Assembly: GCA_027310225.1 (NCBI GenBank)
Contig: DAIDBG010000244.1
Location: forward strand, 1 to 42,982
Direction of reading: 5' to 3'
Length of the DNA stretch: 42,982 nt
DNA from: a bacterium
GTDB taxonomy: Bacteria > Pseudomonadota > Gammaproteobacteria > Burkholderiales > SG8-41
The translations under genes and the position numbers were made by a program. The notes beneath the pieces were generated by a model. It saw nothing but the letters and a program-made list of their open reading frames with translations, made no database searches and was not told the DNA's origin. Shown piece after piece: positions 1 to 42,982 of this stretch; position 1 is the first letter of the stretch; the number at the start of each line of letters is the position of its first letter.

Positions 1-309
1 GACGGCGATCAGGACAAGGGCAACACCGGCGGAATTCCCGTCTGGCACCCCTTCCATGGCGCGGTTTTCGGAACCGGGGTTGCTGCGTTGCCGGCGGCCG
101 CGCCGGATTTTTCGTTCCGGGCGCTCGCGCCGGATCCCTCACACGACCTGCCCGTCCTCGAGCAGCCCCAGCGGCCTCCACTCGCCTGATCCCCGTCACA
201 CGCGGGTAATTCCCGCGCGGCGCGCACGAGCGCGCCGCCTTCAATCGTGCAAATCGCCCTCGCGGTGGTTTGCAAGCAGACAAGAGCGCCACATAAAGGG
301 GCGATATCC

Positions 310-915
310 ATGCAGTATGCACTCGGTTTGTCGGGCGATGCGGCGATCATGTTCGCGATTACCGTCGCCTTGGGCGTCGCCGGAATTCTGGCGCTCGCGA
401 TGGCGCTCGCCTGGCCGAAGCGCTGGCGTTTGCGCTACCGGATGGAAATCGGCTTCGTCGTGCTGCTGCTCGGGCTGGTGATCTACGCCGACGTGAACAG
501 CAGCCGGACCTACCAGGCGTACGAAGCCAATCTTCCCGAGCCCGCCGCCCTGTCCGGCACGAAGGGGTTCGACGCGAAGCGGGCCGGCTTTGACCGCGCG
601 GTGCGGGTGTACGCCTTCCAGTGGGGATTCATTTTCTTCGACGAGAGCGGCAAAGCCAGCCGCAACGCGGTGAAGGTCGCGCCGGGCGAGAAGGTGCTCT
701 TCAACATCATGTCCAACGACGTGATTCACGGCTTCAATATTCCCGCCGCGCAGCTCACCACCGAGCTCGAACCGGGCGGGGTGAGCTCGATCTGGATCCG
801 GGCGCCCGATACGCCGGGCAAGTACCTGATCCAGTGCCTCAACTACTGCGGCCTGGGCCACGCACAGATGAAAGCGTGGCTGGTCGTCGAAGGCGCTGCC
901 CGTCAGGAAGGTTGA
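310..915 (+). CDS. heme-copper oxidase subunit II-like (CuA cupredoxin domain)
   Basis: Track ORF 247..915. ATG 310 follows AAGGGG. N-terminal TM helices, then a cupredoxin domain with DVIHGF and CLNYCGLGHAQM (H / C-x3-C-x3-H-x2-M, the CuA ligand pattern). Start uncertain (GTG 247 is the alternative). Confidence 0.75.
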   Translation: MQYALGLSGDAAIMFAITVALGVAGILALAMALAWPKRWRLRYRMEIGFVVLLLGLVIYADVNSSRTYQAYEANLPEPAALSGTKGFDAKRAGFDRAVRVYAFQWGFIFFDESGKASRNAVKVAPGEKVLFNIMSNDVIHGFNIPAAQLTTELEPGGVSSIWIRAPDTPGKYLIQCLNYCGLGHAQMKAWLVVEGAARQEG

Positions 916-972
916 GGGGGCAGGAGAAGTTGATAGCGAGACATGCTAATGAGCCGATTTGTCCAGGTTATA

Positions 973-1054
973 CAGCCTGTCGGCTCAGCCGTCTCCAAGC
1001 GCGACTACCCATGCATTCACACCGACCGTTGATTAAACCAAGGCCGACAGGCTG
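973..1054. repeat. 12-bp perfect inverted repeat CAGCCTGTCGGC / GCCGACAGGCTG, arms 58 nt apart, right arm abuts the coxI RBS
   Basis: Arms at 973..984 and 1043..1054. The same CAGGCTGCTAGG(G)AGAG motif precedes the start codon at 14167. Confidence 0.5.
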
Positions 1055-1074
1055 CTAGGAGAGAGGAAGCACAC

Positions 1075-2655
1075 ATGGCTGGGACAACGACGGCGCGGCT
1101 CGAAGAAACTCGCGGGCCCGATTGGAAACCGGAGGACCTGCTCGGCAGGCTGACGCTCGGCGAGCTGCTGTTCTCCAACGACTACCGGGTGATCGCGCTC
1201 AAGACCATCCTCACGTCGCTCGTCATGCTCGCGCTCGGGGGTCTCTTCGCGCTCACGTTTCGCACCGAGCTCGCGGCCCCCGGCATCCAGTTCCTGGGCG
1301 CGCGGCCTTACCTCGGGCTCCTCACGCTGCACGGGATGATCATGGTGTTCGGCTTCCTCATCCCGATCGTCATCGCCATCTGCTACTACATGCTGCCCGG
1401 GAGTCTGAAGACCGGCGCTCTCCACTGGGCGGGGGCGGCGCAGGCGAGCTACTGGCTGCTCGTCGCCGCGGCGCTGCTGCTCATCATCGCGCGGCCCGAT
1501 TTCACCTGGACCGTGTACACGCCGATGAGCCTGCGCGTGGGCGGCAGCCTCGTCTGGATGGGCTACGTCGCGGTCCTGCTCGTGGCTGTCTCCGAATTCC
1601 TCGCCGGCCTCGTGCTGTTGCGCAACGTGTTCGCCTGGAAGGGCCGCTGGAGCGGGATGCCGCTCATGGGCTGGGGCATGTTCTCGGAGGCGCTGCTCCT
1701 GCTTCTGTCCACGCCGCTGCTCGGCGCGGTGGGCTTGTTTCTGCTCACCGACTGGCTCGGCGCAACCGCCCTGTTCGACCCGGTGCGCGGCGGCAGCACG
1801 ACGGCCTTCCTGTGGATGTTCTGGTTCTACGGTCACCCGGCGGTCTATCTGCCGCTGGTGCCGGCGATCGCGATCCTCTACACGTTGCTGCCGCGCTTCC
1901 TCGGCCGGCCGCTGTGGAGCTACGTCTCGGGGGTGGTCGCGTTCCTGCTGCTACTCGTGCTCTCGTTCGTCGTTTTCCACCATCACTTCCAGCCCGTCGT
2001 CTCGAAGCACAGCTGGGTGCAGCGCGCGTTCCAGATCCTCACTCTGCTCATCTTCATCCCGAGCACGCTGCACGTGTTCAACTGGATCGCGAGCCTGTGG
2101 CAGGACCGTATTCCGGCCTCCGCGCGCGCGGCGCTGCCGTTCAAGTTCATGATGGGGGCGATCTTCTTCCTGATCCTCGGCGGGGTCACCGGATATCTGA
2201 ACGCGCAGATCAGCGTGGACTCGAGCTTCATCCACAATACCTACTGGATTCCGGCGCACTTTCACGCCATGTTCCTCGGCTTCGTCGGCCAGATGGCGGT
2301 GGCCGGCATCTACTACCTGTATCCGTACTTCACCGGCCGCCTGTACGACGAGCGCCTCGGCAATGCCCACTTCTGGCTGTGGCAGCTCGGCATCTTCGCC
2401 AAGGTGATGCTGATGTACGCGCTCGGCTACGCCTACTTCCCGCGCTGGGTGGTGGACTACCTGCCGCTCGCGGAGTGGACGACCGCGCAGTGGTGGCTCA
2501 CGGTCGCGGCCTACGCGATCGGGCTGGGGTTCATCCTTTTCATCGCGAACCTCGCTTTGAGCGCGCGCCGGGGCGCCAAGGCGCCGGACGATCCGTGGCC
2601 GGTGTCGGACGTCGAGGCGGATTTCGGCAAAGCCGCCGCTCCGGCGGCGAAATAG
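1075..2655 (+). CDS. heme-copper oxidase subunit I
   Basis: 526-aa polytopic ORF with canonical ligand blocks LHGMIMVF, WFYGHPAVY, FHHHF and PAHFHAMF. AGGAGA RBS upstream. Confidence 0.9.
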   Translation: MAGTTTARLEETRGPDWKPEDLLGRLTLGELLFSNDYRVIALKTILTSLVMLALGGLFALTFRTELAAPGIQFLGARPYLGLLTLHGMIMVFGFLIPIVIAICYYMLPGSLKTGALHWAGAAQASYWLLVAAALLLIIARPDFTWTVYTPMSLRVGGSLVWMGYVAVLLVAVSEFLAGLVLLRNVFAWKGRWSGMPLMGWGMFSEALLLLLSTPLLGAVGLFLLTDWLGATALFDPVRGGSTTAFLWMFWFYGHPAVYLPLVPAIAILYTLLPRFLGRPLWSYVSGVVAFLLLLVLSFVVFHHHFQPVVSKHSWVQRAFQILTLLIFIPSTLHVFNWIASLWQDRIPASARAALPFKFMMGAIFFLILGGVTGYLNAQISVDSSFIHNTYWIPAHFHAMFLGFVGQMAVAGIYYLYPYFTGRLYDERLGNAHFWLWQLGIFAKVMLMYALGYAYFPRWVVDYLPLAEWTTAQWWLTVAAYAIGLGFILFIANLALSARRGAKAPDDPWPVSDVEADFGKAAAPAAK

Positions 2656-2669
2656 AGGAGGGCGTGGCC

Positions 2670-3641
2670 ATGGTCGTGCGTGTCTGGCTGGCGGCGGGAA
2701 TCCTCCTCGTGGCGGCGGCGTGGGCCTTGATGGTGCCGTGGTCCCCGCCGGCGGACCAGGCAGTGCCCGGATCGATGATCGAGGGATACCGCTCCTCCGG
2801 CCTCATGCCGCGCGCCGGCGCACTGCAGCTCTCGGAGGAAATCGGCGACGAGGTGTTCGAGCTTCCGGCCACCGATGCCCGGCAATCGAAGGAAGCGGTC
2901 CAGCCGATGCCGGAGATGCCGGGGATGCCGGGGATGAAGCCCGAAGCCGGGGGCGGCGGCGACGCCGGGCTCAGCATCCTCGCCCAGGGCGCGCCCGAAG
3001 AAGTGAAGAAGGCGCTCGGCGCGCAGGCGATCGACCGGAGCATCGAGCTCAGCATGAAGGAGTGGGGCTTCCAGCCCGGAGGCGTGACGGTGAAGCCGGG
3101 CGAGGTGATCCGGCTCGCCGTGCGAAACGCCGGCTACACGCCGCACGAGTTCATGCTCATGAGCGAAGCGGCGATGAACGCGATCAATTACCGGCTCGAG
3201 CGCGCGGACTGGAGCCTGCTCGAGCACAAGTCCCTCTTCGAGAAGGCGCTGGTGCTGCCGGGAGACCGCTTCGAGGTGGTCCTCAAGGTGAACGAGCCGG
3301 GCATGTGGATGTTCATGTGCATGCTGCCCTATCATATGCAGCTCGGGATGATGGGCATGCTCATGACCCCCGGCGTCGCCATGGACATGGGCACGATGGG
3401 CGGCGGCAAGCCGGCGGCGGGCCCCTTCGAGGGCAAGGGAACGGTGGTCGCCGTCGTTCCCGAGAGCCGCGAGATCGTCCTCGACCACGAAGCGGTCGAA
3501 GGCTTGATGGGCGCGATGACGATGGGCTATCCCGTGGCCTCCGAGGATCTGCTGAAGGGCCTCAACCCGGGCGACGCGGTCAAGTTCAAGATGGACCCGG
3601 CCGGTCCGAAGATCATCGCCATCGAGCGGCTGAGTCAGTAA
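2670..3641 (+). CDS. membrane-anchored Met-rich cupredoxin fused to a CusF-like Cu(I)-binding domain
   Basis: In-frame ATG 2670 inside track ORF 1122..3641; the upstream part overlaps coxI out of frame. Contains TM MVVRVWLAAGILLVAAAW, MPEMPGMPGM, type-1 Cu pattern HEF...CMLPYHMQLGM, and a C-terminal LDHEAVEGLMGAMTMGY. Confidence 0.75.
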   Translation: MVVRVWLAAGILLVAAAWALMVPWSPPADQAVPGSMIEGYRSSGLMPRAGALQLSEEIGDEVFELPATDARQSKEAVQPMPEMPGMPGMKPEAGGGGDAGLSILAQGAPEEVKKALGAQAIDRSIELSMKEWGFQPGGVTVKPGEVIRLAVRNAGYTPHEFMLMSEAAMNAINYRLERADWSLLEHKSLFEKALVLPGDRFEVVLKVNEPGMWMFMCMLPYHMQLGMMGMLMTPGVAMDMGTMGGGKPAAGPFEGKGTVVAVVPESREIVLDHEAVEGLMGAMTMGYPVASEDLLKGLNPGDAVKFKMDPAGPKIIAIERLSQ

Positions 3642-3689
3642 ATAGCGCAATATTTTTCGATGCACACAACCCACACAAAGGAGTCATAC

Positions 3690-4058
3690 ATGAGATCGTC
3701 GTCTTTTCCGGTTTTGGCGCTCGTTGTTTCTTTGGGAGCATTCGCCCCCGGCCCGGCCGCCGCCCAGATGCAAATGAAGCCGGGCGGGCAGCCGATGCAG
3801 ATGCAGGAAGGCATGAAGATGGAGATGGGGAAGGAAGGAATCATCGAGGGGCAGGGAAAAGTCGTCGCGATCGTTACCGCGAAAAACCAGATCGTCCTGA
3901 AACACGACGAGATCAAGGGGCAAATGGGCTCGATGACCATGGGCTATGCGCTGGCGTCGCCGTCGCTCGCGCAAGGCCTCAAGCCGGGCGATTCGGTAAA
4001 ATTCAGGATTGACGGCGCAAAAAATACCGTCGTCGCGATCGAGCGGCTTTCGAAGTGA
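3690..4058 (+). CDS. CusF-like periplasmic copper-binding protein
   Basis: ATG 3690 follows AAAGGAG. Signal peptide, Met-rich QMQMKPGGQPMQMQEGMKMEM, and KHDEIKGQMGSMTMGY. Paralog of the C-terminus of 2670..3641. Confidence 0.8.
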   Translation: MRSSSFPVLALVVSLGAFAPGPAAAQMQMKPGGQPMQMQEGMKMEMGKEGIIEGQGKVVAIVTAKNQIVLKHDEIKGQMGSMTMGYALASPSLAQGLKPGDSVKFRIDGAKNTVVAIERLSK

Positions 4059-4084
4059 TGGGCACTGGAATGGAATAATCGCAC

Positions 4085-4759
4085 ATGGAGCACCTGCTCT
4101 TCAGAGAAGCCGCGTCCGCCGTGTTATTGCTGCTTCTGGCCGCGGCGCGCTATCACTATTCCATGGCGGCCGGCACGCAGCCCCTGGATCGATCGCGCCC
4201 CTCGGGGAGGCGGGCGCGGCAGATTCCGGCCTATCTCGCCTCGACTCTGTGGGCCGTTTACGTCGCGTGGCTGGTCCTCGCCCCGGCGGAGCTTGTCCAG
4301 TGGGACCGGTGGTCGCCGGACCGCCCGTTTTCCGACCTGCTCGGCTGGATCGCCATCCCGTTTCTCGGCGCCGGACTCTGGCTGTTCTGGTACAGCCATT
4401 ACACGATCGGCCGCTACTGGAGCATCCGGGTCGGGCTCAAGGAAGCGCACCGGCTGGTGACGCATGGCCCGTACGGCTACATCCGCCACCCCCTTTACAC
4501 CGCCCTGTTCCTCGGTTATCTCGGAACGCTGCTCGCGCTGCAGTCCTGGACGCTGGCGGCAGGGTTCCCTGCATTCGTCGCTTCGTACCTGCTGTTCGCA
4601 AAGGAGGAGGAAGGCGTCATGGAGCGCGGCTTCGGCGAAGCCTACCGGGCTTACCGCCGCCGGACGGGGATGTTCCTTCCCAGGAGTTTGCCGGGTTTTG
4701 GTTCGGCAAGCTCCTCCGGCAAAGCCGCCTCCGAACAAAGGAGCAGCAAAAAGCCATGA
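4085..4759 (+). CDS. isoprenylcysteine carboxyl / phospholipid methyltransferase family membrane protein
   Basis: Polytopic ORF with HGPYGYIRHPLYTALFLGY ... EEEGVMERGFGEAYRAY. Confidence 0.75.
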   Translation: MEHLLFREAASAVLLLLLAAARYHYSMAAGTQPLDRSRPSGRRARQIPAYLASTLWAVYVAWLVLAPAELVQWDRWSPDRPFSDLLGWIAIPFLGAGLWLFWYSHYTIGRYWSIRVGLKEAHRLVTHGPYGYIRHPLYTALFLGYLGTLLALQSWTLAAGFPAFVASYLLFAKEEEGVMERGFGEAYRAYRRRTGMFLPRSLPGFGSASSSGKAASEQRSSKKP

Positions 4760-5715
4760 ACCGGCGCCAGTTCCTCGCTGGATCGTTCGCTTGTGTCGCG
4801 CTGGTCGCGCTGGCCGCGCCGGTTGTGCTCGCGCGCGCCGGCGAGACGGTGCTGTACGAAAAGGCCTCAGCCTATAACACGATCGTCGTCACGGAAGATG
4901 AAAACGGCCTGCGCACCCTGCGTTTCGGGAGAGTCGGAGCACGGCAGAGCGTAGTGAAACCGGGGGATCCGGATTATCTGGCGTTGCCGTACGCGCGGGT
5001 CGCGCTGGTCGGGCTGGCGTTGTCCGAAGAGTCCCGCCGCTTTCTGGTCGTCGGGCTCGGCGGCGGCACGCTGCCCATGTTCCTCCGCAAGCACTACCCG
5101 GACGCCACAATTGACGTGGTGGACATTGATCCCGAGGTCGTGGATGTGGCGAAGAAGTTCTTCGGTTTCCGCGAGGACGGCCTCATGAACGCGCACGTCG
5201 CTGACGGGCGGCGGTTCATCGAGCGGTCGCGGCAGCCTTACGATGTGATCTTCCTGGACGCTTTCGGCGCCGACAGCATTCCCCCGCGCTTGACCACGCG
5301 GGAATTCCTGCAGGCGGTTCGGCGCGCCGTCACGCCGGGCGGAGTCGTCATCGGCAATCTCTGGGGCCGTGGTATCAACCCGCTCTACGACTCGATGGTC
5401 CGCACCTACCAGGAAGTGTTCGAAGAGCTGCTCATCCTCAACGTACAGGGCAGCGGCAACGTCATCCTGCTCGCGCTGCCCCGCAAGCAGCCGCTGAGGC
5501 AGGAGGAACTGCTGCAGCTCGCCCGGAAGGTATCAGCAGCCAGGCGCTTCCCCTTCGACCTCGGCGAGCCGGTCAAGTCCGGCTTCCTGGGCGCGCACGT
5601 GAAGAGCCGGCACGGACGCGTGCTGCTCGACCGCGACCTCGAGCAACGGACGCGGCCTTCTGCAGGCAATGCTGCGCGCGCGGGGGACGCCTACTTCGCC
5701 GACAGCTCGCGATAG
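4756..5715 (+). CDS. spermidine synthase-like class I methyltransferase-fold protein with twin-Arg-like N-terminus
   Basis: ATG 4756 overlaps the upstream stop (ATGA), in frame within track ORF 4009..5715. MNRRQFLAGSF signal-like N-terminus. VVGLGGG, VVDIDPEVV and DVIFLDAF motifs. Confidence 0.75.
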   Translation: MNRRQFLAGSFACVALVALAAPVVLARAGETVLYEKASAYNTIVVTEDENGLRTLRFGRVGARQSVVKPGDPDYLALPYARVALVGLALSEESRRFLVVGLGGGTLPMFLRKHYPDATIDVVDIDPEVVDVAKKFFGFREDGLMNAHVADGRRFIERSRQPYDVIFLDAFGADSIPPRLTTREFLQAVRRAVTPGGVVIGNLWGRGINPLYDSMVRTYQEVFEELLILNVQGSGNVILLALPRKQPLRQEELLQLARKVSAARRFPFDLGEPVKSGFLGAHVKSRHGRVLLDRDLEQRTRPSAGNAARAGDAYFADSSR

Positions 5716-6281
5716 ACCTGCTCCGCGGTGGCGGGGACCGCCCGCTCGCGCGGCCACTGCGCGAACTCGCCCAGCTCCGCGCGGATGCCGTTCTTGATCT
5801 CATCCACGGATTTCCCCGCATCCCGCATTGCGCGGACCTGGTTTCGCATGGTCTCGAAGTAGCGGTCCTGATCGAGCAGCGGCTTCGCTCCGTTGCCCGG
5901 CGCAAACTCGCCGTGTCCCGGCACGACGCTCGCCGGGGACCAGCCGGCAAGAGTCTTCAGGACCCGCTGCCAGTTGCCCACGTCCGAGCGGCCATCCGCC
6001 GTGGGGTTAAGCTCGACGAAAAGAAGGTCGGCGACGAAGCGGACCGGCTTGCCTCCGGCGACGCTCCGGATGGCCTGCATGCGCCGGTCGTAATCGGGAA
6101 GGTCGCAGGAGAAGACAAAAACGCCCCGGTCACCCACCACAAAACCGGTGTTCATCGCCCCGCCCGGGCCCTTGATGGCGTAAACGCCTTCGGCCAGCTT
6201 GATGGCCCCTTCCTGGCTGAAGGAGGCGATCGGAAAGAAAAAGAACAGGAACGCAAGATACCCCGGAATACCGTGTTTCAT
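5691..6281 (-). CDS. MBL-fold-like secreted protein lacking the HxHxDH block (probable in-frame remnant)
   Basis: Signal peptide, then an MBL-like N-terminus (GVYAIKGPGG..NTGFVVGDRGVFV) and C-terminus (VVPGHG), but no HxHxDH motif in between. 25-nt convergent overlap with 4756..5715. Confidence 0.5.
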   Translation of the reverse strand: MKHGIPGYLAFLFFFFPIASFSQEGAIKLAEGVYAIKGPGGAMNTGFVVGDRGVFVFSCDLPDYDRRMQAIRSVAGGKPVRFVADLLFVELNPTADGRSDVGNWQRVLKTLAGWSPASVVPGHGEFAPGNGAKPLLDQDRYFETMRNQVRAMRDAGKSVDEIKNGIRAELGEFAQWPRERAVPATAEQVYRELSAK

Positions 6282-6418
6282 GGCCTACTCCCATGAATGA
6301 CGAGCTCCGCCCCGATGGAGCGCATCGGGATTCTGCATGCGTAGCCCCTGACCGGCAACGTCCGCCCGGCGCGGCGCGGATCGGTTTTGGAACAACGGCA
6401 GCGGTAAGTCAGTCCTGC

Positions 6419-6432
6419 TTGATCTAGATCAA
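6419..6432 (+). promoter_or_regulatory. perfect FNR/CRP-family box TTGATCTAGATCAA
   Basis: 14-bp palindrome. TATGAT at 6454..6459 lies 21 nt downstream. Sits in the 350-bp gap between divergent genes 5691..6281 and 6633..7025. Confidence 0.55.
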
Positions 6433-6632
6433 CCTCTCCTCCACGCCCAGCCTTATGATTGTTCACATGATTCTCCGCGCCTCCCGGCAGAACAGCGGGA
6501 GCATGGCGGATCAGGGAAGTACCGCGCGCTTGTGCCGATGACGGGCGGGCCACAACACGTTGCCCGGCATTCAGTCCAGCACTTGCGGCAAAGCAACTGG
6601 TCCAATTCTTTACCTTTACAGGAGACGCTAAA

Positions 6633-7025
6633 ATGAAACGCTCGATTCTTTGTACCGCAGTCGCCGCCCTCGCCCTGTCCGCGCCGCTGGCCCTCGCTCA
6701 GGACGCTAAACCCGCGCCCGGCAAGCCGGCTGCGGGCATGGGCATGGAGATGGACATGAACAAGCAGACGGCGCAGGGGCAGGAGCAGATGAAGAAGATG
6801 CAGGAGCAGATGACCCGCATCCACGAGACGACGGACCCGAAGGAACGTCAGAAGCTCGTGCAGGAGCACATGCAGAGCATGCAGGAAGTCATGGGCACAC
6901 AGCGCGGCATGGGCGGCTCGACGATGATGGGGATGATGGGCATGATGGGCGGACCGGGCGGCATGGGCGGCGGGCAGAAAGGCGGCACGGGTCCCGGGAT
7001 GATGGAGTCAGCTCCGGCGAAATAA
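6633..7025 (+). CDS. secreted Met/Gly-rich protein (possible periplasmic Cu(I) binder or chaperone)
   Basis: AGGAG RBS, signal peptide ending ALA-QD, GMGMEMDM, helical Q/M-rich middle, and a MMGMMGMMGGPGGMGGG tail. Confidence 0.7.
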   Translation: MKRSILCTAVAALALSAPLALAQDAKPAPGKPAAGMGMEMDMNKQTAQGQEQMKKMQEQMTRIHETTDPKERQKLVQEHMQSMQEVMGTQRGMGGSTMMGMMGMMGGPGGMGGGQKGGTGPGMMESAPAK

Positions 7026-7091
7026 CGGACCAGGATCGCCATGACCCCCCTACGCCGACCGACTTTGGAAAACCACAAAGGAGCACGCCCG

Positions 7092-7496
7092 ATGCGCACA
7101 CGCCTGACCACCTTCATTCCTGGAATCCTCCTTGCCTTGCTCGCGGCCGGGGCCTTGGCCGCTGAGCTGCCCGCGCAGAAAAGCAGCGCTGGCGGCGTGA
7201 CTGTGGCGGTCACGCCGCAGAACCTCGTCGCCGGCGCCAAGAACTGGGACTTCAAGGTGGTGCTCGACACCCATTCGGGGGAACTGAATGACGACCTGGT
7301 CAAGACTGCCGCGCTGCTCGACGGCAAGGGCGGCCGGAATGTCCCCGTGAAATGGGAAGGCGCCGGACCCGGCGGCCATCACCGCGAAGGGGTGCTGCGC
7401 TTCGATCCGGTTTCGCCCCGGCCCGATTCGATCGAACTGCAGATCCAGCGCCCGGGCGAGCCGTCGCCGCGGTCGTTCCGCTGGCAACTCGAATGA
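7092..7496 (+). CDS. secreted hypothetical protein with GGHH motif
   Basis: ATG 7092 follows AAAGGAG, in frame within track ORF 7041..7496. Signal peptide present. Family not recognised. Confidence 0.6.
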   Translation: MRTRLTTFIPGILLALLAAGALAAELPAQKSSAGGVTVAVTPQNLVAGAKNWDFKVVLDTHSGELNDDLVKTAALLDGKGGRNVPVKWEGAGPGGHHREGVLRFDPVSPRPDSIELQIQRPGEPSPRSFRWQLE

Positions 7497-7540
7497 AATA
7501 GCGGCAACCGGCCGCTGTCCAACGCCAAAGGAGCCAGCTC

Positions 7541-7942
7541 ATGTACGGATTCAGCACCCGTCTCAGGGTCCCGTTCGACACCGCCGTCGAAAAAGTCACC
7601 GCAGCCCTCAAGACGGAAGGTTTCGGCGTGCTCACGGACATTGACGTCAAGGCGACGCTGAAAGCCAAGCTCGACGTGGAGCGGCGGCCTTATCGCATCC
7701 TCGGCGCGTGCAACCCGCCGCTCGCGCACCGCGCCATCGAGGCCGACCCGGACATCGGCCTGCTGCTGCCGTGCAACGTGGTGGTGCGCGAGGAAGACGA
7801 CGGCCGCATCTGGGTCGGGTTCATGGACCCGGAAGCCGTGCTCAAGCTGGTGGATAAGCCGGAAGTGCATGCGCTTGGCAGGGAAGTCCGGGCCCGCCTG
7901 CAACGGGTCTGCGAAGGACTCACACGCGACGGAACGCGATGA
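7541..7942 (+). CDS. DUF302 domain protein
   Basis: AAAGGAG RBS. Typical DUF302 sequence [17 protein letters not shown] ... YRILGACNP ... LLPCNVVV. Confidence 0.8.
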
Positions 7943-8712
7943 GCGGAGCCGCACCTCACGTCAATACCCAACGTCTGTGCCCTCATTGCGGCGCGCCGAC
8001 TTCCGGCACGCCCTATGCGCGTGAGCACGACGAATACGGCTGCGAAAGCTGTTTTCTCTCCGCTCGCAGACGGCAGGCGATGCCGCTCGAAGCTGATGAA
8101 ACACCGTTCGCGCTTGCGGAAGCGCTGATGTGTGCCCTGGATGCCCGGGAACACGAAACCGGGCTGCATTCGAAGCGGGTCGCCTGCCACACCCTGGTGC
8201 TCGCCCGTCATTTCTCCGGTGATGCAGGCGAGCTGCGCCAGGTTTACTGGGGCGCGCTGCTGCACGATATCGGCAAGATCGGCATCCCTGACGCCATCCT
8301 GCTGAAGCCCGCGCCGCTCACGCCGGAGGAGTGGCAGGTGATGCGCACGCACCCCGAAATCGGGCATCGCATCCTCTCCGGCGCCTCTTTCCTGGCGCAG
8401 GCGGCGGAACTCGTGCTGAGTCACGAGGAACGCTTCGACGGCACCGGCTATCCGCGCGGGCTGACGGGCGCAGCGATCCCGTTGTGGGCGCGGCTGTTCG
8501 CGGTCATTGACACGCTCGACGCCATCACCTCGGACCGGCCGTACCGCAAGGGGCTGCCGTTCGACGCGGCGCGGGCCCGAATCCGGGATCAGTCCGGAAG
8601 GCAGTTCGATCCGGCAGCGGTGGAAGTCTTCACGGCAGAGGAAACGACCTTGCGGGCAATGGTCGAGCTCAAATGCGGCGCGGCGGCGGTTCCCGATGAG
8701 CTGCTGGCCTGA
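7939..8712 (+). CDS. HD-GYP domain phosphodiesterase-like protein with N-terminal Cys4 module
   Basis: ATGA overlap with DUF302. N-terminal CPHCGAP-x16-CESC. HD-GYP signatures [11 protein letters not shown] and [14 protein letters not shown]. Confidence 0.8.
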
Positions 8713-8744
8713 CGCATTTTTGCAGGCGGCTTTGCGCAAGGAGC

Positions 8745-8766
8745 GTGTCGGCGCAAAGTCCGACAC
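8745..8766. terminator. hairpin GTGTCGG-N8-CCGACAC between convergent genes
   Basis: 7-bp stem with no clear U-tract. A second overlapping stem is CTTTGCGC/GCGCAAAG. Confidence 0.3.
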
Positions 8767-8770
8767 CCTC

Positions 8771-9256
8771 CTAGGCTTCCGCCATCCGGTTCGCGCGCGA
8801 CCGCCGCGCCGCAGCTTGCGCCTCACCCGGCCGGTGCGCAGCCTTGCCGCGCCCGCGGATCGCGGAGATGATCGGGCACGGCACGCACCCGGCGGCGAGC
8901 TCGCAATCGCGCATCAGCTTCTCCAGCACCGCGCGGATCCGCTCAAGGTCGGCGATCCTGGAAGAGACGTCCTCCAGCCGCCGCTGGGCGATCGCGCGGG
9001 CGCGCACATGGTCCACGCCGTCGCTCAGCGTGAGCAGCGTGGCGACGTCGTCGAGGGAAAAGCCGAGCGCCTGCGCGCGGCGGATGAACAGCAGGCGCTC
9101 TACGTAGTCGGGCGGATAGCCGCGCTGGCCGCCGAGGGGCCGCGCCGGGGTCCCGAGCAGCTTGCGCCTCTGGTAATAACGGATGGTCTCGACGCCCACC
9201 CCGGCCTGGCGGGCGAGCGTCCCGATGCGGAGGGGCCGCAAAGAGGTTTCAGGCAT
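8771..9256 (-). CDS. MerR-clade metalloregulator (Hg-MerR-like but His at the Cys82-equivalent position)
   Basis: GVGVETIRYYQRRKLL, ALGFSLDDVATLLTLSDGVDH and DCELAAGCVPCPIISAI align from memory to Tn501 MerR ([45 protein letters not shown]). Confidence 0.8.
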   Translation of the reverse strand: MPETSLRPLRIGTLARQAGVGVETIRYYQRRKLLGTPARPLGGQRGYPPDYVERLLFIRRAQALGFSLDDVATLLTLSDGVDHVRARAIAQRRLEDVSSRIADLERIRAVLEKLMRDCELAAGCVPCPIISAIRGRGKAAHRPGEAQAAARRSRANRMAEA

Positions 9257-9259
9257 AAC

Positions 9260-9291
9260 TTGACTCCGTACTTAGGTACGCTTTATATAAT
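9260..9291 (+). promoter_or_regulatory. mer-type promoter/operator: TTGACT, dyad CCGTAC-TTAG-GTACG, ATATAAT
   Basis: TTGACTCCGTACTTAGGTACGCTTTATATAAT compared with the remembered Tn501 merOP TTGACTCCGTACATGAGTACGGAAGTAAGGT. 19-20 bp spacer. The divergent merR-like ATG is 4 nt away. Confidence 0.7.
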
Positions 9292-9327
9292 GGCAGTGTT
9301 CCCATGAATTTTCAACAGGAGCGATGA

Positions 9328-9699
9328 ATGAGTGCGACCCGTAAACGCGATTCCCAGAACCACGCCTGCTGCGGCGGCGCAGCCCACGACGAGCACGCGC
9401 ACGCCGAGCCGGCCCCCGCCAAGCACGATCTTAAGCAGGAAGAGGCGCACGCCTGCTGCGGCGGCGGCGCAGCCCACGACGAGCACACGCACGCCGAGCC
9501 GGCCCCCGCCAAGCACGATCTTAAGCAGGAAGAGGCGCACGCCTGCTGCGGCGGCGGCGCAGCCCACGACGAGCACGCGCACACCGAGCCAGCCCCCGCC
9601 AAGCACGATCTTAAGCAGGAAGAGGCGCACGCCTGCTGCGGCGGCACAGCCCACGACGAGCACGCGCACGGCACAGCCGCACGGCGCACTTCACATTGA
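9328..9699 (+). CDS. tandem-repeat Cys/His-rich protein (4 units of HACCGG..HDEH.H), putative cytosolic metal binder
   Basis: AGGAG lies 6 nt upstream of ATG 9328. No signal peptide or TM helix. It is the first gene behind the mer-type promoter. Confidence 0.65.
   Translation: MSATRKRDSQNHACCGGAAHDEHAHAEPAPAKHDLKQEEAHACCGGGAAHDEHTHAEPAPAKHDLKQEEAHACCGGGAAHDEHAHTEPAPAKHDLKQEEAHACCGGTAHDEHAHGTAARRTSH
9361..9670 (+). repeat. direct tandem repeat, units of 87/90/90/43 nt, near-identical
   Basis: Units start at 9361, 9448, 9538 and 9628 (CACGCCTGCTGCGGCGGC...). In frame with CDS 9328..9699. Confidence 0.9.
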
Positions 9700-9720
9700 C
9701 ATGATTGGAAGCCACAGGCT
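9690..9720 (+). promoter_or_regulatory. CueR/MerR-type promoter (TTCACA, 19-bp spacer, CAGGCT) just upstream of copA
   Basis: Aligns without gaps to the sites at 27411 and 35284 (..ACATTG.CA.GAT.G.AAG.C..). Overlaps the stop codon of 9328..9699. Confidence 0.45.
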
Positions 9721-9730
9721 CTAGCCCACT

Positions 9731-12313
9731 ATGACCACCAGACAGATCACCCTGCCCGTCACCGGCATGACGTGCGCAAGCTGCGTATCGCATGTGGAAG
9801 GGGCGTTGAATAACCTTGCCGGCGTCGAGAAAGCGGCGGTGAATCTCGGCGCGGCGAAGGCGACTGTGGAATACGATCCGGCGCGCGCCTCGCCCGCGCA
9901 GATGTTTGCGGCCGTTGCGGACATCGGCTACGAGGTCGGCACCGCGCAGGCGACGTTGAGCGTATCGGGCATGAGCTGCGCGAGCTGCGTGGCGCACGTC
10001 GAAGGCGCGCTCAACGGGCTCGACGGCGTCACGAAAGCGGTGGTCAGCCTCGCGCTGAACACGGCCAGGGTCGAATACGTGCCGACGCTCGTCACGGTGG
10101 CGCAGATGAAGCGCGCGATCGGCGATGCGGGCTACGAGGCAGCCGAACCGGCTGCCGGCGTGTCGGCGATGGATCGCGAGCGGGAGGCGCGGCAGAAGGA
10201 GATCCGCCGCCAGGGGATGTATCTCCTGTTTGCCACACCGATTGCGCTCGCCGTGATGATCGGCACCTTTTACGAGTACCTGGCGCCAGCCTTCAGGCAG
10301 TTCATTCCCGCCCTGCTCGCCGAGAAATGGCTGCTCGGGGTGCTGACCACGCCCATCGTCTTCGGACCGGGGCGGCAGTTCTTCGTGAACAGCTTCCGCG
10401 GCCTGCGCCACGGCGTCACCGACATGAACCTGCTCTACGCGACGGGGATCGGCGCGGCGTACTTCATCGCCGTCATCAACACGCTGTGGCCCGACGCCGG
10501 GTTCGGTGGCAAGGGAGCGACCTTCTTCGAGTCCGCCGCGCTGCTCACGTGGTTCATCGTCCTCGGTCGCTACCTTGAGGCGCTGACGCGCGGGCGCACG
10601 AGCGATGCAATTCGCAAGCTGATGAGTCTGCAGCCCAAGACCGCGCGCGTGATGCGCAACGGGAACGAGATCGAAATCCCCGCCGACGAAGTGCTGGTCG
10701 AGGACCTGATCCGGGTGCGGCCGGGCGAGCGCATCCCGGTGGACGGCCTGCTCAAAGACGGCTACAGCGCGGTGGACGAGTCCATGCTGACGGGCGAGTC
10801 GCTTCCGGTCGAAAAGAAGGCGGGCGATACCGTCATCGGTGGGACCATGAACAAGACGGGCGCGTTCAGCTTCGTCGCGACCAAAGTGGGCGCCGACACG
10901 GCGCTCGCGCAAATCATCCGGCTGGTCGAGGACGCGCAGGCGTCCAAGGCGCCGATCCAGAAGCTCGCGGACTGGGTAGCGGGGCACTTCATTCTCGGGG
11001 TGCACCTGCTGGCGATCCTGGTGTTCGCGTTCTGGTTCTTCTTCGGTTATCAGATGTTCTTCGACCCGGACACGAGCTTCATTCTCTCGCCGGCGAAGCT
11101 CTCGGAGATCGGCGTGTTCGGTTTCTCGCTGCTCCTTTCGGTGACGGTGCTCATCATCTCGTGCCCGTGCGCGGTGGGGCTCGCGACCCCGAGTGCGATC
11201 ATGGCGGGCACGGGCAAGGTCGCCGAGCACGGGGTGCTGTTCAAGAACGCGGAGGCCATCGAGAACGCAGCAAAATTGCAGACGATCGTGTTCGACAAGA
11301 CCGGAACGATCTCGAAAGGCGAGGCGTCGGTGACCGATGTGGTGGTGGGCGGCGAAGCTCACGACTCGAAATCGGTGCTGCGGCTCGCCGCGATCGCCGA
11401 GAAGAACAGCGAGCATCCGCTGGGCGAGGCGATTGTGCGCGGCGCGAAAGAGCGCGGGCTGGAGGTTCCCGACGCCGAAGCATTCGACTCGATTCCCGGC
11501 CACGGCGTCGAGGCGCGCGTGGACGGGCGCGAGGTGCTGCTGGGCAATCGCAAGCTGATGGCCGCGCGCGGCGTGGACCTCGCGGGGCTGCTCGCCAAAG
11601 CCGAGGAGCTGGAGCGCGACGGCAAGACGGTGATGTTCGTGGCGGTGGACAACGCCCCGGCGGGCTTCATCGCGGTCGCGGACACGCTCAAGGACTACTC
11701 CGTCGAGGCGATCCGCACGCTGCACGCGCTCGGGATCGAGACCGCCATGATCACGGGCGACAACCGGCGCACGGCCGAGGCGATCGCCAGGCAGGTCGGG
11801 ATTGACCGCGTGTTCGCGGAGGTGTTGCCGCAGGACAAGGCCGCCGAAGTGAAGAAGTTGCAGGCGGCCGGCCGGCGCGTGGCGATGGTCGGGGACGGGG
11901 TGAACGACGCGCCCGCGCTCGCTCAGGCCGATGTCGGCATGGCGATCGGCTCGGGCACCGACGTGGCGAAGGAAACGGGGCATGTCATCCTCATCAAGGA
12001 CGACCTGCGCGACGTGGTGGTCGCGATCGAGGTGGCGAAGGCCACCATGCGCAAGGTGAAGGAGAATCTGTTCTGGGCGTTCATCTACAACACGCTCGGC
12101 ATCCCGCTTGGCGCGGGGCTGTTCTACCCGCTGTTTCGCGTCATCATCAGCCCCGAGCTGGCGGCGGCGCTGATGGCGATCAGTTCGCTCACGGTGACCT
12201 TCAACACCTTGTTCCTGCGCAGGTTCGTGCCGTCGCTGCGGCGCGGCGCGCGCGGCACGGGCGGACCCGAAGCACCGCGCGCGCCCGTGCTGGTGTCTTC
12301 GGCGGCGAAGTGA
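9731..12313 (+). CDS. copA: Cu(I)-translocating P1B-type ATPase with two HMA domains
   Basis: GMTCASC and GMSCASC, CPC ([11 protein letters not shown]), [13 protein letters not shown], plus TM5/6 YN and MAISS (P1B-1 pattern). Confidence 0.92.
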
Positions 12314-12325
12314 AGAGGTGCTGAA

Positions 12326-12544
12326 ATGGATCTGGACAGGAAAATCGCATTGACCAGCGCGGCGATCTACAGCGCGCTCTCGCTGACGGCGAGCGCATCG
12401 TTCTTCGTCGCCGCCACCGTCACGGGAGATTACACGGCGGTCGCGCGGATTGGCGGCGCGCTGTGGGTGCTGCTGCTGTCGTATATCGTGACGATGCCGC
12501 CGGTCATCTCGGCGGTGAAAAAGCGGATGAAAGCAACCCAATGA
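12326..12544 (+). CDS. small 2-TM membrane protein
   Basis: 72-aa ORF 12 nt after the copA stop. Two hydrophobic helices. Weak RBS AGAGGTG. Confidence 0.45.
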   Translation: MDLDRKIALTSAAIYSALSLTASASFFVAATVTGDYTAVARIGGALWVLLLSYIVTMPPVISAVKKRMKATQ

Positions 12545-12649
12545 GCGGCGCAGGCCTCAAGAGGAAGCACGTCTTTAGGTTCGCGGATGCCGCGCCTGCG
12601 GCATCCACGATGGAAGCGGCGTTTTGAACGACCAACCTGGAGGTGAAAC

Positions 12650-12826
12650 ATGGCAATTGATCCTGTATGCAAGATGAACGTGGAGCCGGCCAAGGCGGCG
12701 GCAAAGGCGGAGCACGCGGGGCAGACCTACTACTTCTGCTCTACGGCTTGCCACAAGACATTCACCGCACAACCGGGAAAATATGTGGGCGGCGCCCCGG
12801 GCGGTGGGACGCACTCCCACCACTAG
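12650..12826 (+). CDS. YHS/TRASH-type small metal-binding protein (58 aa, absent from ORF track)
   Basis: GGAGGTG RBS. MAIDPVCKMNVEPAKAAAKAEHAGQTYYFCSTACHKTFTAQPGKYVGGAPGGGTHSHH. Paralog of 26145..26339. Confidence 0.75.
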   Translation: MAIDPVCKMNVEPAKAAAKAEHAGQTYYFCSTACHKTFTAQPGKYVGGAPGGGTHSHH

Positions 12827-12858
12827 GAGTTTGTCGGGCCAGGGCCCGACACGCTCCC

Positions 12859-12896
12859 GGCAGCCTGTGCGGGCTGAACAGTCCGCACAGGCTGCC
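12859..12896. repeat. 14-bp perfect hairpin GGCAGCCTGTGCGG-N10-CCGCACAGGCTGCC (REP-like or terminator)
   Basis: Preceded by a second hairpin, GTCGGGCC-AGG-GCCCGAC. Same CAGCCTG/CAGGCTG core as at 973..1054 and 14116..14152. Confidence 0.55.
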
Positions 12897-12926
12897 AGCA
12901 GCAAAACTGCCTGCCCAGGATGACCC

Positions 12927-13541
12927 ATGCGCATCGCATCCAGGCCGTCCGCCTCCCAGCCGTGGTACCTGCGCCCGTTTTTCTGGATCAACGCCGCGCT
13001 CGGCGTTCCCGCCCGGGGAACCGGACCGCGGCGGAGCGCCGCTGCCCGGGGGCTGGCCGGGGCGGCGGCCGTCGCGGGGCTGCTGCTCGCGGGCGTGGCG
13101 TCCGCGGCGCACCCCCTTCGGCCGCAGACAGCGGACGGCATGGAAGTCTTTCTCGGGGTGATCCCCGCGGAAATCATGCTCGGCCATCCCGCCGGGCACC
13201 CCGAGCGGAGCCCGCACGGCAGCGTGCCGGCGTGGGGCGAGCAATACCATCTGGTCGTTTCACTGTTCGACCGTGCCAGCGGAGAGCGCATTCGCGACGC
13301 CGAAGTCAGCGCCACGGTGTCCGACGTGCGTCTGCCGGGCAAGCGCCTGGCGGGACCGCAAAAGCGGCTGGAACCGATGCTGCTCGACGGCGCGGTGGGC
13401 TACGGCAACTACTTCAACATGCCGGGCAGCGCCGCCTCGTACCGCATCGAGCTGGAAATTCGGCGCGGAGGCGCAGCACGCGCCGCCAAGGTAACATTCA
13501 ACTACGAGCATGTCGTGGTCCCCACGAAACCGCGGCCGTGA
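12927..13541 (+). CDS. secreted protein, possibly P19/FetP-like periplasmic metal-binding fold
   Basis: Long N-region with RRSAAARGLAG. GMEVFLGVIPAEIM, HLVVSLFD, YGNYFNM and YRIELEI resemble the remembered P19 layout. Paralog of the next gene. Confidence 0.55.
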   Translation: MRIASRPSASQPWYLRPFFWINAALGVPARGTGPRRSAAARGLAGAAAVAGLLLAGVASAAHPLRPQTADGMEVFLGVIPAEIMLGHPAGHPERSPHGSVPAWGEQYHLVVSLFDRASGERIRDAEVSATVSDVRLPGKRLAGPQKRLEPMLLDGAVGYGNYFNMPGSAASYRIELEIRRGGAARAAKVTFNYEHVVVPTKPRP

Positions 13542-13572
13542 ACCCGTTCCGATCCCATCCAAGGAGAGCATC

Positions 13573-14055
13573 GTGAATACCGGTTTTTTCCGAACACGCT
13601 TGATGCTGGCGGGTTTGACGCTGGTCGTCACAGCGCTCGCCGGCGCGGGCGCGGCCGTCGCCGCGGATTATTACAAGACCGCCGGCGGCCTCCAGATATA
13701 CCTGGGTGTGCTGCCGGCCGCAATGGTGCAGGAACACTCGCCGGAACACGTCGAAGGCAGGATGCACGGCGGCGTCCCGTCCGCCGGGAAACAGCATCAC
13801 GTGTTCATCGCCATTTTCGACACGAAGGACGGCAACCGCGTCAACGAGGCCGCAGTGACGGCCCGCGTGGCCGAGATCGGGCTCGCGCCGGTCGAGAAGA
13901 AACTCAATCCCATGGCCATCAACAAGACGATTTCGTACGGCAATTACTTCCCGATGGGCGCTCCCGGTCCGTACCGCATCGAGGTCGAGATCCTCCGGCC
14001 AGGCTCGGCCGGTCCGGTGAAGACCAGCTTCGACTATTCACACCCCCAGCGGTAA
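13573..14055 (+). CDS. secreted paralog of 12927..13541 (P19/FetP-like?)
   Basis: GTG 13573 follows AAGGAGA, in frame in track ORF 13510..14055. Signal peptide. LQIYLGVLPAAMV, HHVFIAIFD, YGNYFPM, YRIEVEI. Confidence 0.6.
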   Translation: MNTGFFRTRLMLAGLTLVVTALAGAGAAVAADYYKTAGGLQIYLGVLPAAMVQEHSPEHVEGRMHGGVPSAGKQHHVFIAIFDTKDGNRVNEAAVTARVAEIGLAPVEKKLNPMAINKTISYGNYFPMGAPGPYRIEVEILRPGSAGPVKTSFDYSHPQR

Positions 14056-14115
14056 CTCATTCACCGCTCACGCAAACACATGAACCTGGAAAAATTGTCG
14101 GCCGGTTTTGCTGTC

Positions 14116-14152
14116 AGCAGCCTGGGCGGGTCGTCAAGTCCGGCAGGCTGCT
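14116..14152. repeat. hairpin AGCAGCCTG-N19-CAGGCTGCT abutting the degP RBS
   Basis: 9-bp stem. The right arm plus RBS (CAGGCTGCTAGGGAGAG) matches 1048..1064. Confidence 0.45.
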
Positions 14153-14166
14153 AGGGAGAGATCATC

Positions 14167-15312
14167 ATGCGCAAGCTGTGGCTGGGTTTTGCCCAGGTAG
14201 CGACCATCCTGTTCGCGGCGCTCTACCTGGTTTCGCTGTTCCGCGCGGAGCCCCCGCTCCCGCGCGGCGAAGTCGTCACGGTAAAGGAGGAAGCCGCTCT
14301 GCCCGTGCCCGTGTCCGCGCCGGGCGCGGCCGCCAGCTACAGCGGCGCGGCAAAGAAAGCCATGCCGGCGGTGGTCAACATCTACACCACCAAGCAGGTC
14401 GCGCGCCGGCTTTCGCCGGAAGAGGAGCTGCTGCGCCGGTTCTACGGCGATCAGTTCAACAACCGGCCCGAGGCGGCGATGAGCTTGGGCTCCGGCGTCA
14501 TCGTGAGCGCGAACGGCTACGTGCTGACGAACAACCACGTGATCGAGGGCGCGGACGAAATCGCGGTGGTGGTCCCGGGCCGCGAACCGGTCGGCGCGCG
14601 CGTGGTGGGAACCGACCCGGAAACCGATCTCGCCGTGCTCAAGGTCCAGGCTGAAAAACTGCCGACCATCACCTTCGGCAACCCGGACCGGCTGCAGGTG
14701 GGTGACGTGGTGCTCGCCATCGGCAACCCGTTCGGCGTCGGCCAGACGGTCACCCAGGGCATCGTCAGCGCCACCGGCCGCACCCGGCTCGGCATCAGCA
14801 CCTTCGAGAACTTCATCCAGACCGACGCCGCCATCAATCCCGGCAACTCGGGCGGCGCGCTGGTGGACACGAACGGCGACCTGGTCGGAGTCAATACCGC
14901 GATCTTTTCCAAAACCGAGGGTTCGGTCGGCATCGGTTTCGCCGTTCCGGTCAGTCTCGCGAAGCAGGTCATGGAACAGATCATCAGGCAGGGCCGTGTC
15001 GAACGCGGCTGGATCGGCGTGCAGGCACAGGATATTGCGCCGGAGGCCGCGGACTCCGGCAGGCGCGGCCCGGTCAAGGGCGCCCTCATCGCCGGCGTGA
15101 TGCGGGGGGCACCGGCCGAGAAAGCGGGACTCAGACGCGGGGATATCGTCGTGGCGATCAACGGCAAGCCGATCGCCGACGTGACCGACCTCATCAACCT
15201 GACCGCGGCACTGAAGCCGGGGGAGCGCGGCGAATTCACCGTGCTGCGGGAAGGGCGGGAAGCAAAGCTCACCATGGAGGCCGGGACACGGCCGCGGCAG
15301 CCCCGGCCCTGA
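14167..15312 (+). CDS. DegP/HtrA-family periplasmic serine protease (single PDZ, DegS/AlgW-like)
   Basis: N-terminal TM helix. Catalytic-triad blocks TNNHVIEGAD, DLAVLKV and GNSGGALV. One PDZ domain. Confidence 0.88.
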   Translation: MRKLWLGFAQVATILFAALYLVSLFRAEPPLPRGEVVTVKEEAALPVPVSAPGAAASYSGAAKKAMPAVVNIYTTKQVARRLSPEEELLRRFYGDQFNNRPEAAMSLGSGVIVSANGYVLTNNHVIEGADEIAVVVPGREPVGARVVGTDPETDLAVLKVQAEKLPTITFGNPDRLQVGDVVLAIGNPFGVGQTVTQGIVSATGRTRLGISTFENFIQTDAAINPGNSGGALVDTNGDLVGVNTAIFSKTEGSVGIGFAVPVSLAKQVMEQIIRQGRVERGWIGVQAQDIAPEAADSGRRGPVKGALIAGVMRGAPAEKAGLRRGDIVVAINGKPIADVTDLINLTAALKPGERGEFTVLREGREAKLTMEAGTRPRQPRP

Positions 15313-15338
15313 GCGCGCACGCGGCACGGAGAATGCGG

Positions 15339-16676
15339 ATGAAGAACGATCTCACCGGTTCCGGGCTCGCGGACCGGAAACCGTCGCCCGCGGCCGCCAT
15401 CGTGCGCAGCCTGTTTCAAGGCTGCGACGGAAATCTCGAAGTCCGTCTGTGGGACGGCGCCACCTTCCGGTTCGGAGCCCGGCCACCGGAAGCTGCGCTG
15501 GTCTTTCACCATCCCCGTCCTTTGCGCGAAGCCGTCCTGTCGGGGGATCCGCTGCGGCTCCTGGACGCTCATTTTCGCGGCCTCATTGACATCGAGGGCG
15601 ATATTTACGCGGCGCTGAGGCTGGAGCGGCATTTCGAATCGCTGAAACTGTCCCCCTTCGGGAAACTGTCAATACTCATCCAGGCCCTCCTGCAACCCGA
15701 TCCGGCCTTCCCTGAGGACGGACGGCAACGCCCTGCACCGGCGCCGCGCTCCCTGCGCCGGAGGTGGTTCGGGACGAGCACGAAAAACGACAACCGGAAC
15801 GCCATCGCATTCCATTACGACGTCTCCAACGATTTCTACCGTCTGTGGCTCGACCGGAACATGGTGTACTCGTGCGCCTATTTCGAGAGCGCCGGGGATG
15901 ACCTGGATGAGGCCCAGCGCAACAAGCTGGACCATCTCTGCCGCAAGCTGCGGCTGAAGCCCGGCGAGCGCCTGCTCGACATCGGCTGCGGCTGGGGCGC
16001 GCTCATCTGCCGGGCGGCCGGGCACTACGGCGTGCGCGCCCACGGCATCACCCTGAGCCGCAACCAGTATGAATACGCCCGGCAGGCGATCCGGGAACAA
16101 GGGCTGGAAGAGCGCGCGACGGTGGAGCTCCGGGACTACCGCGATTTCCGGGACAACGCCCCCTTCGACAAGATCGTCAGCGTCGGCATGTTCGAGCACG
16201 TCGGGCTGAAGAACCTCCCGCTTTATTTCGGCACCGCCCACCGCCTGCTCCGGCCCGGCGGCCTGTTCCTGAACCACGGGATCACCCATGATCGGGAAGG
16301 CTGGCGGGAAACCCCGTCCACCCGCTTCATCAACCGCTACGTGTTTCCCGACGGCGAGCTCGACACGATCGGCAACGTGCAGCGCGTCATGGAACGGTGC
16401 GGGTTCGAAATCCACGATGTCGAGGGACTGCGGCCCCATTACGCCCTCACCCTCAGGCACTGGGTGCGGCGGCTGGAGCAGCGCCGGCAGGAAGCGCTGC
16501 GCTACGTGCCGGAAAACGTGTACCGGGTATGGCGCCTGTACATGGCTGTCTGCGCCCTGCACTTCGAGGACGGCGACATCGGCGTCTATCAGATCCTCGC
16601 CTCGAAGCGGACCCCCGGCGCCCGGCCGGTTCCACTGACCCGCCGCGACCTCTACGACCGCCCGGTTTCCGCCTGA
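15339..16676 (+). CDS. cfa: cyclopropane-fatty-acyl-phospholipid synthase family methyltransferase
   Basis: HYDVSNDFYRLWLD..MVYSCAYF and LLDIGCGWGAL. ATG 15339 has better spacing to GGAGA than ATG 15333. Confidence 0.85.
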   Translation: MKNDLTGSGLADRKPSPAAAIVRSLFQGCDGNLEVRLWDGATFRFGARPPEAALVFHHPRPLREAVLSGDPLRLLDAHFRGLIDIEGDIYAALRLERHFESLKLSPFGKLSILIQALLQPDPAFPEDGRQRPAPAPRSLRRRWFGTSTKNDNRNAIAFHYDVSNDFYRLWLDRNMVYSCAYFESAGDDLDEAQRNKLDHLCRKLRLKPGERLLDIGCGWGALICRAAGHYGVRAHGITLSRNQYEYARQAIREQGLEERATVELRDYRDFRDNAPFDKIVSVGMFEHVGLKNLPLYFGTAHRLLRPGGLFLNHGITHDREGWRETPSTRFINRYVFPDGELDTIGNVQRVMERCGFEIHDVEGLRPHYALTLRHWVRRLEQRRQEALRYVPENVYRVWRLYMAVCALHFEDGDIGVYQILASKRTPGARPVPLTRRDLYDRPVSA

Positions 16677-16689
16677 CGGGCAAAGGCCC

Positions 16690-17931
16690 GTGGCCGACGA
16701 TCTCACCCCCTTTCGCCAGCTGCTCGTCTCGCTGCTGCTCGGGCTGCTCGTCGGCATCCAGCGCGAATGGCGGCAGGAGAGCCTGGCGGGCGTGCGCTCG
16801 TTCACGCTCGTGACGCTGGCCGGCACCATCACCGCGATGCTCGCCGGGCAATTCGGCGGGATCCTGATGGCCGCCGCGGCGCTCGCCGTCACCGCGCTGA
16901 TCGTCATGAAGCAGCGGTATCAATCCCCGTCGGACGCCGCGAGCCCCGGGTTGAGCACGGAGTTCGCCCTTCTGGTGATGTTCGGCGTCGGCGCGCTGGT
17001 GCGCACCGCACCGGCCTGGGTGGCGATCTCCGCGGCCGGAATCACGGCCGTCATGCTGCAGGCAAAGATGGAGCTTCACGGCCTGGCGCGCCGGCTGACC
17101 CAGGAGGACCTGCGGTCGGTGTCGCAGTTCGTTCTGGTCGCGCTGGTCATCCTGCCGGTGCTGCCCGACGAAGCCTATGGTCCGTACGCGGTGCTCAACC
17201 CCCATCACATCTGGCTGGTCGTCGTGATCATCGTCGGCATCGGCCTTGCGGGCTACGTGGCGTACCGCCTGTTCGGCGAGCGCGCCGGAGCGCTGATGAG
17301 CGGCGTGCTGGGCGGCCTCATCTCCAGCACGGCGACCACCCTCGGTTACGCCCGGCAGGCGCGCGACAACCCCGGGCATGTTCATCACGTCGCCTTCGTG
17401 ATCGTGCTCGCGTGGGCCATCCCGTACGCGCGGATCGCAGTACTGGTGGGGCTGGTCACGCAGAGCCTGCGGCCCATCTATCTGCCGCTCGCCGCCTTGT
17501 TCGCCCTGACGCTGCTGTTCGCGGCGATGAACTGGCGCGGCACGAAAAAGGACATCGCCGGCATGCCGCCGCAGGAGAACCCGTCGGAACTGGGCACCGC
17601 GCTGGTCTTCGCTGTCCTCTACTCCGTGATCCTGCTCGGCGCGGCCTGGGCCCAGAACCAGATCGGCAGCCGCGGCCTGATCGCGGTCAGCGCGCTTGCG
17701 GGCCTCACCGATCTGGACGCGATCGCCTTGTCGGTGGCCCGCCTCGTCGAGAGCGGGCGCGCGGCCACGGCCGAAGCCTGGCCGGCAATGGCGACGGCGA
17801 TTTTTGCGAACGTGACGTTTCGCGGACTGGTTGCGTGGTCGGTCGGCGGGCGGGCCCTGTTTCGCGCGCTGGCCCTGCCGTGGATCGCGACGCTTGTCGC
17901 CATCGTCGTGCTGGCGCTGGCGGGAGCCTGA
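16690..17931 (+). CDS. MgtC/SapB-family N-terminus plus DUF4010-type polytopic membrane protein
   Basis: GTG start. LLLGLLVGIQREW..SLAGVRSFTLV, followed by about 10 TM helices. Confidence 0.75.
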   Translation: MADDLTPFRQLLVSLLLGLLVGIQREWRQESLAGVRSFTLVTLAGTITAMLAGQFGGILMAAAALAVTALIVMKQRYQSPSDAASPGLSTEFALLVMFGVGALVRTAPAWVAISAAGITAVMLQAKMELHGLARRLTQEDLRSVSQFVLVALVILPVLPDEAYGPYAVLNPHHIWLVVVIIVGIGLAGYVAYRLFGERAGALMSGVLGGLISSTATTLGYARQARDNPGHVHHVAFVIVLAWAIPYARIAVLVGLVTQSLRPIYLPLAALFALTLLFAAMNWRGTKKDIAGMPPQENPSELGTALVFAVLYSVILLGAAWAQNQIGSRGLIAVSALAGLTDLDAIALSVARLVESGRAATAEAWPAMATAIFANVTFRGLVAWSVGGRALFRALALPWIATLVAIVVLALAGA

Positions 17932-17948
17932 GGCGCCGGCCCGATCGC

Positions 17949-17962
17949 TTGATCTAGATCAA
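17949..17962 (+). promoter_or_regulatory. perfect FNR/CRP-family box TTGATCTAGATCAA upstream of ftsH
   Basis: TTAAAT at 17985..17990 lies 22 nt downstream. ftsH ATG at 18087. Confidence 0.55.
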
Positions 17963-18086
17963 CCGCCGGCGGAACCCTCTCTGGTTAAATGAAATCCAAC
18001 TTGTTGCGCCTAATTGAAAGGACATGAAGATGGAATGGTGGTCACCGTATCGGGACTTCAAAGCAGCGGCTTGAGCGGGACGCGCC

Positions 18087-19985
18087 ATGGAACGCAGGCA
18101 GCAGTTCTCGATCTGGTACTTCCTCAGCGTCTTTCTGATCCTGATCGCCTTCCAGAACCTCTTTTTCCAGCAGCACGTGGAAACGCTCGCCTACAACGAA
18201 TTCAAGTCAGCGCTGAAGGCGCGCAAGGTCATCGAGGTCACGCTCACGGATGAGGCCATCACCGGCAAGCTGGCGCGGGACGGGCTGGAGGGGCTGCTGC
18301 CGCCTGCGAGAGTTTCGGAATTGCAGCGCGCCAGCCAGGACCCGGGCCCGCACGCTTTCACCACGGTGCGCGTCAACGATCCCGAGCTGGTCCAGGAGCT
18401 GGAAGCCGCCCGGGTGCGCTTCAGCGGCCAGTTCGAGAACAAGTGGCTCGGCGCCATCCTCTCCTGGGTCGTTCCCGCCGTGATCTTCGTCGCCCTGTGG
18501 GGATTCCTCATGAAACGCATGGGCGCCGCCGGCGGCATGATGGAAATCGGCAAGAGCAAGGCCAAGGTCTATATGGAGAAGCAGACCGGCGTCACGTTCG
18601 CCGACGTCGCCGGCATTGACGAGGCAAAAACCGAATTGATGGAGGTCGTCGAGTTCCTCAGGACGCCCGGGCGCTACCGGCGGCTCGGCGGCAAGCTTCC
18701 GAAGGGCGTGCTGCTGGTGGGCGCACCGGGGACCGGCAAGACGCTGCTCGCCAAGGCGGTCGCGGGAGAAGCCAGTGTGCCATTTTTTTCCATGAGCGGC
18801 TCCGACTTTGTGGAGATGTTCGTCGGCGTGGGCGCCGCGCGCGTGCGCGACCTTTTCCAGCAGGCCGAAAAGACGGCGCCCTGCATCATTTTCATTGACG
18901 AACTCGACGCGCTCGGCAAGGCCCGCGGCATCAATCCGATGGGCGGCCACGACGAGCGCGAGCAAACCCTCAACCAGCTTCTCGTGGAGATGCACGGCTT
19001 CGACACCAACAAGGGCGTCATCATCATGGCCGCCACCAACCGGCCGGAGATCCTCGACCGCGCCCTGCTGCGGCCCGGCCGGTTCGACCGCCATGTCACG
19101 GTTGACCGGCCCGATCTCAAGGGCCGGGAAGCCATCCTGCGGGTGCACAGCCAGCATGTCATGCTGGCGCCGGAAGTGGACCTCACGGCGCTCGCGGCGC
19201 GCACGCCGGGCTTTGCCGGCGCCGATCTCGCGAACCTGGTGAACGAGGCGGCGCTGCTCGCCGCGCGCAAGGGCAGGAACGCGGTGGGGATGGCCGATTT
19301 TGACGAGGCCATTGATCGCATCGTGGCCGGCCTCGAGAAGAAAAACCGGGTGATGAACCCGATGGAGAAGGAAACGGTCGCCTACCACGAGGCCGGACAC
19401 GCACTGGTGGCGGAGTCGCGCCCGCACGCGGACAGGGTCGGCAAGATCTCCATCATCCCGCGCGGCATCGTTGCGCTGGGCTACACCCAGCAGCAGCCCA
19501 CCGAAGACCGCTACCTCCTGCGCAAGAGCGAACTGCTCGACCGGCTCGACGTCCTGCTCGGCGGGCGCGTCGCGGAAGACATCGTGTTCGGCGACGTCTC
19601 CACCGGAGCACAGGATGATCTTCAACGGGCGTCCGATCTCGCGCGCCACATGGTCACCCAGTACGGCATGAGCGAGAAGCTCGGCCTCGGGACCTTCGAG
19701 GAGCCCCGCGGCCCGGTGTTTCTCAACAACCCCACGGTGCAGGAAGCACGCTCGCTCAGCGAGCGCACGGCGCAGGCGATCGACCAGGAGGTGGCGCGGT
19801 TGCTGGCCGGAGCGCAGGAGCGGGTGCGCGCGACGCTGATCGAGCGGCGCGCCGCGCTCGATGCGCTCGCCGCGGTGTTGCTGGAAAAGGAAGTGGTGGA
19901 CGGCGCGACGCTGCGGGAGCTTCTGGCGCGCCATACCACGGGTGACAAGAGCCGCGGCCGCGCCGCTGAAAGCAAGGCGGCATGA
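18087..19985 (+). CDS. ftsH: ATP-dependent zinc metalloprotease FtsH (island paralog)
   Basis: Two TM helices, Walker [18 protein letters not shown], second region of homology, HEAGH zinc site. Confidence 0.92.
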
Positions 19986-22366
19986 AAACCCTCGTCATCG
20001 AAGTGGGCGGGCTGTTCTCGTCGCTGTGCGCCCGCGGCGTGGAAAAACAACTGCGCGCCCTGCCCGGCGTGACGCGCGCGGAAGTGAGCTACGCCACGGG
20101 CACCGCCACGCTCGCCTACGACGAGACCGCGACCGATCTCAAGGCGATCAAGGCGGTGGTGCAGGCCTGCGGCTACCACTGCGCGGGCGAGTCGGTCCCC
20201 GCGCACCTCTGCCATCCCGAAGATCCACCGGCGGACGCGGCCGTCGCAACCGCCGGCGCGGTGGCGCATGCGGGACACGCGCCTGCCGCGCACGTCGGGC
20301 ATGCGAAGCCTGCGGCCCCCGCGGCGCCGGCGAAGGCCCCGGCCGCGGCGCACGCCGCTCACGCCAGGGACGAGATGGCGCACGAGATGGGTCACGGCGC
20401 CGGCATGGACATGGCCGGGATGGCGCGCGACATGCGCAACCGCTTCATCGTCGCGTTCGTGTTCGCCGTGCCGGTCTTTCTCTACGCGTCGGTGATGACG
20501 CAGTTCCTTCAGCTCCAGCCGCCGTTCGGGCTGGAGATGAGCAAGTTCCTGTTCGTGCTCGCCACGGGCGCCATCCTCTACCCCTCCTGGCCGTTCGTCG
20601 TCGCCGCCTGGCGGGCGGTGAGGAACGGCGTCGCCAACATGGCGGTGCTGGTGGTGCTGTCGGTCGGCACGGGCTACCTCTTCAGCGTGGCCGCCACGTT
20701 CCTGTTCGAGGGCGAGCAGTTCTACGAGGCTTCGTCCGTGCTGCTGGTGTTCATCCTGCTCGGCCACTGGCTGGAGATGCGCGCCCGCGCCGGCGCCTCG
20801 GACGCGATCCGCGCGCTGATGGATCTCGCGCCGCCCATGGCGACGGTGGTCCGCGACGGCCGCGAAGTCGAGGTGCCGACCGCGGACGTCGTCAAGGGCG
20901 ACATCGTTCTCATCCGGCCCGGCAACAAGGTCCCGGTAGATGGCGAGGTCATCGAGGGGAAATCCACGGTGGACGAGTCCATGCTCACCGGGGAATCCAT
21001 GCCGGTCGGCAAGGCGCCCGGCGATACCGTGATCGGCGCCACCATCAACAAGAGCGGCAGCTTCCGCTACCGCGCGACCAAGGTCGGCGCGGACACCGCG
21101 CTGGCGCAGATCGTGAAGCTGGTGCAGGAGGCGCAGAACTCCAAGGCGCCGGCGCAGCGGCTCGCCGATCGGGCTTCCCAGTGGCTCGTGCTCGCGGCCA
21201 TCGTCATCGGCCTCATCACCTTCGCCGCGTGGTTCTGGTGGAGCGGCCAGACGCTGCTCTTCGCGCTGACGCTCACCATCACGGTGTTCGTCATCGCCTG
21301 CCCGGACGCGCTGGGGCTCGCGACGCCGATGGCGATCAGGATCGGCACCGGACGCGGCGCGCAGAACGGGATCCTGATCAAGAACGCCACCGCACTCGAG
21401 AACGCGACCCGGCTCGACGTGATCGTCTTCGACAAGACCGGCACCCTCACCCTGGGGCAGCCCGAAGTGGTCGCGCTCGCGGCCGCGCCGGGCGCCGCCG
21501 AGGACGAGCTGCTCGCGCTGGCGGGCGCGGTCGAGAAGCACTCCGAGCACCCGCTCGCGCAGGCGATCCTGAAGCACGCCGGCGGCCTCGCGCGGGAGAC
21601 CGCGACCGCCTTCACCAATATTGAAGGCCAAGGCGCGCGCGCCGACGTCGGCGGGCGAGCCGTCCTCGTCGGCAACCGCCGGCTGATGGACGCGGAGAAG
21701 GTGGATATGGCGGGTCTGGAGGCGAAATCCGCCGAAATGCAGGGGGCCGGACGCACGGTGGTGCACGTGGCGCGGGGCGGCAGGCTGGTCGGCCTGATCG
21801 CGATTGCCGACGCGGTGCGCCCCACCTCGGCGGCCACCGTGAAAGCGCTGCAGGAACGCGGCGTCCAGGTGGCGATGCTCACCGGAGACAACCGTGCGAC
21901 CGCCGAGCGCATCGCCCGGGAACTCGGCATCGATATCGTGCTGGCCGACGTGCTGCCGGGACAGAAGGCGGACGAGGTGAAGAAGCTCCAGCAGCAGGGA
22001 AAGAAGGTCGGCATGGTGGGCGACGGCGTCAACGACGCCCCCGCGCTCACCCAGGCCGAGGTCGGCTTCGCCATCGGCGCCGGCACCGACGTCGCGATGG
22101 AGAGCGCCGACGTGGTGCTGATGAAGAGCGATCCCCGGGACGTGGTGGGCGCGGTCGAGCTCTCGCGCGCCACGCTGCGCAAGATGAAGCAGAACCTGTT
22201 CTGGGCGGTGGGCTACAACGTGATCGCCTTTCCGCTCGCCGCGGGCGTGTTCTATCCCCTGCTGCTCAGCCCCGAGATCGCCGCGCTCGCCATGTCCGGC
22301 AGCTCGCTGATCGTGGCGGTGAACGCGCTGATGCTCAAGCGGACGCAACTCGCGGGACTCAAGTAA
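19982..22366 (+). CDS. CopB-like P1B-type ATPase with His/Met-rich N-terminus and CPD in TM4
   Basis: ATGA overlap with the ftsH stop. Degenerate HMA ([11 protein letters not shown]). [38 protein letters not shown] (codons 21299..21307). [20 protein letters not shown]. Confidence 0.9.
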
Positions 22367-22400
22367 CGAGCCGCGGCCCGGGAAGGGAAAAGGAAAGACT

Positions 22401-22580
22401 GTGGAATGGATAGCGCAGAACTGGGTGTGGATCCTGGTAGGGCTCGCGTTCGTCGGCCTGCACCTGTTCGGCCACGGCGGGCACGGCGGCCACGGCGGAG
22501 GCGGCGGCGCGCAGGACAAGGATGCGGGAGCGGCAGAGAAGCCCGCGCCGCGCAAGGGCCAGGGTCCCCATCAGCACTAA
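22401..22580 (+). CDS. DUF2933-like small His/Gly-rich membrane protein (59 aa, absent from ORF track)
   Basis: GTG 22401. VEWIAQNWVWILVGLAFVGLHLFGHGGHGGHGGGGG... Paralogous N-termini at 35352 and 42699. Track ORF 22406..23053 is in a different, Arg-rich frame. Confidence 0.65.
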   Translation: MEWIAQNWVWILVGLAFVGLHLFGHGGHGGHGGGGGAQDKDAGAAEKPAPRKGQGPHQH

Positions 22581-22712
22581 CGAGCATCGTGAAAATGGTT
22601 GACGATGCTCGACCCTCACCCCTTTCCCCTCTCCCGAGAGGAGAGGGGAAATGTACCGCGGCAATGGCTTGTCAGCCATTTACCCGAGGCTCGATAGAAG
22701 AAGGAGATCGTC
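22581..22712 (+). repeat. structured intergenic element, copy 1 (three hairpins, ends at the RBS of the next gene)
   Basis: HP1 22581..22589/22603..22611, HP2 22626..22634/22640..22648, HP3 22663..22669/22674..22680. Homologous to 28592..28872. Confidence 0.7.
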
Positions 22713-22991
22713 ATGCTCAATACCAAACTCGTTTCGTGGGCGCTCGGCATCTTCGGCGCGATCACTTTCATCGTGTGCGTGATCTACGGGCTGATCGTGC
22801 CCGCGAGTCTCGGCATGCGGGCGGTGCTGGAAGCAATGCTGCCGGCGTTCAAAGGGCTCACCTGGTGGGGCTTCCTGCTCGGCCTCGCGGAGAGCTTCCT
22901 CTACGGCGTGTACGTGGGGGTCGTGTTCTGCCCGATCTACAACTGGCTCCACCGCCGCTGGGGACAGCCCGGCAGCGCGGCCGGCCGATGA
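22713..22991 (+). CDS. small 3-TM membrane protein (DUF5676-like)
   Basis: GAAGGAGA RBS. 92 aa. Paralog of 34538..34798. Confidence 0.7.
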   Translation: MLNTKLVSWALGIFGAITFIVCVIYGLIVPASLGMRAVLEAMLPAFKGLTWWGFLLGLAESFLYGVYVGVVFCPIYNWLHRRWGQPGSAAGR

Positions 22992-23031
22992 CGCAGGCGG
23001 CTTCGGCACGGGCAACAGCGGGACGCACGGG

Positions 23032-24891
23032 ATGGGCGTGGATTACGACGTGATCGTGGTGGGCGCTGGGCCCGGGGGATCCGCGGCCGCGCTCGAGCTG
23101 GCCCGCGGCGGGGCGCGGGTCGCTCTGTTCGAGCAGCATGAGCTTCCGCGTTACAAGCCGTGCGGCGGCTGCCTGTCGGCGAGGATTGACCGTATTCTCG
23201 AGCCGGATTTCCATCCGCTCGTCGAGAAGACCGTGCATGGGGCCAGTTTGGCATTCGAGGGCGTGGATGCCTTCCGCGCTGTTTCCGATCGCCCCATCGC
23301 CTACATGGTGATGCGGGACCGGTTCGATCTCTTCCTGGCGGAGAAGGCGCGCGCGGCGGGAGCGGATCTGCGCACGGGCGAGCGCGTGATCGAGGCGGTC
23401 GAGGAGGAGAGCCGCGTGCGCGTGCGCACGAAGCGCGGCGAACTCTCGGCGCGCTACATCGTCGGCGCCGACGGGGCGAGCAGCATCGTCGGGCGCTCGC
23501 TGAAGCTCACGCCCCGGCGGCGGGTCGCCGTGTGCGTCGAGGCCGAGGTCTCGACCGGGCCGCGGCCCGCATACGAGCCGCACGACGAGGTGCGCCTCGC
23601 GTTCGGTGCCATCCCGTTCGGCTATGGCTGGGTATTCCCGAAAGGCGACCATCTGTCAATCGGCGTCGGCGGCCTGCGCGAGAAGATCGGCAACCCGAGA
23701 GCGTTCTACGACGAGTTCCTCGTTGACGAGGAGCTGGTGGATGCGATTACCGACGAGCGGCGCCATGGCTACATCATCCCCCTCTTCGCCGGCGGCCACT
23801 CGCCGCTCACGAGCCGTCGCGCGCTGCTCGTGGGCGATGCGGCGGCCCTCGTTGATCCGCTGATTGGCGAAGGCATCTACTACGCCGTTCGCAGCGGCCA
23901 GCTCGCCGCGCAGACGATCGCCCGCGCGTTGGCGGGCGGCGCGTCCGGGACGCTGGCGCAATACACGGACCTGATTGACGCGGAGATCCACGAAGAATTT
24001 CGCCCGGCGCGCAACATCGCGTTCTTCCTCTACGCGTTTCCACGCGCGGGCTACGAGTTCCTCAAGCGGCGGCGTGACTTCGTCGAGCACTATTTCGACG
24101 TTCTGCGCGGCGAGGCCGGCTACGCCGAGCTCTGGGCCGAGCTGCGGCGATTCGCCGCCGGGAATCTGCTCCGATCGCTGTGGCCGGTCTCGCGCCGGGC
24201 GCGCACTGTCGCCGAGCATTACGACCGGGTCGCCCGGCGCTACGACGCCTCGCTCGCGCTATGGCGCACGCTCGTTGCGGCGCCCGCGTGGCAGACAGTC
24301 GGGGAACTGCTCGCGCAGAACGTTCGTCCGGGCGCAACCGTGCTCGACGCCGGGACCGGAACGGGGGAAGCCACGGCGCTCCTGCTCGCGCGCGCGAACC
24401 CGGGGCGGGTGCTCGCCGTGGACGTCTCGAAGGGGATGCTGCACGCCGCCCGCAAGAAGATCACGGACGCGCGCGTCGCCTGGGCGCAGTACGACATCGC
24501 GAGCCTGCCCTATGCTGACGGATCGGTTGACGTCGTGGTGAGCACCTGGACCCTCGAGACGCTCCCCGATCCGCGCCGCGCCGTGCGCGAGTTCCTGCGC
24601 GTGATCAAGGACGACGGCTTCGTCATTTACGCCTTCTCGGGCCGGCCCGCCGCCGGGCTCGCGCGGCTCTACGCGCGGCTGCTCGAGGAGTGGTCCGCCG
24701 GGATGCTGCGCGGCCGCTTTCTGGACGTGACCGAGCAGCCCTATCACGACTGCGGCCGCTCCCGGCTGACGAGGTTCGCGAACGGGCTCGCCACGGTAGT
24801 GGTGCTGCGCAAGTGCTGCAGTATTGACGACCCGCATGCGCCCTGCCCGCCCGCGCGGGCGTCGGTGGACGCCGCCCGGGACGCAAGCTAG
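23032..24891 (+). CDS. fusion: FAD-dependent geranylgeranyl-reductase-like oxidoreductase plus class I SAM methyltransferase
   Basis: N-terminal DVIVVGAGPGGSAAALELARGG and GDAAALVDPLIGEGI. C-terminal VLDAGTGTGEAT and methyltransferase motifs. Confidence 0.8.
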   Translation: MGVDYDVIVVGAGPGGSAAALELARGGARVALFEQHELPRYKPCGGCLSARIDRILEPDFHPLVEKTVHGASLAFEGVDAFRAVSDRPIAYMVMRDRFDLFLAEKARAAGADLRTGERVIEAVEEESRVRVRTKRGELSARYIVGADGASSIVGRSLKLTPRRRVAVCVEAEVSTGPRPAYEPHDEVRLAFGAIPFGYGWVFPKGDHLSIGVGGLREKIGNPRAFYDEFLVDEELVDAITDERRHGYIIPLFAGGHSPLTSRRALLVGDAAALVDPLIGEGIYYAVRSGQLAAQTIARALAGGASGTLAQYTDLIDAEIHEEFRPARNIAFFLYAFPRAGYEFLKRRRDFVEHYFDVLRGEAGYAELWAELRRFAAGNLLRSLWPVSRRARTVAEHYDRVARRYDASLALWRTLVAAPAWQTVGELLAQNVRPGATVLDAGTGTGEATALLLARANPGRVLAVDVSKGMLHAARKKITDARVAWAQYDIASLPYADGSVDVVVSTWTLETLPDPRRAVREFLRVIKDDGFVIYAFSGRPAAGLARLYARLLEEWSAGMLRGRFLDVTEQPYHDCGRSRLTRFANGLATVVVLRKCCSIDDPHAPCPPARASVDAARDAS

Positions 24892-24928
24892 CCCCGATTA
24901 TTCACAAACACAGGATGCCCGACGATAC

Positions 24929-25480
24929 GTGCGTGACGAAGTGTCTTGCGGCTCTGCACGAGGATCTTGTTCACAGCGATCGGGACTGGCGCTCGCGGGC
25001 CGGGCCCCGGCCGTCGCCGCTGCGTTCGGCATCGCGTTCGGATTCGTCGAGGCCGCGGTGGTGGTCTACCTGCGCGCGGCGATCGGTCTCGCCCCGGGCG
25101 GCGCGCCGGAAGATGCGCTGCCCCTCCTCGACCTCGCCCAGCCCCTGCTCGGCATCGAAGTCTTGCGCGAAGCGGCGACGATCGCGATGCTCGTCTCGGT
25201 CGCGCTGCTCGGCGCGCGGCGCGCCCGCGAGCGCTGGGCCATGCTCCTCTACGTCTTCGCCGTATGGGACCTCGCCTATTACGCCGGGCTGTGGGGAACC
25301 ATCGGCTGGCCGCCCTCGCTTCTCGCCGACGACGTCCTGTTCCTGATCCCGGTGCCGTGGATTTCCGACGTGTGGTATGCGGTGCTGGTCAGCAGCCTGA
25401 GCGTCCTCGCCGTCGTGACCGCGAGCCGCATCGGCCCGCGCGACCGAGCGTCGTCACAAGCCCGTCGCATGGATGCTTGA
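24929..25480 (+). CDS. polytopic membrane protein, unknown family
   Basis: Hydrophobic part of track ORF 24824..25480. GTG 24929 chosen to avoid overlap with the upstream gene; start uncertain. Confidence 0.5.
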   Translation: MRDEVSCGSARGSCSQRSGLALAGRAPAVAAAFGIAFGFVEAAVVVYLRAAIGLAPGGAPEDALPLLDLAQPLLGIEVLREAATIAMLVSVALLGARRARERWAMLLYVFAVWDLAYYAGLWGTIGWPPSLLADDVLFLIPVPWISDVWYAVLVSSLSVLAVVTASRIGPRDRASSQARRMDA

Positions 25481-25522
25481 ACCTCGCGCAGCGCCAATGT
25501 TTCCATATATGGAGTCTTCCGC

Positions 25523-25984
25523 ATGTTGATGGTCATTCTCATCGTGGTGGTCTTGGCATCGGCCACATCGCTGTTCCACTTTTCCGTGCTGCGGTGGCTG
25601 TCGGGAGGCATGGGGCGCATCCCAATGTCGCCCGAAATCCGGACCCTCGCGATCGTCATGGCGGCGATGGCGGCCCATGTCGTGGAGATCGTGCTGTACG
25701 CCACCGCCTACTGGGTATCCGAGCAAGTACTGGCTCTCGGCCGGTTCGGCGGGCTCGCCGTCGAGCGTCCACTTGATTACCTGTACTTCTCGGCCGTCAC
25801 CTACACGTCGCTGGGGCTCGGCGACGTGTTCCCCGGAGGCCATCTCCGCTTCATCGCGGGGATCGAGGCGCTGAACGGCCTGCTTCTGATCGCCTGGTCG
25901 GGCTCGTTCATCTATCTCGCCATGGGACGGCTGTGGCCGTGGGAGAACTGCGCCGAGCCGCCTCGCGTCATGCGTCGCAGTTGA
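25523..25984 (+). CDS. two-TM ion-channel (K+ channel-like pore) protein
   Basis: YFSAVTYTSLGLGDVFP pore-helix and filter-like segment (GLGD instead of GYGD). Confidence 0.65.
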   Translation: MLMVILIVVVLASATSLFHFSVLRWLSGGMGRIPMSPEIRTLAIVMAAMAAHVVEIVLYATAYWVSEQVLALGRFGGLAVERPLDYLYFSAVTYTSLGLGDVFPGGHLRFIAGIEALNGLLLIAWSGSFIYLAMGRLWPWENCAEPPRVMRRS

Positions 25985-26063
25985 CATGGCCGATCAATTC
26001 CGCCGGCAGGGCCATCGGGCGCAACGGCGCGGCATTGTGCATTGGACGAGCGGATCATGGAGT

Positions 26064-26077
26064 TTGATCCAGATCAA
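26064..26077 (+). promoter_or_regulatory. FNR/CRP-family box TTGATCCAGATCAA
   Basis: Both half-sites perfect. 68 nt upstream of the YHS gene ATG 26145. No convincing -10 seen. Confidence 0.4.
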
Positions 26078-26144
26078 CCCGCCGGCCGATGGGGGTGGCA
26101 GAGTGCAGCCTTGTTTGGTCCAACCCGTTAAGGAGAACCAGACC

Positions 26145-26339
26145 ATGAAAGTCACCGATCCCGTGTGCGGGATGAGCATCGAGTCGGAAAAGGCCCATGC
26201 CAGCGAAAAGTACCAGGGCAACACTTACTATTTGTGCTCGCCCCAGTGCCAGCAATCGTTCAAGGCGAACCCCGCGAAATTCGCGGCCAAGGCCGGCCCG
26301 GCCGGCGGCGTAGGCACCCACGGCGGGCACCATCACTAA
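26145..26339 (+). CDS. YHS/TRASH-type small metal-binding protein
   Basis: AAGGAGA RBS. In-frame ATG within track ORF 25986..26339. MKVTDPVCGMSI..YQGNTYYLCSPQCQQSFKANP...HGGHHH. Confidence 0.8.
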   Translation: MKVTDPVCGMSIESEKAHASEKYQGNTYYLCSPQCQQSFKANPAKFAAKAGPAGGVGTHGGHHH

Positions 26340-26361
26340 AGAGTCGGGTACACGCAAAACG

Positions 26362-26384
26362 GCGCCCCCCGGCCCGGGGGGCGC
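26362..26384 (-). terminator. GC-rich hairpin (10-bp stem), followed by a T-run on the minus strand
   Basis: GCGCCCCCCG-GCC-CGGGGGGCGC. The minus strand continues GTTTTGCG. Located downstream of the SPW-like gene. Confidence 0.55.
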
Positions 26385-26487
26385 TCAAGCCGCTCTGCCT
26401 GAAGTGCGGCCGAACCCGGGGGAGCGCAGAGCGCGATCCTCGCGGCCTGCAGTCTGGGCCGCTGTTTGCACTGCGCCGGCCCGGAAG

Positions 26488-26853
26488 TCAGTGGTGTTGC
26501 ACGTGCGCCCCGGGGGACGGCGCCGCGAGCGCCCAGATCGCGTCAGCGGCGATCAGAATGCCCACGACGATCTGGTTCCACGCGGCGGCTTCCAGACTCG
26601 GATAGAAACCGAGCGCGAACGGTGCGATCACCAGCCATGCGCCGAGCACCACGTTCACCCACTCCTCCCAGGTTTCGGTCATGGGAGCGCGCAGCGCCCA
26701 TGCCGAAAAAATCACGACGGCGAGGCCGATGAGATAGGAATTCCACGCCGCCGCCCCGGTGAGCGGGCCGTAGGTCATGATGAACGGCGCGAAGAACAGC
26801 CACACGCCCAGCACGAGTATGACCCCATCCTGCCAACGTTGCTTGCGTTCCAT
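26488..26853 (-). CDS. SPW-repeat-like 4-TM membrane protein
   Basis: GAAGGAGG RBS. Internal duplication VLGVWLFFAPFIM / VLGAWLVIAPFAL. C-terminal HVQHH. Paralog of 34827..35198. Confidence 0.75.
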   Translation of the reverse strand: MERKQRWQDGVILVLGVWLFFAPFIMTYGPLTGAAAWNSYLIGLAVVIFSAWALRAPMTETWEEWVNVVLGAWLVIAPFALGFYPSLEAAAWNQIVVGILIAADAIWALAAPSPGAHVQHH

Positions 26854-26888
26854 GATGTGCCTCCTTCAAATCGACACGACACGGAAAA

Positions 26889-26919
26889 ACGATACACCTT
26901 GCCACGATGAGAAGGTCAA
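26889..26919 (-). promoter_or_regulatory. CueR/MerR-type promoter (TTGACC, 19-bp spacer, TATCGT) with CCTT-N11-AAGG dyad
   Basis: The minus strand reads TTGACCTTCTCATCGTGGCAAGGTGTATCGT. Lies between divergent SPW-like and cueR genes. Confidence 0.55.
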
Positions 26920-26940
26920 GCCTCGCGCGGAAGGCGACTC

Positions 26941-27414
26941 ATGAATGACCGGCAGATGAACATCGGCGAGGCGGCGAGGCGCTCGGGCGTCTCGGCGAGG
27001 ATGATCCGTCACTACGAGTCGATCGGCCTCATCCCGAAGGCGCCGCGCGCGTATTCGGGGTATCGCGCCTACTCGGGCAACGACGTGCACACGCTGCGCT
27101 TCATCCGCCAGGCGCGCAGCCTGGGGTTCTCCGTGAGTCAGATCGAGCAGCTCCTCGGCCTGTGGCGCGATCAGAGCCGGCCGAGCCGCAGGGTGAAGGC
27201 GCTCGCGCTGGCGCACGTCGCCGAGCTCGAGCAGCGCATCCGCGAGCTCGGCGCCATGAAGCGCACGCTGGAGCAGCTCGCAGCGCACTGCCACGGCGAC
27301 GAGCGGCCGGAGTGCCCGATCCTCGACGGCCTCGCCGTACCGGCCGGCGCCCGCCGGCGATCGCCGGCCCGTCCGGATTTGACGCAGATCAAACCGAAGG
27401 CGCGCGCTTGTTGA
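26941..27414 (+). CDS. cueR: MerR-family Cu(I)-responsive regulator, CueR/HmrR-like
   Basis: MNIGEAARRSGVSARMIRHYESIGL and the C-terminal CHGDERPECPILDGL (C-x7-C) loop. Confidence 0.85.
   Translation: MNDRQMNIGEAARRSGVSARMIRHYESIGLIPKAPRAYSGYRAYSGNDVHTLRFIRQARSLGFSVSQIEQLLGLWRDQSRPSRRVKALALAHVAELEQRIRELGAMKRTLEQLAAHCHGDERPECPILDGLAVPAGARRRSPARPDLTQIKPKARAC
27379..27392 (+). promoter_or_regulatory. FNR-like box TTGACGCAGATCAA (one half-site mismatch)
   Basis: Inside the cueR 3' end, 18 nt upstream of the TTGACA at 27411. Confidence 0.3.
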
Positions 27415-27441
27415 CATTGCCATGATTGGAAGCCAGATGGG
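27411..27441 (+). promoter_or_regulatory. CueR/MerR-type promoter (TTGACA, 19-bp spacer) upstream of the PLD/cls gene
   Basis: TTGACATTGCCATGATTGGAAGCCAGATGGG. Near-identical core to 9690..9720 and similar to 35284..35314. Overlaps the cueR stop. Confidence 0.45.
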
Positions 27442-27466
27442 CAGGCCGACGAAAGCCAGTTGCGGG

Positions 27467-28591
27467 ATGAAAGGACCGGCAGCCGCGGACCCGGGGCAGA
27501 GTTGCGCGCCGGTCCTGGCGCGGGGCGCGGACGCCTTCGATCTCTTCACGGAGGGCGACGCGCTGTATGGCGCGATGCTGTCCTCGATCGCCGCGGCGCG
27601 CTCGACGGTGCATCTGGAGAGCTATATCTTCGCCGACGATGAGATCGGCCGGGAATTCGCGCGCGCGCTCGAGGCGCGCGCGAACACCGGCGTCGAGGTG
27701 CGCCTGCATCTCGACGCCGCCGGCTCGCTGTTCCGCTGGTCGCGGCGCCTGGGGCGGCGGCTGCGCGAGGGCGGCGTGCAGGTGCGCCGGTTCCACCGCT
27801 GGAGCTGGCGCGAGCCGCTGCGCTACAACCGGCGCAACCACCGCAAGCTGCTGGTGGTGGACGGCGCGCAGGCCTACCTCGGCGGATTCAACATCCACCG
27901 CGAGAACTCGGCCGCCGTGTTCGGTGAAGAACGCTGGCGCGACACCCACGTGGGCGTGCGCGGGCCGCTGGCGGCGCAGGCCGCCGGGCTGTTCGACGCC
28001 TTCTGGCGCGGAGACCGGCACTGGCTGCCGGCGGAGCAGACGCCGGCGGCGAGCGTCCTGCTGCCCAATCACACGCGCACCTGCCGTCATCGGCTGCGCT
28101 GCATGTTCGACCAGATGTTCGGCGCGGCAACGCACCGGGTTGATCTCACCACGCCCTATTTCGTGCCCGATCACCGCACGCAGCACCGGCTCATCGAGGC
28201 GGCGCGCCGCGGCGTGGAAGTGCGGCTGCTCGTTCCGGCCAAGTCCGACGTTGCGCCGGCGCGCTGGGCGGCGCGCGCCTCGTACGCGGCCCTGCTGCAT
28301 GCCGGCGTGCGCATTTTCGAGTACCGCCCGCGCATGCTGCACGCCAAGACCGCCGTGGTGGACGGAAGCTGGGCCACGATCGGCACCGCCAATCTGGACT
28401 ACCGCAGTTTTTTCCTGAATTACGAGTTGAACCTGGTGTCGCGCGACGCGGACCTGTGCGAACGCCTGCAGTCCCAGTTCGGCGAAGACCTGGCGCAATC
28501 GCGCGAGATCGGCGCCGCATCCTGGCCGCAGCGGCCCTCCATCGAGCGGCTGTCGGAGGCGGTGGGATGGGCGGCGCGGCGCTGGCTCTGA
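27467..28591 (+). CDS. phospholipase D / cardiolipin synthase family protein (two HKD motifs)
   Basis: NHRKLLVVDG and LHAKTAVVDGSWATIGTANLD. Track ORF starts at 27422, but 27422 and 27437 lie inside the putative promoter, so ATG 27467 was chosen. Start uncertain. Confidence 0.8.
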   Translation: MKGPAAADPGQSCAPVLARGADAFDLFTEGDALYGAMLSSIAAARSTVHLESYIFADDEIGREFARALEARANTGVEVRLHLDAAGSLFRWSRRLGRRLREGGVQVRRFHRWSWREPLRYNRRNHRKLLVVDGAQAYLGGFNIHRENSAAVFGEERWRDTHVGVRGPLAAQAAGLFDAFWRGDRHWLPAEQTPAASVLLPNHTRTCRHRLRCMFDQMFGAATHRVDLTTPYFVPDHRTQHRLIEAARRGVEVRLLVPAKSDVAPARWAARASYAALLHAGVRIFEYRPRMLHAKTAVVDGSWATIGTANLDYRSFFLNYELNLVSRDADLCERLQSQFGEDLAQSREIGAASWPQRPSIERLSEAVGWAARRWL

Positions 28592-28872
28592 CGAGCATCG
28601 TAAGAATGGTTGACGATGCTCGACCCCTCACCCCTGCGCCCGCGGAGGGCGGAGCAGGTTCCAAGCGTATCGTGCTTGGATGCGACCCCGGAGCGGGATG
28701 CAGCGCCGCCATGGCCCGCGTGCTTACGTGCGCCTTCACGGTCGCATCCCCAAAATCGGGGCCCCTGCTCCACGTTCCGGCGCACCCTCTCCCGAGTGGA
28801 GAGGGGAAATGGACGGCGGCAAATGGTTTGTCAACCATTTACCGGAGACTCGATAGTGAGAGGAGAACTCCA
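28592..28872 (+). repeat. structured intergenic element, copy 2, carrying a nested ~150-nt palindromic insertion
   Basis: HP1 28592..28600/28614..28622, HP2 28785..28792/28798..28805, HP3 28822..28828/28833..28839. Insert is about 28635..28783. Confidence 0.7.
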
Positions 28873-29373
28873 GTGAAAGCGAAGGATGTCATGGCGAGGC
28901 CGGTTGTTTCCGTCGCCCCCGATACGGACGTGCGCAAGATCGCGCGATTGCTTCTCGGACGGCGCATCAGCGCGGTGCCCGTCATCAACGATCGCGGGCG
29001 GGTGATCGGGATGGTGAGCGAGGGCGACCTCATGCGGCGGCCCGAATCGCGGACGGAAGGTCGTGCCTCGTGGTGGCTCGATCTGCTGCACGGGCTCGCC
29101 GCCCGCCGGCCTGGCGCAGGCAGGTCCGCAGCCCCGAAAGCAGCCCGGATCCGGGACGGCGTGGCAGCCGGGTTGCGCGAAGCCGGCCTGCGCAGCGAAG
29201 TAATTAACGTGGTCGTGGAAGACGCGGCCGTGCATCTGTGGGGCTGGGTCGAATCCGCCGCGCAGCGCAGGGCGGCCGCGCTCGCCGCGGCGCGCACCCC
29301 CGGCGTGAAGAAGGTGGAAAACCACCTCGCGGTCCTGACTCCCCGGCTCATGGGAACCCTGGGCGCGGAGTAA
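28873..29373 (+). CDS. CBS-BON protein apparently lacking the second CBS motif
   Basis: GTG 28873 follows GAGAGGAGA, in frame in track ORF 28456..29373. One CBS (VMARPVVSV..ISAVPVINDRGRVIGMVSEGDL), then BON-like VVVEDAAVHLWGWVES..TPGVKKVENHL. Confidence 0.65.
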   Translation: MKAKDVMARPVVSVAPDTDVRKIARLLLGRRISAVPVINDRGRVIGMVSEGDLMRRPESRTEGRASWWLDLLHGLAARRPGAGRSAAPKAARIRDGVAAGLREAGLRSEVINVVVEDAAVHLWGWVESAAQRRAAALAAARTPGVKKVENHLAVLTPRLMGTLGAE

Positions 29374-29448
29374 GCTCGCGCCGACGCAAATGGCCGGTGA
29401 TCATTCTCGATTCGCACGCCGGGCAAGCGGTGACCGAGGTGGCATAAC

Positions 29449-30387
29449 ATGAACGCACCCGAACTGAATTTGCAGCGGAGCCCCCCGGCCGCCGCCGCTC
29501 GCGCCGGCGAGCCGCAGTGGACAGAGCGCGAGCGCCGCCTGCGGCTCGCGGATGGACGCGTCCTCGCCTGCCTGGAAATGGGCGATCCCGCCGGCAGCCC
29601 GGTCTTGTACTTCCACGGCTATCCGGGGTCGCGTCTCGAGGGCCGCCTCGCGGCGTCCGCCGCCCGGCGGCAGGGCCTGCGCTTGCTCGCCCCCGATCGT
29701 CCCGGTTTCGGCGCATCGACATTCCAGCCGGGCCGCACGATCGGCGCCTGGGCGGCGGACGTGGCGGAGTTGGCGGACCAGCTCGGGCTGGAGCGCTTTG
29801 CCGTCGTCGGGGTGTCGGGCGGCGGACCCTACGCGCTTGCCTGTGCCGCACGCATCCCCGAGCGCCTGAGCCGCGTGGCTCTCGTCGGCGCACTGGGGCC
29901 GCTCGGGCGCAAGCGGCTCGCGCGCGATATGGTGGCGGTGAATCGGCTGGTGTTGGCGCTCGCCCGGCGCCTGCCGTTCCTGGCGCGCCTCGCGGTCGAG
30001 CTGGCGGCGCGCTGGATTCGCCGGCATCCCGACCATCATCTCGCGCATATGACGGCCGCCGCGCCCCCGGTGGACCGCCGGGTGCTCGCCGTTCCGGCTT
30101 ACCGCGCGCTGTTCACCGAGAGCACGGCGGAGGCGCTGCGCCCGGGCGGACGCGGCGCGGCGTGGGATCTGACGCTGCTCGCCCGGCCTTGGGACTTCAG
30201 CTTGCAGGAGGTGTCCGTACCGATGCGGATCTGGCAGGGACTGGCCGACAACATCGTGCCGCCGGCAATCGCGCAGGATCTCGCAGCGGCGCTGCCGGCG
30301 AGCGAGTGCCGCTATCTGGAAGACGAGGGTCACCTCTCGCTGATCGTTCGTCACATGGATGCCGTCCTCGCCGACTTGCATGCATGA
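29449..30387 (+). CDS. alpha/beta-fold hydrolase
   Basis: VLYFHGYPGSR and the nucleophile elbow VVGVSGGGPYA. The first 9 codons are identical to those of 31109..31387. Confidence 0.75.
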   Translation: MNAPELNLQRSPPAAAARAGEPQWTERERRLRLADGRVLACLEMGDPAGSPVLYFHGYPGSRLEGRLAASAARRQGLRLLAPDRPGFGASTFQPGRTIGAWAADVAELADQLGLERFAVVGVSGGGPYALACAARIPERLSRVALVGALGPLGRKRLARDMVAVNRLVLALARRLPFLARLAVELAARWIRRHPDHHLAHMTAAAPPVDRRVLAVPAYRALFTESTAEALRPGGRGAAWDLTLLARPWDFSLQEVSVPMRIWQGLADNIVPPAIAQDLAAALPASECRYLEDEGHLSLIVRHMDAVLADLHA

Positions 30388-30423
30388 GCTTTTCCGCCGA
30401 TGAAAGTCAAGGAGGAACACACC

Positions 30424-31080
30424 ATGTCGAATGCGCATTCCGAGCGCCAGGCTCATCCGCGGCGCGACGATCTGGAGACGATCAAGCTCGAGCTTGATCA
30501 GGACGGGGCCCCGGTATCGATCGAACCGCGCGCATGGTACGTCTGCTTCGTGCCAGGGCTGCTCAAGCAGTGGTGGCACCCGTTCGTGCACGAGCGCCAC
30601 AAGCACGTCTTCGCCATGCGGCCAGCCGGTCCGGGCCAGTGGACCCTGTTCGAGCCGTGGTGGCACCGCCTCTTGACCGCGACCATCGCGTCGGAGCAGG
30701 CGCGCAAATTCCTGATCTGGGGCGCACGCGGCGACGTGCTGCACGTTCGCGAAGCCGTCCCCGGGCTCGGCAGCCAGGTGCGCGGCTGGATGACGTGCGC
30801 GGCCCTTGCCTCATACCTGCTCGGACGCCCGTACTGGGTGTGGACGCCGCACGGGCTCTACAAGCTGCTGCTGCGCGAACCGGGCGTGTGCCGCGTGGAC
30901 GCGTCGGCGCTGGTGAGCCTCGACGAGGCGAAGCTGGCCGACGCCGCGCTGCTGATCGAGGCTTGCGAGGAATGCAAGCCGGGCGCGCCCAGGCGTCGGC
31001 CCGGCGCGCCGAAACCCTTCTGCATGAATTGCGGCCGGGACCTCGTCCCCGAAGTAGGCAGGCCGGACGCGCACTTGTAA
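30424..31080 (+). CDS. hypothetical protein with C-terminal CxxC-x16-CxxC zinc-ribbon-like motif
   Basis: AAGGAGG lies 8 nt before ATG 30424, in frame in track ORF 30400..31080. CEECKPG...FCMNCG. Family not recognised. Confidence 0.55.
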   Translation: MSNAHSERQAHPRRDDLETIKLELDQDGAPVSIEPRAWYVCFVPGLLKQWWHPFVHERHKHVFAMRPAGPGQWTLFEPWWHRLLTATIASEQARKFLIWGARGDVLHVREAVPGLGSQVRGWMTCAALASYLLGRPYWVWTPHGLYKLLLREPGVCRVDASALVSLDEAKLADAALLIEACEECKPGAPRRRPGAPKPFCMNCGRDLVPEVGRPDAHL

Positions 31081-31108
31081 CAAATAGCCAAGGGGCAAGA
31101 GGCACGAC

Positions 31109-31387
31109 ATGAACGCACCCGAACTGAATCTGCGGTTGACGCCCCCGCGAGCGGCGGCACCGACGTTCCTCGATCAATGGACGTCCTACTGGATCGACGC
31201 CGCGCAGCGCGGCGTGCTCTTCCTCGACATCCTGCGCGAGCGCGCCAACAAGATGCTCGCGCACGAGCAGACGGGCCTGCCGCCGCTCTTGCATTTCGAG
31301 TACGAAACGATCCTGGATGCCCGCCGTTTCAAGCATCCCGCCACATCCTGCCGCCTGCACGAGCCCGAGGAGAGGCAGGCCGCCTGA
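31109..31387 (+). pseudogene. N-terminal fragment of a DUF3141-like gene fused to a 45-nt pduL-type 3' tail
   Basis: WIDAAQRGVLFLDILRERAN..PPLLHFEYETILDAR is a DUF3141-like N-terminus (full-length proteins are much longer). The last 45 nt are 40/45 identical to 41733..41777. Confidence 0.55.
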
Positions 31388-31959
31388 TGAGCGCGGCGCC
31401 CCCCTTGTCCGGCCGCGCCGGGCTGATCGTCGGGCTCGCGAACGAGCACAGCATCGCCTACGGCTGCACGCGGGCCATGCGCGAAGCGGGGGCGGAGCTT
31501 GCGGTCACCTACCGCAACGAGCGCACGCAGGCGTATGCCCGTCCCCTCGCCGAGCGGCTCGGCTGCGCCATCGCCATGCCTTGCGACGTCGAGCGGCCGG
31601 GCGAGCTCGAGGCGGTATTCGAGGCGATCCGCAACCGCTGGGGCCGGCTCGACTTCGCCGTGCACTGCATCGGCGCGGCGCCGCGCGCGGACCTGCAGGG
31701 CCGGGTCGCGGACTGCTCGCGCGAGGGCTTCCTGCGCGCGATGGACGTGTCGGTGCACTCGTTCATCCGGCTCGCGCGGCTGGCGGAGCCGCTCATGGAC
31801 CGGGGCGGCTGCCTGCTGACCATGAGCTACCTCGGCGCGGACGAGGTGGTGCCGGAGTACCGCGTGATGGGCCCGGTGAAGGCGGCGCTGGAGGCGGCGG
31901 CGCGCTCGATGACCGGCTGCACGGTATACGTGGATGCGGGCTACCACATCGTGGATTGA
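31387..31959 (+). pseudogene. fabI: enoyl-ACP reductase FabI homolog with an in-frame internal deletion of about 65 aa
   Basis: Aligns from memory to E. coli FabI through ..YNVMG.AKA.LE...R.M, then jumps to TG..V.VD.GY. 190 aa versus about 260. Catalytic Tyr and Lys retained. Confidence 0.6.
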
Positions 31960-32045
31960 GCGTGCGCCGCAGGCGGGCTGATCGGGGCGTTGGCTGGCGG
32001 CAGGCTACCCCGCGGTCCCCACCTTCCGGGAACGTGTGGGCAGTC

Positions 32046-32711
32046 GTGGGGCGGAATGAGGAGCTTGAGGTAGGGCAGCTTTTCGCGGATTGCGATCGCG
32101 CGGCCTCACGATACGCCGGTGTCGCCGGAATCGTGGGCGCGTTCGCGTTCGCGTCGGCGGTCCTCGTGCTGCAGGCGGTGCGCGCCGACGCGGACTGGAC
32201 GACGCACTACGTCAGCGACTTCGCGAACGGCCGGCTCGGGTGGCTTTTCATCCTCGGCACCGCGCTTCACGGCATCGGCAATCTCGCCCTCAGCTTCGGG
32301 CTGCGCCGCGCGCTCGGCGCGCACCGGCTGCGCGACGGGGCGGTGCTGCTTTTCGCTCTTGCTGCGGCGGGCGTGCTCGCCGCAGCGTTCGTTGCCACCG
32401 ACCCGCCCGGGCGCGCGCCCACGCCGGAGGGACTCGCTCACCGCGCGCTCGTCACAAGCTCCTTCGTGCTCGAGCTGCTCGCGCTGTTCCTGTTCTCGAC
32501 CGTCTTCGCCGCGAGCGCGCGCTGGCGCCTGCACGGGCGGGTCTCGCTCGCGCTCGCAAGCCTCGCCGCCTTCGCTCTCGCCGTCTTCGCCCTCGCAATC
32601 CTCGCGAACCGCGCTCCCGGACTCGCCGAGCGCTTCGCGCTGGCGAGCTTCCTCGCCTGGGAGATCTGGGCGGCCTTTACGCTGCTGCGCTCGCGGCGGC
32701 CCCCGCCGTGA
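32046..32711 (+). CDS. polytopic membrane protein (DUF998-like)
   Basis: Hydrophobic 3' part of composite track ORF 31317..32711. No ATG; GTG 32046 or GTG 32133 are possible starts. Confidence 0.45.
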   Translation: MGRNEELEVGQLFADCDRAASRYAGVAGIVGAFAFASAVLVLQAVRADADWTTHYVSDFANGRLGWLFILGTALHGIGNLALSFGLRRALGAHRLRDGAVLLFALAAAGVLAAAFVATDPPGRAPTPEGLAHRALVTSSFVLELLALFLFSTVFAASARWRLHGRVSLALASLAAFALAVFALAILANRAPGLAERFALASFLAWEIWAAFTLLRSRRPPP

Positions 32712-32726
32712 CATGCCCGCGGCTTG

Positions 32727-33146
32727 TCACTGGAGGCCGTCGCGGGCGTCGGCGAGCCCATCCAGGATCGGGCAGTCCGGCCGCTCGTCGCCGCGGCAGT
32801 GCACGGCAAGGTGCTCCAGAGTGCGCTTCATGGCGCCGAGATCGCGCATGCGCTCCTCGAGCCCGGCGATGTGCGCGAGCGCGAGCGCCTTCACCTTGCT
32901 GCTCGGCCGCAGATGGTTGCGCCACAGGCTCAGAAGCTCCTCGATCTGCCTGACCGAGAACCCCAGCGCGCGGGCGTGATGCACGAACCGCAGCGTGTGC
33001 ACGTCGCTCCGGCCGTAAGCGCGGTATCCCGAGTCCGTGCGCCGGGCCGCGGGTATCAGGCCGATGCGCTCGTAATGCCGGATCATCCTTGCCGAGACGC
33101 CGGAGCGCTTCGCCGCCTCGCCGATGTTCAATTGCGCGTCGTTCAT
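32727..33146 (-). CDS. cueR: MerR-family Cu(I)-responsive regulator, CueR-like (paralog 2)
   Basis: LNIGEAAKRSGVSARMIRHYERIGL ... CRGDERPDCPILDGL. 13 nt downstream of the BI-1 gene stop. Confidence 0.85.
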   Translation of the reverse strand: MNDAQLNIGEAAKRSGVSARMIRHYERIGLIPAARRTDSGYRAYGRSDVHTLRFVHHARALGFSVRQIEELLSLWRNHLRPSSKVKALALAHIAGLEERMRDLGAMKRTLEHLAVHCRGDERPDCPILDGLADARDGLQ

Positions 33147-33159
33147 CGGTCGCCTCGCG

Positions 33160-33891
33160 CTACCGCCGCTCCCCTGCCAGCGCCATCAGCAGGATCAGCA
33201 GGTTGGCGAAGATGTTCCAGAGACTCATGTACACGCCGGTCGTCGCCATGACGTAGTTGGTCTCGCCGCCGCGCACGATCCTCGAGAGGTCGTAGAGCAG
33301 GAAGAGCGAGAACACCACGATCACCAGGGTCGAGATGGTGAGCGCGAGGGCCGGGATCTGCAGCCAGAGGTTCGCGAGCATCGCCACCAGCAGCGCGATC
33401 ACGCCGACGAAGAGGAATTTCCCCATGAAGCTGAAGTCGCGCTTCGTGGTCGTCGCGATCGCGCCCATGGCGAGAAAGATCGCGCCGGTGCCCAGCGCCG
33501 CGTAGCCGACGAGCTGCATGCCGTTGTCCATCGCGAGCGCGAGGTTGAGGATCGGCCCCAGCCACCAGCCGAGCACTCCCGTGAGCAGCAGCAGCAGCGC
33601 GATGCCGATGCCGCTGTCGCGGTTTGCCGCGATGCCGAATTGCAGTCCCACCACGGCGGCGAGCAGCACCAGCGTGCTGACGATCGGGTTCTGCACGATG
33701 ATCGCGCTCGTCTGGATGCCGATGTAGGCGCCGATAAAGGTCGGCACCATGGTGAACGCGAGCAGCAGGTAGGTATTGCGCAGGACTTTCTGCGCCGAGG
33801 GCGCTATCGCCGTCTCGGGCACCGCGTCGTAGGTTCTGCCGCGGCCGAGATACGGCTCGTTGGTGCGTACGGGTTTGAGTTCAGGTTCCAC
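33160..33891 (-). CDS. Bax inhibitor-1 / YccA family membrane protein
   Basis: GTG start after AAGGAGA. 7 TM helices. NTYLLLAFTM ... LFLLYDLSRIVRGGETNYVMATTGVYMSLWNIFANLL. Confidence 0.85.
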   Translation of the reverse strand: MEPELKPVRTNEPYLGRGRTYDAVPETAIAPSAQKVLRNTYLLLAFTMVPTFIGAYIGIQTSAIIVQNPIVSTLVLLAAVVGLQFGIAANRDSGIGIALLLLLTGVLGWWLGPILNLALAMDNGMQLVGYAALGTGAIFLAMGAIATTTKRDFSFMGKFLFVGVIALLVAMLANLWLQIPALALTISTLVIVVFSLFLLYDLSRIVRGGETNYVMATTGVYMSLWNIFANLLILLMALAGERR

Positions 33892-33926
33892 GTTCGTCTC
33901 CTTGGACTGGGATCAAGTTCGCGCCC

Positions 33927-33957
33927 ATCCTGCGCCTTGACACGCTGTCAAGGTCAA
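33927..33957 (-). promoter_or_regulatory. CueR/MerR-type promoter (TTGACC, 19-bp spacer, CAGGAT) with perfect palindrome CCTTGACA-GCG-TGTCAAGG
   Basis: Palindrome at 33935..33953. Overlaps the stop codon of cueR paralog 3 and lies upstream of the BI-1 gene. Confidence 0.55.
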
Positions 33958-34361
33958 GCCTCCTCGGCGAGCCCGTCCAGGATCGGGCAGTCCGGGCGCT
34001 CGTCGCCGCGGCAGTGCGCCGCAAGGTGCTCCAGCGTGCGCTTCATGGCGCCGAGGTCGCGGATGCGCGCTTCCAGCTCCGCGATGTGCGCCTGCGCGAG
34101 CGCCTTGACCTTGCGGCTCGGCCGGCGCTGGTCGTGCCATAGTCCGAGAAGCTGCTCGATCTGCTTCACCGAGAACCCGAGCGCGCGGGCGTGGCGCACG
34201 AAGCGCAGCGTGTGCACATCGCTGTGGCCGTAGGTCCGGTACCCCGAACCCGCGCGCTTCGCCGCGGGCAGCAGTCCGATTCCCTCGTAGTGCCGGATCA
34301 TCCTTGCCGAGACGCCGGAGCGCTTCGCGGCCTCTCCGATGTTCATCAGCGCATGGTTCAT
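33954..34361 (-). CDS. cueR: MerR-family Cu(I)-responsive regulator, CueR-like (paralog 3)
   Basis: In-frame ATG 34361 within track ORF 33954..34733. MNHALMNIGEAAKRSGVSARMIRHYEGIGL ... CRGDERPDCPILDGL. Confidence 0.85.
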   Translation of the reverse strand: MNHALMNIGEAAKRSGVSARMIRHYEGIGLLPAAKRAGSGYRTYGHSDVHTLRFVRHARALGFSVKQIEQLLGLWHDQRRPSRKVKALAQAHIAELEARIRDLGAMKRTLEHLAAHCRGDERPDCPILDGLAEEA

Positions 34362-34442
34362 CAACGTGCCTTCGGCGCGGAAAGATCGCGGATCGTCGTC
34401 CGTGTACATCCAGAAGGATGCGCCGGCACCGCGGCGCGGGGG

Positions 34443-34456
34443 TTGACGTGGATCAA
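34443..34456 (-). promoter_or_regulatory. FNR-like box (minus strand TTGATCCACGTCAA)
   Basis: One half-site mismatch. About 80 nt upstream of cueR paralog 3. No convincing -10. Confidence 0.3.
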
Positions 34457-34537
34457 ACCGGCGCCATCGCGCTGCGGCAACGATGGCGCTCTCGATGCGT
34501 GGGCCGTGGAAGCCCGATACGCCGCGGGGCCCTCGGC

Positions 34538-34798
34538 TCAACTGACGGCGAACCGGTTGTAGAGCCACGCCAGGGCTCCCGCGACGAGCCACGCGCCGAC
34601 GACCCACGCGATCAGCCCGCCCAAGTAGACGCCCCAGGTCATCCCGTAGGCGATCTTGCCGAGTTCGACGTGAAAGAGATAGCTGAACCCGGCGTAAGCC
34701 GCGGCGGGAGCCACGGCGAGCAGCAGCGCGCATAGCGTGAACAGCACCGCCGTGACGATGGCGCTGGAGTTGGCGATTGCGAGCGTATCGAGCTTCAT
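34538..34798 (-). CDS. small 3-TM membrane protein (DUF5676-like)
   Basis: ATG 34798 follows GGAGG, in frame in track ORF 34538..34900. Paralog of 22713..22991. Confidence 0.7.
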   Translation of the reverse strand: MKLDTLAIANSSAIVTAVLFTLCALLLAVAPAAAYAGFSYLFHVELGKIAYGMTWGVYLGGLIAWVVGAWLVAGALAWLYNRFAVS

Positions 34799-34826
34799 GG
34801 CCGAACCTCCGTTCGATATCGCTGGC

Positions 34827-35198
34827 TCAGTGATGGTGGGCCGGTGCGGCGGATTGGCGCGCCGCGAGCGCCCAGATCGCATCGCCGACGATGAGCACAC
34901 CGACGATGACGTCGTTCCAGGCGGCGGTGGCGAGGCTCGCGTAGAAGCCGAGCGCGAACGGCGCGATGATCAGCCACGCACCGAGCACGAGGCTTACCCA
35001 CTCTTCCCACTTCTCGGGCGCGCGCAGCGCCCACGCCGCCGCGATCACGATCGCGATGCCGACGAGGTAGGAATTCCACGCGGCCAGCCCGACGAGCGGC
35101 CCGTAGTTCATGAAGAACGGCGCGAAAAACAGCCACACGCCCAGAACGAGCGTCACGCCGTCCTGCCAGCGCTGCTTGCCTTGCATTGCGGTATCCAT
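34827..35198 (-). CDS. SPW-repeat-like 4-TM membrane protein (paralog 2)
   Basis: ATG 35198 follows AAGGAGA, in frame in the long track ORF 34827..36065. High identity to 26488..26853. Confidence 0.75.
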   Translation of the reverse strand: MDTAMQGKQRWQDGVTLVLGVWLFFAPFFMNYGPLVGLAAWNSYLVGIAIVIAAAWALRAPEKWEEWVSLVLGAWLIIAPFALGFYASLATAAWNDVIVGVLIVGDAIWALAARQSAAPAHHH

Positions 35199-35238
35199 GA
35201 CGTTTCTCCTTTCAGTTGGACTCACAAAAAACGATTGC

Positions 35239-35269
35239 AACATGCGCCTTGACATGGTTGGAAGGTCAA
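35239..35269 (-). promoter_or_regulatory. CueR/MerR-type promoter (TTGACC, 19-bp spacer) for the SPW-like operon
   Basis: The minus strand reads TTGACCTTCCAACCATGTCAAGGCGCATGTT. On the plus strand the dyad is CTTGAC-N11-GTCAAG. Confidence 0.5.
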
Positions 35270-35283
35270 GCCCCGCCTCCTGC

Positions 35284-35314
35284 TTGACATTGACACGATG
35301 GCAAGGCGCAGGCT
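35284..35314 (+). promoter_or_regulatory. CueR/MerR-type promoter (TTGACA, 19-bp spacer, CAGGCT), divergent partner
   Basis: TTGACATTGACACGATGGCAAGGCGCAGGCT, 38 nt upstream of ATG 35352. Confidence 0.5.
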
Positions 35315-35351
35315 TTGGGACACCCAACGTGGCGAGAAGGAGAGTTCTCCC

Positions 35352-36248
35352 ATGAGCTGGCTGGCACAAAACTGGATCTGGGTGGTGGTCGCGATCGGCA
35401 TCGCCTGGTTTTTCCTTCGCAGCGGACGCGCGCACGGGCACGCGGGCGGCGCGGGAGGTCTGCTCGAAGCCTTCGGCGGTCACGGCGGCCACGGCTCTCA
35501 CGGGCATTCGCAGAGCGCGCAGCCGGCGAATCCGCCGCAGCCGGCGGTCGATCCGGTGAGCGGCGAGACCGTCACCGCCGCGCAGGCGCTGAGGCCCCCG
35601 CGCCGGCGCGGGATGGAGCACGAGTACCACACCTTGTCGATCCGCGAGCTGGACGCGGGAGCCGGGATGCGGCGCCCCGCCCAGGCGCAGGCGGCGCGCG
35701 TGACGCTCGAATCGAGCGCGCTCGAGGTGATGACGGATCTCACGCGCGTCAGCCCCGCGACCATCGGCCCGCAGGCGCCGCTCGCGGGCGCCAACCGGTT
35801 CATGATCACGCGTGGCGTGCGGCTGCTGCTGGTGGTGGTGGTGGTCGACGACGAGGAGAGGGTGGTCGGCGTGATCACCGCGAGCGACATTCTCGGCGAA
35901 CGGCCAATGCTTGCGGTGACCAAGCGCGGGCTGCGGCGCGACGAGCTGACGGTGGCCGACGTGATGACGCCCGTCGAGCGCGTCGAGGCGATCGCCTACG
36001 CCGACGCGGCGGGCGCGCACGTCGGGCACGTGCTCGAGACGCTGCGGCGCACCGGCCGGCAGCACGTGCTGGTGGTGGACTACGACGCCCTGCCACCGCC
36101 CGCGCCGCTCGCCCCGCCGGTGATGCGCGCCATGGTGCGCGGCATCTTCTCGATCTCGCAGGTCGCGCGGCAGCTCGGGGTGACGCTGCCGCCGGGCACC
36201 GAGGTGGCGCGCACCTTCTCCGAGATCGAGGCGGCGCTTGGCCGTTAG
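35352..36248 (+). CDS. chimeric ORF: DUF2933/His-rich/YHS-like N-terminus run into a CBS-pair protein
   Basis: GAAGGAGA RBS. The first ~98 aa parallel 42699.. (MSWLAQNWIWVV..HGGHGSHGH..VDPVSGETVTAAQAL). A CBS-pair protein then follows, with its own in-frame ATG at 35613. Confidence 0.6.
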   Translation: MSWLAQNWIWVVVAIGIAWFFLRSGRAHGHAGGAGGLLEAFGGHGGHGSHGHSQSAQPANPPQPAVDPVSGETVTAAQALRPPRRRGMEHEYHTLSIRELDAGAGMRRPAQAQAARVTLESSALEVMTDLTRVSPATIGPQAPLAGANRFMITRGVRLLLVVVVVDDEERVVGVITASDILGERPMLAVTKRGLRRDELTVADVMTPVERVEAIAYADAAGAHVGHVLETLRRTGRQHVLVVDYDALPPPAPLAPPVMRAMVRGIFSISQVARQLGVTLPPGTEVARTFSEIEAALGR

Positions 36249-36265
36249 GCGAAGTCAATCGAAAC

Positions 36266-36382
36266 GCCCGCGCGCTGGCGGACGGGGAGCCCGGGACGCC
36301 GGCGCAGTACGCGCGACTTATCGCGGCTGAGATCCACGCCGAGCTCGTTCCCGCGCGCAAGCTCGCTTGGCTCCTCTATTAT
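36266..36382 (+). pseudogene. fragment homologous to the middle of the geranylgeranyl-reductase-like gene (compare 23920..24040)
   Basis: ARALADGEPGTPAQYARLIAAEIHAELVPARKLAWLLYY versus ARALAGGASGTLAQYTDLIDAEIHEEFRPARNIAFFLYAF. Confidence 0.5.
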
Positions 36383-36409
36383 CGAGGACGCCGGCGCGGC
36401 GCAGCGCGC

Positions 36410-36770
36410 TCAGTCTGCGCTCTCGTCGTTTATCTCCTTCGCTCCACCGTGAGCCGCCACGGGCGCGGCGCCTGGCACCTGCGGGTGCAGGCGCGCGAAA
36501 GCGACCGGGGCGATCAACACGCTGAGCAGCGCGACGATGACGAGCGCCGAGCCGAGCGCCGCGTTGATCATGCCGAGCGAACGGCCGAAGCAGAGTCGTG
36601 CCGAAGTCGGCTACCGCCGCGTGACCATGAGGAGCTGCCCGTAGGGGCCGTGCAGCAGCTCACGCTCGCGTAGGACGGAGAGGATTGCGCCGAGCGATGT
36701 CGAGACGAGCAGGAAGGCGACGAGCGTCGGGCCCGGGAGCAGCCCGGCAGCCGCGAGCGGAAGGAAACCA
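36410..36770 (-). pseudogene. C-terminal fragment of a cation:proton antiporter-like membrane protein, disrupted
   Basis: Hydrophobic minus-strand reading ..GLLPGPTLVAFLLVSTSLGAILSVL.. is interrupted by TAG (36611..36613) and an apparent frameshift (AAVADFGTTLL in another frame). No start codon. Confidence 0.35.
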
Positions 36771-36899
36771 GACAATGAGCAACTCGGCAGGCAGCGAAAG
36801 CATCGAGATCTTGCGCGAAGCGGCGACGATCGCGCCCCTCGCCATCGGATCGGCGCTCACCGGGTGGGGCCTGCTGCGCCTGAAAACAAGGCTTTACGC

Positions 36900-36940
36900 T
36901 TGATCTAGATCAACCGGGCCCCGGTGCCGGGGCTTATAAT
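36900..36940 (+). promoter_or_regulatory. perfect FNR/CRP-family box TTGATCTAGATCAA plus TATAAT 21 nt downstream (class II geometry)
   Basis: Box 36900..36913, TATAAT 36935..36940. About 130 nt upstream of copA ATG 37069. Confidence 0.6.
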
Positions 36941-37068
36941 TCGCTGCAACTTCGAAGGAACATTGAAGGTCACAGTCACAATTCACGGGGTTTTCGCGCT
37001 CGTGCGCGCCGCAGCCGCGCCATACGTGCCGCTTGAAGAACAGGCGCTTGGAATATTGGGAGCTAACG

Positions 37069-39558
37069 ATGGGAACGATCGAGACTCGGACTGAACGCGT
37101 CGAGCTGCCGGTGTCCGGCCTGACTTGCGCGCATTGCGTGCAGACGCTCGAAAAGGCGCTTGCCGCCGTGCGCGGCGTCAAGCGTGCGGTGGTGAACCTC
37201 GCCGCGAGCCGCGCCTTCGTGGAGTACGACCCGGCGGAGACCGCGCTTCCCGCGCTGCACGAAGCGATCAAGGCGGCGGGCTACCGCGCGGACACGGCCA
37301 AGACCCGCTTCAAGATCGAAGGCATGACCTGCGCCTCCTGCGTGACGAAGATCGAGCAGGCGCTGCGCGAGACGCCCGGGGTGGTCGCGGCGAGCGTCTC
37401 GCTCGGAGCCGAGGAGGCGCTGGTCGAATATCACCCGGCGGTCGCGGACCACGCGGCGATCGAGGCCGCCGCGGCCTCGGCCGGCTACAAGGTGCGCGAA
37501 GCGCCCGCGCCTGCGGGCCCCGACGCGTTCGACCGCGAGCAGCAGGAGCGCGAGCACGAGTACCGCAGCCTCATGCGCAAGTGGTGGTTCGCCGCGCCGG
37601 TCGCCGTCTTCACGATGTTCATGAGCTATCCGTGGCTCTTCCCGGTGTTGCGCGACTGGTTCCCGCGCGGCAGCTCCCAGCTCTGGTACACCTGGGCGTT
37701 CATGGGCGTCGCCTCCGCGGCGGTGCTCGCCTACAGCGGCAACCAGTTCTTCACCGGCGCGTGGCAGGCGCTTCAGCACCGCTCGGCCAACATGCACACG
37801 CTGATCGCGATGGGCACCGGCGTGGCGTGGATCTATTCGACGATCATCCTGCTGTTCCCGCAACTGCTGCCGGCCTCCGAAGAGCTCGAGGTGTACTACG
37901 ACGTGACGGTGGTCGTCACCGCGCTCGTCGTGCTCGGGCTCGCCATGGAACTCAAGGCGAAGGGCAGGACCTCGGACGCGATCAAGAAGCTGATCGGCCT
38001 GCAGGCGAAGACCGCGCGCGTCGTCCGGAACGGCAAGGAACTGGACATCCCGGTCGAGGAGGTGGTGGTCGGCGATCTCGTGGTGGTGCGCCCGGGAGAG
38101 AAGATTCCGGTGGACGGCGAGATTTCAGAGGGCTCCTCCGCGGTCGACGAGTCCATGGTCACCGGCGAGTCGCTGCCGGTCGAGAAGAAGGCCGGCGACG
38201 AGGTGATGGGCGCCACCATCAACAAGACCGGCGCGTTCAAGTTCAGGGCGACCCGGGTCGGCAAGGATACCGCGCTCGCGAGCATCATCCGCATGGTGCA
38301 GGACGCGCAGGGCTCCAAAGTCCCGATCCAGAGGATCGTGGACGTGGTGTCGGGCTATTTCACTCCGGCGGTGGCGATCCTCGCCGTGCTCGGCTTCATG
38401 GCCTGGTACACGTTCGGGCCGGAGCCGCGCGTCGTGTTCGCGCTCATCGTGGCGGTGACGACGCTGATCATCGCCTGCCCGTGCGCGCTCGGCATGGCGA
38501 CGCCGATGTCGCTCACCACGGGCGTGGGCCTGGGGGCGCTCAACGGCATCCTGATCCGCGACGGCACGGCGCTGCAGAGCGCGCAGAAGCTCCAGACGAT
38601 CATCCTCGACAAGACCGGGACGATCACCCACGGCAAGCCGGCGCTGACCGACGTGATCACGGCCGGCGGCGTGCCCGAGGCGGACCTGCTGCGCCTCGCG
38701 GGAGGCGTGGAGAAGTCCTCCGAGCATCCGCTCGCCGCCGCGATCGTCGAAGGCGCATTGGCGCGCGGCCTGACGCTCGCCAATCCGGGCGAGTTCAACG
38801 CGATCCCGGGCCACGGCATCGAGGCGCGCATCGAGGGTCGCGCGCTCCTGCTCGGCAACGTGAAGCTGATGCGCGACCGGAAAATCGCGCTCGGCGCGCT
38901 GGAAGAGCGCGCGGCGCAGCTCGCCGACGAAGGCAAGACGCCGATGTACGTCGCCTTGGACGGCCGCGCCGCCGGCCTGGTCGCGGTGGCCGACACGATC
39001 AAGCCGGACTCGGTGGCGGCCATCGCCGCGCTCAATCGCATGGGCCTCGAGACGGTGATGATCACCGGCGACAACGAGCGCACGGCAAAGGCGATCGCCC
39101 GCCAGTGCGGCATCGAGCGCGTGCTGGCGGAAGTCCTGCCGCAGGACAAAGCCTATAACGTGCAGAAGCTCCAGCTCGAGGGCAAGAAGGTGGGCATGGT
39201 GGGCGACGGCATCAATGACGCGCCCGCCCTCGCCCAGGCCGACGTCGGCTTCGCCATCGGCACCGGCACCGACGTCGCCATCGCCGCCTCCGCCATCACG
39301 CTGATCAAGGGCAGCCTCCACGGCGTGGTGCTCGCCATGCAGATCAGCCGCGCCACGATGCGCAACGTGTATCAGAACCTGGTCGGCGCGTTCGTCTACA
39401 ACACGCTCGGGCTGCCGATCGCCCTGGGCGTGCTCTACCCCTTCTTCGGCATCCTGCTCTCGCCGCTGCTCGCCGCGATCGCCATGGCGTTCAGCTCGGT
39501 GACCGTGATTTCCAATGCCAATCGGCTCAAGCGGTGGAAGCCGCAGGTCGCCGTCTGA
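37069..39558 (+). CDS. copA: Cu(I)-translocating P1B-type ATPase with two HMA domains
   Basis: In-frame ATG 37069 in track ORF 37033..39558. GLTCAHC and GMTCASC, CPC ([11 protein letters not shown]), [20 protein letters not shown]. Confidence 0.92.
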
Positions 39559-39570
39559 AGGAGAAAGCGC

Positions 39571-39948
39571 ATGACCTGGGACAGAATCATCGTGGATGTG
39601 GTGGGGCTCGGGCTAATCGCCGGCATCGTCTGGTTTTTCTGGCTGGTGAAGACGAAGGGCGTGAAGGCCGCGCTCACGAGCGGCGGCTATCAGGAGCAGA
39701 TGGTGCTGGTGAAAGGCGGCTACACGCCGGATGTGATCGTGCTCGAGCGCGGCAAGCCGGCGCGGCTCAATTTCGTGCGCCAGGAATCGGCCTCGTGCAG
39801 CGAGATGGTGCTGATCCCGGCCTTCAACAAGAGCACGCAACTGCCCGAGGGGGAGACCGTCGCGGTCGAGTTCATGCCCGCCGAAACAGGGGAGTACGAG
39901 TTCGCCTGCCAGATGGGGATGCTGCGCGGCAAGCTGATCGTGGAGTGA
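39571..39948 (+). CDS. membrane-anchored cupredoxin-like protein commonly found after copA
   Basis: N-terminal TM helix. GGYTPDVIVLERGKPARLNFVRQESASCSEMVLIPAF...YEFACQMGMLRGKLIVE. Confidence 0.8.
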   Translation: MTWDRIIVDVVGLGLIAGIVWFFWLVKTKGVKAALTSGGYQEQMVLVKGGYTPDVIVLERGKPARLNFVRQESASCSEMVLIPAFNKSTQLPEGETVAVEFMPAETGEYEFACQMGMLRGKLIVE

Positions 39949-39953
39949 GCGTC

Positions 39954-41777
39954 ATGGGAAGCGGCGTCCCTTTCCGCGTGCTGACGATCAATGCCGGCAG
40001 CTCGTCGGTCAAGCTCGCGGTTTTCGACACCGCGGCCAACACGCAGCTCTTCAAGTCCGTGCTCGAGCGCGTGAGCTCGGTCGAGGACGCGGTGCGCGGA
40101 ATCCCGGCGCTGCTCAAAGCGCAGGGCATCGCCGCGCCCGATGCGGTCGGGCACCGCGTGGCGCACGGGGGCGCGAGGTTCCGCGACGCCTGCGCGATCG
40201 ATGCCGGCGTCATCGAGGCGATCGAGGCCTGCGTGCCGCTCGCGCCGATGCACAATCCTCTTGCGCTCGCGGGGATCAAGGCCGCCGCCCGCGCCTGGCC
40301 GGACGTGCCGCAGGTGGCGGTGTTCGATACCGCTTTCCACCAGACGATTCCCGAGCGCGCCGCGACCTACGCCGTGCCGCGGGCCTGGCGGGAGGCGGGC
40401 GTGAGGCGCTACGGCTTTCACGGCACCTCGCACAAGTACGTGATGCAGCGGGTGGCCGAGGAGCTGCGGACACCCCCCACGGAGCTGCGCATCATCAGTT
40501 GCCACCTCGGCAACGGCGCGAGCATCTGCGCCATCGAGCGCGGCGCGTCGGTCGACACCTCGATGGGCATGACCGCGCTCGAAGGGCTGGTGATGGGCAC
40601 GCGCTGCGGCGACGTCGATCCCGGGCTCTTCGCCCATCTGGAGCGCACGCTCGGACTCTCCGCCGCCGGGATCGAGCGCTCGCTCTATCGCGAGAGCGGC
40701 CTCGCGGCGCTCTCCGGACTGGGCAACGACATGCGCGACATCGAGAAGCGCGCCGCCGAAGGCGACAGGAACGCGCAGCTCGCGATCCAGGTGTATGCGT
40801 ACCGCGTGCGCAAGTACCTCGGCGCCTACGCCGCCGCCATGAGCGGTGTGGACGTCATCGCCTTCACCGGCGGCATCGGCGAGCACTCGGCCTCGATGCG
40901 CGCCCGCATTCTCTCCGGGCTCGAATTCCTGGGGCTCGCGCTCGACGAGGACCGCAACGCCGGCGTGCGCCTCGCCGATTCCGAGGCGCCGCAGATCCAG
41001 CGCGACAATTCGCGCGTGCGGGTCATCGTCACGCGCACGCGCGAGCAGTGGATGATCGCGCGCGAGACGGCGCGAATCCTCGCGCGCGAGACGGCGCCCG
41101 CGCAGGCGCCGGCGCCGATCCCGATCGCGGTTTCGGCGCATCACGTGCACCTGACGCAAGCCGCGGTCGAGCAGCTCTTCGGCGCCGGCCACCGGCTCAC
41201 GCTGCGCAAGGCGCTGAGCCAACCGGGGGCCTGGGCGGCCGAGGAGACGGTGGACGTGATCGGCCCGCGCGGCGAGCTGGCCCGTCTGCGCGTGCTTGGG
41301 CCCTGCCGCGAAGCGAACCAGATCGAGATCGCCGAAACCGAAGCCTACAAGCTCGGCATTGACGCGCCGCTGCGCCTGTCGGGCGACACGCGCGGCACGC
41401 CGGTGGTGACGCTGCGCGGCCCCACGGGAAGCCTGCGCACCGAAGGGCTGATCGTCGCCAAGCGGCACATCCACATGAGCCCGCAGGACGCCGCGGCGCG
41501 CGGCCTGAAGCACGGCGACCTCGCCGAGGTGGCGGTCAACTCGGAAGGTAGGGACCTCGTATTCCGCGACGTGGCGATCCGCGTCGATCCGCAGTTCGTG
41601 ACCGAGATGCACATCGACACCGATGAGGCGAATGCCGCGCATCTCGAGCACGGCGGCGCGGGAGAACTCGCGCCGGTCGAAGGCTGCAGCGCCCGTATCA
41701 CCCGCTGCCATGCTCCGGAAGGCGCCGGGGACACATCCTGCTGTCTGCACGAGCCCGAGGACAGGCGGGCAGCCTGA
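39954..41777 (+). CDS. fusion: acetate/propionate kinase (AckA) plus PduL-type phosphate acyltransferase
   Basis: In-frame ATG 39954 in track ORF 39534..41777. VLTINAGSSSVKLAVFD, HRVAHGG, SCHLGNGASI, FTGGIGEHS. Then the PduL repeats IAVSAHHVHL...VLGPCR and AKRHIHMSPQDA...EMHIDTDEANAA. Confidence 0.85.
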   Translation: MGSGVPFRVLTINAGSSSVKLAVFDTAANTQLFKSVLERVSSVEDAVRGIPALLKAQGIAAPDAVGHRVAHGGARFRDACAIDAGVIEAIEACVPLAPMHNPLALAGIKAAARAWPDVPQVAVFDTAFHQTIPERAATYAVPRAWREAGVRRYGFHGTSHKYVMQRVAEELRTPPTELRIISCHLGNGASICAIERGASVDTSMGMTALEGLVMGTRCGDVDPGLFAHLERTLGLSAAGIERSLYRESGLAALSGLGNDMRDIEKRAAEGDRNAQLAIQVYAYRVRKYLGAYAAAMSGVDVIAFTGGIGEHSASMRARILSGLEFLGLALDEDRNAGVRLADSEAPQIQRDNSRVRVIVTRTREQWMIARETARILARETAPAQAPAPIPIAVSAHHVHLTQAAVEQLFGAGHRLTLRKALSQPGAWAAEETVDVIGPRGELARLRVLGPCREANQIEIAETEAYKLGIDAPLRLSGDTRGTPVVTLRGPTGSLRTEGLIVAKRHIHMSPQDAAARGLKHGDLAEVAVNSEGRDLVFRDVAIRVDPQFVTEMHIDTDEANAAHLEHGGAGELAPVEGCSARITRCHAPEGAGDTSCCLHEPEDRRAA

Positions 41778-41813
41778 TCCTGTCGTTCTTATTATGAAGA
41801 ACTGGAGGAAACC

Positions 41814-42284
41814 ATGCTGAAAGATCTATTCATACTGGTACACCCGACGCTGGGCGTGCTCGGCGTGCTCGCGGCCCTGTGGGTGTTCGTCGAGGCGCTC
41901 AAGGTCAACGACGACACGCTCAGGCGCATGAAGATCGCCAGCGTGACGGTGGCGGTGCTCATGCTGCTCACCTGGCCGGCCGGCGGCGTCTGGGACAGCC
42001 TGTTCTACGGGGCCGACAAGGCGGTGATCGAGAAGGGTCCCTGGGCCTTCCTCGGCGACACGGCGATGGAGACCAAGGAGCACCTCTTCGTCATCGTGCT
42101 CCTTCTCTCCCTCTACCTGCCCATCGTCGTGTTCGCCGGCAACCTGCGCGCCAGCCGGGGCGCCCGTCTGCTGACGATGACCGTGGCCGGGCTGGTGGTG
42201 CTGTCCGGCCTGGCCATGGAAGGCGCCGGGGCGGTACTCGGCCTGTCGGTCAAAGTCGCCTTCTTCAATCTCATGGGAGCTTGA
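41814..42284 (+). CDS. 4-TM membrane protein, unknown family
   Basis: GGAGGA RBS. 156 aa. Conserved-looking His residues in TM1 and before TM3. Confidence 0.6.
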   Translation: MLKDLFILVHPTLGVLGVLAALWVFVEALKVNDDTLRRMKIASVTVAVLMLLTWPAGGVWDSLFYGADKAVIEKGPWAFLGDTAMETKEHLFVIVLLLSLYLPIVVFAGNLRASRGARLLTMTVAGLVVLSGLAMEGAGAVLGLSVKVAFFNLMGA

Positions 42285-42287
42285 GCC

Positions 42288-42659
42288 ATGTCAACCACGC
42301 ACGCGATCAAGGACACCGGAGCGCCCGCTCATGCTGCCGGGCGGGAGAACAAGGACCCCGAGGCGATCGGCCGTCCGGTGGCTTCGTTCGGCCTCTCGTT
42401 CGCCGTCGCCGTGCTGGCGACCGCAGTCATTTTCGCCATCAAGGCAGCCGAGCCGGAACTGGACGAGTGGGCCGAGGAGGCCTTCGGCCACGCCTGGTTC
42501 TATCAGGCCGTGCTCGCGCTCGTCCTGTTCTTCGGACTCGGCTTCATTCCAATGGGCGGCCGGCTCGGCGGTCGCGGCGTCGCCGCCATCGTCATCGGCT
42601 CGACGGTCGCGAGCGGGCTCATCATCCTCGCGGCCGCCGCCGCGTTGGCGCTGGGATAG
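42288..42659 (+). CDS. 3-TM membrane protein, unknown family
   Basis: Starts 4 nt after the previous stop. 123 aa. Confidence 0.55.
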   Translation: MSTTHAIKDTGAPAHAAGRENKDPEAIGRPVASFGLSFAVAVLATAVIFAIKAAEPELDEWAEEAFGHAWFYQAVLALVLFFGLGFIPMGGRLGGRGVAAIVIGSTVASGLIILAAAAALALG

Positions 42660-42698
42660 GGTTGCATCGGGTGACGCAGCAAACAAAAGGAGAACACC

Positions 42699-42982
42699 GT
42701 GGAGTGGTTATCACAAAATTGGGTATGGGTCCTGATTGGCGTGGCATTTGTGGCGATGCACCTGTTTGGCCATGGCCACGGCGGGCATGGCGGCGGCGGA
42801 CATGGCGGCGGGGGGCATGGCGGCGGCGACGGCGGTCATGGCGAGCAGCCTGACAGCCGCGCGGCGTCAAACGCGCCGGAAGCAGCCATTGATCCCGTGA
42901 GCGGCGAAGCGGTGCGCACCGCCCAGGCGCTGACTTCGCTCTACCAGGGAAAGATCTATTACTTCGCCTCGAAGGAAAACCG
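42699..42982 (+). CDS. DUF2933-like N-terminus, His/Gly-rich linker and Cys-less YHS-like domain (partial, runs off the window)
   Basis: GTG 42699 follows AAGGAGA. VEWLSQNWVWVLIGVAFVAMHLFGHGHGGHGGGGHGGGGHGGG...IDPVSGEAVRTAQALTSLYQGKIYYFASKEN. Confidence 0.65.
   Translation, partial: MEWLSQNWVWVLIGVAFVAMHLFGHGHGGHGGGGHGGGGHGGGDGGHGEQPDSRAASNAPEAAIDPVSGEAVRTAQALTSLYQGKIYYFASKEN

Follow-up and report, generated by a model that had tools for sequence, protein, structure and literature searches.

Among described metal-resistance proteins, SilE of the sil/pco systems is an intrinsically disordered periplasmic 'molecular sponge' for silver and copper (PMC5008109). SilP-like (P1B-1a) Cu(I)/Ag(I) ATPases, in which a His-rich extension, with or without Cys, precedes TRASH/YHS and a CPxC 'HMBD' segment, have been reported in Rhizobiales, in SilP and in Lpg1024 (PMC5552934). 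Metal-binding tails are also attached to proteins of other kinds: the C-terminal tail of plant HMA4, with di-Cys motifs and a His stretch, binds zinc with nanomolar affinity (PMC6255694), and the C-terminal Cys/His tail of E. coli SlyD binds up to 7 nickel ions (PMC7055735).

The locus analysed here lies in a stretch of bacterial DNA of 42,982 nucleotides (the window) and is centred on a small open reading frame (ORF) placed between a MerR-family regulator gene and a gene for a copper ATPase of the CopA type. ATPase N-terminal tails of the kind encoded by this ORF are known; the free-standing, four-unit form ahead of an HMA-type CopA is new. The features are the following, in window coordinates.

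8771..9256, minus strand: MerR-family regulator, 161 aa, with Pfam MerR_1/MerR-DNA-bind matches, divergent from the small ORF
9260..9291, plus strand: mer-type promoter/operator, recognised from the sequence and conserved in relatives
9287..9315, minus strand: sigma-70-like promoter of the regulator gene, TTGAAA-17-CATTAT, from a consensus scan, overlapping the mer-type promoter
9317..9321, plus strand: ribosome-binding site (RBS) AGGAG, 6 nt from the ATG, within the conserved 5'UTR block TTTCAACAGGAG
9328..9699, plus strand: small ORF, ATG start, 123 aa, from the ORF list
9328..9360, plus strand: N-terminal unique segment MSATRKRDSQN, aligned with the first ATPase residues in the loci L181 and L183
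9361..9447, plus strand: repeat unit 1, 87 nt, 29 aa, encoding HACCGGAAHDEHAHAEPAPAKHDLKQEEA
9448..9537, plus strand: repeat unit 2, 90 nt, 30 aa, encoding HACCGGGAAHDEHTHAEPAPAKHDLKQEEA
9538..9627, plus strand: repeat unit 3, 90 nt, 30 aa, encoding HACCGGGAAHDEHAHTEPAPAKHDLKQEEA
9628..9670, plus strand: repeat unit 4, truncated, 43 nt, encoding HACCGGTAHDEHAH
9671..9730, plus strand: junction, with the ORF end GTAARRTSH, the stop codon TGA at 9697-9699 and then a 31-nt spacer
9731..12313, plus strand: CopA, a P1B-1 Cu(I)/Ag(I)-type ATPase with two HMA domains and the CPC, YN and MxxSS motifs
12326..12544, plus strand: hydrophobic ORF, 72 aa, without a family match, directly after copA and possibly a member of the operon
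12650..12826, plus strand: stand-alone YHS-domain protein, 58 aa (Pfam YHS, 2.7e-14)

The small ORF was found exactly as the initial annotation had described it, with the same coordinates, start codon and length, and the AGGAG that it had placed 6 nt before the ATG was seen at 9317-9321. Its statement that the ORF is the first gene of an operon, between a mer-type promoter and copA, agrees with the promoter and gene order, and the Cu-ATPase that it had named is indeed the following gene. The absence of a CopZ-type HMA gene from the window was borne out by a motif scan, in which no stand-alone HMA/CopZ gene was found and HMA motifs were confined to P-type ATPases. Tandem Repeats Finder reported an array at 9366..9670 with a period of 90, 3.4 copies, 95% matches and a score of 554; no other large tandem repeat occurs in the 43 kb of the window. 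The four repeat copies previously counted are tandem and in frame, but three are complete and one is truncated. Their near-identity at the DNA level, also noted then, holds with about 5 differences: the changes between units are 5 substitutions and 3-nt indels within a (GGC)n run. None of the substitutions is informative, and the units are too young for a signal of selection. In shuffles of the window, 0 chance matches to the CCGG...HDEH DNA motif were expected.

The encoded protein of 12.9 kDa (pI ~6, GRAVY −1.1) contains 8 Cys, arranged as four vicinal pairs, 20 His, 21 Asp plus Glu and one Met. Neither a transmembrane helix nor a signal peptide was found, in line with the initial annotation, the Kyte-Doolittle maximum being −0.34 over 19 residues. 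AlphaFold2 in single-sequence mode predicted a disordered chain (pLDDT 46) with no secondary structure. The GC content per codon position is 0.78/0.54/0.81, and the frame is the best of the three forward frames by codon score; its value of −0.03 lies below the 0.2-0.8 of ordinary genes in the window, and the antisense in-phase frame scores higher (0.24) than the sense frame. The reading frame is, however, fixed by homology, since its ATG and the operator are in register with those of ATPase genes in sister loci, as described below.

The properties of this protein recall several known families. Like SilE and PcoE, it is small and disordered, carries repeated motifs and belongs to a Cu/Ag efflux locus, and the buffering role proposed for it would be the same. 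In contrast, SilE is secreted and relies on His and Met, whereas the small ORF has no signal peptide and uses Cys and His, as expected for the reducing cytosol. No sequence similarity to SilE was found with Pfam, and we do not place the ORF in the SilE/PcoE family. Metallothioneins (SmtA/BmtA, MymT) and Csp proteins are also small, cytosolic, Cys-containing buffers induced by metal stress; compared with them, the small ORF has a much lower Cys density (8/123), is dominated by His and lacks both a zinc-finger-like and a four-helix-bundle fold. It matched no metallothionein or Csp model in Pfam or NCBIfam, its model is disordered, and it is not counted among these proteins.

Tails rich in Cys and His, of which Helicobacter pylori Hpn offers an example, also resemble the protein in composition. 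Those of SlyD, HMA4 and Hpn share with it vicinal Cys pairs set among His, Asp and Glu and the lack of structure, and the binding of several ions would be a further likeness. The SlyD and HMA4 tails differ in that they bind Ni, Zn or Cd and are attached to a PPIase or to a Zn/Cd pump, and homology between them and the small ORF was not detected in the PDB search. CopZ offers a likeness in evolutionary logic, a metal-binding module being either fused to the pump or free in the same operon. The small ORF differs from it in being disordered, with vicinal Cys pairs and His, and in having no ferredoxin-like fold, GMxCxxC or CxxC motif or Pfam HMA domain (PF00403). We do not assign it to the CopZ/HMA metallochaperones because it gave no Pfam or NCBIfam hit, lacks CxxC and shows no secondary structure in the AlphaFold2 model.

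Homologs were sought at the level of families, proteins and DNA. Nothing rose above the cut-offs of Pfam and NCBIfam (the Galaxin_repeat, Malate_DH and geopeptide lines lay below them and were driven by composition), the PDB gave no entry at E<=10, and a word-indexed search of 5.8 billion clustered proteins returned nothing. The three HMMER hits among 1.84 billion representatives were all unrelated repeat proteins, one of them CheC-like, one a beta-helix protein with CCGGAIY repeats and one eukaryotic. In the GTDB genomes 61 pattern matches yielded 0 confirmed ones, tblastn against plasmids found nothing, and the exact-sequence gene index has no record of the small ORF or of CopA. In a metagenome scan for the DNA motif CCGG...H[DE][DE]H, the matches listed, among which the window's own contig does not figure, comprised single chance matches and generic Cys/His tails (L104, L132, L159), including a SlyD-like tail, 'GCCGGHDDHG', in L132. 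An 82-aa Cys/His-rich ORF beside merR in L041 and L043 was rejected because it lies on the antisense strand of an ATPase gene, at the 3' end. A second clear stand-alone copy of the small ORF was not found among the clusters, the representatives, the GTDB genomes or the plasmids.

One positional counterpart lies in the locus L004, which has the same operator and RBS and, behind them, a free ORF of 62 aa containing CCC and CC clusters. The genes that come next encode a periplasmic protein rich in Met, a DUF2933-like protein and an ATPase of the SilP type that has a short His tail of its own. The 62-aa ORF shows no significant similarity to the small ORF (E=1.3, BLASTP), its coding signal is ambiguous, and we treat it as no more than a lead.

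The promoter of the small ORF is of the kind activated by MerR-type regulators. It has a −35 element TTGACT (9260-9265), a −10 element TATAAT (9286-9291), an over-long spacer of 19-20 nt and a perfect dyad CGTAC-TTAG-GTACG at 9267-9280, with a divergent gene of the merR family; a scan with the standard 16-18 nt spacer found no plus-strand promoter, though it did detect the overlapping regulator promoter on the minus strand. The operator is the same as that of the true merR-merT loci L007, L010, L011 and L033.

The best NCBIfam model for the regulator is that of Hg-MerR (TIGR02051), which it matches with 128 bits, below the cut-off of 150.85; for CueR (TIGR02044) it reaches 81.5 bits, below a cut-off of 147.4. 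Tn501 MerR has Cys at positions 82, 117 and 126, of which Cys82 is required to bind Hg(II) in a trigonal geometry. Where Cys82 aligns, the regulator, whose metal loop reads DCELAAGCVPCP, has His and its relatives have Arg, Cys being absent; the two C-terminal Cys are retained in the alignment with relatives. Its close relatives (63-76% identical) come, in our searches, from metagenomes only, the closest one in GTDB is that of L004 (62% identical), and the nearest plasmid sequences are genuine Hg-MerR proteins with at most 53% identity. These scores and alignments place the regulator outside both CueR and the true Hg-MerR proteins, and it would probably sense monovalent soft metals (Cu, Ag or Au).

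These data bear on the metal that the small ORF would bind. Binding of another one, either Hg(II) or divalent Zn, Cd or Ni, appears very improbable. Hg-MerR is both the best model of the regulator and its nearest plasmid relative, the operator equals that of mer operons, and MerT, MerC and the C-terminus of MerA typically carry vicinal Cys pairs. Tails with di-Cys motifs and His also bind Zn or Ni in HMA4 and SlyD (PMC6255694, PMC7055735). Yet the regulator subfamily lacks the Cys aligned with MerR Cys82, merT, merP and merA are absent from the window, and the window CopA and the sister-locus ATPases both carry the Cu(I)/Ag(I) signature of P1B-1 pumps.

The sister loci are those of the regulator relatives whose contigs are long enough (L181, L183, L184, L185 and L186), together with L190 and L191. 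In all seven, the gene divergent from the regulator encodes a P1B-1 ATPase with the signature CPC, YN, MxxSS, built of a variable N-terminal tail, a YHS domain, one or two HMBD domains (CPxCGM) and a CPC core; the ATPases of L190 and L191 lack YHS. This architecture is that of the SilP-like type (PMC5552934). The tails are His-rich and vicinal Cys pairs are frequent in them. Those of six loci and of one cultured organism read as follows.

L183: MNKQRDNASTTHACCGHGAHSHGHAEHGHQTHDENKSAHACCGDAVHAKEHALHGHAEQVTDPVCGM, two units; MNKQRDNASTTHACCGHGAHSHGHAEHGHQTHDENKSAHACCGDAVHAKEH...DPVCGM; aligned with the small ORF, for example, in MNKQRDNASTTHACCGHGAHSHGHAEHGH...HACCGD...
L181: ..KTHGCCGHGASSHG..; contains ..THGCCGHG..
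L185: ..HAQSCCGAHDHEDGHGAH..
L186: ..THECCDHE..
L190: ..HAACCHA..
L027: MEKEHSCCGNH..
Nitrobacter hamburgensis plasmid 2, ATPase WP_011505175: ..AACCGDGHGGHDHDAHEH..

With BLASTP under composition adjustment, the small ORF matched the N-terminus of the L183 ATPase with E=1e-6 and 45-50% identity, and each window unit aligned to the L183 units. The first ~60 residues of the sister ATPase align with the small ORF, and in a protein alignment of four such sequences (A1) 16 columns are invariant, M1 and H-x-C-C-G among them. The motif H-x-C-C-G followed by a His cluster recurs in tails from cultured organisms, such as that of N. hamburgensis. DNA alignments that set the window against L181 and L183 show the operator, the TTTCAACAGGAG block and the ATG to be in register, and the start codon of the small ORF therefore corresponds to that of the sister ATPase. 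The profile of the four tails (A1) gave 41 candidates in the 5.8 billion clusters, none of them with E<=10, the tails being too short and too skewed in composition. A tblastn search of plasmids with only the tail of L183 gave one match, which was spurious. The family, which the initial annotation did not recognise, thus remains without a match in Pfam, NCBIfam or the PDB, but it has relatives in the form of ATPase N-terminal tails. In the same way, the BLAST and profile searches that it had proposed revealed no credible stand-alone homolog of the whole 123-aa protein, but the protein and its single units both match the tail of L183.

The small ORF and the tails of SilP-like ATPases are therefore alike in sequence (L183, L181), and they share the regulator subfamily, the operator, the RBS and the start codon. 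The window tail differs in being free, ended by a stop codon, devoid of YHS and HMBD, composed of four units (against 1-2 in relatives) and placed ahead of an HMA-type CopA from a different lineage. It is not covalently continuous with a YHS/HMBD segment and ATPase core, as its stop codon lies at 9697-9699. We propose, with a probability of about 0.55, that the small ORF would be the detached and amplified N-terminal metal-binding tail of a SilP-like P1B-1 ATPase, co-induced with CopA as a disordered cytosolic buffer of Cu(I)/Ag(I). The part of this proposal that concerns origin is much firmer than the part that concerns function.

The gene downstream is not the one from which such a tail would have come. 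CopA meets the P1B-1 signature (CPC at residue 478, DKTGT at 522, YN at 786 and MAISS at 815) and scores 580 bits with TIGR01511, while its N-terminal domains are HMA, not YHS/HMBD as in the sister ATPases. Its core is 39-44% identical to those of the sister-locus ATPases, against 63-72% identity for the regulators; in the comparison with L186, the ATPase cores are 44% identical versus 63% for the regulators. The junction 9671..9730 holds no YHS or HMBD remnant, and neither the GTAARRTSH codons nor the spacer resembles anything convincingly. No HMBD motif was found anywhere in the window, and YHS is present solely as two separate small ORFs. One of these is the stand-alone copy at 12650..12826; in the fused sister-locus ATPases, YHS comes next after the tail. 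The copA frame differs from that of the small ORF, and a TAG at 9722-9724 stands two codons ahead of the copA ATG. A fusion of the small ORF and copA broken by a single sequencing error is excluded by this other frame and the in-frame TAG.

Neither a terminator nor a good RBS for copA was found between the two genes. A regulatory leader would act not as a buffer but through translation of the small ORF, which metal bound to the nascent peptide might modulate and which would set how copA is translated or how stable its mRNA is. Such a leader would fit a copA gene that has no obvious RBS and begins 31 nt past the ORF stop, and in L004, too, the first ORF behind this promoter is a small one containing Cys, with other genes after it. 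We nevertheless give this explanation a very small chance: 123 aa with four repeats far exceed the length of a leader, the same segment is part of the ATPase in most sister loci, and Rfam and terminator scans of 8500-13000 returned nothing relevant, with no attenuator structure among the results.

The replacement of the ATPase body also allows another outcome, namely that the small ORF is just what remains, at the 5' end, of a SilP-like ATPase gene that was replaced, its repeats the product of neutral slippage and its peptide, if made at all, without a selected role. The core identity speaks clearly for a replaced body, and the ORF end GTAARRTSH* with the junction resembles non-coding filler; the codon score is mediocre, the databases searched contain no other stand-alone copy, and the repeats are near-identical, hence recent and unsifted by selection. 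Against a relic, the unit count did not decay but rose from the 1-2 of the relatives to 4, and all 8 Cys and 20 His were kept. The strong RBS, the ATG and the inducible promoter are also intact, so that translation is expected whenever copA is induced, and the 62-aa ORF of L004, which this promoter and RBS likewise precede, provides a positional analogue. We consider a rearrangement relic rather unlikely, though it is the chief alternative.

The arrangement of a tail ORF with an HMA-type CopA was seen in one metagenomic contig, which was compared with assemblies of two independent samples (SRR5161795 and SRR5161805). Their Logan k=31 contigs, L001 and L002, cover the window positions 7765-9400 with one mismatch and 8422-9400 with none, respectively. 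Both end at 9400, which is the end of the first repeated 30-mer. Such an end is what branching of a k=31 graph produces if at least two unit variants coexist, and it supports the presence of the repeat, not a particular unit count or the join with copA. At k>=99 every k-mer across 9300-9720 is unique, and ordinary 150-nt reads can therefore resolve the array. A repeat number, or a join between the MerR/tail segment and copA, made by a short-read assembler through stacked strain variants or a chimeric join is improbable in our estimation. The sole independent contigs do stop at the repeat, the unit-specific SNPs might equal strain variants, and the gene index has no exact record of CopA or the small ORF; but the uniqueness of the k-mers and the agreement of the Logan ends with graph branching argue the other way. 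HMA-type CopAs, moreover, normally begin as the window CopA does, and recovering a fusion of the ORF with copA would take two errors, a frame change and the loss of the TAG at 9722-9724.

Returning to the origin of the small ORF from an ATPase tail, we suggest the following course of events. A rearrangement would have swapped the ATPase body behind the cassette of regulator, promoter and tail, leaving the tail as a free ORF, and slippage or unequal recombination would then have multiplied the 90-nt unit. The regulator would sense Cu, Ag or Au and activate the long-spacer promoter, from which the tail ORF would be co-transcribed, and translated, together with CopA. The acidic, disordered product of 12.9 kDa may then bind Cu(I)/Ag(I) through its four Cys-Cys pairs and ~20 His, and could act as a cytosolic buffer or sponge and possibly as a metal donor to CopA.

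The homology to cytosolic ATPase tails, combined with the predicted disorder, lends indirect support to the cytosolic soft-metal binder proposed in the initial annotation, and the product of the ORF is probably a disordered cytoplasmic metal-binding peptide. From the sequence we infer that it may serve as a buffer. Several observations speak against our reading as a whole: HMA-type CopAs are usually paired with CopZ and not with such peptides, in-frame indels of 3 nt in a (GGC)n run require no selection, a clear RBS is missing ahead of copA, the searches found no stand-alone homolog, the codon score is below that of real genes, and the arrangement comes from a single contig.

A further proposition makes the small ORF the first member of a new class of sponges or metallochaperones for Cu(I)/Ag(I), cytosolic and intrinsically disordered, born by fission of an ATPase tail, with a capacity tuned by the copy number of the 90-nt unit. 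It would form the thiolate/imidazole counterpart of the periplasmic SilE, and the ORF of L004 would be a second, diverged member. We put this forward tentatively, as possible but doubtful.

The locus is of wider interest in two respects that concern common but experimentally little-studied proteins: Cys-Cys/His tails ahead of YHS in SilP-type pumps, and a MerR-like subfamily that has a mer operator and lacks the mercury-specific Cys, are both abundant in sequence data. If the small ORF is a relic, its interest is local only. The locus provides, from a single metagenomic contig, an instructive example of domain fission followed by tandem amplification. Should the cell make and use the peptide, the case would capture the origin of metallochaperones or buffers in the act, a pump tail having been freed and then amplified in tandem, and the relation of tail to pump would parallel that between CopZ and the HMA domains of CopA.

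The regulator divergent from the 123-aa repeat ORF belongs to a MerR-like subfamily whose members are also found in four sister loci (L181, L183, L185 and L186), in L003 and in L004, the closest GTDB relative. The mer operator is retained in this subfamily, and the position aligned with Cys82 of the mercury-responsive MerR is occupied by Arg or His. The loop DCEHxSGHVPCP is conserved across the subfamily, the window version being DCELAAGCVPCP. Relatives sharing 63-76% identity were found in metagenomes only; the closest plasmid relatives are Hg-MerR proteins, at no more than 53% identity. The partner of these regulators is mostly a SilP-like ATPase and, once (L003), an ICMT-family membrane protein.

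Features of the regulator locus and of L004
Window 8771-9256, minus strand: MerR-like subfamily regulator
L004 1464-1652, minus strand: 62-aa ORF, MSVEIPLGDLPAGRKRCCCSP...SGCCSSTKEK, directly after operator and RBS
L004 1043-1462, minus strand: Met-rich protein, second gene of the operon, ..MNMMHGMMGGG..MMEQRMDMMQMMMEQMM
Window 6633-7025, plus strand: Met-rich secreted protein, ..MGMEMDM..MMGMMGMMGG..

The operator and the AACAGGAGCG RBS upstream of the L004 62-aa ORF are the same as in the window, and the ORF is followed by genes for a Met-rich periplasmic protein, a DUF2933-like protein and a SilP-like ATPase. The 62-aa ORF, whose coding signal is ambiguous, may represent a second free-standing Cys-pair first gene; it is not significantly similar to the repeat ORF of the window. 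The Met-rich protein of this operon is similar to the one encoded in the window, and neither gave a Pfam match.

The same regulator and the same start of the repeat ORF are present in two Logan contigs assembled with k=31 from other runs, L001 (SRR5161795) and L002 (SRR5161805), both of which are interrupted precisely at window position 9400, at the first repeated 30-mer. The gene-caller record for the ORF in these contigs is a 24-aa fragment only, and the protein is therefore missing from protein databases.

Three metal pumps are encoded in the 43 kb window.

Other features of the window
12927-13541, plus strand: 204-aa ORF, downstream of the copA-YHS genes
13510-14055, plus strand: 181-aa ORF, downstream of the copA-YHS genes
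14167-19985, plus strand: envelope/stress gene run
19982-22366, plus strand: second P1B ATPase
About 26140-26300, plus strand: second stand-alone YHS protein, MKVTDPVCGMSIESEK...
26941-27414, plus strand: second MerR-family regulator
37033-39558, plus strand: third P1B ATPase, two HMA domains
42771-42828, close to the window end: tandem repeat, 15-nt unit CATGGCGGCGGCGGG, 3.9 copies

The second ATPase carries CPD as TM4 motif in place of CPC/CPH, an HMA-like N-terminal domain lacking CxxC (SSLCARG there) and a linker rich in His, Ala and Met. The 204-aa and 181-aa ORFs, adjacent and slightly overlapping, have no Pfam or NCBIfam match; compared by eye, they look like paralogs, with YLGV.PA, HGG.VP,.FD..G.R and YGNYF.M..Y.IE.EI.R as common motifs. 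The envelope/stress run encodes a DegP-like protease with PDZ, a cyclopropane-fatty-acid synthase, an MgtC/DUF4010 protein and FtsH. It is flanked by two metal ATPases, an arrangement that suggests a composite stress or metal-tolerance island.

Follow-up and report, generated by a model that had tools for sequence, protein, structure and literature searches.

The 18-mer palindrome GCTTGATCTAGATCAACC, which occurs in three exact copies in the 42,982 nucleotides analysed here, is in all likelihood a near-consensus FNR/Anr-type binding site in class II position, through which low oxygen would activate four predicted transcription units. The analysed stretch (hereafter the window) is the whole of contig C60 of a 3.34 Mb MAG (66% G+C, 386 contigs, 88% complete) from an uncultured member of the Burkholderiales, and it is matched by DNA runs labelled mine drainage metagenome and by no RNA run. 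Several features that can be read in the DNA itself point to this assignment, namely the sites, their excess over expectation, the distance from box to -10 hexamer, the regulators encoded in the genome and the conservation of two promoters.

The initial annotation had placed the exact 18-mer at 6417, 17947 and 36898, in intergenic regions and in one orientation, and a direct scan bore this out: the three copies (6417-6434, 17947-17964 and 36898-36915) are all intergenic and all on the + strand, with about 0.01 copies expected in the window according to 100 dinucleotide shuffles. When the core TTGAT-N4-ATCAA was searched with at most one mismatch, we found six sites in the window against 0.37 expected, four of them exact and two with one mismatch:

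6417-6434, + strand: predicted FNR box, site 1; exact 18-mer with its 14-mer core at 6419-6432 and its centre at 6425.5
17947-17964, + strand: predicted FNR box, site 2; exact 18-mer, core 17949-17962, centre 17955.5
26062-26079, + strand: predicted FNR box, site 4; GTTTGATCCAGATCAACC, half-sites exact
27379-27392, + strand: weak box, TTGACGCAGATCAA, upstream of a PLD/cardiolipin-synthase-like gene; function uncertain
34443-34456, - strand: weak box, reading TTGATCCACGTCAA on the - strand, upstream of a CueR-like MerR gene
36898-36915, + strand: predicted FNR box, site 3; exact 18-mer, core 36900-36913, centre 36906.5

Site 2 begins 16 nt past the stop codon of a MgtC/DUF4010 gene, and site 3 shares bases with the stop codon of a gene remnant of 42 codons. 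The boxes at 26064, 27379 and 34443 had been grouped together as weaker copies, which is correct for the latter two, since each of them (27379, TTGACGCAGATCAA; 34443, TTGACGTGGATCAA) carries one half-site mismatch (TTGAC). It does not apply to 26064 (TTGATCCAGATCAA), the two-mismatch copy of the 18-mer that starts at 26062, whose half-sites are fully matched and which differs from the 18-mer in the centre and in one flank base. It is uncertain that the weak sites at 27379 and 34443 are functional boxes.

The genome-wide motif scan proposed in the initial annotation returned 27 exact occurrences of TTGAT-N4-ATCAA, about 0.26 being expected from composition (a roughly 100-fold excess), and eight control palindromes of matched composition occurred 0-3 times each. 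Nearly all 27 boxes lie outside long ORFs, as judged by a crude ORF call, and the long ORFs that contain the few others looked spurious. The window makes up 1.3% of the genome and yet holds four of these 27 boxes (P = 4e-4). Elsewhere in the genome, boxes are associated with Usp, CBS and PhaC genes and also with genes coding for a second cyclopropane-fatty-acid synthase, an acyl-CoA synthetase, an acyl-CoA dehydrogenase and a radical-SAM enzyme.

Each box of the window is followed at a narrowly defined distance by a hexamer resembling a -10 element. The positions given in the initial annotation for TATGAT, TTAAAT and TATAAT, 21-22 nt past the 18-mer boxes, were confirmed (21, 22 and 21 nt, respectively), and candidates were also identified for the other three sites:

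6454-6459, + strand: -10 hexamer TATGAT of site 1, 21 nt past the 14-mer
17982-17990, + strand: extended -10 TGG-TTAAAT of site 2, with the hexamer at 17985-17990, 22 nt past the box
26099-26104, + strand: hexamer of the candidate extended -10 TGG-CAGAGT of site 4, 21 nt past the box
27414-27419: candidate -10 GACATT for the weak box at 27379, inside a repeated MerR-operator-like element (D9)
34415-34420: candidate -10 CATCCT for the weak box at 34443
36935-36940, + strand: consensus -10 TATAAT of site 3, 21 nt past the box, with a predicted box centre at about -40.5

From these positions, transcription is predicted to start near 6466 at site 1 and near 17997 at site 2, with the box centres at about -40.5 and -41.5, respectively. 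TTAAAT, at the ftsH site, is the weakest of the three hexamers that follow an 18-mer and is devoid of the key A at position 2, but the TGG preceding it constitutes an extended -10 (TGn); in fact, both weaker window hexamers, TTAAAT and CAGAGT, have TGG directly before them. No independent sigma-70 promoter with a -35 element was found in the region upstream of ftsH (17700-18200), which fits activator dependence.

This geometry, which the initial annotation had recognized as that of class II promoters, recurs throughout the genome. For every box, taken in either orientation (54 oriented flanks), we counted the nANNNT hexamers by their distance downstream; 21 nt gave 13 and 22 nt gave 11, together 24 of the 54 flanks, against an average of about 1.4 for the other distances (P = 4e-16). 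A -10-like hexamer is present 21-22 nt downstream of 22 of the 27 boxes, compared with 11% of random positions. With the hexamer at -12 to -7, the predicted box centre falls at -40.5/-41.5, as in class II FNR promoters.

Candidate regulators are encoded in the same genome. Among eight matches to the CRP-family HTH, two, both on contig C159, are Fnr-subfamily paralogues with scores of 272 and 237 bits, above the NCBIfam Fnr-subfamily cut-off of 228 bits (NF008365). Both contain the C-x2-C-x5-C motif and the equivalent of Cys122, and thus the four cluster cysteines, and their recognition helices read ETISR and ETVSR, in accordance with the E--SR motif. The E--SR helix of FNR reads TTGAT. The FNR homolog whose identification the initial annotation had recommended is consequently represented by two proteins that retain both the Fe-S cysteines and the E--SR helix. 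A third CRP-family protein has an RE--SR helix and is of the CRP/Vfr type; apart from it, the remaining matches are weak or degenerate, and no Dnr/NnrR-type protein without cysteines is present among the CRP-family matches of the genome. We also observed a fourth CRP/FNR-like ORF (C71:4978-5115) with an E--AR helix and an odd C-terminus, which may be a frameshifted or decaying paralogue.

One of the paralogues, fnr1, is divergent from hemN (577 bits), and the intergenic region contains TTGACCTACATCAA with a hexamer 21 nt downstream, so that a canonical member of the FNR regulon carries the box. The anr-hemN arrangement is classical in Pseudomonas. A search of the assembly, which is 88% complete, gave no cbb3 oxidase gene ccoN, a usual FNR/Anr target. 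The region C159:8600-14457 groups hemN and a radical-SAM/SPASM gene with the two fnr paralogues (fnr1 at about 11.65-12.95 kb on the - strand, fnr2 at about 8.6-9.4 kb on the + strand) and contains boxes at 11330, 11470 and 12987; autoregulation of fnr1 is suggested by the position of the last box, some 40 nt before the likely start of this gene on the other strand.

The four strong boxes of the window precede four predicted units, and the weak box at 34443 precedes a regulator gene:

6633-8712, + strand: predicted site 1 unit, four genes
6633-7025, + strand: Met-rich secreted protein, site 1 unit
7041-7496, + strand: unknown secreted protein, site 1 unit
7541-7942, + strand: DUF302 protein, site 1 unit
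7939-8712, + strand: HD-domain protein, site 1 unit
18087-22366, + strand: predicted site 2 unit, an FtsH paralogue (18087-19985) and a CopB-like P1B ATPase (19982-22366)
26145-26336, + strand: small metal-binding YHS-domain protein (PF04945, 50.5 bits), predicted target of site 4
33954 to about 34358, - strand: CueR-like MerR gene, downstream of the weak box at 34443
37069-41777, + strand: predicted site 3 unit, composed of copA3, a cupredoxin-like gene and an acetate kinase-PduL fusion
37069-39558, + strand: CopA-type Cu(I) ATPase (copA3)
39571-39948, + strand: cupredoxin-like protein, after copA3
about 39891-41777, + strand: acetate kinase fused to a PduL-type phosphotransacylase

The ftsH and CopB-like ATPase genes overlap by 4 nt, and the site 2 unit may continue through co-directional genes to about 25984. 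The window encodes three P1B ATPases, two of the CopA type (at 9731 and 37069) and the CopB-like one (at 19982), and these pumps have HMA or His-rich N-termini. The CopB-like ATPase has a His-rich N-terminus, CPD in TM4 (near 21299-21307) instead of CPH/CPC and MSGSS in TM6; the CPD motif together with a neighbouring FtsH is found again in two MAGs at 78% identity, one from Nitrospirota (L062) and one from Pseudomonadota (L097). Also encoded are a haem-copper oxidase operon, four MerR/CueR-type regulators, DegP, a cyclopropane-fatty-acid synthase, MgtC/DUF4010, PLD/cardiolipin-synthase-like, CBS-BON and BI-1 proteins. In the site 3 unit, a long ORF starting at 39534 overlaps the cupredoxin gene in a different frame, which may reflect an alternative ackA start or an assembly frameshift. 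A search of the window against Rfam retrieved no known RNA families, which argues against a riboswitch in the long leaders. We noticed in the predicted ftsH leader, which would extend from about 17997 to the ftsH ATG at 18087, an upstream ORF of 16 codons (MKMEWWSPYRDFKAAA, 18024-18074) that has a good Shine-Dalgarno sequence of its own (AAAGGA); it may encode a leader peptide or have arisen by chance.

Two promoters with the box are conserved among relatives. The orthologous promoter of site 1 is present in a congener (G023:C154), with a box (TTGATTTAGATCAA) that differs by one change, in the centre; TTATGATTGTT, in the -10 region, is also kept, while the 19-nt spacer between box and hexamer has diverged. 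Directly upstream of the site 1 box, the block TGGAACAACGGCAGCGGTAAGTC (6388-6410) is 100% kept in the same congener, the nearby intergenic sequence having diverged, and it may be a second regulatory site. The other conserved promoter is that of a second non-housekeeping FtsH paralogue (C254:3500-5402, - strand), 58% identical to the window FtsH, upstream of which we identified TTGATTTAAGTCAA-N22-TAGCAT. Its orthologues in two other genomes of the genus (G008 and G014, 80-81% identity) keep the arrangement box-N22-TAGCAT with different spacers, the conservation thus extending to three species. The contig with the housekeeping ftsH (C38) has no box.

The product of the window ftsH gene has no close orthologue in the genus, where relatives reach at most 65% identity, and the best relatives elsewhere share 77% (genomes) and 85% (metagenomes) of the amino acids; the closest ones outside the genus belong to Rokubacteria, Nitrospirota, NC10, Aromatoleum and Burkholderia. 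The box is present at promoter distance of these FtsH relatives in none of 80 genome and 80 metagenome loci, which indicates lineage-specific wiring, and the ftsH box would thus represent the lineage-specific recruitment of an acquired gene into a resident FNR regulon. A DNA search of the genus yielded no orthologous promoters for sites 3 and 4. No comparable locus having been found for sites 2-4, conservation cannot support them and speaks for site 1 and the second FtsH paralogue. A 38-nt likeness to the copA3 promoter in another genome of the genus (G005), comprising the box and a GC-rich spacer, precedes an unrelated EB_dh haem protein and was taken as chance. A plasmid collection contained no matching island, with only distant ATPase and FtsH hits of at most 77% DNA identity.

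The identity of the three 18-mers extends beyond the half-sites to the flanks, and we examined whether these are peculiar to the window. With at most one mismatch, the 18-mer occurs in 15 of 33 congeners, mostly ahead of unrelated genes. A census of the genus around TTGATCYRGATCAA gave the half-site flanks GC (25), GG (21), CC (8) and CG (4) among 58, and the GC...CC pairing, observed at 12 of 29 sites, simply combines the two commonest ones; a special meaning of these flanks was accordingly rejected. Being built of the commonest flanks, the 18-mer corresponds to a consensus-strength site of this lineage (G-S-TTGATC-YR-GATCAA-S-C) and not to a separate element. Nevertheless, the four strong window boxes are more alike among themselves than to those of the rest of the genome, and their proximal flank CC is rare in other boxes, a likeness compatible with either recent promoter copying or selection for maximal affinity.

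The surroundings of site 3 have a composite origin. The 42-codon ORF that ends in its box (36776-36904) is a patchwork of two gene remnants (family D19). The segment 36800-36870 shares 73% identity with 25152-25222, part of a membrane-protein gene (24946-25480). The segment 36832-36903 matches, at 79% identity, the 3' end of a congener's gene for an ABC-2-type permease (G042:C120), and this homology ends at the left edge of the box. This end point suggests that the module formed by the promoter and copA3 was joined there to older DNA.

We hypothesize that the regulator is a dimeric CRP-family protein of the FNR/Anr type, whose activity would depend on an oxygen-labile [4Fe-4S] cluster. Each box would occupy the -35 position of a promoter without a -35 element, some 40.5-41.5 bp upstream of the predicted start, and at low oxygen the palindrome would be occupied by holo-FNR, whose contact with RNA polymerase would bring about class II activation. 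The units so activated would be those coding for the Met-rich, DUF302 and HD-domain proteins, for FtsH and the CopB-like ATPase, for the YHS protein and for CopA, the cupredoxin-like protein and the acetate kinase-phosphotransacylase, to which the PLD gene, through the weak site at 27379, and the gene of the CueR-like regulator, through that at 34443 on the - strand, may have to be added. ATP would come from acetate kinase through substrate-level phosphorylation. FNR boxes ahead of four units would make the window a low-oxygen-activated metal, membrane and proteostasis island within a genome-wide FNR regulon that would also include hemN, Usp, CBS, PhaC, cyclopropane-fatty-acid synthase, acyl-CoA synthetase and the second FtsH paralogue. 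From this combination of features we infer that FNR binds the boxes, that it activates and does not repress, and that the signal is oxygen. Copper was described as more toxic under anoxia, with protein aggregation (PMC9040851), and Cu(I) toxicity without oxygen could be the physiological logic of the island.

Other explanations were considered for the same features. The 18-mer could be a repeat of non-regulatory origin, left by recombination between the modules of the island or belonging to a mobile element as its terminus or its target; the island is indeed a mosaic, the three copies are identical with their flanking bases included, and the site 3 box starts exactly where the truncated ABC-2 permease homology ends. 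We find this reading scarcely credible, because beyond the 18 bp the flanks of the three copies are unrelated and a repeat finder gave no longer repeat containing the boxes, all copies are direct and no two of them enclose a unit as an inverted pair, in 15 of 33 congeners the extended motif stands ahead of unrelated genes, and at site 1 the homology with G023 continues across the box. The subset of window ORFs that were scanned showed no transposase gene. The unrelated flanks rule out a mobile-element terminus, which the initial annotation had itself set against its interpretation, and, together with the direct orientation and the unrelated downstream genes, they led us to reject a REP-like repeat as well. 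That the sites bind FNR with a repressive or neutral outcome, the genes being driven by MerR/CueR-type regulators in response to metals, is also very improbable, even though the window encodes four MerR-family regulators and carries several MerR-type operator repeats. The distance from box to hexamer, common to 22 of the 27 sites, is that of activation and not of repression, no -35 element was found at the ftsH site, and the operator repeats belong to other promoters (9690, 26888, 33926 and 35238). In MerR/CueR-type promoters the operator dyad lies in a spacer of 19-20 bp between the -35 and -10 elements, and this organization was rejected for the boxes. A perfect 7-N2-7 dyad (GCCCCGG-TG-CCGGGGC, 36918-36933) does fill the spacer between the copA3 box and TATAAT, the usual position of a MerR operator, and counts in favour of metal-responsive control there; however, it is unlike the MerR-type operators of the island and is the only dyad in a box spacer, and it may be the site of a second regulator or a GC-rich chance occurrence. 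The operator-like repeats themselves form a family (e.g., CCTTGACACGCTGTCAAGG and TTGACATTGACATGATTGGAAGCC) at 9690-9729, 26888-26932, 27411-27450, 33926-33960 and 35238-35323, adjoining MerR/CueR genes and lying before or across the start codons of the copA1, PLD and CBS genes.

Somewhat less remote, although still improbable, is the possibility that these are genuine CRP/FNR sites that respond to NO, redox or metals, or that the two paralogues divide the regulon according to oxygen sensitivity. Two FNR paralogues are present, Pseudomonas putida has three FNR proteins with differing O2 sensitivities (PMC4505428), and the proximal flank CC of the four strong window boxes could mark a subset of sites. 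On the other hand, both paralogues keep the four cluster cysteines and exceed the Fnr-subfamily cut-off, the CRP-family matches of the genome include no Dnr/NnrR-type protein without cysteines, and GC and GG are the two commonest half-site flanks in the genus. Activation by an oxygen-sensing FNR/Anr protein hence remains our preferred interpretation, and the parts of the FNR-box proposal of the initial annotation that sequence can address (excess, geometry, regulators, hemN, conservation and the exclusion of a mobile terminus) were upheld.

A bolder proposal is that the island constitutes a dedicated anoxic copper and proteostasis regulon, in which identical promoters were transplanted to capture horizontally acquired modules; we regard it as unlikely. 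If it were true, FNR would act besides CueR-type sensors to pre-arm Cu(I) export, by CopA and the CPD-motif CopB-like pump, as oxygen falls, and the Met-rich and YHS periplasmic metal binders, a private FtsH and membrane-lipid remodelling would also be switched by FNR. Through such pre-arming the cell would be prepared for Cu(I), which is more toxic when oxygen is absent from the mine drainage, and the letter-identical promoters, one of them at a junction of gene remnants, would reflect recent capture by means of a ready-made FNR promoter. Independently of this proposal, the analysis provides a regulatory map for an uncultured mine-drainage member of the Burkholderiales, with four to six predicted low-oxygen promoters in the island, about 27 in the genome and two candidate FNR sensors.

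The promoters predicted here are of the known FNR/Anr class II type, ordinary in kind and with no new mechanism. The FNR consensus of E. coli is TTGATnnnnATCAA, and in 19 of the 23 promoters that FNR activates there the site has its centre at -41.5 +/- 4 (PMC3688515). The boxes of the window share the half-sites of class II FNR/Anr promoters (E. coli FNR, Pseudomonas aeruginosa Anr), with predicted centres at -40.5/-41.5, and are like them in having no -35 element, regulators with [4Fe-4S] cysteines and an E--SR helix, hemN as a target and a box beside fnr. The extended consensus is G/C-rich here (G-S-TTGATC-YR-GATCAA-S-C), unlike that of E. coli, in which FNR sites have A/T-rich flanks. The targets also differ, since class II FNR/Anr promoters serve anaerobic respiratory enzymes, whereas those predicted here are copper pumps, FtsH paralogues and lipid-modifying enzymes. 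FixK/Anr controls fixGHIS/ccoGHIS, which include the P1B ATPase FixI/CcoI, and the window resembles these operons in having a copper-translocating P1B ATPase behind an FNR-family box; unlike them, its pumps are of the CopA/CopB-like export type, and ccoN/ccoGHIS were not found in this genome. Another accessory module of the Burkholderiales read from an FNR-type box is alike in arrangement and different in cargo.

Of the systems described so far, the lxa locus of Burkholderia cenocepacia J2315 comes closest; it comprises about 50 genes with an Anr/Fnr-like inverted repeat at 17 intergenic points (Sass et al. 2013, PMC3721108). Low oxygen induces there an ATP-dependent Zn protease (130-fold), a cation ATPase (15-fold) and acetate kinase (75-fold), as well as a phosphotransacylase, a PHA synthase and two Anr-related regulators (PMC3721108). 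The window and lxa are similar in box density and overlap in content (FtsH-like protease, cation ATPase, acetate kinase/phosphotransacylase), and lxa-type USP, CBS and PHA synthase genes also bear boxes here, elsewhere in the genome. However, there is no synteny between them, the FtsH proteins are only 58-60% identical, and copper/MerR modules, not described for lxa, dominate the window. In Burkholderia loci with a 59%-identical FtsH, tandem TTGAT..ATCAA boxes are located 0.8-1.4 kb upstream, whereas here the box is immediately upstream. The combination known from lxa, in which Anr governs an alternative FtsH, a cation pump and acetate fermentation, would be extended here to a copper-resistance setting, with which the copper toxicity reported under anoxia (PMC9040851) fits.
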